The translations under genes and the position numbers were made by a program. DNA of 43,242 nucleotides from an uncultured Wenzhouxiangellaceae bacterium. Its GTDB lineage: Bacteria > Pseudomonadota > Gammaproteobacteria > Xanthomonadales > Wenzhouxiangellaceae. The DNA lies in NCBI GenBank assembly GCA_964534475.1, contig CAZHRH010000003.1, positions 1-43,242 on the forward strand. Direction: 5' to 3'. Positions 1 through 43,242 of this stretch are shown here, piece after piece (position 1 is the stretch's first letter; each line of letters starts with the position of its first letter). The notes below the pieces were generated by a model. It was not told where the DNA came from. It made no database searches and worked only from the letters and a program-made list of their open reading frames with translations.

Positions 1-2
1 GG

Positions 3-101
3 GTTGCGCCTGAAACAGCGCCACTCGTTGTTGCTCGTCGCTTATTTGGAATCACCAAACTGCGTTCCTCGCGCCTCGATTGGCACTCTTTCAGGTGCAA
101 C
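3..101. repeat. Long imperfect inverted repeat (about 25-nt arms at 3-27 and 77-101) at the window edge
   Basis: Arm 1 is gttgcgcctgaaacagcgccactcg. The reverse complement of arm 2 is gttgcacctgaaagagtgccaatcg, with only a few mismatches. An inner small hairpin is tttgg-aatcac-ccaaa. No ORF covers it. Confidence 0.4.
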
Positions 102-379
102 AGTGACATTTGGATTAGTGTAAACAGGCCCTGGTATGTAATGTTTCAGCTTGGGCTTTATAATGCAGGTTGATGCTGCTTTAGTCTAACCATTGCGGGT
201 TCAGCATGCTCGTTCCGTTGCGCTTCGGCGTACCCATGCGTGCCAATGGCTTTGGCCTTTGACTGTTCAAACTGCCTTGCACTTAACGCTGACATCCGCA
301 CTGAATCTGTAATGCTCCGGCTGAAGGATTACTGGCAGATGCATTGACTGCATTGATCTGACTCGAATTGGAGAATTTT

Positions 380-2833
380 ATGAACTGGCTGCTCGCCCTG
401 CTTCTGCTTACCGGCACGCTGACCATGATCTACCAGCGTCGCTCGCTGCTCGCTGTGACCATCATGACCGCAGCCTTCGCCGCATTGTCTATCTGGCTTG
501 GTGCTGCGCTGCTACTGAGCACTATCGTCGTGATCAGTACCATAGTGCTGGGCGCGCTGTCGCTCAAACCACTGCGGCAGCAATGGCTCAGCGATCGGCT
601 GTTTGCCGTGTTCCGAGAACTCATGCCGGGCATTTCCGATACCGAGCGACAGGCGTTGGAAGCCGGCACGGTGTGGTGGGATGCCGAGCTGTTCAGCGGC
701 CGTCCCAACTGGAAAGTGCTGCTGGATGCCCCGAAACCGCATCTGTCAGAGCGCGAACAGGCTTTTCTCGATGGTCCGGTAGAAAAGCTCTGCGCCATGC
801 TGGATGAATGGGATGTTTCCGAGAAATACAAGGATCTGCCACCCAAAGCGTGGGAATTCATCAAGCGTGAGCGCTTCTTCAGCATGATCATCCCGGAGGA
901 ATTCGGCGGCCTGGGCTTTTCCGCGCAGGCAAATTCTGCGGTGGTGGTCAAGCTGGCCAGCCAGAATGTTACCGCAGCGGTCACGGTGATGGTGCCGAAT
1001 TCGCTGGGGCCGGGCGAGTTGTTGCTGGAATACGGCACCGAACAGCAGAAGAAATACTATCTGCCGCGCCTGGCCGATGGCCGGGAAGTACCCTGCTTCG
1101 GGCTGACCTCTCCGGCCGCCGGTTCCGATGCGGCGTCCATGGTCGACAGCGGCATCGTCTGCAAAGGCGAGTTCGAGGGCGAGCAAGTGCTGGGGCTGAA
1201 ACTGAACTGGAACAAGCGCTACATCACGCTGGCGCCGGTGGCGACGCTGGTTGGTCTGGCCTTCAAGGCCTACGACCCGGACGGCCTGATTGGCGACAAA
1301 AAAGAGCTCGGCATCACCTGTGCGCTGATTCCAGTTGACACGCCGGGTGTGAGCAACGGCAATCGCCATCTGCCGGTGGGATCGGCTTTCATGAACGGGC
1401 CCACCCGCGGCAAGGATGTGTTCATTCCAATGAGCTACATCATCGGTGGGCAGGAGCGCATCGGTCAGGGCTGGACCATGCTCATGCAGAGCCTGGCTGC
1501 CGGTCGCGCCATCTCCCTGCCCGGCCTGGGTGTGGCCGGTGCCAAGATGATGAGCCGCACCACCGGCGCCTATGCGCGCATTCGCCGCCAGTTCAACATA
1601 CCCATCGGCTATTTTGAAGGCATTGAAGAACCGCTGGCGCGCATCGCCGGCAATACTTACCGTATGGATGCCGCGCGCAAACTGACCACGGTGGCGCTGG
1701 ATATGGGTGAGAAACCCAGCGTGCTGTCGGCCTTGCTGAAATACCAGCTTACCGAAGGCAATCGAGTCTGCACCAACGATGCCATGGATGTGCATGCCGG
1801 CAAGGGCATCATCATGGGCCCGAACAATTATCTGTCACATGCCTACATGGCGGTACCGATTGCGATCACCGTGGAAGGTGCGAATATCCTCACCCGCTGC
1901 ATGATTGTGTTCGGTCAGGGCGTCATTCGCTGCCATCCCTGGCTGCTGCAGGAGATGGAATCTGCCTCCATGGCAGACCGGAAAGCCGCGGCGAAACAAT
2001 TCGATCGTGCCTTGTTCGGTCACATCGGCTATACCATGAGCAACATGCTGCGCTCGCTGTTTCTGGGTCTTAGCAACGGCGCGCTGTCAAGGGCGCCGGT
2101 GGACGGCAAACTGGCGCATTACTATCGTCGCATCAACCACTTGAGCGCGGCGTTCTGCTTTATCAACGATATTGTCCTGCTGGTGTTCGGCGGTAAGTTC
2201 AAGTTCAAAGAGAAAATTTCCGGCCGCCTGGCCGACGTGCTCAGTCATCTGTACATGGCCAGCGCCGTGCTCAAGCACTTCGAGGATTCAGGAGCTCCGG
2301 AAGAGGATCTGCCACTGGCGCGCTGGGCCTTGCGTGACAGCCTGTTCACCATCCAGGAGCGGCTGGTTGGCGTGACCCGGCATCTACGCAACCCGCTGCT
2401 GATTTATGGCGCACGCTTCATTGCCTTTCCGCGCGGACGTCAGTATGATCCGCCTTCGGATTATCTGGGCAAACGCGTGGCCAGAATTCTGCTGACCGAC
2501 ACACCGTCACGTGATCGTCTGTTGTCAGGCACTCACGAATCGGACCAGGATGATGCCGTCGGCCTGCTCAATCAGGCGTTCAAGGCGACGCTGGAAGTGG
2601 CGGATCTGGAGAAACAGTTGCGGGCGCGCTTCAAGCAGGTGGTGTCGCCGTATAATTGCCAAGAACTCACGGCGAAAGGCATGGAAGAAGACTTGTTGAC
2701 TGAGGACCAAGCCGCCAGAATATGTCAGGCTCAGGCACTGGCGCTGAAAGTCATTAATGTCAACGAATTTGAATGGCCGCCGGAACAAGGTGAATGCTTT
2801 GCTGCCGAACCGGTGCCGCTGGAGCAGACTTAA
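380..2833 (+). CDS. fadE: Long-form acyl-CoA dehydrogenase (FadE type, N-terminal membrane-anchor region)
   Basis: The ORF is about 817 aa. It has a hydrophobic N-terminus followed by an acyl-CoA dehydrogenase core, with the length and architecture of E. coli FadE. The ATG at 380 is preceded by GGAG (370-373); the track start at 368 is TTG. Confidence 0.9.
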   Translation: MNWLLALLLLTGTLTMIYQRRSLLAVTIMTAAFAALSIWLGAALLLSTIVVISTIVLGALSLKPLRQQWLSDRLFAVFRELMPGISDTERQALEAGTVWWDAELFSGRPNWKVLLDAPKPHLSEREQAFLDGPVEKLCAMLDEWDVSEKYKDLPPKAWEFIKRERFFSMIIPEEFGGLGFSAQANSAVVVKLASQNVTAAVTVMVPNSLGPGELLLEYGTEQQKKYYLPRLADGREVPCFGLTSPAAGSDAASMVDSGIVCKGEFEGEQVLGLKLNWNKRYITLAPVATLVGLAFKAYDPDGLIGDKKELGITCALIPVDTPGVSNGNRHLPVGSAFMNGPTRGKDVFIPMSYIIGGQERIGQGWTMLMQSLAAGRAISLPGLGVAGAKMMSRTTGAYARIRRQFNIPIGYFEGIEEPLARIAGNTYRMDAARKLTTVALDMGEKPSVLSALLKYQLTEGNRVCTNDAMDVHAGKGIIMGPNNYLSHAYMAVPIAITVEGANILTRCMIVFGQGVIRCHPWLLQEMESASMADRKAAAKQFDRALFGHIGYTMSNMLRSLFLGLSNGALSRAPVDGKLAHYYRRINHLSAAFCFINDIVLLVFGGKFKFKEKISGRLADVLSHLYMASAVLKHFEDSGAPEEDLPLARWALRDSLFTIQERLVGVTRHLRNPLLIYGARFIAFPRGRQYDPPSDYLGKRVARILLTDTPSRDRLLSGTHESDQDDAVGLLNQAFKATLEVADLEKQLRARFKQVVSPYNCQELTAKGMEEDLLTEDQAARICQAQALALKVINVNEFEWPPEQGECFAAEPVPLEQT

Positions 2834-2908
2834 TGCGCAGCGGTAGTTGCCGTACCGCTGTCGCTAACATAACCATCCATCTGAGCATTCAGCTTTAACA
2901 GGAACACT

Positions 2909-5272
2909 ATGCAACATCACATCCGCAAAGTCGCCGTGCTTGGCGCCGGCGTCATGGGCGCGCAGATTGCCGCGCATATGGTCAATGCCGGTATCAACAC
3001 TGTCTTATTTGAATTGCCCGCCGACGGCGACAACAAGAATGCCAACGTCGATGCCGCCATCCAGCGTCTGCGCAAATTGAAGCCGGCACCTCTGGGCCGC
3101 AGCCATGTGGCCGATCAGATTCAGCCCTGCAACTACGACGAGCACCTGTCGCGGCTGAAAGATTGTGACCTTATCATCGAGGCCATAGCCGAACGGCTGG
3201 ACTGGAAAAAGGACCTGTACGAAAAAATTGCGCCGTTTATCCGCGACGGTAGCTACATCGCCAGCAACACATCGGGCCTGAGCATGCGCGAGCTGGCGCA
3301 GGCGCTGCCGGAAGATCTACGTGAAGAATTCTGTGGTGTGCATTTTTTCAACCCACCGCGATACATGCACCTGGTCGAGCTGATTCCGCATGCCGGCAGC
3401 AAACCGGAAGTGCTGGATCATCTGGAGACTTTTCTCACCAGCGTGATCGGCAAAGGGGTGGTGCGCGCCAAGGATACGCCCAACTTTATCGGCAACCGTG
3501 TTGGTGTATTTTCCATGCTTGCCACCATGCATCACACGCAGGCGTTCGGCTTGTCGTTTGATGTCGTCGATGCGCTTACCGGCCCGGCCATCGGGCGCCC
3601 GAAAAGCGCCACCTACCGCACCGCCGATGTGGTCGGTCTGGATACCATGACGCATGTGATTGCAACCATGCAGGACACGCTGGCAGACGATCCCTGGAGC
3701 AGCTATTATGCGGTTCCTGAAGTGCTGCAGCAGTTGGTTGATGCAGGTGCGCTGGGGCAAAAAACCGGCAATGGTTTTTATCGCAAACAGGGGCGCACGA
3801 TCCAGGTGCTGGATAGCAAAACTGGCGATTACGCTGACAGCAAACCGCAACTGTCAGACGAAATCAGCGAGATACTGAAACAGCGCGATCCGATCGAACG
3901 CATGGCTGCGCTTCACGCCAGTGACTGCGTGGAAGCACGCTTTTTGTGGGCCATCATGCGTGATCTGTTTCACTACTGTGCGGTGCATCTTGCCGATATC
4001 GCTGCCTCGGCGCGCGAAATCGACCAGGCCATGCGCTGGGGTTACGGCTGGCAGCACGGCCCACTGGAAACCTGGCAGGCCAGCGGCTGGCAGCAGATCG
4101 CCGAATGGCTGCAGCAGGACATCACGGCCGGCGACACCATGGCCACCACCGCCCTGCCCGACTGGGTGACGGATGGTCGCGACGGCGTCCATGGCAGTGA
4201 AGGTTCTTATTCTGCTGCGGAAGACAAAATGTTGCCGCGTTCGTCACTGTCGGTGTATCGCCGCCAGTTGCGACCACCGCGCCTGATCGGTGAGACGGTC
4301 AGCGAGCTCAACACCATCGAGCAAGGCCGCGACTGGGTGCTGTGGAGCGCCAACGACGACATTCTCATCATCAGCTTTACCAGCAAAATGCACAGCATCA
4401 GCACCGATGTCATCGACGGCCTGTTGCGCGCCACCGAACTGGCGGAAAAAAACTACCACGGCCTGGTCATCTGGCAGACATCCGAGCCGTTTTGTGTCGG
4501 TGCCGACCTCAAGGGCGCCCTGAACATGGCGGAAACCGGCGACGAGGAAGGCATAGAAACCATGCTGGCGGATTTCCAGCGTGCGGTCATGCGCCTGCGC
4601 TACTGCGCCGTGCCCACCGTCGCTGCTGTGCGTGGCATGGCGCTGGGTGGCGGCTGCGAGGTGATGCTGCACTGTACGCGCACGGTAGCTGCACTGGAAA
4701 GCTACATCGGCCTGGTAGAAGCCGGCGTCGGGCTATTGCCCGGTGGCGGCGGACTGAAAGAAATGGCCATCCGCAGCGTGGACAACACCGAAGCCGGCGA
4801 TACATTTCCCTTGCTGCAGAAGTATTTTCAGCAGATTGCCCTGGGCAAGGTCGCCGGATCGGCGCTGGAGGCGCGTGAATTCGGTTATCTGCGCGCGCAC
4901 GACAAGATTGTCATGCACAGCGACGAAGTCTTGCATGTGGCCATCCATCAGGCGCAGTACCTGATTGAAGCCGGTTATCGTCCGCCGCTGGAAAATCAGC
5001 AATGGCCGGTGGCCGGAGATGTCGGTATTGCTACGCTGAAAATGCTGCTGGTGAACATGCATGCAGGCAACTTCATTTCCGATCACGACCTGCTCATTGC
5101 CGAGCACATTGCCACGGTCATGTGCGGTGGTGAAATTGATCGTGGCAGTGTCGTCAGCGAGCAGTGGCTGCTGGATCTGGAACGCAAGCACTTTCTCAAT
5201 CTGACGGCAACAGAAAAAACCCGTGAGCGCATCGGCCACATGCTCAAGACCGGCAAGCCGCTGCGCAATTGA
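2909..5272 (+). CDS. Bifunctional 3-hydroxyacyl-CoA dehydrogenase / enoyl-CoA hydratase with reversed domain order
   Basis: The N-terminal Rossmann motif is VAVLGAGVMGAQIA (3-hydroxyacyl-CoA dehydrogenase). The C-terminal crotonase-fold region contains EPFCVGADLKG and ALGGGCEVMLHC. The gene sits between the fadE-like and thiolase genes. Confidence 0.9.
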   Translation: MQHHIRKVAVLGAGVMGAQIAAHMVNAGINTVLFELPADGDNKNANVDAAIQRLRKLKPAPLGRSHVADQIQPCNYDEHLSRLKDCDLIIEAIAERLDWKKDLYEKIAPFIRDGSYIASNTSGLSMRELAQALPEDLREEFCGVHFFNPPRYMHLVELIPHAGSKPEVLDHLETFLTSVIGKGVVRAKDTPNFIGNRVGVFSMLATMHHTQAFGLSFDVVDALTGPAIGRPKSATYRTADVVGLDTMTHVIATMQDTLADDPWSSYYAVPEVLQQLVDAGALGQKTGNGFYRKQGRTIQVLDSKTGDYADSKPQLSDEISEILKQRDPIERMAALHASDCVEARFLWAIMRDLFHYCAVHLADIAASAREIDQAMRWGYGWQHGPLETWQASGWQQIAEWLQQDITAGDTMATTALPDWVTDGRDGVHGSEGSYSAAEDKMLPRSSLSVYRRQLRPPRLIGETVSELNTIEQGRDWVLWSANDDILIISFTSKMHSISTDVIDGLLRATELAEKNYHGLVIWQTSEPFCVGADLKGALNMAETGDEEGIETMLADFQRAVMRLRYCAVPTVAAVRGMALGGGCEVMLHCTRTVAALESYIGLVEAGVGLLPGGGGLKEMAIRSVDNTEAGDTFPLLQKYFQQIALGKVAGSALEAREFGYLRAHDKIVMHSDEVLHVAIHQAQYLIEAGYRPPLENQQWPVAGDVGIATLKMLLVNMHAGNFISDHDLLIAEHIATVMCGGEIDRGSVVSEQWLLDLERKHFLNLTATEKTRERIGHMLKTGKPLRN

Positions 5273-5329
5273 TTGCGTGCAGCCCGTGCACTCAATGTCG
5301 CCAGACCAAACACAGATACAGGATTAACC

Positions 5330-6511
5330 ATGCAGGATTGTTACATCGCCGCCGCAGTCAGAACCCCCGTGGGACGCGCCTTCAAAGGCATCTTCCGCAA
5401 TACCCGACCCGATGATCTGCTCGCGCACGTCATCCGTGCTGCGATCAAGGATGCCGCAGGGCTGGACCCTGCTGCCATTGAGGACGCCATTATCGGTTGC
5501 GCCATGCCAGAGGCCGAACAGGGCATGAACGTGGCGCGCATTGGTGTTTTGCTGGCCGGCTTGCCCGACAGCGTGCCCGGCGTCACCGTGAATCGATTCT
5601 GCTCGTCGGGCCTGCAGTCGGTTGCCATGGCGGCGGATCGCATTCGCCTGGGCGAGGCCGATATCATGCTCGCCGGCGGTACCGAAACCATGACCATGGT
5701 GCCGATGATGGGACACAAGGTGGCGATGAACCCGAATGTGTTTTCGGATGACAATGTTGCCATCGCCTACGGTATGGGCATCACCGCCGAAAACGTGGCC
5801 AGCCGCTGGAAGATCAGTCGTGAAGATCAGGATCAGTTTGCACTCAGCAGCCATCAGAAAGCCACTGCTGCCATCAGTCAGGATGAATTTACCGAGATAC
5901 GCCCCATGCGCATACAGACAGCGCAACCGGCACCTGATGGCACTGTTGCCATGGGCGAGTTTGTCGCCAAAACCGACGACGGACCGCGCGCCGATACCTC
6001 GCTGGAAGCATTGGGCAAATTGCGCACCGTGTTCAAGGCCGATGGTAGCGTCACCGCCGGTAACTCATCGCAGATGAGTGATGGCGCAGGCGCCCTGATT
6101 CTGGCCAGTGAACAGGGGCTGAAAGACCATAACCTGACCCCGATCGCACGCTTCCGCGGCTTTGCCGTGGCTGGCGTGGCGCCGGAAATCATGGGTATCG
6201 GTCCGATCGCTGCGATTCCCAAACTGCTGCAACAGACCGGTGTCAGCCTGGATGACATTGACTGGATTGAACTGAACGAGGCTTTCGCCGCGCAGTCATT
6301 GGCGGTGATCCGCGAAGTTGGGTTGGATCCGGACAAGGTTAATCCGCTCGGTGGCGCCATTGCGCTGGGTCATCCGCTGGGTGCCACCGGCAGCATTCTC
6401 AGCGCCAAGGCCATTCATGCCCTGCGCCGCAAGCAGCAGAAGTATGCCATGGTCACCATGTGCATCGGCACCGGTATGGGCGCAGCCGGGCTGTTTGAAT
6501 CGATTTCATGA
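5330..6511 (+). CDS. fadA: Acetyl-CoA C-acyltransferase (3-ketoacyl-CoA thiolase)
   Basis: Thiolase motifs are present: VNRFCSSGLQS (active-site Cys), NEAFAAQ, and GHPLGATG...CIGTGMG at the C-terminus. I moved the start to the ATG at 5330 (MQDCYIAAAVRTPVGRA), which matches typical thiolase N-termini. Confidence 0.9.
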   Translation: MQDCYIAAAVRTPVGRAFKGIFRNTRPDDLLAHVIRAAIKDAAGLDPAAIEDAIIGCAMPEAEQGMNVARIGVLLAGLPDSVPGVTVNRFCSSGLQSVAMAADRIRLGEADIMLAGGTETMTMVPMMGHKVAMNPNVFSDDNVAIAYGMGITAENVASRWKISREDQDQFALSSHQKATAAISQDEFTEIRPMRIQTAQPAPDGTVAMGEFVAKTDDGPRADTSLEALGKLRTVFKADGSVTAGNSSQMSDGAGALILASEQGLKDHNLTPIARFRGFAVAGVAPEIMGIGPIAAIPKLLQQTGVSLDDIDWIELNEAFAAQSLAVIREVGLDPDKVNPLGGAIALGHPLGATGSILSAKAIHALRRKQQKYAMVTMCIGTGMGAAGLFESIS

Positions 6512-6716
6512 ATGTCGGTCACCTACTAGAATTATTCTATATTAAAATTATAAATAACTGAAATTAAACGTATTAGTTATTGATCAGCTTCGTGATCGCA
6601 AGCATGCAATACAACATGATCCTGTCATCACCAGCGTGTCCCCGCTGACCGCAAATCCGCATGCAGCCAGCTTTGATAAGCTATAATAGTCAGTATATTT
6701 AACAAGCCACATAGCA

Positions 6717-7115
6717 ATGACAATCAGTTATTTTTCCGCGCGCACAGCTCGCCGCCTGTTTGCTGCTGCGCTCATCATTGTCCTGCAGTCTGCAGGCCTG
6801 CAATCGATTGGTCTGACCACAGCTTTTGCACAGAACATGGACGATGTCAGTCTCAAGCCGGATCTTGCCGCCGGTAAACGTTATTTTTATACCTGTACCG
6901 GTTGTCACGGCATACCAGGCTACAACAACGTTTACCCGACCTATAAAGTGCCGATGATTGGTGGTCAGAACGAACTCTACATCATCAATGCTCTGAAAGC
7001 CTACAAGAACGGCACCCGCCAGCATGAGACCATGCAGATCCAGGCACAAAGCATGAGCGAACAAGACATTGTTAATGTTGCCGCCTACCTGGCCAGCATG
7101 GAAAACAAGGAATGA
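6717..7115 (+). CDS. Monohaem class I cytochrome c (cytochrome c4 half-domain-like), secreted
   Basis: It has a signal-peptide-like N-terminus, a single CTGCH haem motif, a distal Met region (HETMQ) and a C-terminal AAYLASM helix. Confidence 0.8.
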   Translation: MTISYFSARTARRLFAAALIIVLQSAGLQSIGLTTAFAQNMDDVSLKPDLAAGKRYFYTCTGCHGIPGYNNVYPTYKVPMIGGQNELYIINALKAYKNGTRQHETMQIQAQSMSEQDIVNVAAYLASMENKE

Positions 7116-7474
7116 CCATGACCGGATCTATCATCAACAAGACTGCCCTGCCGCTCCCCGTTTTGCTGCTGGCGGCGCTTGCCGGCCCGGCGATGGCCGC
7201 AGGCAACGTTGCTGCCGGTGAGGAGAAAGCCGTCACCTGCCAGTCCTGTCATGGTGTTGCCGGTGCCAAATCTGTGACCCCGGACATCCCGCTGCTGGCT
7301 GGACAACACGAAGATTATCTGGTCTACAGTCTGCAAGCGTATCGCTCCGGCGCACGCGAACAGGCCGTCATGGCGACATTCGCTCAGCAACTCAGCGATC
7401 GCGACATCGCCGATCTTGCGGCTTATTTCAGCGCCCAGGAATCTTCACTGCGCACGGCCAAAAGCGGCGACTGA
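7112..7474 (+). CDS. Monohaem class I cytochrome c (cytochrome c4 half-domain-like), secreted
   Basis: Its ATGA start overlaps the stop of the previous gene. It has a signal peptide ending AMAAG, a CQSCH haem motif, PLLAGQHEDYL and LAAYFSAQ, as in c4-type domains. Confidence 0.8.
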   Translation: MTMTGSIINKTALPLPVLLLAALAGPAMAAGNVAAGEEKAVTCQSCHGVAGAKSVTPDIPLLAGQHEDYLVYSLQAYRSGAREQAVMATFAQQLSDRDIADLAAYFSAQESSLRTAKSGD

Positions 7475-7722
7475 TCCGGTTCACCACCGAATAAATAGGC
7501 GATGTCACAGACTTCCTGGGTGGCTGCCCAAGCTGTGAGTCATTCAGTATCTGCTGTGCAAGCAAACAATTCTTAGCGTTCATTCGTGTCCATTCGTGGT
7601 TCATACTGCACATCCTGTTCATACATTCATGCCCGGCAGGATAATCATTGAGCTGAAATTCGATCTACCCAGCGGGCTTGTTGACCAAGCCCTGACAGTC
7701 GTCACTTATAGCATTTGTCGGC

Positions 7723-8979
<1,257 letters not shown>

Positions 8980-9050
8980 TCAAATCGTTGCAGACAATCG
9001 ACTATTGTAAATGAACAGCCGGGGGATGAACATGTGAGTCAGCAGCCTTG

Positions 9051-9743
9051 TCAGCGCGACTGCTGCAACGGTTGATTGAGCAAGCGTCGCCGGTCGCGCC
9101 AGTCGGGCATGCATTGATCCATCAGCGTACGGAAGCGGTGATTGTGCGAGGCTTCATGCAGGTGCACCAGTTCATGCACCATGACGTAATCGATGCACGC
9201 GTGCGGGTACTTGATCAGCTCCAGGCTCAACCAGATACGCCGCGCGTCCGGATTGCACGAGCCCCAGCGGGTTTTCATGCGTTTGATACGGCATTCGGCT
9301 GCTTCTGCGCCGACCACCGGCTGCCAGCGATTGAGCAGACCCGGCAGCATGGCTTGCAGTTGCTGCCGATACCAGTGCTGCAACAGTTGCAGGCGTTGCG
9401 ATGTGTCCATGCTTTTGGTCACCTGCATGTGCAGCGCGTCAGCCTGCAAACTCAGCGCGGGTCTGGTTGCTGTGATGTGCAAGCACAGCGGATAGCCATG
9501 GCCCAGATAGCGGTGCAGTTCGCCATGGGTCATGGCCACCTGGCTTTCGCTATGGCGTTGCCGCTGGCGCTGCTGTGCGCGCTGGATCCAGTCACGGCGC
9601 TGCTGCAAGAACGCATGAATCTCTGCTTCCGGCATCCACAGCGGCGCGCTGACACGCACCTCGCCAGCAGGCGCACAGACCCGCACATTGAGCCGTTTCA
9701 CGCGCTTGCGGGTGATAGTAACGTCAGCCGGTGCAGCCACCAT
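9051..9743 (-). CDS. YgjP-like metal-dependent hydrolase (DUF45 / M48-like, HExxH)
   Basis: The motif YVMVHELVHLHEASHNHRF carries the zinc-binding HExxH. Size and layout resemble E. coli YgjP. Confidence 0.8.
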   Translation of the reverse strand: MVAAPADVTITRKRVKRLNVRVCAPAGEVRVSAPLWMPEAEIHAFLQQRRDWIQRAQQRQRQRHSESQVAMTHGELHRYLGHGYPLCLHITATRPALSLQADALHMQVTKSMDTSQRLQLLQHWYRQQLQAMLPGLLNRWQPVVGAEAAECRIKRMKTRWGSCNPDARRIWLSLELIKYPHACIDYVMVHELVHLHEASHNHRFRTLMDQCMPDWRDRRRLLNQPLQQSR

Positions 9744-9779
9744 CAGTTCAGCAGGTAATGCCTAACCATGCCCGTCTGG

Positions 9780-10301
9780 CTACTCGGGCAGCCAGGTCTC
9801 GTGCACCTGCCGCCAGATGAGGCCGTTACTGGCCGCAGCATCACGTTTGAACACCACTGTGCTGAGTCGGCCACGCGGCTTGTCATCGGCACTGCTTTGC
9901 CATTCCTGATAGCGGAACACGGCGATGTGTTGGTCCACAGCAACCGGCTCGACATGGCGAATTTCGAGCACCGCGCTGGCATCGCTGCCGGCCTGCTGCC
10001 TGACCGCTTGCAGAATGCGCTCACGCGGCAGCAAGTGGCCATCCGGAGTAATGATCTGGAAATTTGCATCCAGCGCGTTTTCGAAGCTGGCAAACGCAGA
10101 CGGTTCCAATTCGCCCCTGTACCAGGCCTGAAAAAAATCATGCAAGCGGGTGATTTCGATTGCAGCCTGCTGGTGCAAGTCAATGTTTGTCATGGCACTT
10201 GCCTCCGAATTGATGTCTGCCGGTTGCGCAGCGGCTGAAGTTACCAATACCATCAGAAGTAATGGGTCGATGAATAGCAGAGTGCAGAAAACCTTGCGCA
10301 T
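9780..10301 (-). CDS. Secreted SnoaL/NTF2-like (DUF4440-like) protein
   Basis: It has a signal peptide ending SAAAQP. The roughly 130-aa core has the pattern typical of NTF2-fold DUF4440 proteins (FFQAWYRG..., ...WRQVHETW). The assignment is from memory of the family only. Confidence 0.55.
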   Translation of the reverse strand: MRKVFCTLLFIDPLLLMVLVTSAAAQPADINSEASAMTNIDLHQQAAIEITRLHDFFQAWYRGELEPSAFASFENALDANFQIITPDGHLLPRERILQAVRQQAGSDASAVLEIRHVEPVAVDQHIAVFRYQEWQSSADDKPRGRLSTVVFKRDAAASNGLIWRQVHETWLPE

Positions 10302-10343
10302 GACTCACAGGATAGCAGCAATGACCTCGCCAGCAAGCCGGGA

Positions 10344-11633
10344 TCAGTCAGTAAACTGTTCTTCTTCGGTGGAGCCAGACAGCGCCGACAGCGATGAATC
10401 GCCGCTGCTGATGACCTGGGTCAGCTGATCAAAATAGCCGGTACCGACCTCGCGCTGATGGCGCGTGGCGCTGTAGCCGACCGCTTCGGCGGCAAATTCC
10501 GCTTCCTGCAGTTCCACATAGGCCTCCATCTGCGACTGTTTGTAGCCGCGTGCGAGCTGGAACATGCTGTGATTGAGGGCATGAAATCCAGCCAGCGTGA
10601 TGAATTGGAACTTGTAGCCCATGCTGCCAAGTTCGTTCTGGAAGCGCTTGATATCGGCCTCGGAAAGGTTCTGTTTCCAGTTGAACGACGGTGAACAATT
10701 GTAGGCCAACATCTTGCCAGGAAACTGCTCGTGCACGGCAGCGGCAAAATCGCGCGCCTGCTGCAAGTCCGGCGTCGCCGTCTCGCACCACAGCAGATCG
10801 GCATATGGTGCGTAGGACAGGGCTCGATCAATGGCCTGATCCAGCCCGTTGTTGACCCGGTAAAAGCCTTCGGCGGTGCGCTCACCGGCCAGAAAACGCT
10901 GATCGCGCTGATCCACATCCGAGGTCAGCAGATTCGCCGCCATGGCATCGGTACGGGCGACAATGATCGCTGGCACATTGCAGATGTCGGCCGCCAGCCG
11001 CGCTGCGATCAGCTTCTGCACTGCCTCGCGCGTCGGCACCAGCACCTTGCCGCCCATGTGGCCGCATTTCTTTGCCGACGCCAGTTGATCCTCAAAGTGC
11101 ACCGCCGCGGCGCCGGCAGCGATCATGTCTTTCATCAATTCATGCGCGTTGAGCACGCCACCGAAGCCGGCTTCGGCATCGGCCAGAATCGGCGCAAACC
11201 AGTCAATATCACCCTCACCTTCCGCGCTTTGAATCTGATCGGCACGCTGCAGTGTCTGGTTGATGCGACGCACCACTTCCGGCACCGAACTGACCGGGTA
11301 CAGCGACTGGTCCGGATACATCTGGCCGGCGTTGTTGGCATCAGCAGCGACCTGCCAGCCGGACAGGTAAATCGCCTGCAGACCGGCCTTGACCTGCTGC
11401 ATGGCCTGGTTGCCGGTGAGCGCGCCCAGTGCATTGACGTAGGGCTGTTGCTGCATGTAGCGCCACAGTTTTTCTGCGCCCATGCGCGCGAGCGTGTATT
11501 CGATGTTGATGGAACCGCGCAGGCGCAGCACATCCTCGGCGCTGTAAGGGCGCGTCACGCCCTGCCACCTGGGCTGCTGCTGCCATTGTTGTTGCAGTTC
11601 GGCGACTTGCCGGGATTGATCGGCTTGATTCAT
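10344..11633 (-). CDS. aceA: Isocitrate lyase
   Basis: The signature KKCGHMGGK is present. The protein is about 429 aa with full-length resemblance to AceA. Confidence 0.95.
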
Positions 11634-11833
11634 GACTTTGGCTCCGGGGTTGATTGCGATGTGGTGAAATACAATTGGTTATTCAATCTGATAACTGCGG
11701 GTTCAGCGCTTGTATGGCGCTGTGCGGCAAGGCGCCGTGCGCATGCAATAGCCATTCACTGCGGGCTGCGCCTTGCTCTGAACGCTGACAGACCAACTGC
11801 ATTCGTACTTATCAGCTTGAGTAACCACTGGCC

Positions 11834-13489
11834 TCAGTCGAGCATGGCATAAGCTGGCAGCGTGATGAACTCGACCAGTGGATCGGACAGATTGATGGCA
11901 TCCAGCAGTCCGGCTGCTTCGGCATATTTGCCGGTCGCGAAGGCTTCTGCCCCCACTTGCTGTTCGATAGCGGCAAGCTGTTGCTGGATCCAGGCGCTGA
12001 CCAATGCAGTGTCAATGTTGCGGCCATCTTCCAGCTTGCCAGCAGCATGGCGGCACCACTGCCACAACTGGGCACGGGCAATTTCTGCCGTGGCGGCGTC
12101 TTCCATCAAATGGTTGATCGGCACACAGCCGTTGCCGGACAACCAGGCAGCAAGATACTGAATGGCCACGCTGATATTGCCGCGCACGCCGGCTTCGGTG
12201 ATGCTGCCGGCGGGACAGGCAACCAGATCCGCAGCACTGACCGCCACGTCCTCGCGCAATCGATGCAGTTGATTGGCCTGTCCTGCCAACTGCTGATCGA
12301 AGATTTCCATGGCCAGTGGAATCAGCCCCGGATGCGCCACCCAGGTGCCATCATGACCTGCCTCGGCCTCGCGCAGTTTGTCTGCACGGACTTTGTCCAG
12401 CGCCTGGGCATTGGCCTGCTCATCGCCTTTGATCGGAATCTGCGCCGCCATGCCGCCCATGGCAAAGGCGCCGCGGCGATGGCAGGTCTGGATCAAAAGT
12501 TGCGTGTAATCACGCAGAAACGGTACCGTCATGGTGACCTGCTCACGATCTGGAAGTACTTTATCAGGATGATTTCTCAACCTCTTGATATAGCTGAAAA
12601 TATAATCCCAGCGCCCGCAGTTCAGCCCGGTGATTCTGCTGCGCAGTTCGTACAGAATCTCGTCCATTTCGAACACCGCGGTAATCGTTTCGATGAGCAC
12701 CGTGATCTTGACCGTACCCGGCTGCAGACCCAGGGCAGACTCCATTGTTGTCAGCGCGCGCTCCCACAGTGCCGCTTCGTGGCGGTTTTCCAATTTCGGC
12801 AGATACAGATAAGGCCCGGAGCCCTTGTCCAGTTGCGCCTGGGCATTGTGATAGAGATACACGGCGGCATCAAACAGGCCGGCGGGGAGCGGTCGATCGT
12901 CGACCAGAACGTGTTTTTCGTCCAGATGCCAACCGCGCGGACGCACGATCAGCACCGCCGGGTTGTCGTTGAGCTGATAATGCTTGCCGTTGGCGGCGGT
13001 AAAGTCGATGTTGCCGTGCACGGCATCGCGCAGATTCACCTGCCCTTCCAGCATGTTGGACCAGCTAGGCGCGCTGGAATCCTCGCAATCGGCCATAAAC
13101 ACTTTGGCGTCGGAATTCAGCGCATTGATGATCATCTTGCGATCCACAGGCCCGGTGATCTCCACGCGGCGATCAAGCAGATCATGAGGGATTTCGGCCA
13201 CTTGCCAGTCGCTATCACGAATGTGCTTGGTTGCTGCCGGGAAGTCGGGCGTTGCACCGGCGTCCAGACGCTGCTGATACTGTTCCCGCGCCTGCAGTAT
13301 CTCGTCTACTTCGTCGCGGTATTGCCTGCCCAGTTGCAGCAGAAGCTGCTGTAATTCAGTGCTGAACAATGCTGCCGGTGCGCCCGTCGGCTGGCTTGTG
13401 AATGCCAGGCCGGCAAGCGTTGCAAAGGCAGCATGAGATGTCTCGTCAGCAGCTTGCGAGCCGCTGTGATGATCCGCCGGGTGATGCAT
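11834..13489 (-). CDS. aceB: Malate synthase A
   Basis: This is an A-type malate synthase (about 530-aa core) with a short N-terminal extension. It lies immediately upstream of aceA on the same strand. Confidence 0.9.
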   Translation of the reverse strand: MHHPADHHSGSQAADETSHAAFATLAGLAFTSQPTGAPAALFSTELQQLLLQLGRQYRDEVDEILQAREQYQQRLDAGATPDFPAATKHIRDSDWQVAEIPHDLLDRRVEITGPVDRKMIINALNSDAKVFMADCEDSSAPSWSNMLEGQVNLRDAVHGNIDFTAANGKHYQLNDNPAVLIVRPRGWHLDEKHVLVDDRPLPAGLFDAAVYLYHNAQAQLDKGSGPYLYLPKLENRHEAALWERALTTMESALGLQPGTVKITVLIETITAVFEMDEILYELRSRITGLNCGRWDYIFSYIKRLRNHPDKVLPDREQVTMTVPFLRDYTQLLIQTCHRRGAFAMGGMAAQIPIKGDEQANAQALDKVRADKLREAEAGHDGTWVAHPGLIPLAMEIFDQQLAGQANQLHRLREDVAVSAADLVACPAGSITEAGVRGNISVAIQYLAAWLSGNGCVPINHLMEDAATAEIARAQLWQWCRHAAGKLEDGRNIDTALVSAWIQQQLAAIEQQVGAEAFATGKYAEAAGLLDAINLSDPLVEFITLPAYAMLD

Positions 13490-13567
13490 GGAAATGACCG
13501 TTGTGTGACAGCCATAGATTAGCTAAATAAGTCAGTCAATGACAAATCATATAAACTGATTCTTATC

Positions 13568-13587
13568 ATTGGAAAATCCAATATAAT
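13568..13587. promoter_or_regulatory. Candidate LysR-type operator (T-N11-A palindrome ATTGGAAAATCCAAT) abutting a TATAAT-like hexamer
   Basis: A perfect 6-3-6 palindrome lies at 13568-13582 in the AT-rich divergent aceB / LysR intergenic region. TATAAT lies at 13582-13587, about 65 nt upstream of the LysR start. Confidence 0.35.
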
Positions 13588-13652
13588 ATAGTGGCAGGCA
13601 TCAATTTTTCCTTATACGTTTATATCAATGGCCAAACCTTACGTTTATTCCA

Positions 13653-14561
13653 GTGTATAAAGGCAATTTACTCAAGCACTTACGTGCATTTACCCACACC
13701 GCATCCAGCGGCAGTGTATCTGCTGCGGCCAGGCAACTGTATCTGTCGCAGCCATCGGTGACACAGCAGATCCAGGCGCTGGAAGCTGAGCTGGGACAGG
13801 TCTTGTTTGAACGCCAGGGTCCGAAAATGCGCCTTACCCAGGCGGGAGAAACGCTGCGCGAAATTGCTGCGCCACTGGTGGCGCGGCTGGATGCGCTGCC
13901 AGATGAGTTTGCCGATGCCTATGGCCAGCTTGATAATGGTGAAATTCGCATCGCCGCCGGCGAATCGACTATCCTGCATTTGCTGCCGCCAATGGTGCGA
14001 CGATTTCGCAGCAAATACCCCGGCATTCGCGTGCAGTTGAAAAATGTCACCGGTGCCGACGGTCTGGGCATGCTGCGCGCTAACAAAGTGGATTTTGCCG
14101 TCGGCTCTATGCTGCAGGTGCCTGATGACGTTAAATATCGGCCGCTGTACAGCTACAAACCGATGCTGATATGTCCACTCAGGCATCCGCTCGGGCGCTT
14201 GCGGCACTTTGATCTGGCTGATATCAGCCCTTACGGCATGATTTTGCCACCCCAGCGGTTGACCACGTACGCACTGATTGACAAGGTGTTTCAGCAACAC
14301 AAGCTGCCGCTGCAGGTGACCATGGAAGTTGGCGGCTGGGAAATCATCAAGCGATACGTCGCTGCCGGCATGGGCATTTCCATAGTCACCAGCATCTGTC
14401 TTGCCGAACGCGATCGTCAGGAGCTTATCGTGCGCGATGTCAGCACGTGGTTCGCCGGCCGCAGTTATGGTCTGGTCACCCGGCGCAGTGCTTATCTGTC
14501 ACCGCAAGCCCGACGTTTTATCGACATGATGACAAGCATGCCCCAGGCTGCGACAATATAA
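13653..14561 (+). CDS. LysR-family transcriptional regulator
   Basis: It has an N-terminal wHTH (SVSAAARQLYLSQPSVTQQIQALE) and a C-terminal substrate-binding domain. It uses a GTG start and is divergent from aceBA. Confidence 0.85.
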   Translation: MYKGNLLKHLRAFTHTASSGSVSAAARQLYLSQPSVTQQIQALEAELGQVLFERQGPKMRLTQAGETLREIAAPLVARLDALPDEFADAYGQLDNGEIRIAAGESTILHLLPPMVRRFRSKYPGIRVQLKNVTGADGLGMLRANKVDFAVGSMLQVPDDVKYRPLYSYKPMLICPLRHPLGRLRHFDLADISPYGMILPPQRLTTYALIDKVFQQHKLPLQVTMEVGGWEIIKRYVAAGMGISIVTSICLAERDRQELIVRDVSTWFAGRSYGLVTRRSAYLSPQARRFIDMMTSMPQAATI

Positions 14562-14564
14562 GGC

Positions 14565-15251
14565 ATGAGCTTGTCAGGCCCCATCGATCCCGCGCACTGT
14601 GCCAGTTTCGACATCGATTCGCAGCGCACCTTCACCCCGCTGTGTCCGCATGAATTGCCGGTGCCCGAAGGTGATCAGATCGCTGCTGAACTGAACGCAC
14701 AGGCGAAACTGGTGCGCTGGCGTCTGGGTTCGAAAGACGCGCATAACATGCAGGCGGTGTGGATCACCGATGATGCGGACAAGATCGGCCAACCCGGAGT
14801 GCCCGGCGACAACGTCGAGGAACACTGGCCGCCACATGCCATTGCCGGCAGCGAAGGTTTCAAACTGCTGCCGGGTCTGCCCCACCCCGCCACTTACGAT
14901 TTCTTCATCTGGAAAGGCGTGGAGCCGGACATGCATCCTTACGGCGCCTGTTATCACGATCTCGCCGAGACCATGAGCACCGGCGTTATCGAATGGCTCA
15001 AGGCACACAACATCAGCCATGTCGTTGCCGGCGGCCTGGCCACTGATTTCTGCGTCAAGGCCACCGTGTTGCAACTGCAGCGAGCCGGCTTGCAGGTATT
15101 GCTGAATCTCGCCGCCTGCCGCGGCATCGATACTGACAGCAGCGCGCAGGCAATCAATGACATGCGCGCGGCTGGCGTCAACTTGTTCACCGATGCCGCT
15201 GAACTTGGCACCAGGCTGAATGCAGCGGATAGCAATGGAGAAGCACGCTGA
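14565..15251 (+). CDS. pncA: Nicotinamidase / pyrazinamidase (isochorismatase fold)
   Basis: The motif GGLATDFCV carries the catalytic Cys, and an Asp lies in FDIDSQRTF. Its stop overlaps the pncB start. Confidence 0.85.
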   Translation: MSLSGPIDPAHCASFDIDSQRTFTPLCPHELPVPEGDQIAAELNAQAKLVRWRLGSKDAHNMQAVWITDDADKIGQPGVPGDNVEEHWPPHAIAGSEGFKLLPGLPHPATYDFFIWKGVEPDMHPYGACYHDLAETMSTGVIEWLKAHNISHVVAGGLATDFCVKATVLQLQRAGLQVLLNLAACRGIDTDSSAQAINDMRAAGVNLFTDAAELGTRLNAADSNGEAR

Positions 15252-16420
15252 TGATCATCGACTTCCTGCTCGACACCGACATTTACAAATACAGCATGAT
15301 GCAGGCGGTGCTGCACCAGTTCCCCGGTGCCGAAGTCGAGTATCAGTTCCGCTGCCGCACGCCGGATATCGATCTGCGACCGCTGAAACGCGAGCTGGAA
15401 CAAGAAATCGAGCACTTGTGTTCACTCAAGCTAGGGCCGGTCGAGCTGAACTTTCTCGCCAGCCAGCGCTACCTGAAAAACGATTTCATCGAGTTTCTGC
15501 GCCTGTTTCATCTGCAGTCGCGCTTTATCGAAATCAGCGAGCACAATGAAGAGCTGCAGTTGACCATCCGTGGTCCCTGGCTGCACACAATCCTGTTTGA
15601 AGTGCCGCTGCTGGCGATCATCAGCGAGTTGTATTACCGCCATCATCACCCACAGCACGAGTTTGCTGAAGGGCGGCGACGACTGCGGCAGAAGATCAAG
15701 CAGGTCAAGGCGCTGGATCGCGCCGATGAATTCGTGTTTGCCGATTTCGGCACCCGGCGACGCTTCTCCCGCGTCTGGCACGAGGAAGTGGTGGCGACCC
15801 TGGCCGCACAACTGCCGAACTCGTTGCGCGGCACCAGCAACGTGCGCCTGGCCATGCAGAATGAACTGGTGCCGATTGGCACCATGGCGCACGAGTTCAT
15901 CCAGGCCGCGCAGGCTTTGGGGCCACGACTGGCCGAGACGCAGCGCTTTGCGTTTGAAGTGTGGGCGCGCGAATATCGTGGCGATCTGGGCATCGCCCTG
16001 TCCGATACCTACAGCCTGAAAGCCTTCCTGCGTGATTTCGACATGTACTTCTGCAAGCTGTTTGACGGTGCGCGGCAGGATTCCGGCGACCCCATCGCCT
16101 GGGGCGAAGCAATGATCCAGCACTATCAGGACAACCGCGTCGATCCGAAAACCCGCAATCTGATCTTCTCGGATTCGCTCAACATCGACAAGGCCGCTGA
16201 AATCTGGCAAACCTTCCGTGATCGCATCAACGTGTCCTTCGGCATCGGCACCAACCTGAGCAACGACACCGGCGTCGAGCCGATCAACATCGTCATCAAA
16301 ATGACTGCCTGCAATGGGCAACCGGTGGTCAAGCTGTCTGACTCACCCGGCAAGGTCATCTCCACCGACCAGGAGTATCTGGCCTGGGTGCGCAATGCGT
16401 TTGATGTGCCTGAGGGTTGA
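15251..16420 (+). CDS. pncB: Nicotinate phosphoribosyltransferase
   Basis: The N-terminus LLDTDIYKYSMMQAV and GTMAHEF are typical of PncB. The length of about 389 aa fits. Confidence 0.92.
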   Translation: MIIDFLLDTDIYKYSMMQAVLHQFPGAEVEYQFRCRTPDIDLRPLKRELEQEIEHLCSLKLGPVELNFLASQRYLKNDFIEFLRLFHLQSRFIEISEHNEELQLTIRGPWLHTILFEVPLLAIISELYYRHHHPQHEFAEGRRRLRQKIKQVKALDRADEFVFADFGTRRRFSRVWHEEVVATLAAQLPNSLRGTSNVRLAMQNELVPIGTMAHEFIQAAQALGPRLAETQRFAFEVWAREYRGDLGIALSDTYSLKAFLRDFDMYFCKLFDGARQDSGDPIAWGEAMIQHYQDNRVDPKTRNLIFSDSLNIDKAAEIWQTFRDRINVSFGIGTNLSNDTGVEPINIVIKMTACNGQPVVKLSDSPGKVISTDQEYLAWVRNAFDVPEG

Positions 16421-16631
16421 ATCAAATTCAATCAAGCATCTGAACCAACATCGGTAACAGTACGACACAAGACCAGCCACAAGGCTGAATGCAGCGGAAC
16501 CAGAAGCCACATGAATTTCAAAGCGGTGAGGTATCTTCTCATGCTTCTACAGGATCCATTGAAGTGTTTAGGAACCTCTGATCAATTATACGCGGAGCGC
16601 GTTCAATTCAAACAGCTTTCCAAGCTTGTAT

Positions 16632-18008
16632 TCACCAGCGTGAATCAACCAGCAGCGGCGGTGGATATTCCTGCGGCGGTGTATCGGCTGTCCACGGCGA
16701 AAAGCGCTCTTTCGGCGGCAATCCTGCCAGCTCCGGGCACCAGTGGCTGATGTATGCTGCGTGTGGGTCGTAGCGGCGGGATTGTTCCACCACATTGAAC
16801 CAGCGTTCGCGAGTGTCGGTGCCGACGCCGGCCTGATAGGCCCAGTTGCCCCAGTTGCTGGCAACATCGTAATCCACCAGCAGATGCTCGAACCAGGCCG
16901 CGCCGGCACGCCAGTCCAGCAGCATGTCCTTGACCAGGAAGCTGGCCACGTTCTGCCGGCCGCGATTGGACATGTAGCCGCTGGCGTGCAGTTCGCGCAT
17001 GTTGGCGTCGATCATGGGAATGCCGGTTTCACCCTGCGTCCAGGCAGCAAACTGGTCTTGCTGGCGCTGGTCTAAATGGTCAAAGGCGCTCAGCCCGTCG
17101 ACGGGCTTGTCATGCAAGCCTGCAATGCGGAACAAAGCGCTGCCGGTGTGTTGCAGCAGCCAGCGGAAATACTCGCGCCAGAGCAGCTCGAATCTGAGCC
17201 AGTAGGTGGATTCGTTGACCGCGACTTCGCTTTCAAAGCGCTCGATTTCCGCCCACACATGGCGCACCGACAGGCAGCCATTGGCCAGCCATGGCGACAG
17301 CTTGCTGGAATCATCGGTCTGCAGCATGCCGTTACGGGTCTGTTTGTAGTCGAGGATGCATTGCGCATCGTGCAGATAATGCTGCAAGCGCTGCAGCCCG
17401 GCGTTTTCGCCACCGCTAAAGCGCGGCGGTTTGCTCTGCGCCTGCTGCAGAATTTCCGGCCAGTCTGGACAACTGCCCAGCAGCGGCTGCGGCAATGATT
17501 TGATGCCAGCCAGCGGCCCAAGCGGCTGCAAACGCTTCTCCACCTTGCGCCGGAACGCGCTGAAGCTCATCGGCCTGCGATCACTGGCAAACGGCATCTC
17601 ATCAAACAAGCGATTGTCGGCGGTCACGCTCACTGCTGCATCTGCTCCGAGCATCTGTTGCAGCGCACTTACCTGCCCGGCTTCCTCGGTGCCGGGAGCA
17701 TCCGCAACATACACCTGCTCAATGCCGTGCTCACGCACCAGCTTTGCGATCAGCGGCGGCGCATCGCCTTGCACCACCAGCAAGCGCTGACCGAGCTGGG
17801 CCAGGCGCTGCTGCAAGTCGCGCAATGATGCGGCCAGAAAGCGCCAGCGATGCGCATGCAGACGCGGCCAGCCCCAGTCGCTCTGCATCTGCAAGCCAGC
17901 ATCAATCACGTAAACCAGCAGCAGCCGATCGCATTCAGTTGCCGCCTGCAGCAGCGGATTGTCGTGCAGGCGCAGTTCACCGCGCAGCCAGACCAGACCA
18001 TGCGTCAT
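16632..18008 (-). CDS. Cryptochrome DASH / photolyase-family flavoprotein
   Basis: WLRGELRLHDNPLL lies at the N-terminus. The FAD-binding region carries the DASH-type motif DYDVASNWGNWAYQAGVGTD. Confidence 0.85.
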   Translation of the reverse strand: MTHGLVWLRGELRLHDNPLLQAATECDRLLLVYVIDAGLQMQSDWGWPRLHAHRWRFLAASLRDLQQRLAQLGQRLLVVQGDAPPLIAKLVREHGIEQVYVADAPGTEEAGQVSALQQMLGADAAVSVTADNRLFDEMPFASDRRPMSFSAFRRKVEKRLQPLGPLAGIKSLPQPLLGSCPDWPEILQQAQSKPPRFSGGENAGLQRLQHYLHDAQCILDYKQTRNGMLQTDDSSKLSPWLANGCLSVRHVWAEIERFESEVAVNESTYWLRFELLWREYFRWLLQHTGSALFRIAGLHDKPVDGLSAFDHLDQRQQDQFAAWTQGETGIPMIDANMRELHASGYMSNRGRQNVASFLVKDMLLDWRAGAAWFEHLLVDYDVASNWGNWAYQAGVGTDTRERWFNVVEQSRRYDPHAAYISHWCPELAGLPPKERFSPWTADTPPQEYPPPLLVDSRW

Positions 18009-18086
18009 GTTTGAATACCTGTGTCGTTGATCACCTGCGACGGTTCGTCACCTGACAGCAAAGAGATTGCCAGAGATTGTGCGACA

Positions 18087-18986
18087 ATGCCAGACATGAT
18101 GAGCAAGTTATTTGACTGGCTGCGATTGTCCGCTGCCTTGTTGTTGCTGCTGCTGAACACGGTCGTGCACGTGCTGCCGTTGCTGTTGGTCGCGCTGTGC
18201 AAGCTGCTGCTGCCGTTACTGGCGGTGCGCAAACTGCTTGATCGTGGCTTGATCGCCATCGCCGAAAGCTGGATCGGCGTCAACAGCCTGGCGCTGGATG
18301 CACTGACCAATACGCATATCCAGGTTGCAGGACTGCCTGAGATTGATCGCAACGGCCACTATCTGGTGCTGTGCAATCACCAGAGCTGGGTGGACATTCC
18401 GGTGCTGCAGAAGCTGTTCAACCGACGCCTGCCGTTCATGCGCTTTTTCCTCAAGCAGCAACTGATCTGGGTGCCGTTGCTGGGTCTGGCCTGGTGGGCG
18501 CTGGATTTTCCCTTCATGCGCCGGCACAGCAAGCAGCAACTGGCCAAACAGCCGCAACTGGCCGGGCGTGATCTGGCCGCGACCCGTCGCGCCTGCAAGA
18601 AGTTTCGTGATATTCCAGTGTCGATCATGAATTTTGTCGAAGGAACACGCTTTACAGACGGCAAGCATGATCACCAGCAATCACCTTTTGTCCATCTGCT
18701 GAAACCACGCAGCGGTGGAACCGCATTGGTGCTGGATGCTCTGGGTGACTGCATTGACACCGTTGTCGATGTCACCCTGGTCTACCCGCAAGGCAGGCCC
18801 GGGTTTCTGCACTATCTGGCCAACCGCGTGCCGGAGATTCGCGTACACATCCGCCTGTTGCCGGTACCTGACGAATTGCGCGGCGGTGATTACCAGGGCA
18901 ATGCCGAGCATCGGCAACGCTTCCAGGACTGGCTGAACCTGTTGTGGCAGGAGAAGGATCGTCGCATTCAGCAGATGCTTGAGTAG
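18087..18986 (+). CDS. Membrane acyltransferase (PlsC/YihG-like, HX4D)
   Basis: NHQSWVDIPV carries the HX4D motif and FVEGTRF is present, with a hydrophobic N-terminus. The track start (GTG at 18021) lies only 12 nt from the divergent cry start, so I prefer the ATG at 18087. Confidence 0.8.
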   Translation: MPDMMSKLFDWLRLSAALLLLLLNTVVHVLPLLLVALCKLLLPLLAVRKLLDRGLIAIAESWIGVNSLALDALTNTHIQVAGLPEIDRNGHYLVLCNHQSWVDIPVLQKLFNRRLPFMRFFLKQQLIWVPLLGLAWWALDFPFMRRHSKQQLAKQPQLAGRDLAATRRACKKFRDIPVSIMNFVEGTRFTDGKHDHQQSPFVHLLKPRSGGTALVLDALGDCIDTVVDVTLVYPQGRPGFLHYLANRVPEIRVHIRLLPVPDELRGGDYQGNAEHRQRFQDWLNLLWQEKDRRIQQMLE

Positions 18987-19201
18987 CCTCGATCCAAATC
19001 ATATTGTGTTGTCATATTGCCTGTGCAGGAGACAGCAATCGAAGCGAATACCGTTGGACCGATACACGGCTGCGATTTTCCAATAACGTTTGCAACGGCA
19101 TGGCCAAGCAGTGATGGTTAATGCCGTCCCGGGCAGCTCTGAAGGCATTGTCGCAATTCAGCGTTGCGTTTTCTTATAGTCTATATTGATGATTTATTAT
19201 T

Positions 19202-19226
19202 AGTTGATTGATCACATCAATCAACT
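19202..19226. promoter_or_regulatory. Perfect 11-3-11 palindrome AGTTGATTGAT-CAC-ATCAATCAACT upstream of katG
   Basis: I read it directly from the sequence. It lies about 90 nt upstream of the katG ATG in an AT-rich promoter region. A second small palindrome, TATAGTCTATA, lies at 19175-19185. Confidence 0.4.
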
Positions 19227-19277
19227 TCATCAAAGTATTCAATTGGACTTTACCCATGCATAAGCATATTCTCATAA

Positions 19278-21530
<2,253 letters not shown>

Positions 21531-21561
21531 TCATACTGCTGGAATAAGCAACAGTTTGTAG

Positions 21562-21587
21562 ACCCGTCGCCCTGCGACGGGTTTTTT
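21562..21587 (+). terminator. Rho-independent terminator after katG
   Basis: A 9-bp stem (ACCCGTCGC / GCGACGGGT) closes a 3-nt loop and is followed by TTTTT. Confidence 0.75.
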
Positions 21588-21688
21588 ATGCTCGGCAATC
21601 GCGCATTCGCGCGCATCATCCGGCAATTAAACATAGCCTCCCCCAGCAGCCGCTTGGCTTTGGCCTCATTTTACAGATCAGAATCTGC

Positions 21689-23161
21689 TCAGTCCCCCAG
21701 CCCACCCTGCAATACGTATTTCATTTCCAGGTATTCTTCCATGCCGTGACGCGAGCCTTCGCGACCGAGGCCGGATTCCTTGAACCCGCCGAATGGCGCC
21801 ACTTCGGTGGAAATAAGGCCGGCGTTGACGCCGACAATGCCGTATTCCAGTGCTTCCTGCACGCGCCAGATGCGGCCGATGTCGCGAGCATAAAAATACG
21901 CAGCAAGTCCGGCGCGGGTATCGTTGGCAATGTGCACCGCGTCAGCTTCATCCCGAAAACGGGTCAATGCCGCCACCGGTCCGAAGATCTCCTCGCTGGC
22001 GATGGCCATGCCGGATTGAATATTGGTCAGCACGGTGGGCGGATAGTAGCGTTGTGTATCCAGCGCACCCAGATCACCCTGCCAGTGGTTTATCGCACCC
22101 TTGCTCAGGGCATCATCAACGAGGCGCTGCACCTTGTCGCGACCGGCCTGGTTGATCAACGGCCCCAGATTGACGCCTGCGCTGGTACCCGGTCCCTGCT
22201 GCATGGACTGGACTTCAAGCTGCAACTTCTCGGCAAAAGCATCATAAACGTTGTCCTGCACCAGAATGCGGTTGGCACAAACGCAGGTCTGGCCGGTGTT
22301 GCGAAACTTACTTAGCATCAGGCCTGCCACAGCGGCGTCCAGATCGGCATCGTCAAACACGATAAACGGCGCATTGCCGCCCAGTTCCATGGCGGTTTTT
22401 TTCACTGTGGCAGCACATTGCTGCATGAGCAGCTTGCCCACTGGCGTGGAGCCGGTGAACGACAGCATGGCGACATCGGGATGACTGCACAGCACCTCAC
22501 CTACCGCCGCCGCCTGATTACTGGTGACGATGTTGAGCACGCCAGCAGGAAAACCGGCTTCATCCGCCAACAGCGCCAGTGCCAATGCTGTCAGCGGGGT
22601 TTCTTCCGACGGTTTGATCAGCACCGGGCAACCGGCCGCCAGCGCCGGCGTGGCCTTGCGCGTGATCATCGCGGCCGGAAAGTTCCACGGCGTGATCGAT
22701 GCCACCACGCCGACCGGCTGGCGCAGCACCTGGATACGACTGTCCGGCCACGGCGACGGGATCAGCTCGCCATAAGCGCGCTTGGCTTCCTCGGCAAACC
22801 ATTGCACAAACGAGGCGGCATAGGCCACTTCGCCCTTGGCCTCAGTCAGTGGCTTGCCCTGTTCGCGGGTGATCAGCATGGCCAGATCATCGGCGTGCTG
22901 CAGCATCAGTTGATACCACTTATACAGTATTTCACTGCGTTGTTTCGCGGTCAGATCGCGCCAGCCTGGAAAAGCGTCATGCGCGGCGCAGACCGCAGCT
23001 TTGCAGTCGTCGGCGCCCAGATCACTGATCTCTGCCAGTACCTCGCCGCTGGCCGGGTCATGCACCGCGAATGTCGCCGCCGATGCAGCCGACAGCCAGC
23101 GGCCATTGATCCAGGCTTTTTGCTGCAGCAGGTCTGCGCGGGCCAATTTGATTGAGCTCAT
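21689..23161 (-). CDS. gabD: Succinate-semialdehyde dehydrogenase (NAD(P)+), aldehyde dehydrogenase family
   Basis: It resembles GabD along its full length. ELGGNAP and the FRNTGQTCVCANR catalytic Cys motif are present. Confidence 0.9.
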   Translation of the reverse strand: MSSIKLARADLLQQKAWINGRWLSAASAATFAVHDPASGEVLAEISDLGADDCKAAVCAAHDAFPGWRDLTAKQRSEILYKWYQLMLQHADDLAMLITREQGKPLTEAKGEVAYAASFVQWFAEEAKRAYGELIPSPWPDSRIQVLRQPVGVVASITPWNFPAAMITRKATPALAAGCPVLIKPSEETPLTALALALLADEAGFPAGVLNIVTSNQAAAVGEVLCSHPDVAMLSFTGSTPVGKLLMQQCAATVKKTAMELGGNAPFIVFDDADLDAAVAGLMLSKFRNTGQTCVCANRILVQDNVYDAFAEKLQLEVQSMQQGPGTSAGVNLGPLINQAGRDKVQRLVDDALSKGAINHWQGDLGALDTQRYYPPTVLTNIQSGMAIASEEIFGPVAALTRFRDEADAVHIANDTRAGLAAYFYARDIGRIWRVQEALEYGIVGVNAGLISTEVAPFGGFKESGLGREGSRHGMEEYLEMKYVLQGGLGD

Positions 23162-23537
23162 GAGTCTGATTTCCGTGAATTGGATGGTTTCACTGACTGC
23201 TTGCCAACAGACAGCTTACAGAGTCGAGATTATAACAATCTCAGATCAGGACCATCGCCAGCACGACGGCAATTACCATCATTACTGCGATGAACAGAAA
23301 CAGTCCACCCAACGATTGATCGGCCTGCTTGCGCGCGGCCAGTTGCTGTTGCAATTGCTGCGCCTGGGCATCAGTCAACTCCAATTCTCAGGTTTACGGG
23401 TATACCAGTGGCCACAGCGAGGACAGCGCTTGCTGCGCTTGAATCTGGGTGGCAGAAATACCGGACTCACAAGAAGATCAATATAAATCGGATATCAGTA
23501 ATATAGCTCGCTACTGGAGCAAATGCGATCGCAAACA

Positions 23538-24296
23538 TCAGCGATAATCCGGATTTGGATGATCAAAGCGACAGCCTGCGGTCCAGGCCTGGCGATCGTT
23601 GCCATGCGACGGAATGCCGCCGGCGTCCTTCAGCAGGCGCGCCATGTGCATCAGATTCCAGGCCATGAAGGTGGTGTTGCGCTGGGTGAAATCATTGTCC
23701 ATGCCGATCGGCTGGCCAGCGTCGTCGGTGTCGCCGTAGCTCAGTCCCGGTCCGGCTTCACCGATCCAGCCGGCATCGGCCTGTGGCGGGATGGTATAGC
23801 CCAGATGCTGCAGCGCATACAGGATGGACATGGAGCAATGCTTGATGCCGTCCTCATTGCCGGTGATGATACAACCGCCGGTGCGACCGTAGTAGATCGA
23901 CTGGTTGTGGGCATTCAGCTTGCCGGATTCACCGTACAAACGCTCGATGATAACGCGACACACCGAAGACTCCTCTCCCAGCCAGATCGGCGTGCCGATG
24001 ACGAGAATGTTGGCCTGCATGACCTGTTCGCACAGCGCCGGCCAGTCGTCACGATCAAAACCATGTTCGCGCATGTCAGGGTAAACACCAAACGGTAGCG
24101 TCAGATCGGCGGCACGAACCATCTCGCAGCTCACACCATTGCGGGTCATGATGGTCTGTGCAACCTGCATCAGGTCTTCGGTGTGCGACTTTTCGCGCGA
24201 TGGCTTCAGCGTGCAGTTGATGAACAGCGCCGACAGATCAGAAAAATCGAAGTCGTGGTTTTCGCACAGCGCCTGCTGATTTTCATTCAGATTCAT
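23538..24296 (-). CDS. Flavodoxin-like NAD(P)H-dependent FMN reductase family protein
   Basis: The pattern FINCTLKPS...ILVIGTPIWLGEESSVCRVIIERLY is typical of FMN_red/flavodoxin-fold oxidoreductases. I prefer the ATG at 24296 (MNLNENQQ) over the upstream in-frame ATG at 24371. Confidence 0.75.
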   Translation of the reverse strand: MNLNENQQALCENHDFDFSDLSALFINCTLKPSREKSHTEDLMQVAQTIMTRNGVSCEMVRAADLTLPFGVYPDMREHGFDRDDWPALCEQVMQANILVIGTPIWLGEESSVCRVIIERLYGESGKLNAHNQSIYYGRTGGCIITGNEDGIKHCSMSILYALQHLGYTIPPQADAGWIGEAGPGLSYGDTDDAGQPIGMDNDFTQRNTTFMAWNLMHMARLLKDAGGIPSHGNDRQAWTAGCRFDHPNPDYR

Positions 24297-24443
24297 AGCA
24301 CAGTCCTGACGATTGAGACAGTAATGATGAGCATGCCTTGGTGATGCTGCATTGTAAAGCATCATCCGCATGGCAGATTGCTACCATCTGCACTCAGATA
24401 ATGTGCATTCTAACGGCAGACAGTCCGCATGTAACACCCGCAT

Positions 24444-24733
24444 TCAAGCCGCGCGCATGCGCTGGCGATCCAGCGCCTGCTGCAGATCGGCAATGATGTC
24501 CGCCGGGGTTTCCAGTCCCACAGAAAACCGCACCAGACCATCGCTGATGCCGTGTGCGGCGCGTTCTGCGACCGAATAGGTTGAGAGTGTGTCATGCTGG
24601 CCGGATGCTGTATCAGGCTTTCAGCGTCACCCAGCGAGACCGCGCGCTGCACCAGTTGCAGTGCGTTCATGAATTGCATGCCTGCGGCCATGCCGCCGTG
24701 CAGCTCGAGCGCGCTTGCGTATGGCATGGTCAT
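24444..24733 (-). pseudogene. C-terminal remnant of a Cys/Met-metabolism PLP enzyme (homoserine sulfhydrylase / cystathionine gamma-synthase family), 5'-truncated and frameshifted
   Basis: One frame reads [44 protein letters not shown] second frame continues [46 protein letters not shown]. Together these form the conserved C-terminal quarter of the family. The roughly 290 N-terminal residues are absent, and repeats begin just upstream. Confidence 0.75.
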
Positions 24734-24779
24734 GCATGCGCGGTCGTTTCCGGCGTGAGCTCGGGATCGACTTTTATTG

Positions 24780-24915
24780 ATCCACAGATTACGCAGATTA
24801 CACAGAAATGATGCAGAGATTAGCCGGTTGCTCCCGGTCTTACCCTGTCTGTCAGGCTTGCCTGGTGGCTTGCTGCGAGATGAACCAATCTGTGTAATCG
24901 GTGCAATCTGTGGAT
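24780..24915. mobile_element. MITE-like element, copy 1 (136 bp, 26-bp terminal inverted repeats)
   Basis: The left end is ATCCACAGATTACGCAGATTACACAG. The right end is CTGTGTAATCGGTGCAATCTGTGGAT. The ends match at 23/26 positions when reverse-complemented. The element has no coding capacity, and a near-identical second copy lies 387 bp away. Confidence 0.6.
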
Positions 24916-25031
24916 TTACTCCTGCTAGATGCGGATTTTATGCAACCACAGGATTCACATGGCATAGCCTTGAGTGATAGCAGGTTTGCCTATCGCATGG
25001 TCGTGCATGCTCGGTCGTTCCCCCACCCCAG

Positions 25032-25055
25032 CCCTCCCCCGCGTACGGGGGAGGG
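25032..25055. repeat. GC-rich REP-like hairpin CCCTCCCCC-GCGTAC-GGGGGAGGG
   Basis: A perfect 9-bp stem is read from the sequence, embedded in ccccaccccagccctccccc. It resembles the widespread extragenic hairpins that yield spurious GEG-rich peptides. Confidence 0.5.
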
Positions 25056-25166
25056 AGTTTCCCAGCCGCTGTTGTATTGATCAATATCCTGCTCGCTCCT
25101 TACGACCTTCGATTTCATCGAAGTGGCAGAATCAGTGCAATCTGTGGTTTATCTATTGTTTTATTG

Positions 25167-25306
25167 ATCCACAGATTACGCAGATTACACAGCAATAATG
25201 CCGAGATTTGCCGCTTGCTCCCGGTCTTACCCGGCCTACCTGTCAGGCTTGCCTGGTGGCTTGCTGCAAGATGAACCAATCTGTGTCATCGGTGCAATCT
25301 GTGGAT
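25167..25306. mobile_element. MITE-like element, copy 2 (140 bp)
   Basis: The left TIR is the same as in copy 1. The right TIR is CTGTGTCATCGGTGCAATCTGTGGAT, matching at 22/26 positions. The interior aligns with copy 1 at most positions, with one 4-nt indel. A solo right-end fragment (aatcagtgcaatctgtgg) lies at 25130-25148. Confidence 0.6.
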
Positions 25307-25324
25307 TTTTATCTTTATACGTTA

Positions 25325-27034
25325 TCAGGGAATAATCCAGTCGGTTACAGCAGCAATATAGTCGGGTTGCTGATCAGCCGGTTTGACGATGTAGCCACCT
25401 TTTGACAGGTAGCGCTGATCCGGCCCAAGCGACAAGCGCGGGTACAAGCCGGGATTCTTGCTGCCCTCGACTTCGTGTTCGATCAGTTCAAGAAAGTAAT
25501 CACGATGAAAGTTGTTGAAGATGTGACGCATGGCGTCGAACACGATCATCATGCCGTAATGCGCCTTGAAGTGCAGGCGCTGATCAATGACTTCCAGCCC
25601 GCGCGAATTCATCCAGCCCTGTATGCGGTAGGTTTCCGGATAATAGCCGCTGGCCAGCGCGCGCGGATAGGTGAAGTAGACCTGGTCGGCCAGATCAGTG
25701 GCGAGCAGCGTTTGCGCGGCGCCGGCGGCGGCTTGTGGCAGCAGCAGTCGGACCTCACCAAGATCCTGCTGAGACAGTACCTGCAGCAGCGCATCTGCGT
25801 TGGAATCCGGCCAGATGACAAGCGTGTCAGCCGCCCGTATCCGTTCCAGATTAGCATTGACGAAGGCGGTCAGATCAACTCCAGCAGGATACTGCTGCAG
25901 TTTCTGCAGTTTGATCTGATCATGCTCACGCAGCAGTTCACGGAAGTAATCCGCCGGAATCCTGCCGCGATCACTGGCGGCATGCCAGACCAGGACATCA
26001 TGTCGCTTGTCCGGTGGCGGTGTGCTGAGGTAATCCAGCATCAGTTCCGCTTCCAGATACAGGCCACGGTCGTAATACACCGTGTATTGGCCTTCGGCAT
26101 CGACAATGGCCGGAAAGTCGGTGATCGGCAATATACATGGTATGCCTTCATCGTTGCAGAATTGAGCGATCGGTGACCAGCTTCCCACCACCATGCCGTT
26201 AATCAGTGCGAAGGCCGGTTGCTTGTCCTGTTTCGCTTCCAGTTGCGCGCGCCAGGTGGAGGCATCACCTTGCAGCCGCCATGGGTGCAACTTCAGCTTG
26301 CGCAGCCAGTCACGCACATCGGCGCCGTCATACGGAAAAAACTGATTCATGCGCTGATCGCCGCCGATGCGCTCATTCATCCAGGTGACAAAGGCGTCCA
26401 TGGTGGCCAGCACCGCATCGACTCGCTGCGCGTCAACTTCCGGTCCGATCACCACTGCGTAATGAATGTGCGTATCGTCCACTCCCGGGGATTTATCAGC
26501 AGACAGGGTCTGCAAATAGGCATACAGATTGGCCATGTCACGCTCATCGAGCTGATAGCGCGGCATCAGATCCTGAAAACGGTTGTCGCCGGGATCAACC
26601 CCGGTGGCCATTGCCGTGTGCAGTGTTTCCATGGTGTAGGCCGGGCGTATACGCGGTGAACGCACATAGGCGCTCTGGCGCGCCGATTGTGGATCAATGA
26701 ACAGCGCGCGGTAGCGATCACTGCGTTGCATGCGGCGTGGCTCGAACAAATAGTTGGCAGTGATGGGTGGAATGTAATAGCCGCCTTCACTGGCACCAAA
26801 GCCGCTGCGTCGATGACATCTGGTGCAGGCAAAATCGCCGCCTGATAGCTCAATATCACCCTGCCCCAGCGCCGTGATCGGCGCGCCAGCGTGTCCGATG
26901 CCCTGTTCATATATGCGTTTGCCGAGTTCAGCATTTCCTGCCGTACTTTCTTCCGCCGGCAGCGGAAAAACAATCAGGCCGCAAAAAAGAACTGCCGTGG
27001 TGAACACGGCAGTCCGAAGCTTTGTATTGGTCAT
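25325..27034 (-). CDS. Secreted fusion protein: N-terminal monohaem cytochrome c domain plus C-terminal type-1 periplasmic binding-protein (LivK-like) domain
   Basis: It has a signal peptide (MTNTKLRTAVFTTAVLFCGLIVFPLPA). A single CTRCH haem motif is followed by a class I-like C-terminal helix (DLMPRY...MANLYAYLQTL). The remaining roughly 390 aa show an alternating beta-alpha pattern resembling PBP1 solute-binding proteins (ALINGMVVGSWSPIAQFCNDEGIPCILP). Confidence 0.7.
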   Translation of the reverse strand: MTNTKLRTAVFTTAVLFCGLIVFPLPAEESTAGNAELGKRIYEQGIGHAGAPITALGQGDIELSGGDFACTRCHRRSGFGASEGGYYIPPITANYLFEPRRMQRSDRYRALFIDPQSARQSAYVRSPRIRPAYTMETLHTAMATGVDPGDNRFQDLMPRYQLDERDMANLYAYLQTLSADKSPGVDDTHIHYAVVIGPEVDAQRVDAVLATMDAFVTWMNERIGGDQRMNQFFPYDGADVRDWLRKLKLHPWRLQGDASTWRAQLEAKQDKQPAFALINGMVVGSWSPIAQFCNDEGIPCILPITDFPAIVDAEGQYTVYYDRGLYLEAELMLDYLSTPPPDKRHDVLVWHAASDRGRIPADYFRELLREHDQIKLQKLQQYPAGVDLTAFVNANLERIRAADTLVIWPDSNADALLQVLSQQDLGEVRLLLPQAAAGAAQTLLATDLADQVYFTYPRALASGYYPETYRIQGWMNSRGLEVIDQRLHFKAHYGMMIVFDAMRHIFNNFHRDYFLELIEHEVEGSKNPGLYPRLSLGPDQRYLSKGGYIVKPADQQPDYIAAVTDWIIP

Positions 27035-27045
27035 GATTTAATCGC

Positions 27046-27699
27046 TCAGCGGCTGGCCATGGCTGCTTGCTGCGCCAGGCGCTTGGCACGCTGGTACTCG
27101 CTGGCAATGGCTTTGCCGGTCATCATGCCGTCAAAGCGCAGCCATTCATTACTGTCATCCACGCGCATCAACGTGATCGGCTGATGATTCATTTTGTTGC
27201 CGCCTTCATAGACCGAGTCCACAGCCTGCAGCAATGCATGGATGGCATCGACTTCACCAGTGAGAAAATGCACTTTGGAGCCGGTTTCAAAACGCTCGGC
27301 ATAACTGCTCAGACGTTCCGGCGTGTCGTACTCCGGATCCAGCGACACCAGATAAATGGCGTAATCCGGATCAATCGGATCAAGACCTTTGGTGGCGCTG
27401 GCCATGGTCGCCGATATCATCGGACAGACACCGGCACAGGAGGTAAATACAAAGCTGACGATGGCAGATTCCTGCACTGCAAATAGCTCGGCGACATTGA
27501 CCTGATCGCCATGGGCGGTGGTCAACATGACCTGCGGAACTTCATAGGCATGTGAACTGCGCACGTAGGACTGGTGTTTTTTTGCCTTGGCAGGCTGAGC
27601 GTTATCGGCAGTCTCCACGGCAAAACCCTCATTGGCGGTAAGCAACAACACCACCAGCACCCATGCCAGTATTTTGATTGTAGAAGTAAGTATGTTCAT
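27046..27699 (-). CDS. SCO1/SenC-family copper chaperone (thioredoxin fold, CxxxC)
   Basis: FVFTSCAGVCP carries the CxxxC motif. SLDPEYDTPERLSSYAERF and a downstream His (NHQPITL) are present. It has an N-terminal signal/anchor (MNILTSTIKILAWVLVVLLLTA). The ATG at 27699 has an AGGAAG RBS, whereas the track start (TTG at 27756) has none. Confidence 0.85.
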   Translation of the reverse strand: MNILTSTIKILAWVLVVLLLTANEGFAVETADNAQPAKAKKHQSYVRSSHAYEVPQVMLTTAHGDQVNVAELFAVQESAIVSFVFTSCAGVCPMISATMASATKGLDPIDPDYAIYLVSLDPEYDTPERLSSYAERFETGSKVHFLTGEVDAIHALLQAVDSVYEGGNKMNHQPITLMRVDDSNEWLRFDGMMTGKAIASEYQRAKRLAQQAAMASR

Positions 27700-27756
27700 A
27701 GCTTCCTGTATGTTTTTGCTGTTTTTATGGTTATGTTTATGGTGTTCAGTGGACAA

Positions 27757-27784
27757 TGAAACTGCCGCGCCAGTGGCGCGGCAG
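27757..27784 (-). terminator. Strong GC hairpin (11-bp arms) followed by a TTTCATTG tract, between the orphan gene and SCO1
   Basis: CTGCCGCGCCA-G-TGGCGCGGCAG at 27762-27784 lies 13 nt after the orphan gene stop codon. On the minus strand it is followed by TTTCATTG. It could act as a partial terminator/attenuator or as an mRNA-stabilising stem. Confidence 0.45.
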
Positions 27785-27797
27785 CAGGGAAATCAGA

Positions 27798-29759
27798 TCA
27801 GTGGACTGACCAGATATTCATATCATGGTGCAGCGGATCGAACTGATACATGGTGATACGCTGCGACGGCTCGTAATTGAAGTTCAAAATGACGTTATGC
27901 ACACCAAGACCTCCCTCATCACCGTCTGCTGTCAATTTACCGGGTGCCACACCCAGCGCCTGAGCGCTGGCAGCACGAAGCAGTGAAGCATCCGGCGTCT
28001 TGCGCGTTGTGGTATTGCGCACATCCAGCCAGCTCGGCGTCAGGTGATAGTTCTGCGCCTCGCCTTTGCTGTTCAGCACCGGAAGATTCTCGGAACGACC
28101 CGGTCCACCGAGGATGGCCAGTGTCTCTTCAATGGTCATACCCGGTGAGCCATCCGGCAGCGGCGCTGGCGGCACCATGGGCGGCATGGGAATCTGTGGC
28201 CACCAGTGTACGCGGCCGAAGGTGAACCAGGGGCCGGCGCCGCCTATGGGGATGGTGTTCTGGAAGGTGTTTTCCCAGCCGCGCATGCCGCCGAAGTCGA
28301 CCATCTGGTAAGCATGTACGAAATGGTCAGCATTCAGCAGCTTAACCTTGATCTGGTCACCGCGCTTGCGGAATGGAACCAGCTTTTCATTGTCCCGCAC
28401 CGAGCCTTTGACATTGCCATACAGGGTATTGTTGGCAAACAACAGGGTCATGTCGTCATCCGGATCAGCCTGAATGCCGGACGGGAGTCTGATCTTGTTC
28501 TGCCAGTCATCAAAGGCTGCCTCGAATGCGGCAACGTCAGCCGCACCCACGGCACCACCGGCGTCACGCATTTCGCGCAGGATATTCCACATGCGTTTGG
28601 CCGGAGCAATGTCACCAATCATGGCGATGGCTGCCAGTTTGTTTTCTTCGCTGGCAGTGGGTTCCGGACCGAACACAATGCTTTCCCATTCAGGACGCGG
28701 CATGCCGCCAGCCGGGATCAGGGCATTTTCGATCACCTGCACACGCGGAGGATGGATGCGCCAACCCCAGAAGTAGGTCAGGTTCCACATGCGTCCAGGC
28801 TGCATCTGCATTTCGAACGTGGTACGGGTACCGTCTTCCATCGGGAAGAAGGTTGTATCCATGGCCACATGCGGTGCCGGAGCGCCGAGTACTGCCGGAT
28901 CATCAAAAACCATATTAAATGGTGCGAAATCTTCATGCCCACGGTTTAGCGTGTCGGCATGCACCACCATGGTCCAGGGCACGTCGAGCACCGGTGTCGG
29001 GTCGATGTAGGAAGTGTCGGACATGATGCGCTGATCAAACCAGACCTGATGCACTTCGATGCGACCACCGATCACATTGCCATCGGCATCGAGCTCCAGT
29101 TCGAAGTCTCCCGGTCCACGCACCTTGTCTGGTCCGTTGTAGTGCAGCATCGGCATACCGGAATAGGCACGATCAATGTCATTGCCTTCCATGATGTCGA
29201 TAGCAAACTGAATATCCGCAGCACTCACAGACTGACCGCTTTCAATGGCTGTCTGCATGTTCTTCAGAATGCCGCGCAGATCGTCGGTCGGCGACAGTGG
29301 ATTGATTTCCGATACCACCGGATCCGGATGCAGGTTGTATGGATCTTCCGGTGTCGATGGCAATGTATTCGGAATTTCCGCACCACCGGTAGCTGTGGCA
29401 TTTTCATACACAGTTGGACACAGATTGGTCGGAATATCATCGTCCGCGCTGGATGGCGCGAAGAACGACTCCGGAGTGGTGATGGTTGATGTCATGCCGT
29501 CGTCACTGGTAACGATGGTGCTTGGTGCTGCCGGACGCGGCCGCACACCAGGGTGTCCCGGGCAGGCGTCAGCCGAAACCTCTGGTGGGAAAGTGCCTGT
29601 GCCTGGTGGCGGTACCACAGGTAAGCCGCAACCCGGGATAGTGATACCCAACAATATTTGCAGCAGCTCACATCCGGCACCACCTTGATTGGCGGGTTGC
29701 GCTTGCGCTTGCTGCCAGGCAAATCCGCAGACTAGCATTGCTGTGATGATTTTTTTCAT
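27798..29759 (-). CDS. Orphan secreted protein (about 650 aa), no family recognised
   Basis: The long ORF has coding-like composition. A Sec signal MKKIITAMLVCGFAWQQAQA precedes QP. The ATG at 29759 has a GAGAG upstream. Alternative coupled starts (GTG at 29816, ATG at 29813) overlap the upstream stop. I recognise no motif from any characterised family. Confidence 0.7.
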   Translation of the reverse strand: MKKIITAMLVCGFAWQQAQAQPANQGGAGCELLQILLGITIPGCGLPVVPPPGTGTFPPEVSADACPGHPGVRPRPAAPSTIVTSDDGMTSTITTPESFFAPSSADDDIPTNLCPTVYENATATGGAEIPNTLPSTPEDPYNLHPDPVVSEINPLSPTDDLRGILKNMQTAIESGQSVSAADIQFAIDIMEGNDIDRAYSGMPMLHYNGPDKVRGPGDFELELDADGNVIGGRIEVHQVWFDQRIMSDTSYIDPTPVLDVPWTMVVHADTLNRGHEDFAPFNMVFDDPAVLGAPAPHVAMDTTFFPMEDGTRTTFEMQMQPGRMWNLTYFWGWRIHPPRVQVIENALIPAGGMPRPEWESIVFGPEPTASEENKLAAIAMIGDIAPAKRMWNILREMRDAGGAVGAADVAAFEAAFDDWQNKIRLPSGIQADPDDDMTLLFANNTLYGNVKGSVRDNEKLVPFRKRGDQIKVKLLNADHFVHAYQMVDFGGMRGWENTFQNTIPIGGAGPWFTFGRVHWWPQIPMPPMVPPAPLPDGSPGMTIEETLAILGGPGRSENLPVLNSKGEAQNYHLTPSWLDVRNTTTRKTPDASLLRAASAQALGVAPGKLTADGDEGGLGVHNVILNFNYEPSQRITMYQFDPLHHDMNIWSVH

Positions 29760-29812
29760 GACTTTGGCTCTCGTTTGTTTTAGTTTTAAGTTGTCAGGGC
29801 TGTAATTCTTCA

Positions 29813-30592
29813 TCACACCCTCCCCGGCTCAGCGTTGTCATAAATTGCGCCCTGCGTGTTCAGCCGCCGTGGGCCGGCCTGGCGCATCTGTGCCTGTGTT
29901 GGCACAGCTCTGGGTATGACCGATGCAATCCGCCGGCGCGACAATTCCAGATCCTGATACATGGAACCGACTGTGGCCCATAAACCAGACGCTGCATTGC
30001 CGTAGTGGATCAGATCAGCATCCAACTTGCGATGCGGTCTGCCCTCGGCACGATACAGTTTCAACCCAAGAGCAACCACGGAATCGGCATCGGCAGTGAG
30101 GAAACGCCAGCCTTCCGGAGCATCAAACTGCTTCGCGAACTCGGCCAGTCGCTCCGGCGTATCGTTGTTGGAGTCATAGCTGATGGAAAAGACATGCAGG
30201 TCCTTGCCGATCTTGTCGGCAAAGGAATGTACCAGTCTTGCTACCTGTGCTGTTACCGGATAATCGGCTTCTGCCTCGATTGACATGAAGTTGATCATCA
30301 CCACCCGATCCTGAATCAGATCAGCAAAAAATCGATGCTGCTGATTCTCGTGATCGGTGACGGTGACGTCAGGGAACCTGGCGGCGGCAACCCGACGCAG
30401 AGTGTCCTCGCTGCACTGCTGGATGTCCATCTCACCGGCGCGACCGAAGGCCAACGCCGGTAAAGTGGCTGCTGCCACCGCTGCTGGTAGTGATGCCAGC
30501 AACTTGCGGCGTGCTGAAGTCGCCCTGCTGGCTTTGGCGTCAGGTGCTGCCGGCTCGGTATCGACTTTAATTGTTGCATTGCTCTGAGTCAT
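29813..30592 (-). CDS. Tat-signal SCO-fold protein lacking the CxxxC copper-binding motif
   Basis: It has a twin-arginine motif (SARRKLLASLPAAVAAATLPALAFG). SCO-like blocks are present (ISYDSNNDTPERLAEFAKQF, WRFLTADADSV). The position of F-x-x-C-x-x-x-C-P reads FMSIEAEADYP. The ATG at 30592 lies 2 nt after the MCO stop. Confidence 0.7.
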   Translation of the reverse strand: MTQSNATIKVDTEPAAPDAKASRATSARRKLLASLPAAVAAATLPALAFGRAGEMDIQQCSEDTLRRVAAARFPDVTVTDHENQQHRFFADLIQDRVVMINFMSIEAEADYPVTAQVARLVHSFADKIGKDLHVFSISYDSNNDTPERLAEFAKQFDAPEGWRFLTADADSVVALGLKLYRAEGRPHRKLDADLIHYGNAASGLWATVGSMYQDLELSRRRIASVIPRAVPTQAQMRQAGPRRLNTQGAIYDNAEPGRV

Positions 30593-30594
30593 GA

Positions 30595-32394
30595 TCAGTC
30601 CCCCTGTCCCGGCGGAACCATCTTCCACTGAATCATCATTTCATGATCTTCGTGCACCACATTGTGACAATGCATCACATGAGTGCCGAAGAAATCACGC
30701 CAGCGACCGAAGAACTTGTATTCCTGATTTGGACCGAGCTCAATGATGTCTTTGCGCGCACGCAGGAAGCTGTCTTCAGCGATTGGTTTGCCGTTGAACT
30801 CGATGTACTGGAATTCCTCAAAGTGGGTATGCACCGGGTGACTCCAGGTGTTGCCGGAGTTACGTATGGTCCAGACTTCTGCAGAACCCTGCTCGATCAA
30901 TGCATCGATGCGGTTGGGGTCCATGACTTTACCGTTCACAGTCCACTGGCCGTTGTCATAGTCGAACACCCAGAGACGTTCGCGGCGCACTTCATCCATA
31001 TTGATGCTGGGGAATTCTCGCAAGCGATCCGGAATCTGGCTGGGGTCACCAACATCGGGATTCTGCGGTATGACGTCGTAGCGCATGACCAGATCGCCTT
31101 CATCCTTGATTTTGCCGGACTCACCAGCACCATCGGGGCGCATTTCCAGACGATTGACCAGATACACCTTGTCACCAGGCTCAAAGGCGGAGAAATCCAC
31201 CACCACATCAACCCGGTTGGCCACCCACAGCGGGAAGCTTTCCATTTCCAGCGGTTCCTGCAGCATGTTGCCATCGTTGGTCATGACATAAAATTTCAAA
31301 CCTGGGTGGTTATCGCTGACCGTGCCATCGGCACGCTCCAGACGCAGGCTGAGCTGATACAGCCGCGATGGTCCGCCATTGAGCAGTCGGAAGCGATATT
31401 TGCGCGCTTCCACATCCAGCCGTGGCGAAATGGTTCGGTTGACAGTAATGCGGTCACCGAGCATGCCGAACAGGGTGAAATTGGAACTGCCGATGTAAGT
31501 CGTTTCGGAGTCTTCAGGCTCGACTCTCGGACCCAGTCCACCATCGAAAAAGTCGAACACCACCTGACCGTTCTGATCAAACTGCACGTCATGCAGGATC
31601 ATCGGAATATCGTAGTCACCACTGGGCAGACGGAACGCATCCGGATTGGGATCGTTTTCGTCGTCGGAATCAAGATCGTCGAACAGCAGGTAAAAACCGG
31701 ACAGGCCGGCGTAGACGTTCGGCGCGGTGAAATCCAGGCGGTGATCGTGATACCAAAGGGTATTCATGATCTCGGTGTTGTCGAAACCGGCCGGAAAGTT
31801 GCCGTAATGGTGATCCCAGAACTCACCCGAGTTGAAGAAGTCGGTCGGGATACCATCGCTCTCAGAGGCGGTGTGGCCATTGTGCAGGTGCACAGTGATG
31901 GATGGCAACGCAAACTGAACCTTGACATCTGGATCCCCCACCGGCGGCAGGTTGTTCAATCTGCGCACCAGCACCGGCTCGCCATAGCGCACTTTGTAAG
32001 TCGGACCGGGCGCATGGAACAATCCTGCAGCATCATTCTGCCAGCCCCAGTGCCAGGAACCCTGCGCATAGGGGCCTTCGCTGTGATAAACCCAGCGATT
32101 CTGCACGATGTTTTCCTTGTAGAAATCAACCGGCGGAAAATCATAAAAGCGTTGATGACGGCGTCCGTCGGGTAACGGGCTGAAGCTGTTGAGAGGTTCC
32201 GGCGTTGCTACTGGCATGCGGAAAAGTGGATCTTTGAAAGGTACGATGGGTGGACTGGGTGCAGCTTCTATTGAAGGTTTGAAGCCTTGTGGAAAAACCA
32301 GACCGCTTTGGCGAAACTCAACTTTGCCATGTGCGGTCGCAGCCATGCCACCCGCAGCCAATCCCAGCTTGAGGACATCTCTTCGGTTAGTCAT
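30595..32394 (-). CDS. Tat-exported three-domain multicopper oxidase (CotA / bilirubin-oxidase-like)
   Basis: It has a Tat signal (MTNRRDVLKLGLAAGGMAATAHG). All four copper-ligand motifs are present: HLHNGH, WYHDH, HPVHTH, and HCHNVVHEDHEM (HCH-x3-H-x4-M, axial Met). Confidence 0.92.
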   Translation of the reverse strand: MTNRRDVLKLGLAAGGMAATAHGKVEFRQSGLVFPQGFKPSIEAAPSPPIVPFKDPLFRMPVATPEPLNSFSPLPDGRRHQRFYDFPPVDFYKENIVQNRWVYHSEGPYAQGSWHWGWQNDAAGLFHAPGPTYKVRYGEPVLVRRLNNLPPVGDPDVKVQFALPSITVHLHNGHTASESDGIPTDFFNSGEFWDHHYGNFPAGFDNTEIMNTLWYHDHRLDFTAPNVYAGLSGFYLLFDDLDSDDENDPNPDAFRLPSGDYDIPMILHDVQFDQNGQVVFDFFDGGLGPRVEPEDSETTYIGSSNFTLFGMLGDRITVNRTISPRLDVEARKYRFRLLNGGPSRLYQLSLRLERADGTVSDNHPGLKFYVMTNDGNMLQEPLEMESFPLWVANRVDVVVDFSAFEPGDKVYLVNRLEMRPDGAGESGKIKDEGDLVMRYDVIPQNPDVGDPSQIPDRLREFPSINMDEVRRERLWVFDYDNGQWTVNGKVMDPNRIDALIEQGSAEVWTIRNSGNTWSHPVHTHFEEFQYIEFNGKPIAEDSFLRARKDIIELGPNQEYKFFGRWRDFFGTHVMHCHNVVHEDHEMMIQWKMVPPGQGD

Positions 32395-32744
32395 ATTGTG
32401 CTCCGGCGTTTTTATTATGGTTCAAATTAATTCTTATTGTGGTAAACAGCCCAAAACCATCTTTGGCAGGATTTAACCAGTGATGTGGGCAACCGGTTCC
32501 TGCTTCCGGGTCTTCAGATCTGCTTAACCCTCTTACAAAATATAAGACCGGGCACACGCAGTCAAGTCAAATTGACAATAATACTTTAGATTTGTATTAG
32601 CTAATTTAGTTATTCACAATTCATATGCGGAATGCTTTTGTTAATTGACGGAGTAAAGAATCAGCTTGCGGTTATGGCGCTTGAAGTAATAAAATTATAT
32701 TCAGTGGTCCATGCCAAGAGCTAATGACACCTGACGTAGCCCGT

Positions 32745-32831
32745 GCCGGGGTGGCGGAACTGGTAGACGCGCTGGATTCAAAATCCAGTTTTGGAAACAA
32801 AGTGAGGGTTCGATTCCCTCCCCCGGCACCA
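32745..32831 (+). tRNA. tRNA-Leu (anticodon CAA), class II with long variable arm, CCA encoded
   Basis: I folded it by hand. Acceptor stem GCCGGGG/CCCCGGC. Anticodon stem CTGGA/TCCAG with loop TTCAAAA. Long variable arm. T arm GAGGG-TTCGATT-CCCTC. Discriminator A followed by CCA. Confidence 0.9.
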
Positions 32832-32926
32832 ACTCTGTAGCATCTGCCGCGTATCGACTCGATTCGCATGTATTCCAACTGCCTCGTTTCCCCAATCATT
32901 TCCCCTCTGATCAACAGCAATGGCTG

Positions 32927-33892
32927 TCAATCATCAATGCTGATGCCTTCCAGCAACTCTTCATCCGATCCTTCTTTCAGATCCGCCCACAGCGGTGTGC
33001 TCAGATAGCGCTCACCGGTGTCCGGCAACATCACCAGCACATGACTGTCAGCGGGAATCGATTCCGCCAGCTTGATCGCTGCCGCATAAGTACCACCTGC
33101 AGAGATGCCGCAGAAAATGCCTTCCTGGCGCGCAAGTTCGCGCGACCAGTGCATGGATTCCTCTTCATTCACCGGAATGTTCAGATCGAATACATCACGA
33201 TCCAGCACTTCCGGTATGAAATCCGGTGTCCAGCCCTGGATTTTGTGCGCTGACCACTCCTTCCCTGCCAACAGCGCGGCCTGCTCCGGTTCGGTGACGA
33301 CAATCTTGACCTCCGGACGCGCGGTCTTGAGCATCTTGCCGGCACCGGTCATGGTGCCGCCGGTGCCGTAACCGGTGACAAAATAATCCAGCGGGCGACC
33401 GGCAAAGTCGCCGAGAATTTCGGGACCGGTGGTCTGGCGGTGAAAGGCGGGGTTGGCCGGGTTCTGGAACTGCCGGGACAAAAACCAGCCGTGCTTGTCG
33501 GCCAGTTGCTCAGCGACCTTGACCATGCCCGTGCCGCGCCATTCTTTCGGCGTCAGCACCACGCGCGCACCCAGCGCGCGCATCAGTTTGCGTCGCTCCA
33601 CCGAGAAGGTTTCGGTCATCACCGCAACGAACGGATAACCGCGCGCCGCGCAGACCATGGCCAGGGCAATGCCGGTATTGCCGGAAGTGGCTTCAACCAC
33701 GGTCTGGCCGGGCTTCAACGCGCCGCTTTGTTCGCCGTCGTTGATGATCGCCCAGGCCAGCCGATCCTTGACCGATGACATCGGGTTGAATGCCTCGAGC
33801 TTGACGTAAAAATGCATACCCTCAGGCGCCAGACGCTGGATTCTGACAATCGGTGTACGGCCGATGGTGTCGATAATGCTGTCGTGGATCAT
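32927..33892 (-). CDS. cysK: Cysteine synthase A (O-acetylserine sulfhydrylase)
   Basis: NPMSSVKDR carries the PLP lysine and TSGNTGIALA is present. The protein is 321 aa with a GGAGG RBS upstream. Confidence 0.9.
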   Translation of the reverse strand: MIHDSIIDTIGRTPIVRIQRLAPEGMHFYVKLEAFNPMSSVKDRLAWAIINDGEQSGALKPGQTVVEATSGNTGIALAMVCAARGYPFVAVMTETFSVERRKLMRALGARVVLTPKEWRGTGMVKVAEQLADKHGWFLSRQFQNPANPAFHRQTTGPEILGDFAGRPLDYFVTGYGTGGTMTGAGKMLKTARPEVKIVVTEPEQAALLAGKEWSAHKIQGWTPDFIPEVLDRDVFDLNIPVNEEESMHWSRELARQEGIFCGISAGGTYAAAIKLAESIPADSHVLVMLPDTGERYLSTPLWADLKEGSDEELLEGISIDD

Positions 33893-33906
33893 GCTGCCTC
33901 CGCTTT

Positions 33907-33960
33907 GGGTGATTCAATTGGGCTGATTCAATTGGGCTGATTCAATTGGGCTGATTCAAT
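33907..33960. repeat. Tandem repeat, 14-bp unit GGGCTGATTCAATT x about 4
   Basis: The units lie at 33907-33919 (lacking one C), 33920-33933, 33934-33947 and 33948-33960. The array starts 15 nt upstream of the cysK start codon. Confidence 0.9.
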
Positions 33961-34065
33961 AAATGCTGCCATCAGACCGCAACCATAGCAGTCTGCACAC
34001 TGATGCGCTAGAACCACTGGTTATTGGCACCATACCAGTGGTTCTGCAAGCTCATGGCTGCGGGT

Positions 34066-35040
34066 TCAGCGTTGCCGTGACGCTTTGCGGAACCCGCGCA
34101 AACTGCCCAGATAAATACCGAGCAGGCACAGCAGCAATCCCAGCCACTGCCAGCTCGACAACCGCAAACTGAAAAACCATATGTCCCAGGTCACCGACAA
34201 GGCCGGCTGCAACAGCAGCAGCAGACCGGCCAGACCGGCGGCGATATGCGGCAGACCGCGGCTGATCAACAACCAGCCCAGCACCTGGCAGAGCAGACCA
34301 TAGGCCAGCAAAAGCAGCCAGTGGCGGCGATCCGGCAAGGCAAAGCCGGCCTGCTCCAGCAGCACCAGCACAGCCATCAGCAAACTGGTCAACAGGGAAA
34401 TCTGTAACAGTCGCCAGACCGCGTTCAGACTGCGCGCAGCCGACTGACCATGGCGCAGGCTGAGCATGTAGGCGCTGTAGGCAATGGCCGTGAGCAGACC
34501 GAGCACAATGCCGCTGCGCTGGGTCGCATTCCAGCCTGGCCAATCCGGCACCAGCAGTAGCCACAAACCCGACATGGCCAGCAACAGGCCACTGAAAAAC
34601 CGCAGCCCCGGCCGCTCACTGAAAAACATCACCCCGGCAATGGTCATGACGAACACCTGGAAGTTGGCCAGCAGGGTTGCCAGACCCGGACCCACACGCA
34701 CAATACTGCGATGCCACAACCACAGATCAAGGGTAAAAAACACCGCGGCCAGTGCCGACCAGCCCCAGCCCAGATGCAACTGCTGCCGGGTCTGCGCACG
34801 CCAGGACGGCACCAGCAACAGCAGCAACAACAAACCGCCGGCACCAAACAGCATGCGGTAAAAACCCGACGTCGTCGGACTCACATCCACCAGGCCGACA
34901 AATGGCGCCGACAGGCTGATCAGCACCGCCCCGGCCAGCACCTGAAACGTATGCTTGAGCTGCCCGCCAGCAGCATTGGCTGATGGCGTTGAACTCAATG
35001 GCTTGTGTTGGCCTGTGCTGCGGTAGCGGGTATGGCGCAA
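34066..35040 (-). CDS. EamA/DMT-superfamily transporter (10-TM)
   Basis: It is highly hydrophobic with repeated 5-TM halves typical of EamA domains. The start is uncertain. The ATG at 35040 overlaps the upstream gene by 46 nt. A GTG at 34941, just before TM1, would give about 291 aa. Confidence 0.75.
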   Translation of the reverse strand: MRHTRYRSTGQHKPLSSTPSANAAGGQLKHTFQVLAGAVLISLSAPFVGLVDVSPTTSGFYRMLFGAGGLLLLLLLVPSWRAQTRQQLHLGWGWSALAAVFFTLDLWLWHRSIVRVGPGLATLLANFQVFVMTIAGVMFFSERPGLRFFSGLLLAMSGLWLLLVPDWPGWNATQRSGIVLGLLTAIAYSAYMLSLRHGQSAARSLNAVWRLLQISLLTSLLMAVLVLLEQAGFALPDRRHWLLLLAYGLLCQVLGWLLISRGLPHIAAGLAGLLLLLQPALSVTWDIWFFSLRLSSWQWLGLLLCLLGIYLGSLRGFRKASRQR

Positions 35041-36203
35041 GCGCGGCGTATGAACAATTCCTTCAACGGCCGCAACCGATGCACAGCACTGATGCCCAGC
35101 GCTGACAGCATTTGCTGGCGTCGAAACAGCTTCTCCAAGGTATCAATGCCGCGCGCTGTGATGGTGTTTTCACTCAGGCGGCGGCGCTCATAGGTCGCCA
35201 GCACGGGCTGCAACTCGTTCCCTTGCTGCGACGCAGCGAGAACGTCGGGCTGTGCCGCAAGCAGCTCACTGAGTTCTCGTACATCCTGAAAACCAAGATT
35301 CACCCCCTGCCCGGCCATCGGATGCACCTGATGGGCAGCATCACCGACCAGCACCACGCGCTGGCTGACCATTTGCCGAACCAACTGCATGCGCAACGGG
35401 AAAGCAGCCACTTTGGATACTACCTGAACCTGACCAAAACGACCATTGCTGTGCAGCGTCAGTTCTGCTGCCAGTTGCGCGCTATCGGCTTGCAGCTTGT
35501 CGGCAGCCATGGCTTGCGGCAAGCTCCAGACCAGCGAGGAACGCCCCTCACCGACCGGCAACATGGCCAGCGGACCGGTGTCCAGATGAACTTGCCAGGC
35601 AATGCCGGGGTTGGCCTGTTCGGTTTCCAGCACCGCCACCAGCGCACGCTGCTGATAATCGTGCGCGCTGATATCAAGCTCGCACATGTCGCGTATCGAC
35701 GAGCGTGCGCCATCGGCAGCGACACACAATCTGGCGCTGACCGTGCTGCCGTCATCCAGCGTCAGTTCCACCGCTCGCCGCCGCTGCTTAAGGCCGCTCA
35801 CGCCGACGCCATCGACACGCATCACTGTGTTTGGCATCACTTGCGTCAGCGCTGCCGACAACAAGCGGTTTTCCACGATCCAGCCCAACTGCGATAAGCC
35901 GTGCTCTCTGGCATCGAAGCGAAGCTGACCGCCGCTGCCGGTGGTAACTTCCATGACATCGTAAGCACAACAGCGCTGTGCCTGCACCATCTGCCAGGCA
36001 GCAAGCTCATCCAGCATGGCTTGACTTCCCGGCGCGATGGCAGACACACGCAAATCTGGCAAGGTCTGTGGCTGGTAGGCAAGCGGCGCCTGCCGATCCA
36101 GCAGCAGCACGTCAAAACCTTGCCGACCGAGCGATACGGCGCAGGCCGAACCCACCATACCGGCACCAACCACGACAATATCAACCTGATAATGCTGCGT
36201 CAT
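34995..36203 (-). CDS. ubiI: UbiH/UbiF/UbiI(VisC)-family FAD-dependent ubiquinone-biosynthesis hydroxylase
   Basis: The N-terminus has VVVGAGMVGSA (GxGxxG) and GDAAH is present. Its position immediately downstream of ubiH matches the E. coli ubiH-visC arrangement. The paralogue assignment rests on synteny only. Confidence 0.8.
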   Translation of the reverse strand: MTQHYQVDIVVVGAGMVGSACAVSLGRQGFDVLLLDRQAPLAYQPQTLPDLRVSAIAPGSQAMLDELAAWQMVQAQRCCAYDVMEVTTGSGGQLRFDAREHGLSQLGWIVENRLLSAALTQVMPNTVMRVDGVGVSGLKQRRRAVELTLDDGSTVSARLCVAADGARSSIRDMCELDISAHDYQQRALVAVLETEQANPGIAWQVHLDTGPLAMLPVGEGRSSLVWSLPQAMAADKLQADSAQLAAELTLHSNGRFGQVQVVSKVAAFPLRMQLVRQMVSQRVVLVGDAAHQVHPMAGQGVNLGFQDVRELSELLAAQPDVLAASQQGNELQPVLATYERRRLSENTITARGIDTLEKLFRRQQMLSALGISAVHRLRPLKELFIRRACAIPATAAQANTSH

Positions 36204-37528
36204 GATGCTATCTGCAGAGTCTCGGCAACCGCTGGCAGATCCGGCAGCGGGCTGCGATAGCCCATCGCGCGCTGCACCAATGTCTGCTGCAAGCCGGGCA
36301 GCAACTGGTGTCCGATCAGACCGCCGCCGCGCAGCAGCCGCGCCGGTAGGGATGGATTGCTGTACAGCCGCGCCAAGCTGTCGGTATAGCGAATGGTTTC
36401 ACGCTGGTCGCTGTCGCGTCGGGCCTGATAATTGCTCAGCAAGGCAGTGATGCTGCCCGTGTCGGCGACAAATGACGGCTGTGCCCAGAACTGCGTCAGT
36501 GTTGCAGCCAGCACCCAGGCGTCGCGCAGCCCGAGATTGAATCCCTGCGCGGATACCGGATGAATGGTATGCGCGGCATTGCCGATCAGCACCACCCGCT
36601 GGCGTATGTGCTGCTGCGCCGCCAGCAAGCGCAGCGGATAGCTGGCGCGCTTGCCGATCTGTTGCAATTGCCCCAGGCGCTGGCCGAAGCGCTGCTGCAG
36701 ATGGCGCAGAAAATCCTCATCAGTCAAGGCCAGCAGGTCTGGCGCGGCCTTATGGTCCACGCACATTACCACCCCGACCCGGCCACCCGGCTGCGGCAAC
36801 AGCGCCAGCGGCCCGCTGTCGGTAAAGCGCTCAAAGGCACACCCGCCGTGGTGTTGTTGCGGGGTCACGTTGCAGATGATCGCAGTTTGTCGATAATCGT
36901 GCTGTCGTGCCGGCAAACCAGCCTGCTGTCGTACCATTGAATCAGCGCCGTCGGCACCGATCACCAGTTGGCAACGCAGTCGCTGTTGTGCACCGTCAAG
37001 CTGCAGTTCGACCCCATCACTGTCCATCTGCAGTTGTTGCAAGCGTGCCGGAGACCACCACTGCAGATGAACATCCTGATTGTCGCTATCGGTTGAATTT
37101 GCCTGTTCGATGGCAGTGAACATGGCGCGGCCGATTTCGCGCGCCAAGACGACATGGCCAAACGCTTCGCGCTGATGCTCACTGGCGCGCAGCATGGTGC
37201 GCCCGGGGTGCCCGCGATCGCTGACGTGGATGCTGCGTATCGGCTCGCCATGCTGCTGCAGCAGATCGTGCAGTCCGAGTTGCTGCATGATTTGCCCGGA
37301 GACCTCATTCAGCACCAGCGTGCGGTCGTCATAACTCGGCTGCACATCTGTTCCCGGCGTGAACGGCTCAATGACGGCAACGCGCAAGCTGTGTGTGCTG
37401 CCCTTCTGTTGTGCCTGGCGCTGGTAGAATCGACGCAGCGCCAGTGCCAAACTGGCACCGACCAGACCGCCACCGACGATGGCGATATCAACCTCTGCTG
37501 CATGCTCTGCTGACTGTTCTGTCGTCAT
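36200..37528 (-). CDS. ubiH: 2-octaprenyl-6-methoxyphenol hydroxylase-like FAD monooxygenase
   Basis: AIVGGGLVGAS and GNAAHTIHPVSAQGFNLG are present. It lies between pepP and the ubiI-like gene and overlaps the latter by 4 nt. Confidence 0.82.
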   Translation of the reverse strand: MTTEQSAEHAAEVDIAIVGGGLVGASLALALRRFYQRQAQQKGSTHSLRVAVIEPFTPGTDVQPSYDDRTLVLNEVSGQIMQQLGLHDLLQQHGEPIRSIHVSDRGHPGRTMLRASEHQREAFGHVVLAREIGRAMFTAIEQANSTDSDNQDVHLQWWSPARLQQLQMDSDGVELQLDGAQQRLRCQLVIGADGADSMVRQQAGLPARQHDYRQTAIICNVTPQQHHGGCAFERFTDSGPLALLPQPGGRVGVVMCVDHKAAPDLLALTDEDFLRHLQQRFGQRLGQLQQIGKRASYPLRLLAAQQHIRQRVVLIGNAAHTIHPVSAQGFNLGLRDAWVLAATLTQFWAQPSFVADTGSITALLSNYQARRDSDQRETIRYTDSLARLYSNPSLPARLLRGGGLIGHQLLPGLQQTLVQRAMGYRSPLPDLPAVAETLQIAS

Positions 37529-37601
37529 TGCGTTAATCCGTCACTCGAGTTCAATGCATGTCATTCTGCTAAACCTGCTCACATGAGGTGATCGTGCACC
37601 A

Positions 37602-38924
37602 TCACCCGGCGTTGATCATGGCCTCCAGATCGGCCACGGTTTTCGGCAAGCCGGCCGATAACACGCGTGGCTGGTCTTTGGTCACCACCACATCATCTTC
37701 AATGCGGATACCCAGGCCGCGCCATCTGCTGTCCACTGATTCATCATCGGCAGCAATATAGATGCCCGGCTCCACCGTCATCACCATACCCGGTTCCAGT
37801 TGGCGCGACTCGCCATTGACCCGGTAATCGCCGACATCATGCACATCCAGACCCAGCCAGTGACCTGTTTTATGCATGAAGTATTTCTCATATATCCCTG
37901 ATTCTAGTGCATTATCTTCGCTATCTTTAACAATGCCAAGCGCACACAATCCGGCACAGATGCTTTGCGCGGCCGCGGCGTGCACGGCATCCCAGCAATT
38001 GGCCGTATGCGCCTGCTCTATGGCGGCCGCCTGTGCCGTGAGCACCACTTCATACAGATCATTCTGCGCGCTGCTGAAACAGCCATTGACTGGAAAAGTA
38101 CGGCTTATATCGGCGGCGTAGCCCTGATATTCGCAACCCGAATCGATCAGCAGCAGCGCATCACCCTGCAACGGCTGGTTGTTGTCGGTGTAATGCAGTA
38201 TGCAGGCGTTATCGCCACTGCCGACAATGGCCGGGTAAGCAGGCTCACAATCATGCCGCAAATATTCGTGCTGCAGCAAAGCGTGGACTTCACTTTCATT
38301 GTTCAAAGTCTTGATCTTACGCATGACGCGCATGTGCGCGCGACATGAAATATCGGCGGCAGACTGCATCAGTTGCAGTTCATAACGACTTTTCTGCAAA
38401 CGCAATTCATGCAGCAGATGGGACACATCAACCAGCCGATCGGGCATCTTGTCTTGTTGTGGCAAGGTCAGATGCATCCAGCCAATCAAACGCTGGTCAA
38501 ACGCGGCATCTTGCCCAAGCTGGCTGAACACACGCTCACGACCATGTAACAACTGCGGCATGATGTCATCAAGCTGTGCCAGCGAATATGCGGCGTCCAT
38601 AGCATACACCTCACAAGCCGCGTCGATGCCAGCGTGATCGCCGTGCCAGCGCGCCTGCTGCGCATCCTGTGGCGCACAAAACAGGCTCGCTTGACAGTCA
38701 CTGCCGCGTTCGGAACTGATCACCAGCACAGCGTCGGGCTCATTGAAACCGGACAAGTACCAGAAATCGCTGTTCTGGCGAAACGGATAGCAGACATCAT
38801 TGCTGCGCACCTTGCGCATGGCAGCGGGTATCACGGCGATGCTGCCGGTCCCGATCATCCCGGCCAGATCCGCTCTGCGGCGCGCGCACTCGCGCAGCAG
38901 GCGACTGCAAGTCTGGGCTTTCAA
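37602..38924 (-). CDS. pepP: Xaa-Pro aminopeptidase (M24B)
   Basis: It has an N-terminal AMP_N region (FRQNSDFWYLSGF). Pita-bread metal ligands are present (HKTGHWLGLDVHD, EPG, IRIEDD). Confidence 0.92.
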   Translation of the reverse strand: MKAQTCSRLLRECARRRADLAGMIGTGSIAVIPAAMRKVRSNDVCYPFRQNSDFWYLSGFNEPDAVLVISSERGSDCQASLFCAPQDAQQARWHGDHAGIDAACEVYAMDAAYSLAQLDDIMPQLLHGRERVFSQLGQDAAFDQRLIGWMHLTLPQQDKMPDRLVDVSHLLHELRLQKSRYELQLMQSAADISCRAHMRVMRKIKTLNNESEVHALLQHEYLRHDCEPAYPAIVGSGDNACILHYTDNNQPLQGDALLLIDSGCEYQGYAADISRTFPVNGCFSSAQNDLYEVVLTAQAAAIEQAHTANCWDAVHAAAAQSICAGLCALGIVKDSEDNALESGIYEKYFMHKTGHWLGLDVHDVGDYRVNGESRQLEPGMVMTVEPGIYIAADDESVDSRWRGLGIRIEDDVVVTKDQPRVLSAGLPKTVADLEAMINAG

Positions 38925-39505
38925 TGCAGCTTTGCCGGCGCTGATGGCGTCGTTTTCTGCTGCAGCAGCAGAGCATGATGAATCAACTGCACAGCCACGC
39001 GGACGTATTCCACTACTTCGCTGTAGGCCTGCTCCAGACTTTCCTCATCCGGCGGCTGTGCGCTATCCTCTGCGTCATACAAGCTGGCGCGAGAGATGTT
39101 CTGTAAATCCGCCAGTGCTTCTGCCGCCTCAGCGTTAAGACTGGCATCCACGTGCACGCCCATGCCGCTGACAAAACCACCAGCCCAAGCCGCCAGCGCT
39201 TCGGTACGCTGCTGCAAGCTGTCGCTGTCATGCGGTAACAAGGGACGAAAATCACCGGCCGTATCGAGCAGGCTGGAAGTGGTCATCTGTAAAGCCGCGC
39301 TGCAGGCCTGCAGCAAGTCCTGCTGCTGTGCATCGGCACCCAACCAGCGCAGCAATTCATATGCGCCAGCCTCGGCATCAGCGTCTGCGACATCACAGGC
39401 GTGAGCGCACAGCAGACCGTGCATTTCGCTGGCATCAGGAAAGCCAGCATGTCCGGAAAGCTCCAGCAACGAATGCAGATTTTCATCCATGTTATTCATT
39501 TTCAT
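38921..39505 (-). CDS. ygfB: UPF0149 family protein YgfB
   Basis: It is an acidic protein of about 194 aa. Its position upstream of pepP, with a 4-nt overlap, matches the conserved ygfB-pepP arrangement. Confidence 0.8.
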   Translation of the reverse strand: MKMNNMDENLHSLLELSGHAGFPDASEMHGLLCAHACDVADADAEAGAYELLRWLGADAQQQDLLQACSAALQMTTSSLLDTAGDFRPLLPHDSDSLQQRTEALAAWAGGFVSGMGVHVDASLNAEAAEALADLQNISRASLYDAEDSAQPPDEESLEQAYSEVVEYVRVAVQLIHHALLLQQKTTPSAPAKLH

Positions 39506-39784
39506 GCCTAAGTTGTGATATAAAGTAGTTTCAGGTTCGTGCCATGCAAATGGAATTGCACTAGCCGCCTGTCGGACTTAACCGATCGTCGCCAGGGATA
39601 GCCGGTTGCAGTCAGATTTGTCGGCCTTTTAGGCAAACAGTGTGCCTTTTGAACATAGGACAGCGGGCAATCTGACCCAACCCAGCTGTTCCGCAACTGG
39701 TCAGTACTAAGTCTGACAGACTCATATGTTGCCAGTTGAGGGCGATGACACTGATAGACAAACATTCCTTTGGGGATACAGAAG

Positions 39785-40006
39785 ATGACTCAACTTGAAG
39801 CCGCCAAAACTAATATACATCAGCTGGAACAGCAAATCAGCCGACTGCTGGAAATCAAGCACAAACTGGAGCAGGAAAATGCATCATTGCTGGCACGTCA
39901 GGAATCACTGGTGGTTGAACGCGCCAACCTGCTGGGCAGAAACGAACAAGCCAGGCATCGTGTAGAAGGCGTGCTTGATCGTCTGAAAGCGATGGAAAAA
40001 GTTTGA
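39785..40006 (+). CDS. Small coiled-coil protein preceding zapA (ZapB-like / TIGR02449-like)
   Basis: The 73-aa protein has a heptad-rich sequence (LEQQISRLLEIKHKLEQENASLLARQESL). The ATG at 39785 is preferred over the TTG at 39770. The family assignment is from memory of Pseudomonas-type synteny. Confidence 0.6.
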   Translation: MTQLEAAKTNIHQLEQQISRLLEIKHKLEQENASLLARQESLVVERANLLGRNEQARHRVEGVLDRLKAMEKV

Positions 40007-40142
40007 ATGCAATATCGCCTCGCAAGCGAACAGGACTCAATGTTGCCACTCTCACCGATAATGAATGAGCTCAGATCGGGGCTGCATGGTTACTGCGGTT
40101 CCTCGCTCAACATCATTCTGGCAAGCAAAAGACTGCAGTCGA

Positions 40143-40445
40143 ATGTCCACTGATCGCCAACCCATCACCGTGCGCGTACTGGATCGCGAATTCACCATCA
40201 ACTGTGAACCGCACGAACGCGAACAGCTTCTGGATGCCGCCCGCTACCTGGATTTGCGCATGCGCGACGCGCGCGATCACGGCCCCAGTCTGACCTACGA
40301 AAAAATCGCCGTCATGAGCGCGTTGAACATCTGCAATGTACTACTGCAGCAGGAGCGCGATTTGCGCGAGCGCGAACAAGACATAGACCAGCGCGTGGCT
40401 GCCATCAATGAGAAACTGCAACGCGAACTTGATGAACGGGGCTGA
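40143..40445 (+). CDS. zapA: Cell division protein ZapA
   Basis: VRVLDREFTINCEPHEREQLLDAARYLDLRM is typical of ZapA. I trimmed the start to the ATG at 40143 (100 aa). The gene is followed by 6S RNA, as in E. coli. Confidence 0.9.
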   Translation: MSTDRQPITVRVLDREFTINCEPHEREQLLDAARYLDLRMRDARDHGPSLTYEKIAVMSALNICNVLLQQERDLREREQDIDQRVAAINEKLQRELDERG

Positions 40446-40461
40446 TTGGGCATAGACTATA

Positions 40462-40650
40462 GATGTCCTCTGCGAGGTTCGCCAGCCGGAACAATGATGC
40501 CTTGTCCCTATTCATCGACCTCGGGAAGACAGACTGTCCTCGGTGTGCATGTTCGCCCTGGAGCGAAAAGCCTGATGATGGCACGACGTCAACCCACCTG
40601 AGCCTTTGGTTCAAGGTCACGTCCCGGCAGCGGCTTCCGCGGAGGATCAT
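40462..40650 (+). ncRNA. ssrS: 6S RNA
   Basis: It lies between zapA and ygfA. The 5' end UCCUCUGCGAGGUUCGCCAGCCGG pairs with the 3' end CCGGCAGCGGCUUCCGCGGAGGA to form the closing stem. A conserved GGUUCAAGG element is present. The ends are approximate (+/-5 nt). Confidence 0.8.
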
Positions 40651-40674
40651 CTTTGTTATGTCTCGAACAGCATT

Positions 40675-41274
40675 TTGAGCCGCACAGAACGCACATCCAG
40701 CAAACAAATTCTGCGGCAACAATTGCTGCAACAGCGCGCGCAACATTCTGCGCCTGCGCTGGACCAAGCCTCAGTCCGCATCCGCCAGCATCTGCTTGAC
40801 TGGTTGCAGCCACAGACCGCAGCAACACTGTGCGCCTTCGCCGCCGGCAACCATGAGATTAACCTCTTGCCGCTGCTGGAAAAACTGCAGCAACTGGGCT
40901 GGCGCACCGCGCTTCCAGTGATCGATCCGGATCAACCCGGTCGCATGCAGATGCATCTGTGGCAAGCAGGTGATGTCCTGCACAACAACCGTTTCGCCAT
41001 TCCCGAACCGGCATCTGCGTGCGCGCAAATCGCGGCTGAAGACATCACTGTTTGCCTGCTGCCGTTGCTGGCGTTTACCGATCGCGGCGTGCGCCTCGGC
41101 ATGGGCGGTGGCTATTATGATCGCTGGTTGATTCATACCGCGCCTGCCATGCAGCGCATCGGCATCGCCTGCGACTGGCAGCGCCAGCCTGTGCTGCCGC
41201 TGGATCGGTGGGATCAGAACATGCATTATGTCTGTACCGAAAGCGGCCTGCAGCGCTGTGTTGCGGCAGCATAA
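40675..41274 (+). CDS. ygfA: 5-formyltetrahydrofolate cyclo-ligase
   Basis: The motifs LPVIDP...FAIPEP...LLPLLAFTDRGVRLGMGGGYYDRWL are typical of the family. The track start (TTG at 40606) lies inside 6S RNA, so I prefer the in-frame TTG at 40675. No in-frame ATG is available near the N-terminus. Confidence 0.8.
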   Translation: MSRTERTSSKQILRQQLLQQRAQHSAPALDQASVRIRQHLLDWLQPQTAATLCAFAAGNHEINLLPLLEKLQQLGWRTALPVIDPDQPGRMQMHLWQAGDVLHNNRFAIPEPASACAQIAAEDITVCLLPLLAFTDRGVRLGMGGGYYDRWLIHTAPAMQRIGIACDWQRQPVLPLDRWDQNMHYVCTESGLQRCVAAA

Positions 41275-41304
41275 TCGAATACCACCAAGCACGGAGGATA
41301 TACC

Positions 41305-41766
41305 TTGCAGTACTGGCTGATGAAAAGCGAACCCGAAGAGTTCAGCATTGATGATCTACAACGTGTCGGCACCGAACCCTGGGATGGCATCCGCAACTAC
41401 CAGGCGCGCAATTTCATGCGCGATGACATGCATATCGGTGATCAGGTGCTGTTTTATCATTCCAACTGCAAACCACCGGGCATTGTCGGTGTCGCCAAAA
41501 TCGCCAGCGAGGCCTATCCCGACCCGACCCAGTTCGATCCCGACAACAGTCACTACGATGCTGACAGCAAACCGGATGATCCGCGCTGGCTGCTGGTCGA
41601 TGTCAGCTTTGTGCGCAAACTCGACGGCATCATCAGTCTGCCCACGATCAAGGCGCATGCCGAGCAACTCGATGGCCTGCCGCTGATCCGCAAGGGCAAC
41701 CGCCTGTCTATCATGCCGGTGAGCAAACAGCACTTCGACTTCCTGCTCGGACTAGACACTCAATGA
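41305..41766 (+). CDS. EVE (PUA-like) domain protein
   Basis: The N-terminus (M)[17 protein letters not shown] and VLFYHSN are typical of EVE domains. The TTG start at 41305 follows GGAGGA with 7-nt spacing. Confidence 0.85.
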
Positions 41767-42416
41767 ACCAGGACGCGATGAAACAGCAGGTCGCCAATGC
41801 TGCGCTGCAACAGATTCCAGATGACATCGTGCTCGGCGTTGGCACCGGCAGCACCGTAAATGCGCTGATCGAGCAGATGATCGCCCGGCGCAAGCGTCTG
41901 ACCGGCTGCGTGTCCAGCTCCGAAGCCACCACTGCCCAGTTGCGCGAAGGCGGCTATGAAGTGATGGAGCTGAACCACGCCGGTGAACTGTCGCTGTATG
42001 TCGATGGTGCCGACGAGTGCGACCCCAACCGCTGCCTGATCAAGGGCGGCGGCGGTGCTCTCACGCGCGAAAAAATCATCGCCGCCACCAGCCAACGCTT
42101 CATTTGTATCATTGATGCCAGCAAGCAGGTGCAAGTGCTGGGTGACTTCCCGTTGCCGGTGGAAGTCATCCCGATGGCACGCAGCTACGTCGCCCGCGAA
42201 CTGCTCAAACTGGGCGGCGAACCGGTGTGGCGGGAAAACGTCACCACCGATAACGGCAACCAGATCCTTGACGTTGGCAGACTGCAGATCAACGACCCGG
42301 TAACACTGGAAGACAGCATCAACAACATCGCCGGCGTCGTTACCGTGGGGCTGTTTGCACGCCGCCCGGCCGATCAGGTGATGGTGGCTACTGCTGATGG
42401 TGTGGTTGAGGTGTAA
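41763..42416 (+). CDS. rpiA: Ribose-5-phosphate isomerase A
   Basis: The motifs [13 protein letters not shown] and [11 protein letters not shown] are present. Its ATGA start overlaps the stop of the upstream gene. Confidence 0.95.
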
Positions 42417-42496
42417 TGATGCTAAATAGGTGTAAAATACCACGATCGTTCTTGCAGACTACGACCTGAATTAACTCATGACAAAGGGTGAATAAG

Positions 42497-43048
42497 ATGC
42501 TCAAAAGATTCATTGATGGACTTGTTTTCGGATCTGGTTTCACTGTTTCCCTTCTTGCCGTATGGTATGTAGTGTCAGTTGTTATTGTGCCGAAGTTTTA
42601 TGGTCCTTCCGTTGAATATACCGAGATGGAATCGCTGCCTGAAACTGGCAAAACACGCTATGAATCACGGCCAGCTATGGACTATGGAAGTGTTCAGTCA
42701 TTTATCGACTTGAGTGTGGATGAGCAAATCGAGCAGGCCAGCGCAATTGCCCTGGCTGAACACAAGCCCGCACCCGATGGCCAGATGAAAGCCATCATTT
42801 ATGATTTTATAAAAAAAGATGCAAGTACGGATATACATTACAAGATTGGAGACGAATTTCCAAGCGCAAGCTATTATCCACGTGAAAACAGTGTCAGTGC
42901 GGATGGTATCGTCATATTCTTCAATGAAAATCCGGCAAGAATGAAATCGTACATGCCCTATTATGGTGATCGCGTTGCTGGTCTTGGTGATATTCCGTTG
43001 CAGTTACTGCGTGATAAATGCGATGATGCAAGCTCGAATTTGCCATAA
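42497..43048 (+). CDS. Hypothetical protein with a single N-terminal TM anchor
   Basis: The ORF lies in a visibly AT-richer stretch. The N-terminal hydrophobic helix is FGSGFTVSLLAVWYVVSVVIV. I recognise no family. The ATG at 42497 follows AGGGTG. Confidence 0.45.
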   Translation: MLKRFIDGLVFGSGFTVSLLAVWYVVSVVIVPKFYGPSVEYTEMESLPETGKTRYESRPAMDYGSVQSFIDLSVDEQIEQASAIALAEHKPAPDGQMKAIIYDFIKKDASTDIHYKIGDEFPSASYYPRENSVSADGIVIFFNENPARMKSYMPYYGDRVAGLGDIPLQLLRDKCDDASSNLP

Positions 43049-43242
43049 AACATCACCTGCAGGATCAGCACAAGACAGGTAAACCATGCTCATACGAAAA
43101 AGCGTACCGGCAGTGACGCTTTACACCGGTCTGGATGGGCCTCGGCGCTATCGGGTAGTCTTCTCGCATCTAATTCCTTTTCAGATGTCTAGCCCGAATA
43201 ATTCATGATTGCTAAAAGCAAAAGCCCCAAACGTGCGAAAAT

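What the first reader, a model, noticed from the sequence alone, without database searches (positions are those of the whole stretch)
25325..32394. Five-gene exported copper/haem cluster: MCO, Cys-less SCO, orphan 650-aa protein, SCO1, cytochrome c-PBP fusion
Seen in the sequence:
- Five co-directional minus-strand genes are packed with operon-like spacing. The MCO stop lies 2 nt from the SCO-like ATG.
- The SCO-like stop overlaps the alternative orphan starts at 29816/29813.
- The SCO1 stop lies 11 nt from the cytochrome c-PBP start.
- Every product has an export signal: two twin-arginine and three Sec-type.

Established knowledge:
- The MCO has all four canonical Cu-ligand motifs.
- SCO1/SenC proteins are periplasmic copper insertases.
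- CxxCH marks covalent haem c.

Inference:
- The combination does not match the MCO systems I can recall: CueO, PcoAB/CopAB, CotA, MnxDEFG, MofABC, ncgABC-nirK.
- It adds a ligand-binding PBP domain wired to a haem, two SCO-fold proteins (one degenerate), and a large protein of no known family.
- A plausible reading is a periplasmic oxidation module. A small-molecule-binding haem protein, the orphan protein, or both would feed electrons to the MCO T1 copper and on to O2, with dedicated copper-loading factors.
- The flanks (pseudogene and MITEs on one side, tRNA on the other) suggest accessory DNA.
Basis: partly seen in the sequence, partly recalled or inferred. Interest (0 to 1): 0.88.

Follow-up and report, generated by a model that had tools for sequence, protein, structure and literature searches.

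The report
Iodide-oxidase (ioxABCDE) copper enzyme gene cluster
The five genes are a new copy, in an uncultured gammaproteobacterium, of the iox cluster already known from iodide-oxidising bacteria: an exported copper oxidase (IoxA), its partner protein (IoxC) and copper-loading helpers.

Summary
There are five co-directional minus-strand genes at the stated coordinates, with the stated junctions, signal peptides and motifs.

The novelty claim is not supported. The set matches, gene for gene and in order, the ioxABCDE(F) cluster of Iodidimonas and Roseovarius. Their secreted iodide-oxidising enzyme (IOX) was purified as IoxA (a multicopper oxidase, MCO) plus IoxC (PMC9415286).
- The "orphan" is IoxC. 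It has more than 750 homologues.
- In 79 genome loci from several phyla, A-B lies directly upstream of C in 68 of 68 testable loci. D-E lies directly downstream in 64 of 70.

This analysis adds:
- IoxE is a c-type cytochrome fused to a LivK-type periplasmic binding fold.
- IoxB is a SCO paralogue that lacks CxxxC in all 74 sequences examined.
- Gene fusions pair B with C and D with E.
- A strong hairpin directly after ioxC is conserved in position but not in sequence (83% of loci against 13% of coding controls). It splits the cluster into a core (ABC) and a maturation module (DE).
- Every IoxC ends in HH-x7-H-COOH.
- The IoxC model weakly resembles cupredoxin domains.

Iodide as the substrate in this organism is inferred, not shown. 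Verdict: a new member of a known kind, of modest interest.

The parts
30595..32394 (-). ioxA: Tat-exported three-domain multicopper oxidase (599 aa), the catalytic subunit
   Evidence: ORF. Pfam Cu-oxidase_2 and a TAT signal. All four Cu motifs are at least 99% conserved in 70 homologues. 59% identical to the first gene of the Iodidimonas muriae iox cluster, L042. The nearest solved structures are bilirubin oxidase and CotA, E about 1e-72.
29813..30592 (-). ioxB: SCO-fold paralogue without the CxxxC copper site, with an RR (Tat-like) signal
   Evidence: Weak Pfam SCO1 hit below the cut-off. hhalign against the IoxD profile gives probability 99.2%, E 2.4e-19, with CxxxC replaced by MSIxxExxxP. 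CxxxC is absent in all 74 homologues, including Iodidimonas. An RR motif is present in at least 57 of 73. Fused to IoxC in P0165, P0187 and L083.
27798..29816 (-). ioxC: roughly 70-kDa Sec-exported partner subunit of the oxidase; its fold is not in Pfam or PDB. Possible starts are GTG 29816, ATG 29813 and ATG 29759
   Evidence: 759 or more homologues, all annotated as hypothetical. 47% identical to the I. muriae ioxC position. No Pfam, NCBIfam or PDB sequence match. AF2 model pLDDT 79.9, pTM 0.80. Foldseek top hits are all MCO or nitrite-reductase cupredoxin proteins, but weak. The C-terminal HH-x7-H-COOH motif is present in 79 of 79.
27761..27785 (-). GC-rich hairpin 12 nt after the ioxC stop (11 pairs, about -23 kcal/mol, tail UUCAUUGU); a likely internal terminator, attenuator or transcript-stabilising stem-loop
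   Evidence: Top terminator-like site in the region. An equivalent hairpin of -18 kcal/mol or stronger follows ioxC in 83% of 78 loci. The figure is 13% for random coding windows, 8% after ioxA and 50% after ioxE. 54% of the strong hairpins are followed by at least 4 U in 8 nt.
27046..27699 (-). ioxD: canonical SCO1/SenC copper chaperone with an N-terminal anchor or signal (the ORF can extend to TTG 27756)
   Evidence: Pfam SCO1-SenC, E 2.7e-17. C107/C111/H191 are 100% conserved. Matches B. subtilis Sco, 1on4, E 5e-8. An AGGAAG Shine-Dalgarno sequence lies before ATG 27699.
25325..27034 (-). ioxE: class-I c-type cytochrome domain fused to a type-I (LivJ/LivK-like) periplasmic binding-protein fold
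   Evidence: Pfam Cytochrom_C. Invariant CxxCH and MP. AF2 pLDDT 84.8. Foldseek against 3lkb gives E 6e-14, probability 1.00, TM 0.71 on the target. SCO::IoxE fusions occur in P0141, P0144, P0147, P0151 and L083.
32537..32565 (-). Candidate sigma-70-type promoter upstream of ioxA (TTGACT-17-TATTTT); a consensus match only
   Evidence: Such sites are no more frequent here than in shuffled sequence, so this is weak.

Best explanation
The region is an ioxABCDE gene cluster. It is homologous, gene for gene, to the cluster that encodes the secreted iodide-oxidising multicopper oxidase (IOX) of Iodidimonas and Roseovarius.

Proposed roles:
- IoxA is a Tat-exported three-domain laccase-type oxidase. 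It takes single electrons from the substrate at its type-1 copper and reduces O2 to water at the trinuclear copper cluster.
- IoxC is a Sec-exported protein of about 70 kDa and the obligate partner subunit. I infer that it is built from degenerate cupredoxin-like beta-sandwiches. I also infer that it carries an extra His-based metal site at its invariant C-terminal HH-x7-H-COOH motif. This may be the zinc reported in purified IOX.
- IoxB is a Cys-less SCO-fold protein tied to IoxC, most likely as an assembly factor or third subunit.
- IoxD (canonical SCO1) and IoxE (cytochrome c fused to a binding-protein fold) form a separate copper-delivery and redox maturation module for the oxidase.

A conserved hairpin after ioxC probably lets ioxABC be expressed at a higher level than ioxDE.

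The most likely reaction is 4 I- + O2 + 4 H+ -> 2 I2 + 2 H2O, with side activity on phenolics.

Shown here: homology, conserved gene order, motifs, folds, gene fusions and hairpin conservation. Inferred: the substrate in this organism, the A-C complex, the metal site in IoxC, the roles of B, D and E, and the function of the hairpin.
For: Gene-for-gene match:
- The I. muriae locus L042 carries A (59% identity), B (38%), C (47%), D (35%) and E (35%) in the same order.
- L042 also has ioxF (SCO1) downstream and gspE/gspF upstream. This is as drawn for the iox cluster in PMC9415286.
- The same order is found in about 17 Roseovarius loci.

Co-occurrence: A-B lies upstream of C in 68 of 68 loci. D-E lies downstream in 64 of 70.

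Literature:
- IOX purified from Q-1 and A-2 contains IoxA and IoxC, Cu and Zn. It is extracellular and uses O2.
- The review already notes IoxA relatives in Gammaproteobacteria and Nitrospirae.

Motifs and folds.

Module structure:
- B::C and D::E fusions, both present in L083.
- ABC-only loci, and an ABC-only second copy in L030.
- The hairpin after ioxC.
- The SCO plus cytochrome-PBP pair also sits beside another MCO, together with PCuAC, a TlpA-like redoxin, CusRS and CusF, in L080. The P. putida mnxG operon is annotated with the same kit.

IoxC:
- Foldseek hits with E of 1e-3 or lower are all MCO or nitrite-reductase cupredoxin proteins.
- The C-terminal motif is present in 79 of 79 sequences.
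Against: - No activity data exist for this organism or for any gammaproteobacterial member.
- IoxA is only 55-60% identical to the two enzymes with demonstrated activity, and MCOs are promiscuous.
- The family occurs in habitats not known to be iodide-rich: methanotrophs, Nitrosomonas, Acidobacteriota and Nitrospirota.
- ioxF and the flanking type II secretion genes of Iodidimonas are absent from the window.
- The cupredoxin reading of IoxC rests on weak Foldseek matches (TM on the query 0.11-0.15, rmsd about 18 A). A profile-profile comparison with IoxA found nothing.
- I could not read model coordinates, so clustering of the conserved histidines was not tested.
- The hairpin's function was not tested. 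Its U-tract in the window is poor.
Confidence: 0.8

Rival explanations
1. The hardware is the same (an IoxA-IoxC oxidase with maturation factors), but the physiological substrate here is not iodide. It could be Mn(II), Fe(II), Cu(I), phenolic or aromatic amine compounds, or a nitrogen intermediate. Iodide oxidation would then be a side activity that happens to be exploited in brine bacteria.
For: - Purified IOX oxidises ABTS, syringaldazine, 2,6-dimethoxyphenol, p-phenylenediamine and hydroquinone as well as iodide.
- The family is found in soil and freshwater methanotrophs, Nitrosomonas, Nitrospirota, Acidobacteriota and Myxococcota.
- The SCO-SCO-cytochrome/PBP kit is annotated in the Mn-oxidase mnxG operon of P. 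putida GB-1.
- The closest solved relatives are broad-specificity laccases, CotA and bilirubin oxidase.
Against: - The only biochemically characterised members (Q-1, A-2) have high catalytic efficiency for iodide.
- Many loci come from known iodide oxidisers (Roseovarius, Iodidimonas).
- Nitrosomonas sp. Nm51 carries the full cluster. It is one of the two ammonia oxidisers reported to oxidise iodide.
Confidence: 0.3
2. One reading: a periplasmic respiratory-type oxidation module. The ligand-binding haem protein (IoxE), the large unknown protein (IoxC), or both would collect electrons from a small molecule and pass them to the MCO type-1 copper.
For: - IoxE has a redox-active haem c domain and a ligand-binding fold.
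- All five proteins are exported.
- IoxC does associate with IoxA.
Against: - IoxE is fused to SCO, not to the MCO or IoxC, in at least five lineages.
- IoxE pairs with SCO next to unrelated copper-handling genes.
- IoxE is missing from ABC-only loci.
- IoxE lies beyond a conserved hairpin.
- IOX is an extracellular enzyme identified as at least IoxA and IoxC that acts directly on iodide with O2.
Confidence: 0.07
3. A copper-homeostasis or resistance system of the CueO or PcoA/CopA type, that is, a cuprous oxidase with chaperones.
For: The system combines an MCO with copper chaperones. NCBIfam gives partial matches to the CueO and CopA models.
Against: - The scores are far below the curated cut-offs: CueO 111 against 525 bits, CopA 20.8 against 479.
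- No cop, cus or pco genes or copper-sensing regulators are in the window.
- IoxC has no counterpart in those systems.
Confidence: 0.05

Closest known systems
ioxABCDEF cluster and IOX enzyme of Iodidimonas sp. Q-1 / I. muriae and Roseovarius sp. A-2 (Suzuki et al. 2012; Shiroyama et al. 2015; review PMC9415286)
   Same: - Same five genes in the same order and orientation.
- IoxA has four Cu motifs.
- IoxC lies between two SCO paralogues, followed by IoxE.
- Identity to I. muriae is 59% (A), 38% (B), 47% (C), 35% (D) and 35% (E).
   Different: - No ioxF. Among 64 loci it is found only in Iodidimonas and two Sphingomonadales loci.
- No flanking type II secretion genes.
- The host is an uncultured gammaproteobacterium.
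- Activity is untested.
Pseudomonas putida GB-1 mnxG operon (Mn(II) oxidase; PMC11409713, Table 4)
   Same: An MCO gene followed by two SCO1/SenC genes and a gene annotated as a substrate-binding protein with a cytochrome c domain. The maturation kit therefore appears to be shared.
   Different: - The MCO there is the much larger MnxG.
- The second gene is a YVTN beta-propeller protein, not IoxC.
- A SurA-domain gene follows.
- The gene order differs.
- Similarity was judged from annotation only.
Bacillus Mnx complex (MnxG with the accessory subunits MnxE and MnxF; PMC5622069)
   Same: An MCO that functions only as a multi-subunit complex with non-MCO partner proteins encoded in the same operon. 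This comparison rests on my own knowledge of the system plus the paper's title and abstract.
   Different: The partners are small (about 12 kDa) and unrelated to IoxC. The substrate is Mn(II). There are no SCO or cytochrome-PBP genes.
CotA laccase and bilirubin oxidase (closest solved structures to IoxA)
   Same: A three-cupredoxin-domain MCO with a Met axial ligand at the type-1 site. Profile E is about 1e-72.
   Different: Both are single-subunit enzymes with no IoxC-like partner. IoxA has a Tat signal and an N-terminal extension of about 100 residues.
Sco / PCuAC / TlpA pathway for CuA assembly in cytochrome oxidase
   Same: IoxD keeps CxxxC...H. In L080 the SCO plus cytochrome-PBP pair sits with PCuAC and a TlpA-like redoxin.
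   Different: The presumed client is a multicopper oxidase, not cytochrome oxidase. The redox partner is a haem c-PBP fusion. IoxB has lost the copper site.

Membership tests
iox gene cluster (IOX, iodide-oxidising MCO system) | [quoted passage not shown] | tested here: met
   Motifs at H169/H171, H216/H218, H519/H522/H524 and H575-C576-H577/H581/M586. 59% identical to I. muriae IoxA.
iox gene cluster (IOX, iodide-oxidising MCO system) | An ioxC homologue (about 71 kDa, no known domain) encoded close downstream of ioxA in the same orientation | tested here: met
   47% identical to the I. muriae ioxC position. Family search E = 0. A-B-C is linked in 68 of 68 loci.
iox gene cluster (IOX, iodide-oxidising MCO system) | SCO1/SenC homologues ioxB and ioxD flanking ioxC, followed by ioxE | tested here: met
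   The order A-B-C-D-E is identical to L042.
iox gene cluster (IOX, iodide-oxidising MCO system) | A third SCO1 gene, ioxF, after ioxE | tested here: not met
   tblastn with I. muriae IoxF finds only ioxD in the window. IoxF follows ioxE in only 3 of 64 loci, so it is a lineage-specific addition rather than a core feature.
iox gene cluster (IOX, iodide-oxidising MCO system) | Extracellular enzyme that oxidises iodide to I2 with O2, with IoxA and IoxC co-purifying | not testable with these tools
   This needs an enzyme assay and purification. The literature shows it only for Q-1 and A-2.
SCO1/SenC copper chaperones | CxxxC plus a distal His copper site on a thioredoxin fold (IoxD) | tested here: met
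   C107, C111 and H191 are 100% conserved. Pfam E 2.7e-17. PDB Sco hits.
SCO1/SenC copper chaperones | CxxxC plus a distal His copper site (IoxB) | tested here: not met
   IoxB is homologous in fold (hhalign probability 99.2%). CxxxC is replaced in all 74 sequences, and no Cys, His or Met is conserved. IoxB is therefore a SCO-fold paralogue, not a functional SCO.
Class I c-type cytochromes (IoxE N-terminal domain) | CxxCH haem attachment and a distal Met ligand | tested here: met
   C70, C73, H74 and M157-P158 are invariant in 24 sequences. Pfam Cytochrom_C scores above its cut-off.
Type I periplasmic binding proteins, LivJ/LivK-like (IoxE C-terminal domain) | Two-lobe Rossmann-like binding-protein fold | tested here: met
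   Foldseek: 777 PDB hits with E of 1e-3 or lower, and the top ones are all LivJ/K-type SBPs. 3lkb gives E 6e-14, TM 0.71 on the target. By sequence, only a sub-threshold Peripla_BP_6 hit is seen in the I. muriae homologue. The ligand is unknown.
Cupredoxin / MCO-domain superfamily (IoxC) | Greek-key beta-sandwich domains superposable on cupredoxin domains; copper ligands | tested here: inconclusive
   All 26 Foldseek hits with E of 1e-3 or lower are MCOs or Cu nitrite reductases. However, TM on the query is only 0.09-0.15. hhalign against IoxA found nothing. There is no Pfam hit. No conserved Cys is present.
CueO / PcoA / CopA copper-resistance oxidases | Score above the curated NCBIfam cut-offs; cop, pco or cus gene context | tested here: not met
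   111 against 525 bits for CueO, and 20.8 against 479 for CopA. No such neighbours are present.
P. putida-type mnxG Mn-oxidase operon | Very large MnxG-type MCO followed by a YVTN beta-propeller protein | tested here: not met
   The window's MCO is 599 aa with three domains. No beta-propeller gene is present. Only the SCO/SCO/cytochrome-PBP kit is shared, judged from annotation.

The most novel reading that the evidence does not exclude
IoxC would be a previously unrecognised kind of MCO partner: a degenerate, Cys-less cupredoxin-like protein. Its invariant C-terminal HH-x7-H-COOH motif sits where a cupredoxin type-1 ligand loop would be. It would form an extra His-ligated Zn or Cu site that the oxidase needs.

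The system as a whole would be a bipartite operon: ioxA plus ioxB·C, then an internal terminator, then ioxD·E. It is spread across nitrifiers, methanotrophs and other phyla.

In that reading, the complete cluster in Nitrosomonas sp. Nm51 would be the enzyme behind the iodide oxidation reported for ammonia oxidisers. That would link nitrifier ecology to marine iodate renewal.
Probability: 0.25. Interest if true: 0.6.

Novelty: new member of a known kind. Interest (0 to 1): 0.3.

Why it matters
As a discovery, this is a re-finding of the iox cluster, so it changes little. It still has some value in four respects.

- The roles of IoxB, C, D, E and F are described as still unclear in the literature (PMC9415286). 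This comparison gives testable structure to the system: an invariable ABC core, a separable D·E copper-delivery and redox module supported by gene fusions, a conserved internal hairpin, and a strict C-terminal His motif in IoxC.
- The SCO plus cytochrome c-PBP pair appears to be a general maturation module for periplasmic multicopper oxidases. It occurs with iox, in the P. putida mnxG operon by annotation, and in L080. How MCOs are metallated in the periplasm is poorly understood.
- A 2025 paper states that it is unknown whether ammonia oxidisers carry the whole iox operon (PMC12335899). The Nitrosomonas sp. Nm51 locus does. Nm51 is one of the strains reported to oxidise iodide to iodate.
- IOX is of applied interest as an iodine-generating biocide and for dye decolourisation. 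New divergent members widen the enzyme panel.

Tried and rejected
- Pfam and NCBIfam on IoxC alone, and Pfam on all 27 aligned IoxC members at E up to 1: nothing.
- PDB sequence-profile search with IoxC: nothing.
- Profile-profile comparison of IoxC with IoxA, to test for a hidden MCO relationship: probability 0.5%, rejected at the sequence level.
- Exhaustive profile search of 1.84 billion representative proteins with IoxC. The family is small: 291 clusters.
  - The distant relatives carry an IoxC-like N-terminal region fused to beta-propeller domains.
  - The one context examined (P0274) had no MCO link, so this lead was dropped.
- Plasmid search for IoxC, to test mobility: no match.
- Suzuki et al. 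2012 (PMC3346402) could not be read because it is not held. The biochemistry is therefore cited from the 2022 review.
- My first idea was that the cluster was a P. putida McoA or MnxG-type Mn-oxidase operon. It was downgraded to 'shares the accessory kit' once the IoxC homologues led to Iodidimonas and Roseovarius.
- Genomic-island reading: rejected as unsupported.
- No multimer prediction tool was available.

Full report

Yes.
- 30595-32394 (599 aa)
- 29813-30628 (259 aa from the ATG at 30592)
- 27798-29816 (672 aa)
- 27046-27756 (236 aa)
- 25325-27034 (569 aa)

The oxidase TGA is followed by 2 nt and then an ATG. The second gene's TGA overlaps GTG/ATG of the third gene (GTGATG) behind a GGGAGG ribosome-binding site. 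Between the fourth and fifth genes there are 11 nt.

It is different from the others. About 98 nt separate the stop at 27798 from the likeliest start of the fourth gene (ATG 27699, preceded by AGGAAG). This gap holds an 11-bp GC-rich hairpin at 27785-27761, the best terminator-like site in the region.

Domain scans give:
- Cu-oxidase_2 plus a TAT signal for gene 1
- a sub-threshold SCO1 hit for gene 2
- nothing for gene 3
- SCO1 for gene 4
- Cytochrom_C for gene 5

tRNA-Leu(caa) lies at 32745-32831.

**2. What is it?**

The "orphan" is not an orphan. A protein search returned 759 or more homologues. A scan of one genome per species found 186 loci, of which 79 were fetched. They include Iodidimonas muriae and about 17 Roseovarius genomes. 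These are the two groups of known iodide-oxidising bacteria.

The 2022 review of Iodidimonas (PMC9415286) describes the ioxABCDEF cluster:
- ioxA is a multicopper oxidase (62 kDa).
- ioxC (71 kDa) has an unclear function.
- ioxB, ioxD and ioxF are SCO1/SenC homologues.
- ioxE has an unclear function.

The secreted iodide-oxidising enzyme purified from strain Q-1 and from Roseovarius A-2 contains IoxA and IoxC. It contains Cu and Zn, absorbs at 320 and 590 nm, and uses O2.

I ran tblastn with the five window proteins against the 79 loci. In I. muriae (L042) the five homologues lie in the same order, with identities of 59%, 38%, 47%, 35% and 35%. That locus also has a sixth gene, a canonical SCO1 (ioxF), and gspE/gspF upstream. 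This matches the review's Figure 4. I. muriae C-3 is one of the four genomes the review lists.

The window cluster is therefore ioxABCDE. The review also notes that IoxA relatives occur in Gammaproteobacteria and Nitrospirae, so this host range is not new either.

**3. Co-conservation**

- Among loci with enough flanking DNA, A and B lie directly upstream of C in 68 of 68.
- D and E lie directly downstream in 64 of 70.
- The exceptions are three Acidobacteriota loci, a Phycisphaerae locus, a Thioalkalispiraceae locus, and the second copy in Ferruginivarius sediminum. That genome has ABCDE followed by a second ABC.
- In the Pyrinomonadales locus the neighbours are a two-component regulator and ketoacyl synthases.
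- ioxF follows ioxE in only 3 of 64 loci.

The invariable core is therefore ABC. DE is a frequent second module, and F is lineage-specific.

**4. The individual proteins**

*IoxA*
- The four copper motifs are at least 99% conserved across 70 sequences.
- The twin-arginine motif is essentially universal.
- The nearest solved structures are bilirubin oxidase and CotA (E about 1e-72). IoxA is therefore a three-domain laccase-type oxidase with a Met axial ligand.
- NCBIfam matches to PhsA, CueO, FtsP and CopA are far below their cut-offs.

*IoxD*
- C107, C111 and H191 are invariant.
- It matches Bacillus Sco.

*IoxB*
- It is clearly a SCO paralogue. hhalign against the IoxD profile gives probability 99.2%, E 2.4e-19.
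- CxxxC is replaced by MSIxxExxxP in all 74 sequences, including Iodidimonas. No Cys, His or Met is conserved.
- Most copies carry an RR motif.

*IoxE*
- CxxCH and an MP motif are invariant.
- The AlphaFold model has pLDDT 84.8.
- It matches LivJ/LivK-type binding proteins with probability 1.00. Against 3lkb: E 6e-14, TM 0.71 on the target.
- The cytochrome c-PBP fusion is confirmed. This gives IoxE a structural description that the literature I could read lacks.

*IoxC*
- It has no Pfam, NCBIfam or PDB sequence match.
- The family is small: 291 clusters among 1.84 billion representative proteins.
- The AlphaFold model (pLDDT 79.9, pTM 0.80) has two beta-sandwich regions separated by a helical segment.
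- All 26 Foldseek hits with E of 1e-3 or lower are multicopper oxidases or copper nitrite reductases. The superpositions are poor, with TM on the query of 0.09-0.15.
- Profile comparison with IoxA finds nothing.
- I therefore treat "cupredoxin-like" as a lead, not a result.
- Invariant residues include H163, H355, H663, H664 and H672.
- All 79 sequences end in HH[DEN]-x5-S-x-H, with His as the very last residue. The model places this motif between the last two strands. That is where a cupredoxin carries its type-1 ligand loop.
- Together with the zinc reported in purified IOX, this suggests an extra His-ligated metal site. This is inference. I could not inspect the model coordinates.

**5. How the parts are wired**

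Three independent observations divide the cluster into A plus B·C and D·E.

(a) *Gene fusions.* P0141, P0144, P0147 and P0151 are SCO(CxxxC)::cytochrome-PBP proteins. P0165 and P0187 are IoxB::IoxC proteins. One metagenomic locus, L083, has just three genes: MCO, B::C and SCO::E.

(b) *ABC-only loci*, and the ABC-only duplicate copy (section 3).

(c) *A hairpin directly after ioxC*, conserved in position and strength but not in sequence. The fraction of loci with a hairpin of -18 kcal/mol or stronger in a 90-nt window:

| Position | Fraction |
|---|---|
| After ioxC | 83% of 78 loci |
| After ioxA | 8% |
| After ioxB | 19% |
| After ioxD | 41% |
| After ioxE | 50% |
| Random coding windows | 13% |

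 The median distance from the stop codon is 18 nt. Of the strong hairpins, 54% are followed by at least 4 U in 8 nt, against a T frequency of 0.21.

The simplest reading is an internal terminator, attenuator or 3' stabiliser. It would let the enzyme genes be expressed above the maturation genes. In the window the U-tract is weak (UUCAUUGU), so read-through into ioxDE is plausible.

The SCO plus cytochrome-PBP pair also occurs outside iox. In L080 it follows a TlpA-like redoxin. It sits beside another 607-aa MCO, PCuAC, a second SCO, CusRS, CusF and DUF411. [quoted passage not shown]

I therefore favour IoxD·E as a copper-delivery and redox module for periplasmic multicopper oxidases.

**6. Context and the 'accessory DNA' idea**

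The window is ordinary chromosome:
- On one side: fadE, fadBA, serS, isocitrate lyase, malate synthase, pncA/B, photolyase, katG, an aldehyde dehydrogenase and an FMN reductase.
- On the other side: tRNA-Leu, cysK, an EamA transporter, ubiH-like genes, pepP, 6S RNA and 5-FTHF cyclo-ligase.

Both flanks are collinear with a related MAG, L001, at 74-86% nucleotide identity, including the same tRNA-Leu.

Downstream of ioxE, L001 has an Lrp-type regulator and an intact 406-aa PLP enzyme. The window keeps only the last 100 or so codons of that enzyme (24410-24733) and has two MITE-like elements instead. The rearrangement is therefore next to the cluster, not the cause of its presence.

G+C is unremarkable. 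No IoxC is found on plasmids in PLSDB. The patchy distribution across phyla implies old horizontal transfer, but nothing marks this copy as a recent island.

**7. Verdict**

- It is wrong on novelty, and probably wrong on the role of the haem-PBP protein.
- The cluster is a new member of a known kind.
- That it oxidises iodide in this organism is an inference from 55-60% identity plus a conserved partner and gene order. A different physiological substrate remains a serious possibility, at about 0.3.
- The residual interest lies in the unexplained partner IoxC, the Cys-less IoxB, the SCO-cytochrome-PBP module and the conserved internal hairpin. It also lies in the side observation that Nitrosomonas sp. 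Nm51 carries the complete cluster. Nm51 is a strain reported to oxidise iodide to iodate, and a 2025 paper left this point open (PMC12335899).

Noticed in passing
L011 (Nitrosomonas sp. Nm51) 7299-14449: Nitrosomonas sp. Nm51 carries a complete ioxABCDE cluster (A 66%, B 51%, C 46%, D 47%, E 40% identity to the window). Nm51 is one of the two ammonia oxidisers reported to oxidise iodide to iodate. [quoted passage not shown]
   Followed up: partly
window 24772-24917 and 25159-25308: Two copies (91-95% identical) of a MITE-like element of about 146 nt with 27-nt terminal inverted repeats (ATCCACAGATTACGCAGATTACACAGA). They lie directly downstream of ioxE. A further partial end sits at 25130-25150.
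   Followed up: partly
window 24410-24733 (-): A remnant (about the last 100 codons, then out of frame) of a Cys/Met-metabolism PLP enzyme. The related MAG L001 has the intact 406-aa gene (15538-16758) plus an Lrp/AsnC regulator (14956-15441) at this position. The window has therefore lost about 1.3 kb next to the MITEs.
   Followed up: yes
window 26989-27015 (-): A second terminator-like hairpin (11 pairs, followed by TTTTTTGCGG) lies inside the first 45 nt of the ioxE coding sequence, in the signal-peptide region. It could be chance or an attenuator. Conservation was not examined.
   Followed up: no
L083 3725-10548: A three-gene version of the system on a metagenomic contig: MCO (621 aa), an IoxB::IoxC fusion (804 aa) and a SCO::cytochrome-PBP fusion (838 aa).
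   Followed up: partly
L030 (Ferruginivarius sediminum) 1-11779; L048/L049 (BD1-7 clade bacterium): Ferruginivarius has ioxABCDE immediately followed by a second ioxABC without DE. The BD1-7 genome has two copies of the cluster on different contigs, with identical tblastn coordinates and identities.
   Followed up: no
L080 6906-13530: The SCO1 plus cytochrome c-PBP gene pair (4-nt overlap) occurs without ioxC. It lies next to a TlpA-like redoxin, PCuAC, another SCO1, a convergent 607-aa MCO, CusRS, CusF and DUF411. This looks like a general copper-handling neighbourhood.
   Followed up: partly
P0274, P0275, P0279 (representative library): Distant relatives (E about 1e-25) of the N-terminal and central part of IoxC are fused to six-bladed beta-propeller (Vgb_lyase/SGL) and Ig-like domains, in proteins of 970-1630 aa. 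The one context examined had no MCO. The P. putida mnxG operon has a beta-propeller protein where iox has IoxC.
   Followed up: partly
window 40464-40649 (+): 6S RNA (ssrS; Rfam 92 bits) lies immediately upstream of, and slightly overlapping, the longest-ORF start of the 5-formyltetrahydrofolate cyclo-ligase gene. This is the usual gammaproteobacterial arrangement.
   Followed up: yes
window 19284-21530 (+): A catalase-peroxidase (katG-type, 748 aa) lies about 4 kb from the iox cluster. It is probably coincidental. Peroxidases were once proposed for bacterial iodide oxidation.
   Followed up: no

Follow-up and report, generated by a model that had tools for sequence, protein, structure and literature searches.

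The window, the whole 43,242-nt stretch of DNA from an uncultured Wenzhouxiangellaceae bacterium, carries on its minus strand a complete ioxABCDE cassette, and the ORF in its middle is an IoxC ortholog. The ORF originally predicted at 27798..29816 is present as 672 codons (GTG first, stop codon at 27798-27800), with its strand corrected to minus. The probable start of ioxC is not the listed GTG but either an ATG at 29813, which overlaps the ioxB stop codon (TGATG) and has a GGAGG 5-7 nt upstream, or an ATG at 29759 (MKKII...); the mature protein is identical from both. Masses computed from the sequence were 71.0 kDa for the 653-aa precursor and 68.7 kDa for mature IoxC. By direct reading, the signal peptide MKKIITAMLVCGFAWQQAQA occupies 29697..29759 on the minus strand, with cleavage after AQA (AQA/Q), and the N-terminus ending in MKKIITAMLVCGFAWQQAQA/QP is Sec-type, confirming the secretion signal that had been proposed. 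A twin-arginine motif was found in 0 of 77 IoxC homologs; the two subunits IoxA and IoxC are exported by different routes, Tat and Sec, respectively. The 41-nt spacer between ioxC and ioxD contains a GC-rich stem-loop of 11 bp (27761..27785, minus strand) that lacks a T tract and could act as an mRNA stabilizer or as a partial attenuator setting ioxD and ioxE apart from the structural genes.

The ioxABCDE cassette and the published iox cluster

The cassette runs in the order MCO, Cys-less SCO-like protein, IoxC, SCO1/SenC and cytochrome-c fusion, and Pfam and NCBIfam searches of the window confirmed that, as initially placed, the ORF has an SCO-fold gene on either side and an MCO gene upstream. 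The first gene, ioxA (30595..32394, minus strand), encodes a Tat-exported three-domain MCO of 599 aa, identified by Pfam Cu-oxidase_2 and a TAT signal. Its NCBIfam matches are PhsA/CueO-like, and among solved structures it is closest to bilirubin oxidase and CotA (E 1e-50 to 1e-40). All four copper motifs are retained in the window protein, and HCHxxxHxxxxM is kept in 68 of 68 IoxA homologs. The product of ioxB (29813..30628, minus strand) is an SCO-fold protein without CxxxC (weak Pfam SCO1-SenC match, E 0.0023) that begins with a Tat-like SARRKLL signal, and a twin-arginine motif occurs in 58 of the 77 members of the ioxB set. CxxxC is absent from all 72 sequences at the true ioxB position; the five members of the set that bear it come from loci without upstream DNA and have ioxD as their best match.

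Downstream of ioxC, ioxD (27046..27756, minus strand; Pfam SCO1-SenC, E 2.7e-17) encodes a canonical SCO1/SenC copper chaperone with the motif CAGVCP, and CxxxC is found in 70 of 72 ioxD homologs. The last gene, ioxE (25325..27034, minus strand), specifies a signal peptide, one c-type heme domain (Pfam Cytochrom_C, E 1.1e-5) and about 450 aa without a recognized fold. Its heme motif, CTRCH, lies at residue 70, all 66 homologs compared have a single CxxCH, and searches of the PDB yielded no sequence relative of IoxE.

This gene order is not peculiar to the window. A lack of homologs beside MCO or SCO genes elsewhere had been named as a refutation of the original prediction; the opposite was seen, with ioxA and ioxB (the MCO and SCO-like genes) directly upstream of ioxC at all 66 loci whose upstream DNA is long enough. 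Both ioxD and ioxE follow in 66 of 71 loci, and the full five-gene cassette was found in 57 of 61 testable loci, with no conserved flanking genes beyond it. In one 804-aa protein (P0128) an SCO domain is joined to IoxC.

The cassette corresponds to the published six-gene iox cluster, ioxA-F, with its flanking gsp genes (PMC9415286). We used IoxC of Iodidimonas muriae JCM 17843 (L049 7941-9875, between ioxB and ioxD) as a stand-in for IoxC of strain Q-1. The I. muriae locus reads GspE/F/H followed by MCO-SCO-X-SCO-cytochrome c-SCO, which matches the published layout (PMC9415286), and the window genes have the same order and strand. Window and I. muriae IoxC are 44% identical over 610 columns (E 2e-149), and the IoxC family profile matches the I. 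muriae protein at 7e-146. Identities for the other products are 58% for IoxA (full length), 38% for IoxB, 35% for IoxD and 35% for IoxE (full length). The window has no third SCO gene, ioxF: the I. muriae IoxF matches ioxD alone, and the 950 nt downstream of ioxE contain repeats and no SCO gene. No gsp or other secretion genes adjoin the window cassette, and they are likewise absent beside most loci. ioxF is part of the description of the Iodidimonas cluster, not of the definition of IoxC.

IoxA and IoxC alike were found in the purified extracellular iodide-oxidizing enzyme (IOX) of two genera (PMC9415286; PMC12335899), represented by Iodidimonas sp. Q-1 and Roseovarius sp. A-2 (PMC9415286). 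IOX was described by Suzuki et al. 2012 and Shiroyama et al. 2015, both reviewed in PMC9415286, where the role of IoxC is called unclear. Its spectra and activity are MCO-like, the peaks lying at 320 and 590 nm and O2 serving as acceptor (PMC9415286), and according to the literature the purified enzyme contains Cu and Zn. The activity shown for this clade is that of the Iodidimonas and Roseovarius enzymes only, which use O2 to oxidize iodide and some phenolic/aromatic dyes; the gammaproteobacterial, Nitrosomonas and methanotroph iox homologs are unverified (PMC12335899). The window protein resembles IoxC of IOX in homology, cassette position, a C-terminal ...FDPxHHxxxIWSxH and mass, its 71.0-kDa precursor with Sec signal agreeing with the published 71 kDa (PMC9415286). 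It differs in having an extra Cys/Pro-rich N-terminal extension and in belonging to an uncultured gammaproteobacterium, for which an IOX-type complex and its activity are predicted.

Family spread and invariant residues of IoxC

The protein had been described as an orphan without a family. It is no orphan: we found 792 IoxC relatives at E<=1e-3, 372 places in GTDB species-representative genomes that encode one, and 290 clusters at 50% identity among 1.84 billion representatives. The second half of the description stands as far as databases go, since Pfam held no family for the window protein or for 37 family members, and NCBIfam and PDB sequence/profile searches returned no match. The cassette ranges over Alpha-, Beta- and Gammaproteobacteria, Nitrospirota, Acidobacteriota, Planctomycetota and Myxococcota, and the folded core of IoxC is 40-55% identical across at least six phyla. 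The nearest genomes by IoxC are Gammaproteobacteria MAGs (67-76% identity), followed by Wenzhouxiangellaceae MAGs. The cassette is widespread in methanotrophs, complete in Nitrosomonas sp. Nm51 (L017), and present in freshwater methanotrophs, Nitrosomonas, Nitrospirota and soil Acidobacteriota; because of these last habitats and hosts, iodide may not be the physiological substrate.

Alignment of 77 homologs gave 98 columns conserved in at least 95% of sequences, among them many Asp, Glu, Arg and Trp and five invariant His (144, 336, 644, 645 and the C-terminal 653, in 653-aa numbering). Every homolog (77/77) has His as its very last residue. Three of these His belong to the C-terminal motif FDPLHHDxxIWSxH-COOH (27801..27842, minus strand), in which His644, His645 and the terminal His653 are invariant. 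Another, His144 (His163 in 672-aa numbering), falls in an extended arm, PxNLxPTVYxN ... IPNTLPSTPExPYNLHPDP (29316..29432, minus strand), whose invariant columns appeared in both the 38- and the 77-sequence alignments; the arm also carries the clade-specific Cys133 (672-aa numbering). Canonical copper motifs (HxH, HxxHxH, HCHxxxHxxxxM) are absent from IoxC, which has no conserved Cys and only the five invariant His. Nor does a Pfam match place it among CxxxC...H thioredoxin-like SCO1/SenC proteins; the SCO-fold proteins are the products of the flanking genes.

The features that first drew attention to the protein are for the most part lineage-specific decoration, to judge from the alignment. 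Its Cys residues are at 30 (within the signal), 49, 63, 85 and 133 (672-aa numbering), so that all four mature Cys fall in the first 93 mature residues, well within the roughly 110 originally stated. The Pro/Thr-rich character of the N-terminus was also borne out, the first 115 mature residues being 16.5% Pro, 13% Thr and 11% Gly. All the mature Cys but Cys133 lie in a Cys/Pro/Thr-rich extension (29442..29696, minus strand) that is modeled with low confidence (pLDDT <50 at residues 11-26 and 46-56, 653-aa numbering). This extension is clade-specific: other clades, among them those of methanotrophs and Nitrospirota, lack it or have something different in its place. The 77-sequence alignment contains no conserved Cys column, and 14 of the 77 homologs have no mature Cys at all. 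The Cys-rich N-terminus is real in this protein and not a property of the family. His/Met richness proved weak (2.5% His and 4.0% Met in mature IoxC), and across the 77 homologs a single Met (M390) is conserved beside the five His. Among the Met/His patches quoted in the original prediction, the C-terminal FDPLHHD..IWSxH is a family feature and the other two are not.

Predicted architecture

In AF2 models (pTM 0.78 for window IoxC and 0.85 for a compact homolog) the predicted architecture is an extended arm, a helical hairpin, a first beta-sandwich, a four-helix insert and a second beta-sandwich. The arm has little regular secondary structure. Beta-sandwich domain 1 (28710..29177, minus strand) comprises 11 predicted strands, mostly at pLDDT >90, and ends in the invariant YxWGWRxHPPR that contains His336. 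Between the two beta domains lies the four-helix insertion (AAIxxIGDxAPxKRMW ...; 28500..28697, minus strand), with helices at H355-363, H371-378, H386-399 and H406-420 and conserved columns A377, I378, P386, K388 and W391. Domain 2 (LLNxDxF..., VDFGGxRGWENTF, WFTFGR; 27801..28451, minus strand), defined by its AF2 strands, is split at 27918-28109 by a variable, disordered insertion (pLDDT <50 at residues 551-614) that is missing from the methanotroph homologs of about 545 aa.

Sensitive profile and fold searches had been suggested at the outset; the sequence and profile searches reached no known family, and Foldseek returned almost entirely MCO-fold matches with low TM-scores. With the compact homolog as query, 94 PDB matches had E<=1e-3, at probabilities up to 0.89 and low TM-scores; the best 50 of the 94 were all MCO-fold, headed by the copper-less SufI (2uxv_B, E 6e-6). 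The leading matches of the window model were mainly two-domain MCOs, laccases, rusticyanin, auracyanin and azurin (best E 8.6e-4). TM-scores for both models were 0.12-0.26 with rmsd of about 20 A, and profile-profile comparison of IoxC with IoxA (hhalign) gave a probability of 3.9%. The models point to two beta-sandwich domains that may be cupredoxin/MCO-like, a likeness for which sequence-level signal is absent.

With SufI/FtsP, IoxC may share cupredoxin-type beta-sandwiches that lack Cys/His copper motifs, at a TM-score of 0.13-0.16 and with no sequence similarity. SufI, however, is a divisome protein of three domains that is exported by Tat, and IoxC leaves by Sec and combines two predicted beta domains and a helical insert with five invariant His and a conserved arm at its N-terminus. 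The highest target-normalized TM-scores (0.23-0.26) were with two-domain MCOs (7rab, 3gdc), which have the two-beta-sandwich layout predicted for IoxC. Copper sites in two-domain MCOs form between chains, a precedent for interface metal sites; IoxC, however, has no canonical copper ligand motif, and homology to them is undetectable by profiles. The Mnx oxidase of Bacillus sp. PL-12 has reportedly been isolated only as a complex of the MCO MnxG with MnxE and MnxF, which are encoded in the same operon and bind extra copper. Mnx and the iox products alike combine an MCO with a non-MCO operon partner, but the Mnx substrate is Mn(II) rather than iodide, and MnxE and MnxF, of about 12 kDa, assemble into a hexamer, against one multidomain chain of 69 kDa in IoxC. 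Because of this difference in size it is implausible that IoxC is a subunit of the MnxE/MnxF type, and the resemblance is functional only. Mof/OmpB-type clusters (MofA/MofB/MofC and OmpB-type), as described in the part of the source available to us, likewise combine an extracellular or periplasmic MCO with a cytochrome-c-domain protein and an SCO1/SenC chaperone (PMC5566968). Their operon logic is the same and their MCO clade different, and that part of the source describes no IoxC-like gene for them (PMC5566968).

A proposed role for IoxC

Taken with these predictions, our preferred reading, to which we assign a probability of about 0.75, is that IoxC is a diverged, cupredoxin-like partner of IoxA, devoid of copper motifs, that helps to build a metal or substrate site. 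Partnership with the oxidase was one of the roles first proposed for the ORF, and it is the one supported, by homology to IoxC, by synteny at 66 of 66 loci and by the presence of both IoxA and IoxC in purified IOX elsewhere. Another of those roles, a new cuproprotein, is a possible one in view of the five invariant His and of the Cu and Zn in purified IOX. Mature IoxC, about 69 kDa and exported by Sec, would join Tat-exported IoxA in an IOX-type oxidase. Its fold would be of the cupredoxin/MCO type, strongly diverged and without the canonical copper ligands, much as in SufI/FtsP, and it would dock on IoxA. The invariant His 144, 336, 644, 645 and 653, with invariant Arg, Trp, Asp and Glu, may form a functional site: an additional His-ligated metal (the Zn or additional Cu of IOX), an anion or substrate pocket beside the type-1 copper of IoxA, or both together. 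IoxD, the CxxxC SCO protein, and Cys-less IoxB would serve copper delivery and assembly, and IoxE, the mono-heme cytochrome c fusion, may be an electron-transfer or maturation accessory.

Conservation on this scale, with 98 columns at the 95% level and five invariant His, is above what a scaffold usually needs and invites the reading that IoxC is itself the catalyst. It would then be a new His-ligated metalloenzyme that performs a separate step, for example with the substrate or the HOI/I2 product, or one that oxidizes the substrate and passes electrons to the type-1 copper of IoxA or the heme of IoxE, IoxA being an O2-reducing module only. The retention in the cassette of a cytochrome c, IoxE, that an ordinary MCO does not need would fit such a scheme, as would distant relatives. 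A paralog subfamily retains WGWRxHPPR and a C-terminal YQFDxLxHD motif beside an FGE-sulfatase-like gene and without an adjacent MCO, a hint that the IoxC core may work alone, although a single locus of the paralog is informative; in still more remote relatives the core is fused to beta-propeller domains. We nonetheless regard catalysis by IoxC as unlikely: IOX behaves as an MCO in its published spectra and activity, IoxA retains its four copper motifs, and IoxC matched no cofactor-binding family or catalytic fold in Pfam, NCBIfam or PDB sequence searches.

Considerably less probable is a part in IoxA assembly, export or stabilization, with IoxC as a periplasmic chaperone or secretion adaptor that copurifies as a contaminant or transient companion and takes no part in catalysis. 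The abundance of maturation-type genes in the cassette (two SCO-fold proteins), the type II secretion genes flanking the Iodidimonas cluster, the separate export of IoxA and IoxC, and a top Foldseek match to SufI/FtsP, a copper-less MCO-fold type with non-enzymatic roles, all agree with it. Yet IoxC peptides occur in the purified extracellular enzyme of two genera (PMC9415286), the window and most loci lack adjacent secretion genes, and a size of 69 kDa, about 100 near-invariant positions and an invariant C-terminal His are unusual for a chaperone. The original prediction also listed IoxC as a possible macromolecular substrate, which IoxA might, for example, cross-link or modify; a functionless lineage-specific ORF would be the alternative. 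The disordered Pro/Thr/Ser-rich N-terminus could be a modification target, and no annotated family was matched; but that N-terminus is the least conserved part of the protein and is missing in many homologs, whereas the folded core is conserved over at least six phyla and 290 clusters in strict synteny. This pattern largely refutes both ideas, and we hold them to be very improbable.

A more specific form of the partner reading is tentative. IoxC might be a cupredoxin-derived pseudo-MCO that joins three-domain IoxA in a heteromeric oxidase of five domains, where its invariant His, the C-terminal one with its carboxylate end among them, would create a new interfacial metal/halide site, and the cassette might be a route of iodide oxidation in marine ammonia oxidizers. 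To our knowledge, ordinary laccases do not oxidize iodide efficiently; if the proposal is correct, the interfacial site would account for the efficient oxidation by IOX. Iodide oxidation, and hence iodate formation, has reportedly been seen in cultures of marine ammonia oxidizers, and Nitrosomonas strain Nm51 is said to oxidize iodide to iodate. The Nitrosomonas cassettes, including that of Nm51, are a testable candidate link from nitrification to marine iodate formation.

IoxC, reportedly named since 2012, has so far had no family model, structure or assigned function. Our analysis identifies it as the hallmark of a five-gene oxidase cassette, compact and self-contained, that is spread over many phyla, and adds the clade-specific nature of its N-terminus and Met patches, its five invariant His and the prediction of two beta-sandwiches. 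"Hypothetical protein" annotations of the cassette genes can now receive iox names. IOX has already been explored as an antimicrobial and dye-bleaching enzyme, and IoxC would offer a handle for engineering it if the proposed role is correct. A degenerate cupredoxin partner that creates a substrate or metal site would represent a new way of building MCOs.

Identification of the gene as ioxC

The open reading frame under study comprises 672 codons on the minus strand of the window (27798-29816), and the GTG listed as its start overlaps the upstream gene's stop. The junction between the two genes, ioxB and ioxC, reads GGGGAGGGTGTGATG, so that an ATG at 29813 makes a TGATG stop/start overlap with GGAGG 5-7 nt upstream. 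An alternative ATG lies at 29759 (MKKIITAML...); both ATG starts yield an identical mature protein after predicted Sec-type cleavage at AQA/QP, and the precursor has a predicted mass of 71.0 kDa. A lipoprotein signal was considered and dropped, as there is no lipobox.

A homology search with the protein recovered 792 proteins at E<=1e-3, all unnamed and none with a Pfam domain. Relatives from Wenzhouxiangellaceae are ~55% identical and those from Nitrosomonas ~45%; the Methylobacter, Methylomicrobium and Methyloglobulus relatives are ~55% identical over a shorter protein, and Nitrospirota and other groups are also represented. Scanning one genome per species located 372 places encoding a relative, and 1.84 billion cluster representatives, searched exhaustively with an HMM, yielded only 290 clusters. 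The family is compact but real. The original prediction correctly recognized a genuine gene and was mistaken in regarding the product as an orphan.

A literature search on clusters combining multicopper oxidase (MCO) and SCO1 genes led to Iodidimonas. In its iox cluster, which is flanked by gsp genes, ioxA encodes a 62-kDa MCO, ioxB, ioxD and ioxF encode SCO1/SenC homologues, and ioxC encodes a 71-kDa protein; what ioxC and ioxE do is given as unclear (PMC9415286). Cu and Zn are present in the purified extracellular iodide-oxidizing enzyme, IOX, which has bands at 320 and 590 nm, and both IoxA and IoxC are found within IOX of strain Q-1 and Roseovarius sp. A-2 (PMC9415286). Our species scan with the IoxC family recovered Iodidimonas muriae and many Roseovarius genomes. 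The I. muriae locus (L049) runs GspH/F/E, MCO, SCO, a 644-aa protein without a Pfam match, SCO, a cytochrome-c-domain protein and SCO, a gene order equal to the published layout. Window and I. muriae proteins are 58% identical for IoxA (full length), 38% for IoxB, 44% for IoxC (E 2e-149), 35% for IoxD and 35% for IoxE (full length); pairwise comparison with the I. muriae proteins found no ioxF equivalent within the window. The predicted 71.0-kDa mass agrees with the published 71 kDa.

This layout, the identities and the mass together identify the gene as the ioxC of an uncultured gammaproteobacterium, part of an ioxABCDE cassette, and by homology, synteny and size the protein is assigned to the IoxC family as an ortholog. 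The genomes nearest by IoxC are Gammaproteobacteria MAGs (67-76% identity). No sequence criterion places the protein in the MCO family. The window protein has no annotated family in Pfam or NCBIfam and no match in a PDB sequence search, which is why it could not originally be placed in any family. Searching the PDB with the family profile likewise produced 0 matches, and nothing beyond noise came from Pfam for 37 family members at E<=10. Our literature search found no structural or mechanistic study of IoxC. The protein is a newly found member of a named, uncharacterized family.

Conservation of the cassette and its surroundings

The original prediction placed the gene between SCO-fold genes and downstream of an MCO, which agrees with the window order of MCO, weak SCO-like protein, IoxC, SCO1/SenC and a ~570-aa protein; Nitrosomonas and a methanotroph share this five-gene order. 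Cassette statistics were drawn from 80 species loci, with denominators counting those with enough DNA. The MCO and SCO-like genes lie directly upstream of ioxC on the same strand at 66/66 loci, contrary to the possibility raised earlier that homologues elsewhere would not adjoin such genes. The SCO and 570-aa genes follow downstream at 66/71, and the whole ioxA-E cassette is present at 57/61. Incomplete loci are mostly from Acidobacteriota and Planctomycetota, with two more in which D and E are located elsewhere. Two contigs of one genome, BD1-7 clade bacterium SB11_3 (L055 and L056), have identical cassette coordinates and identities, reflecting either duplication or assembly redundancy.

When all flanking ORFs were surveyed, no further neighbor (transporter, regulator or secretion gene) recurred beyond A-E, so the cassette is self-contained. 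In the window it is surrounded by housekeeping genes (beta-oxidation, serS, aceA/aceB, photolyase, katG, cysK, ubiH/ubiI, pepP and ygfB).

IoxA homologues always carry HCHxxxHxxxxM and usually a Tat signal. IoxB (window 29813-30628, minus strand) has the SCO fold, usually with a twin-arginine signal, and lacks the CxxxC copper motif at every one of 72 loci; it is unusual for a SCO-like protein to be both Tat-exported and Cys-less. A Tat motif was never seen in IoxC, and Sec and Tat export are separate within the cassette. IoxD retains CxxxC in 70/72 sequences. IoxE (window 25325-27034, minus strand) has exactly one CxxCH in every sequence from 66 loci, and is a conserved fusion of a single c-type heme domain to ~450 aa for which we detected no family and no PDB relative. 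Ordinary MCO chemistry does not account for such conservation of a cytochrome c alongside an MCO.

Several smaller features were observed around these genes. The 41-nt ioxC-ioxD spacer contains an 11-bp stem-loop (27761-27785, minus strand) that has 9 GC pairs but lacks a T tract and could tune the ratio of structural genes (A-C) to accessory genes (D, E). The 950-nt gap downstream of ioxE holds two ~150-nt copies (24772-24917 and 25159-25308), 91-95% identical and each bounded by 27-nt inverted repeats (ATCCACAGATTACGCAGATTACACAGA), that look like MITE/REP elements. Beside them, a 107-aa ORF (24410-24733, minus strand) resembles what is left of the C-terminus of a Cys/Met-metabolism PLP enzyme and could be part of a pseudogene. 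A 510-aa ORF antisense to ioxA (30643-32175, plus strand) most likely arose by chance as a shadow ORF, which GC-rich DNA commonly contains.

Conserved residues and predicted fold of IoxC

In the 672-aa numbering, cysteines occur at positions 30 (within the signal), 49, 63, 85 and 133, which puts the four of the mature protein within its first 93 residues and confirms their predicted confinement to the N-terminus. The first 115 mature residues are enriched in Pro, Thr and Gly. This Cys/Pro-rich extension is restricted to the window and Wenzhouxiangellaceae clades, apart from a partial occurrence in the Nitrosomonas clade, and mature cysteines are absent from 14 of the 77 full-length homologues aligned. 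With 2.5% His and 4.0% Met in the mature protein, the label "His/Met-rich" is weak, and a single Met is conserved among the 77. The features originally stressed are thus mostly clade-specific.

Conservation lies elsewhere, in 98 alignment columns that are at least 95% conserved. Family-wide elements include an extended arm (PxNLxPTVYxN ... IPNTLPSTPExPYNLHPDP), the motifs YxWGWRxHPPR, AAIxxIGDxAPxKRMW, LLNxD, VDFGGxRGWENTF and WFTFGR, and a C-terminal YQFDPLHHDxxIWSxH whose final His is the exact end in 77/77 sequences. Five His are invariant (144, 336, 644, 645 and 653 in the numbering of the 653-aa precursor from ATG 29759).

AlphaFold2 modeled the window protein with a pTM of 0.78 and core pLDDT >90, with disorder in the Cys/Pro region and in a variable insertion of 64 residues. 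Foldseek matches of this full-length model to the PDB were marginal (best E 8.6e-4), and we therefore modeled a compact methanotroph homologue (pTM 0.85). The same elements appear in both models: an arm, a helical hairpin, a ~130-residue beta-sandwich, a four-helix insert and a second beta-sandwich. Leading matches of the full-length model were mainly two-domain MCOs, laccases, rusticyanin, auracyanin, azurin, ceruloplasmin and factors V and VIII. The compact model gave 94 matches at E<=1e-3, the best 50 of the 94 all MCO-fold; the top match was the copper-less SufI/FtsP (6e-6), and Fet3p, CueO, ascorbate oxidase, bilirubin oxidase, NirK and two-domain MCOs were included. TM-scores were only 0.12-0.26 with rmsd ~20 A, so the likeness is per domain and not in overall arrangement. 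Aligning the 77-sequence IoxC profile with a 68-sequence IoxA profile by hhalign gave a probability of 3.9%, indicating no detectable homology between the two. From the models, a relation of IoxC to the MCO/cupredoxin-type fold is probable, not proven. Kinship with the copper beta-propellers NosZ and thiocyanate dehydrogenase was rejected, there being no PDB sequence match and no such protein among the fold matches listed.

More distant relatives keep the core in other settings. The exhaustive search found an 804-aa protein (P0128) with a SCO1/SenC domain ahead of the IoxC region, which may be a true SCO-IoxC fusion or result from reading through the stop-start overlap of ioxB and ioxC, and two proteins (P0156, P0157) with an N-terminal CHRD domain and a C-terminal IoxC region. 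A paralogous subfamily (P0228, P0230, P0238, P0240, P0249), 22-25% identical to the IoxC core, retains WGWRxHPPRIQF and YQFDxLxHDxxIFSxH; at its one informative locus (L087, 3556-6129) it adjoins an FGE-sulfatase-like gene and an MFS transporter, with no adjacent MCO. Seven proteins of 970-1630 aa (P0234, P0223, P0239, P0243, P0247, P0257, P0262) join an N-terminal IoxC-core-like region to beta-propellers (Vgb-lyase, SGL and NHL types) and Ig-like domains. These paralogs and propeller-joined cores leave room for an autonomous function of the IoxC core.

Proposed roles and substrate of the cassette

We propose that IoxC is a degenerate cupredoxin-type partner docking on IoxA, to which it could contribute a metal site with His ligands, an anion pocket, or both; its many invariant Arg and Trp residues would suit halide binding. 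IoxD would load copper, IoxB would help assembly, and IoxE may be an accessory for electron transfer or maturation. The nearest functional analogy to IoxA-IoxC would be the MnxG-MnxE/F complex, and the original prediction also named Mnx.

The first match list had prompted the idea of a nitrifier- or methanotroph-specific role, for example in hydroxylamine or NO oxidation. We dropped it because the family occurs equally in heterotrophs such as Roseovarius, Iodidimonas, Wenzhouxiangellaceae and Acidobacteriota, and because of the published oxidase context. Some Nitrosomonas are known to carry ioxA and ioxC homologues, with operon completeness in ammonia-oxidizing bacteria stated to be unknown (PMC12335899), and Nitrosomonas sp. 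Nm51 is reported to oxidize iodide to iodate (Hughes 2021, as cited in PMC12335899). We found the ioxA-E cassette complete in Nm51 (L017) and in other Nitrosomonas (L001-L003, L020-L025). That methanotrophs, nitrifiers and soil bacteria also carry the cassette suggests that the natural substrate of its oxidase is broader than, or other than, iodide.
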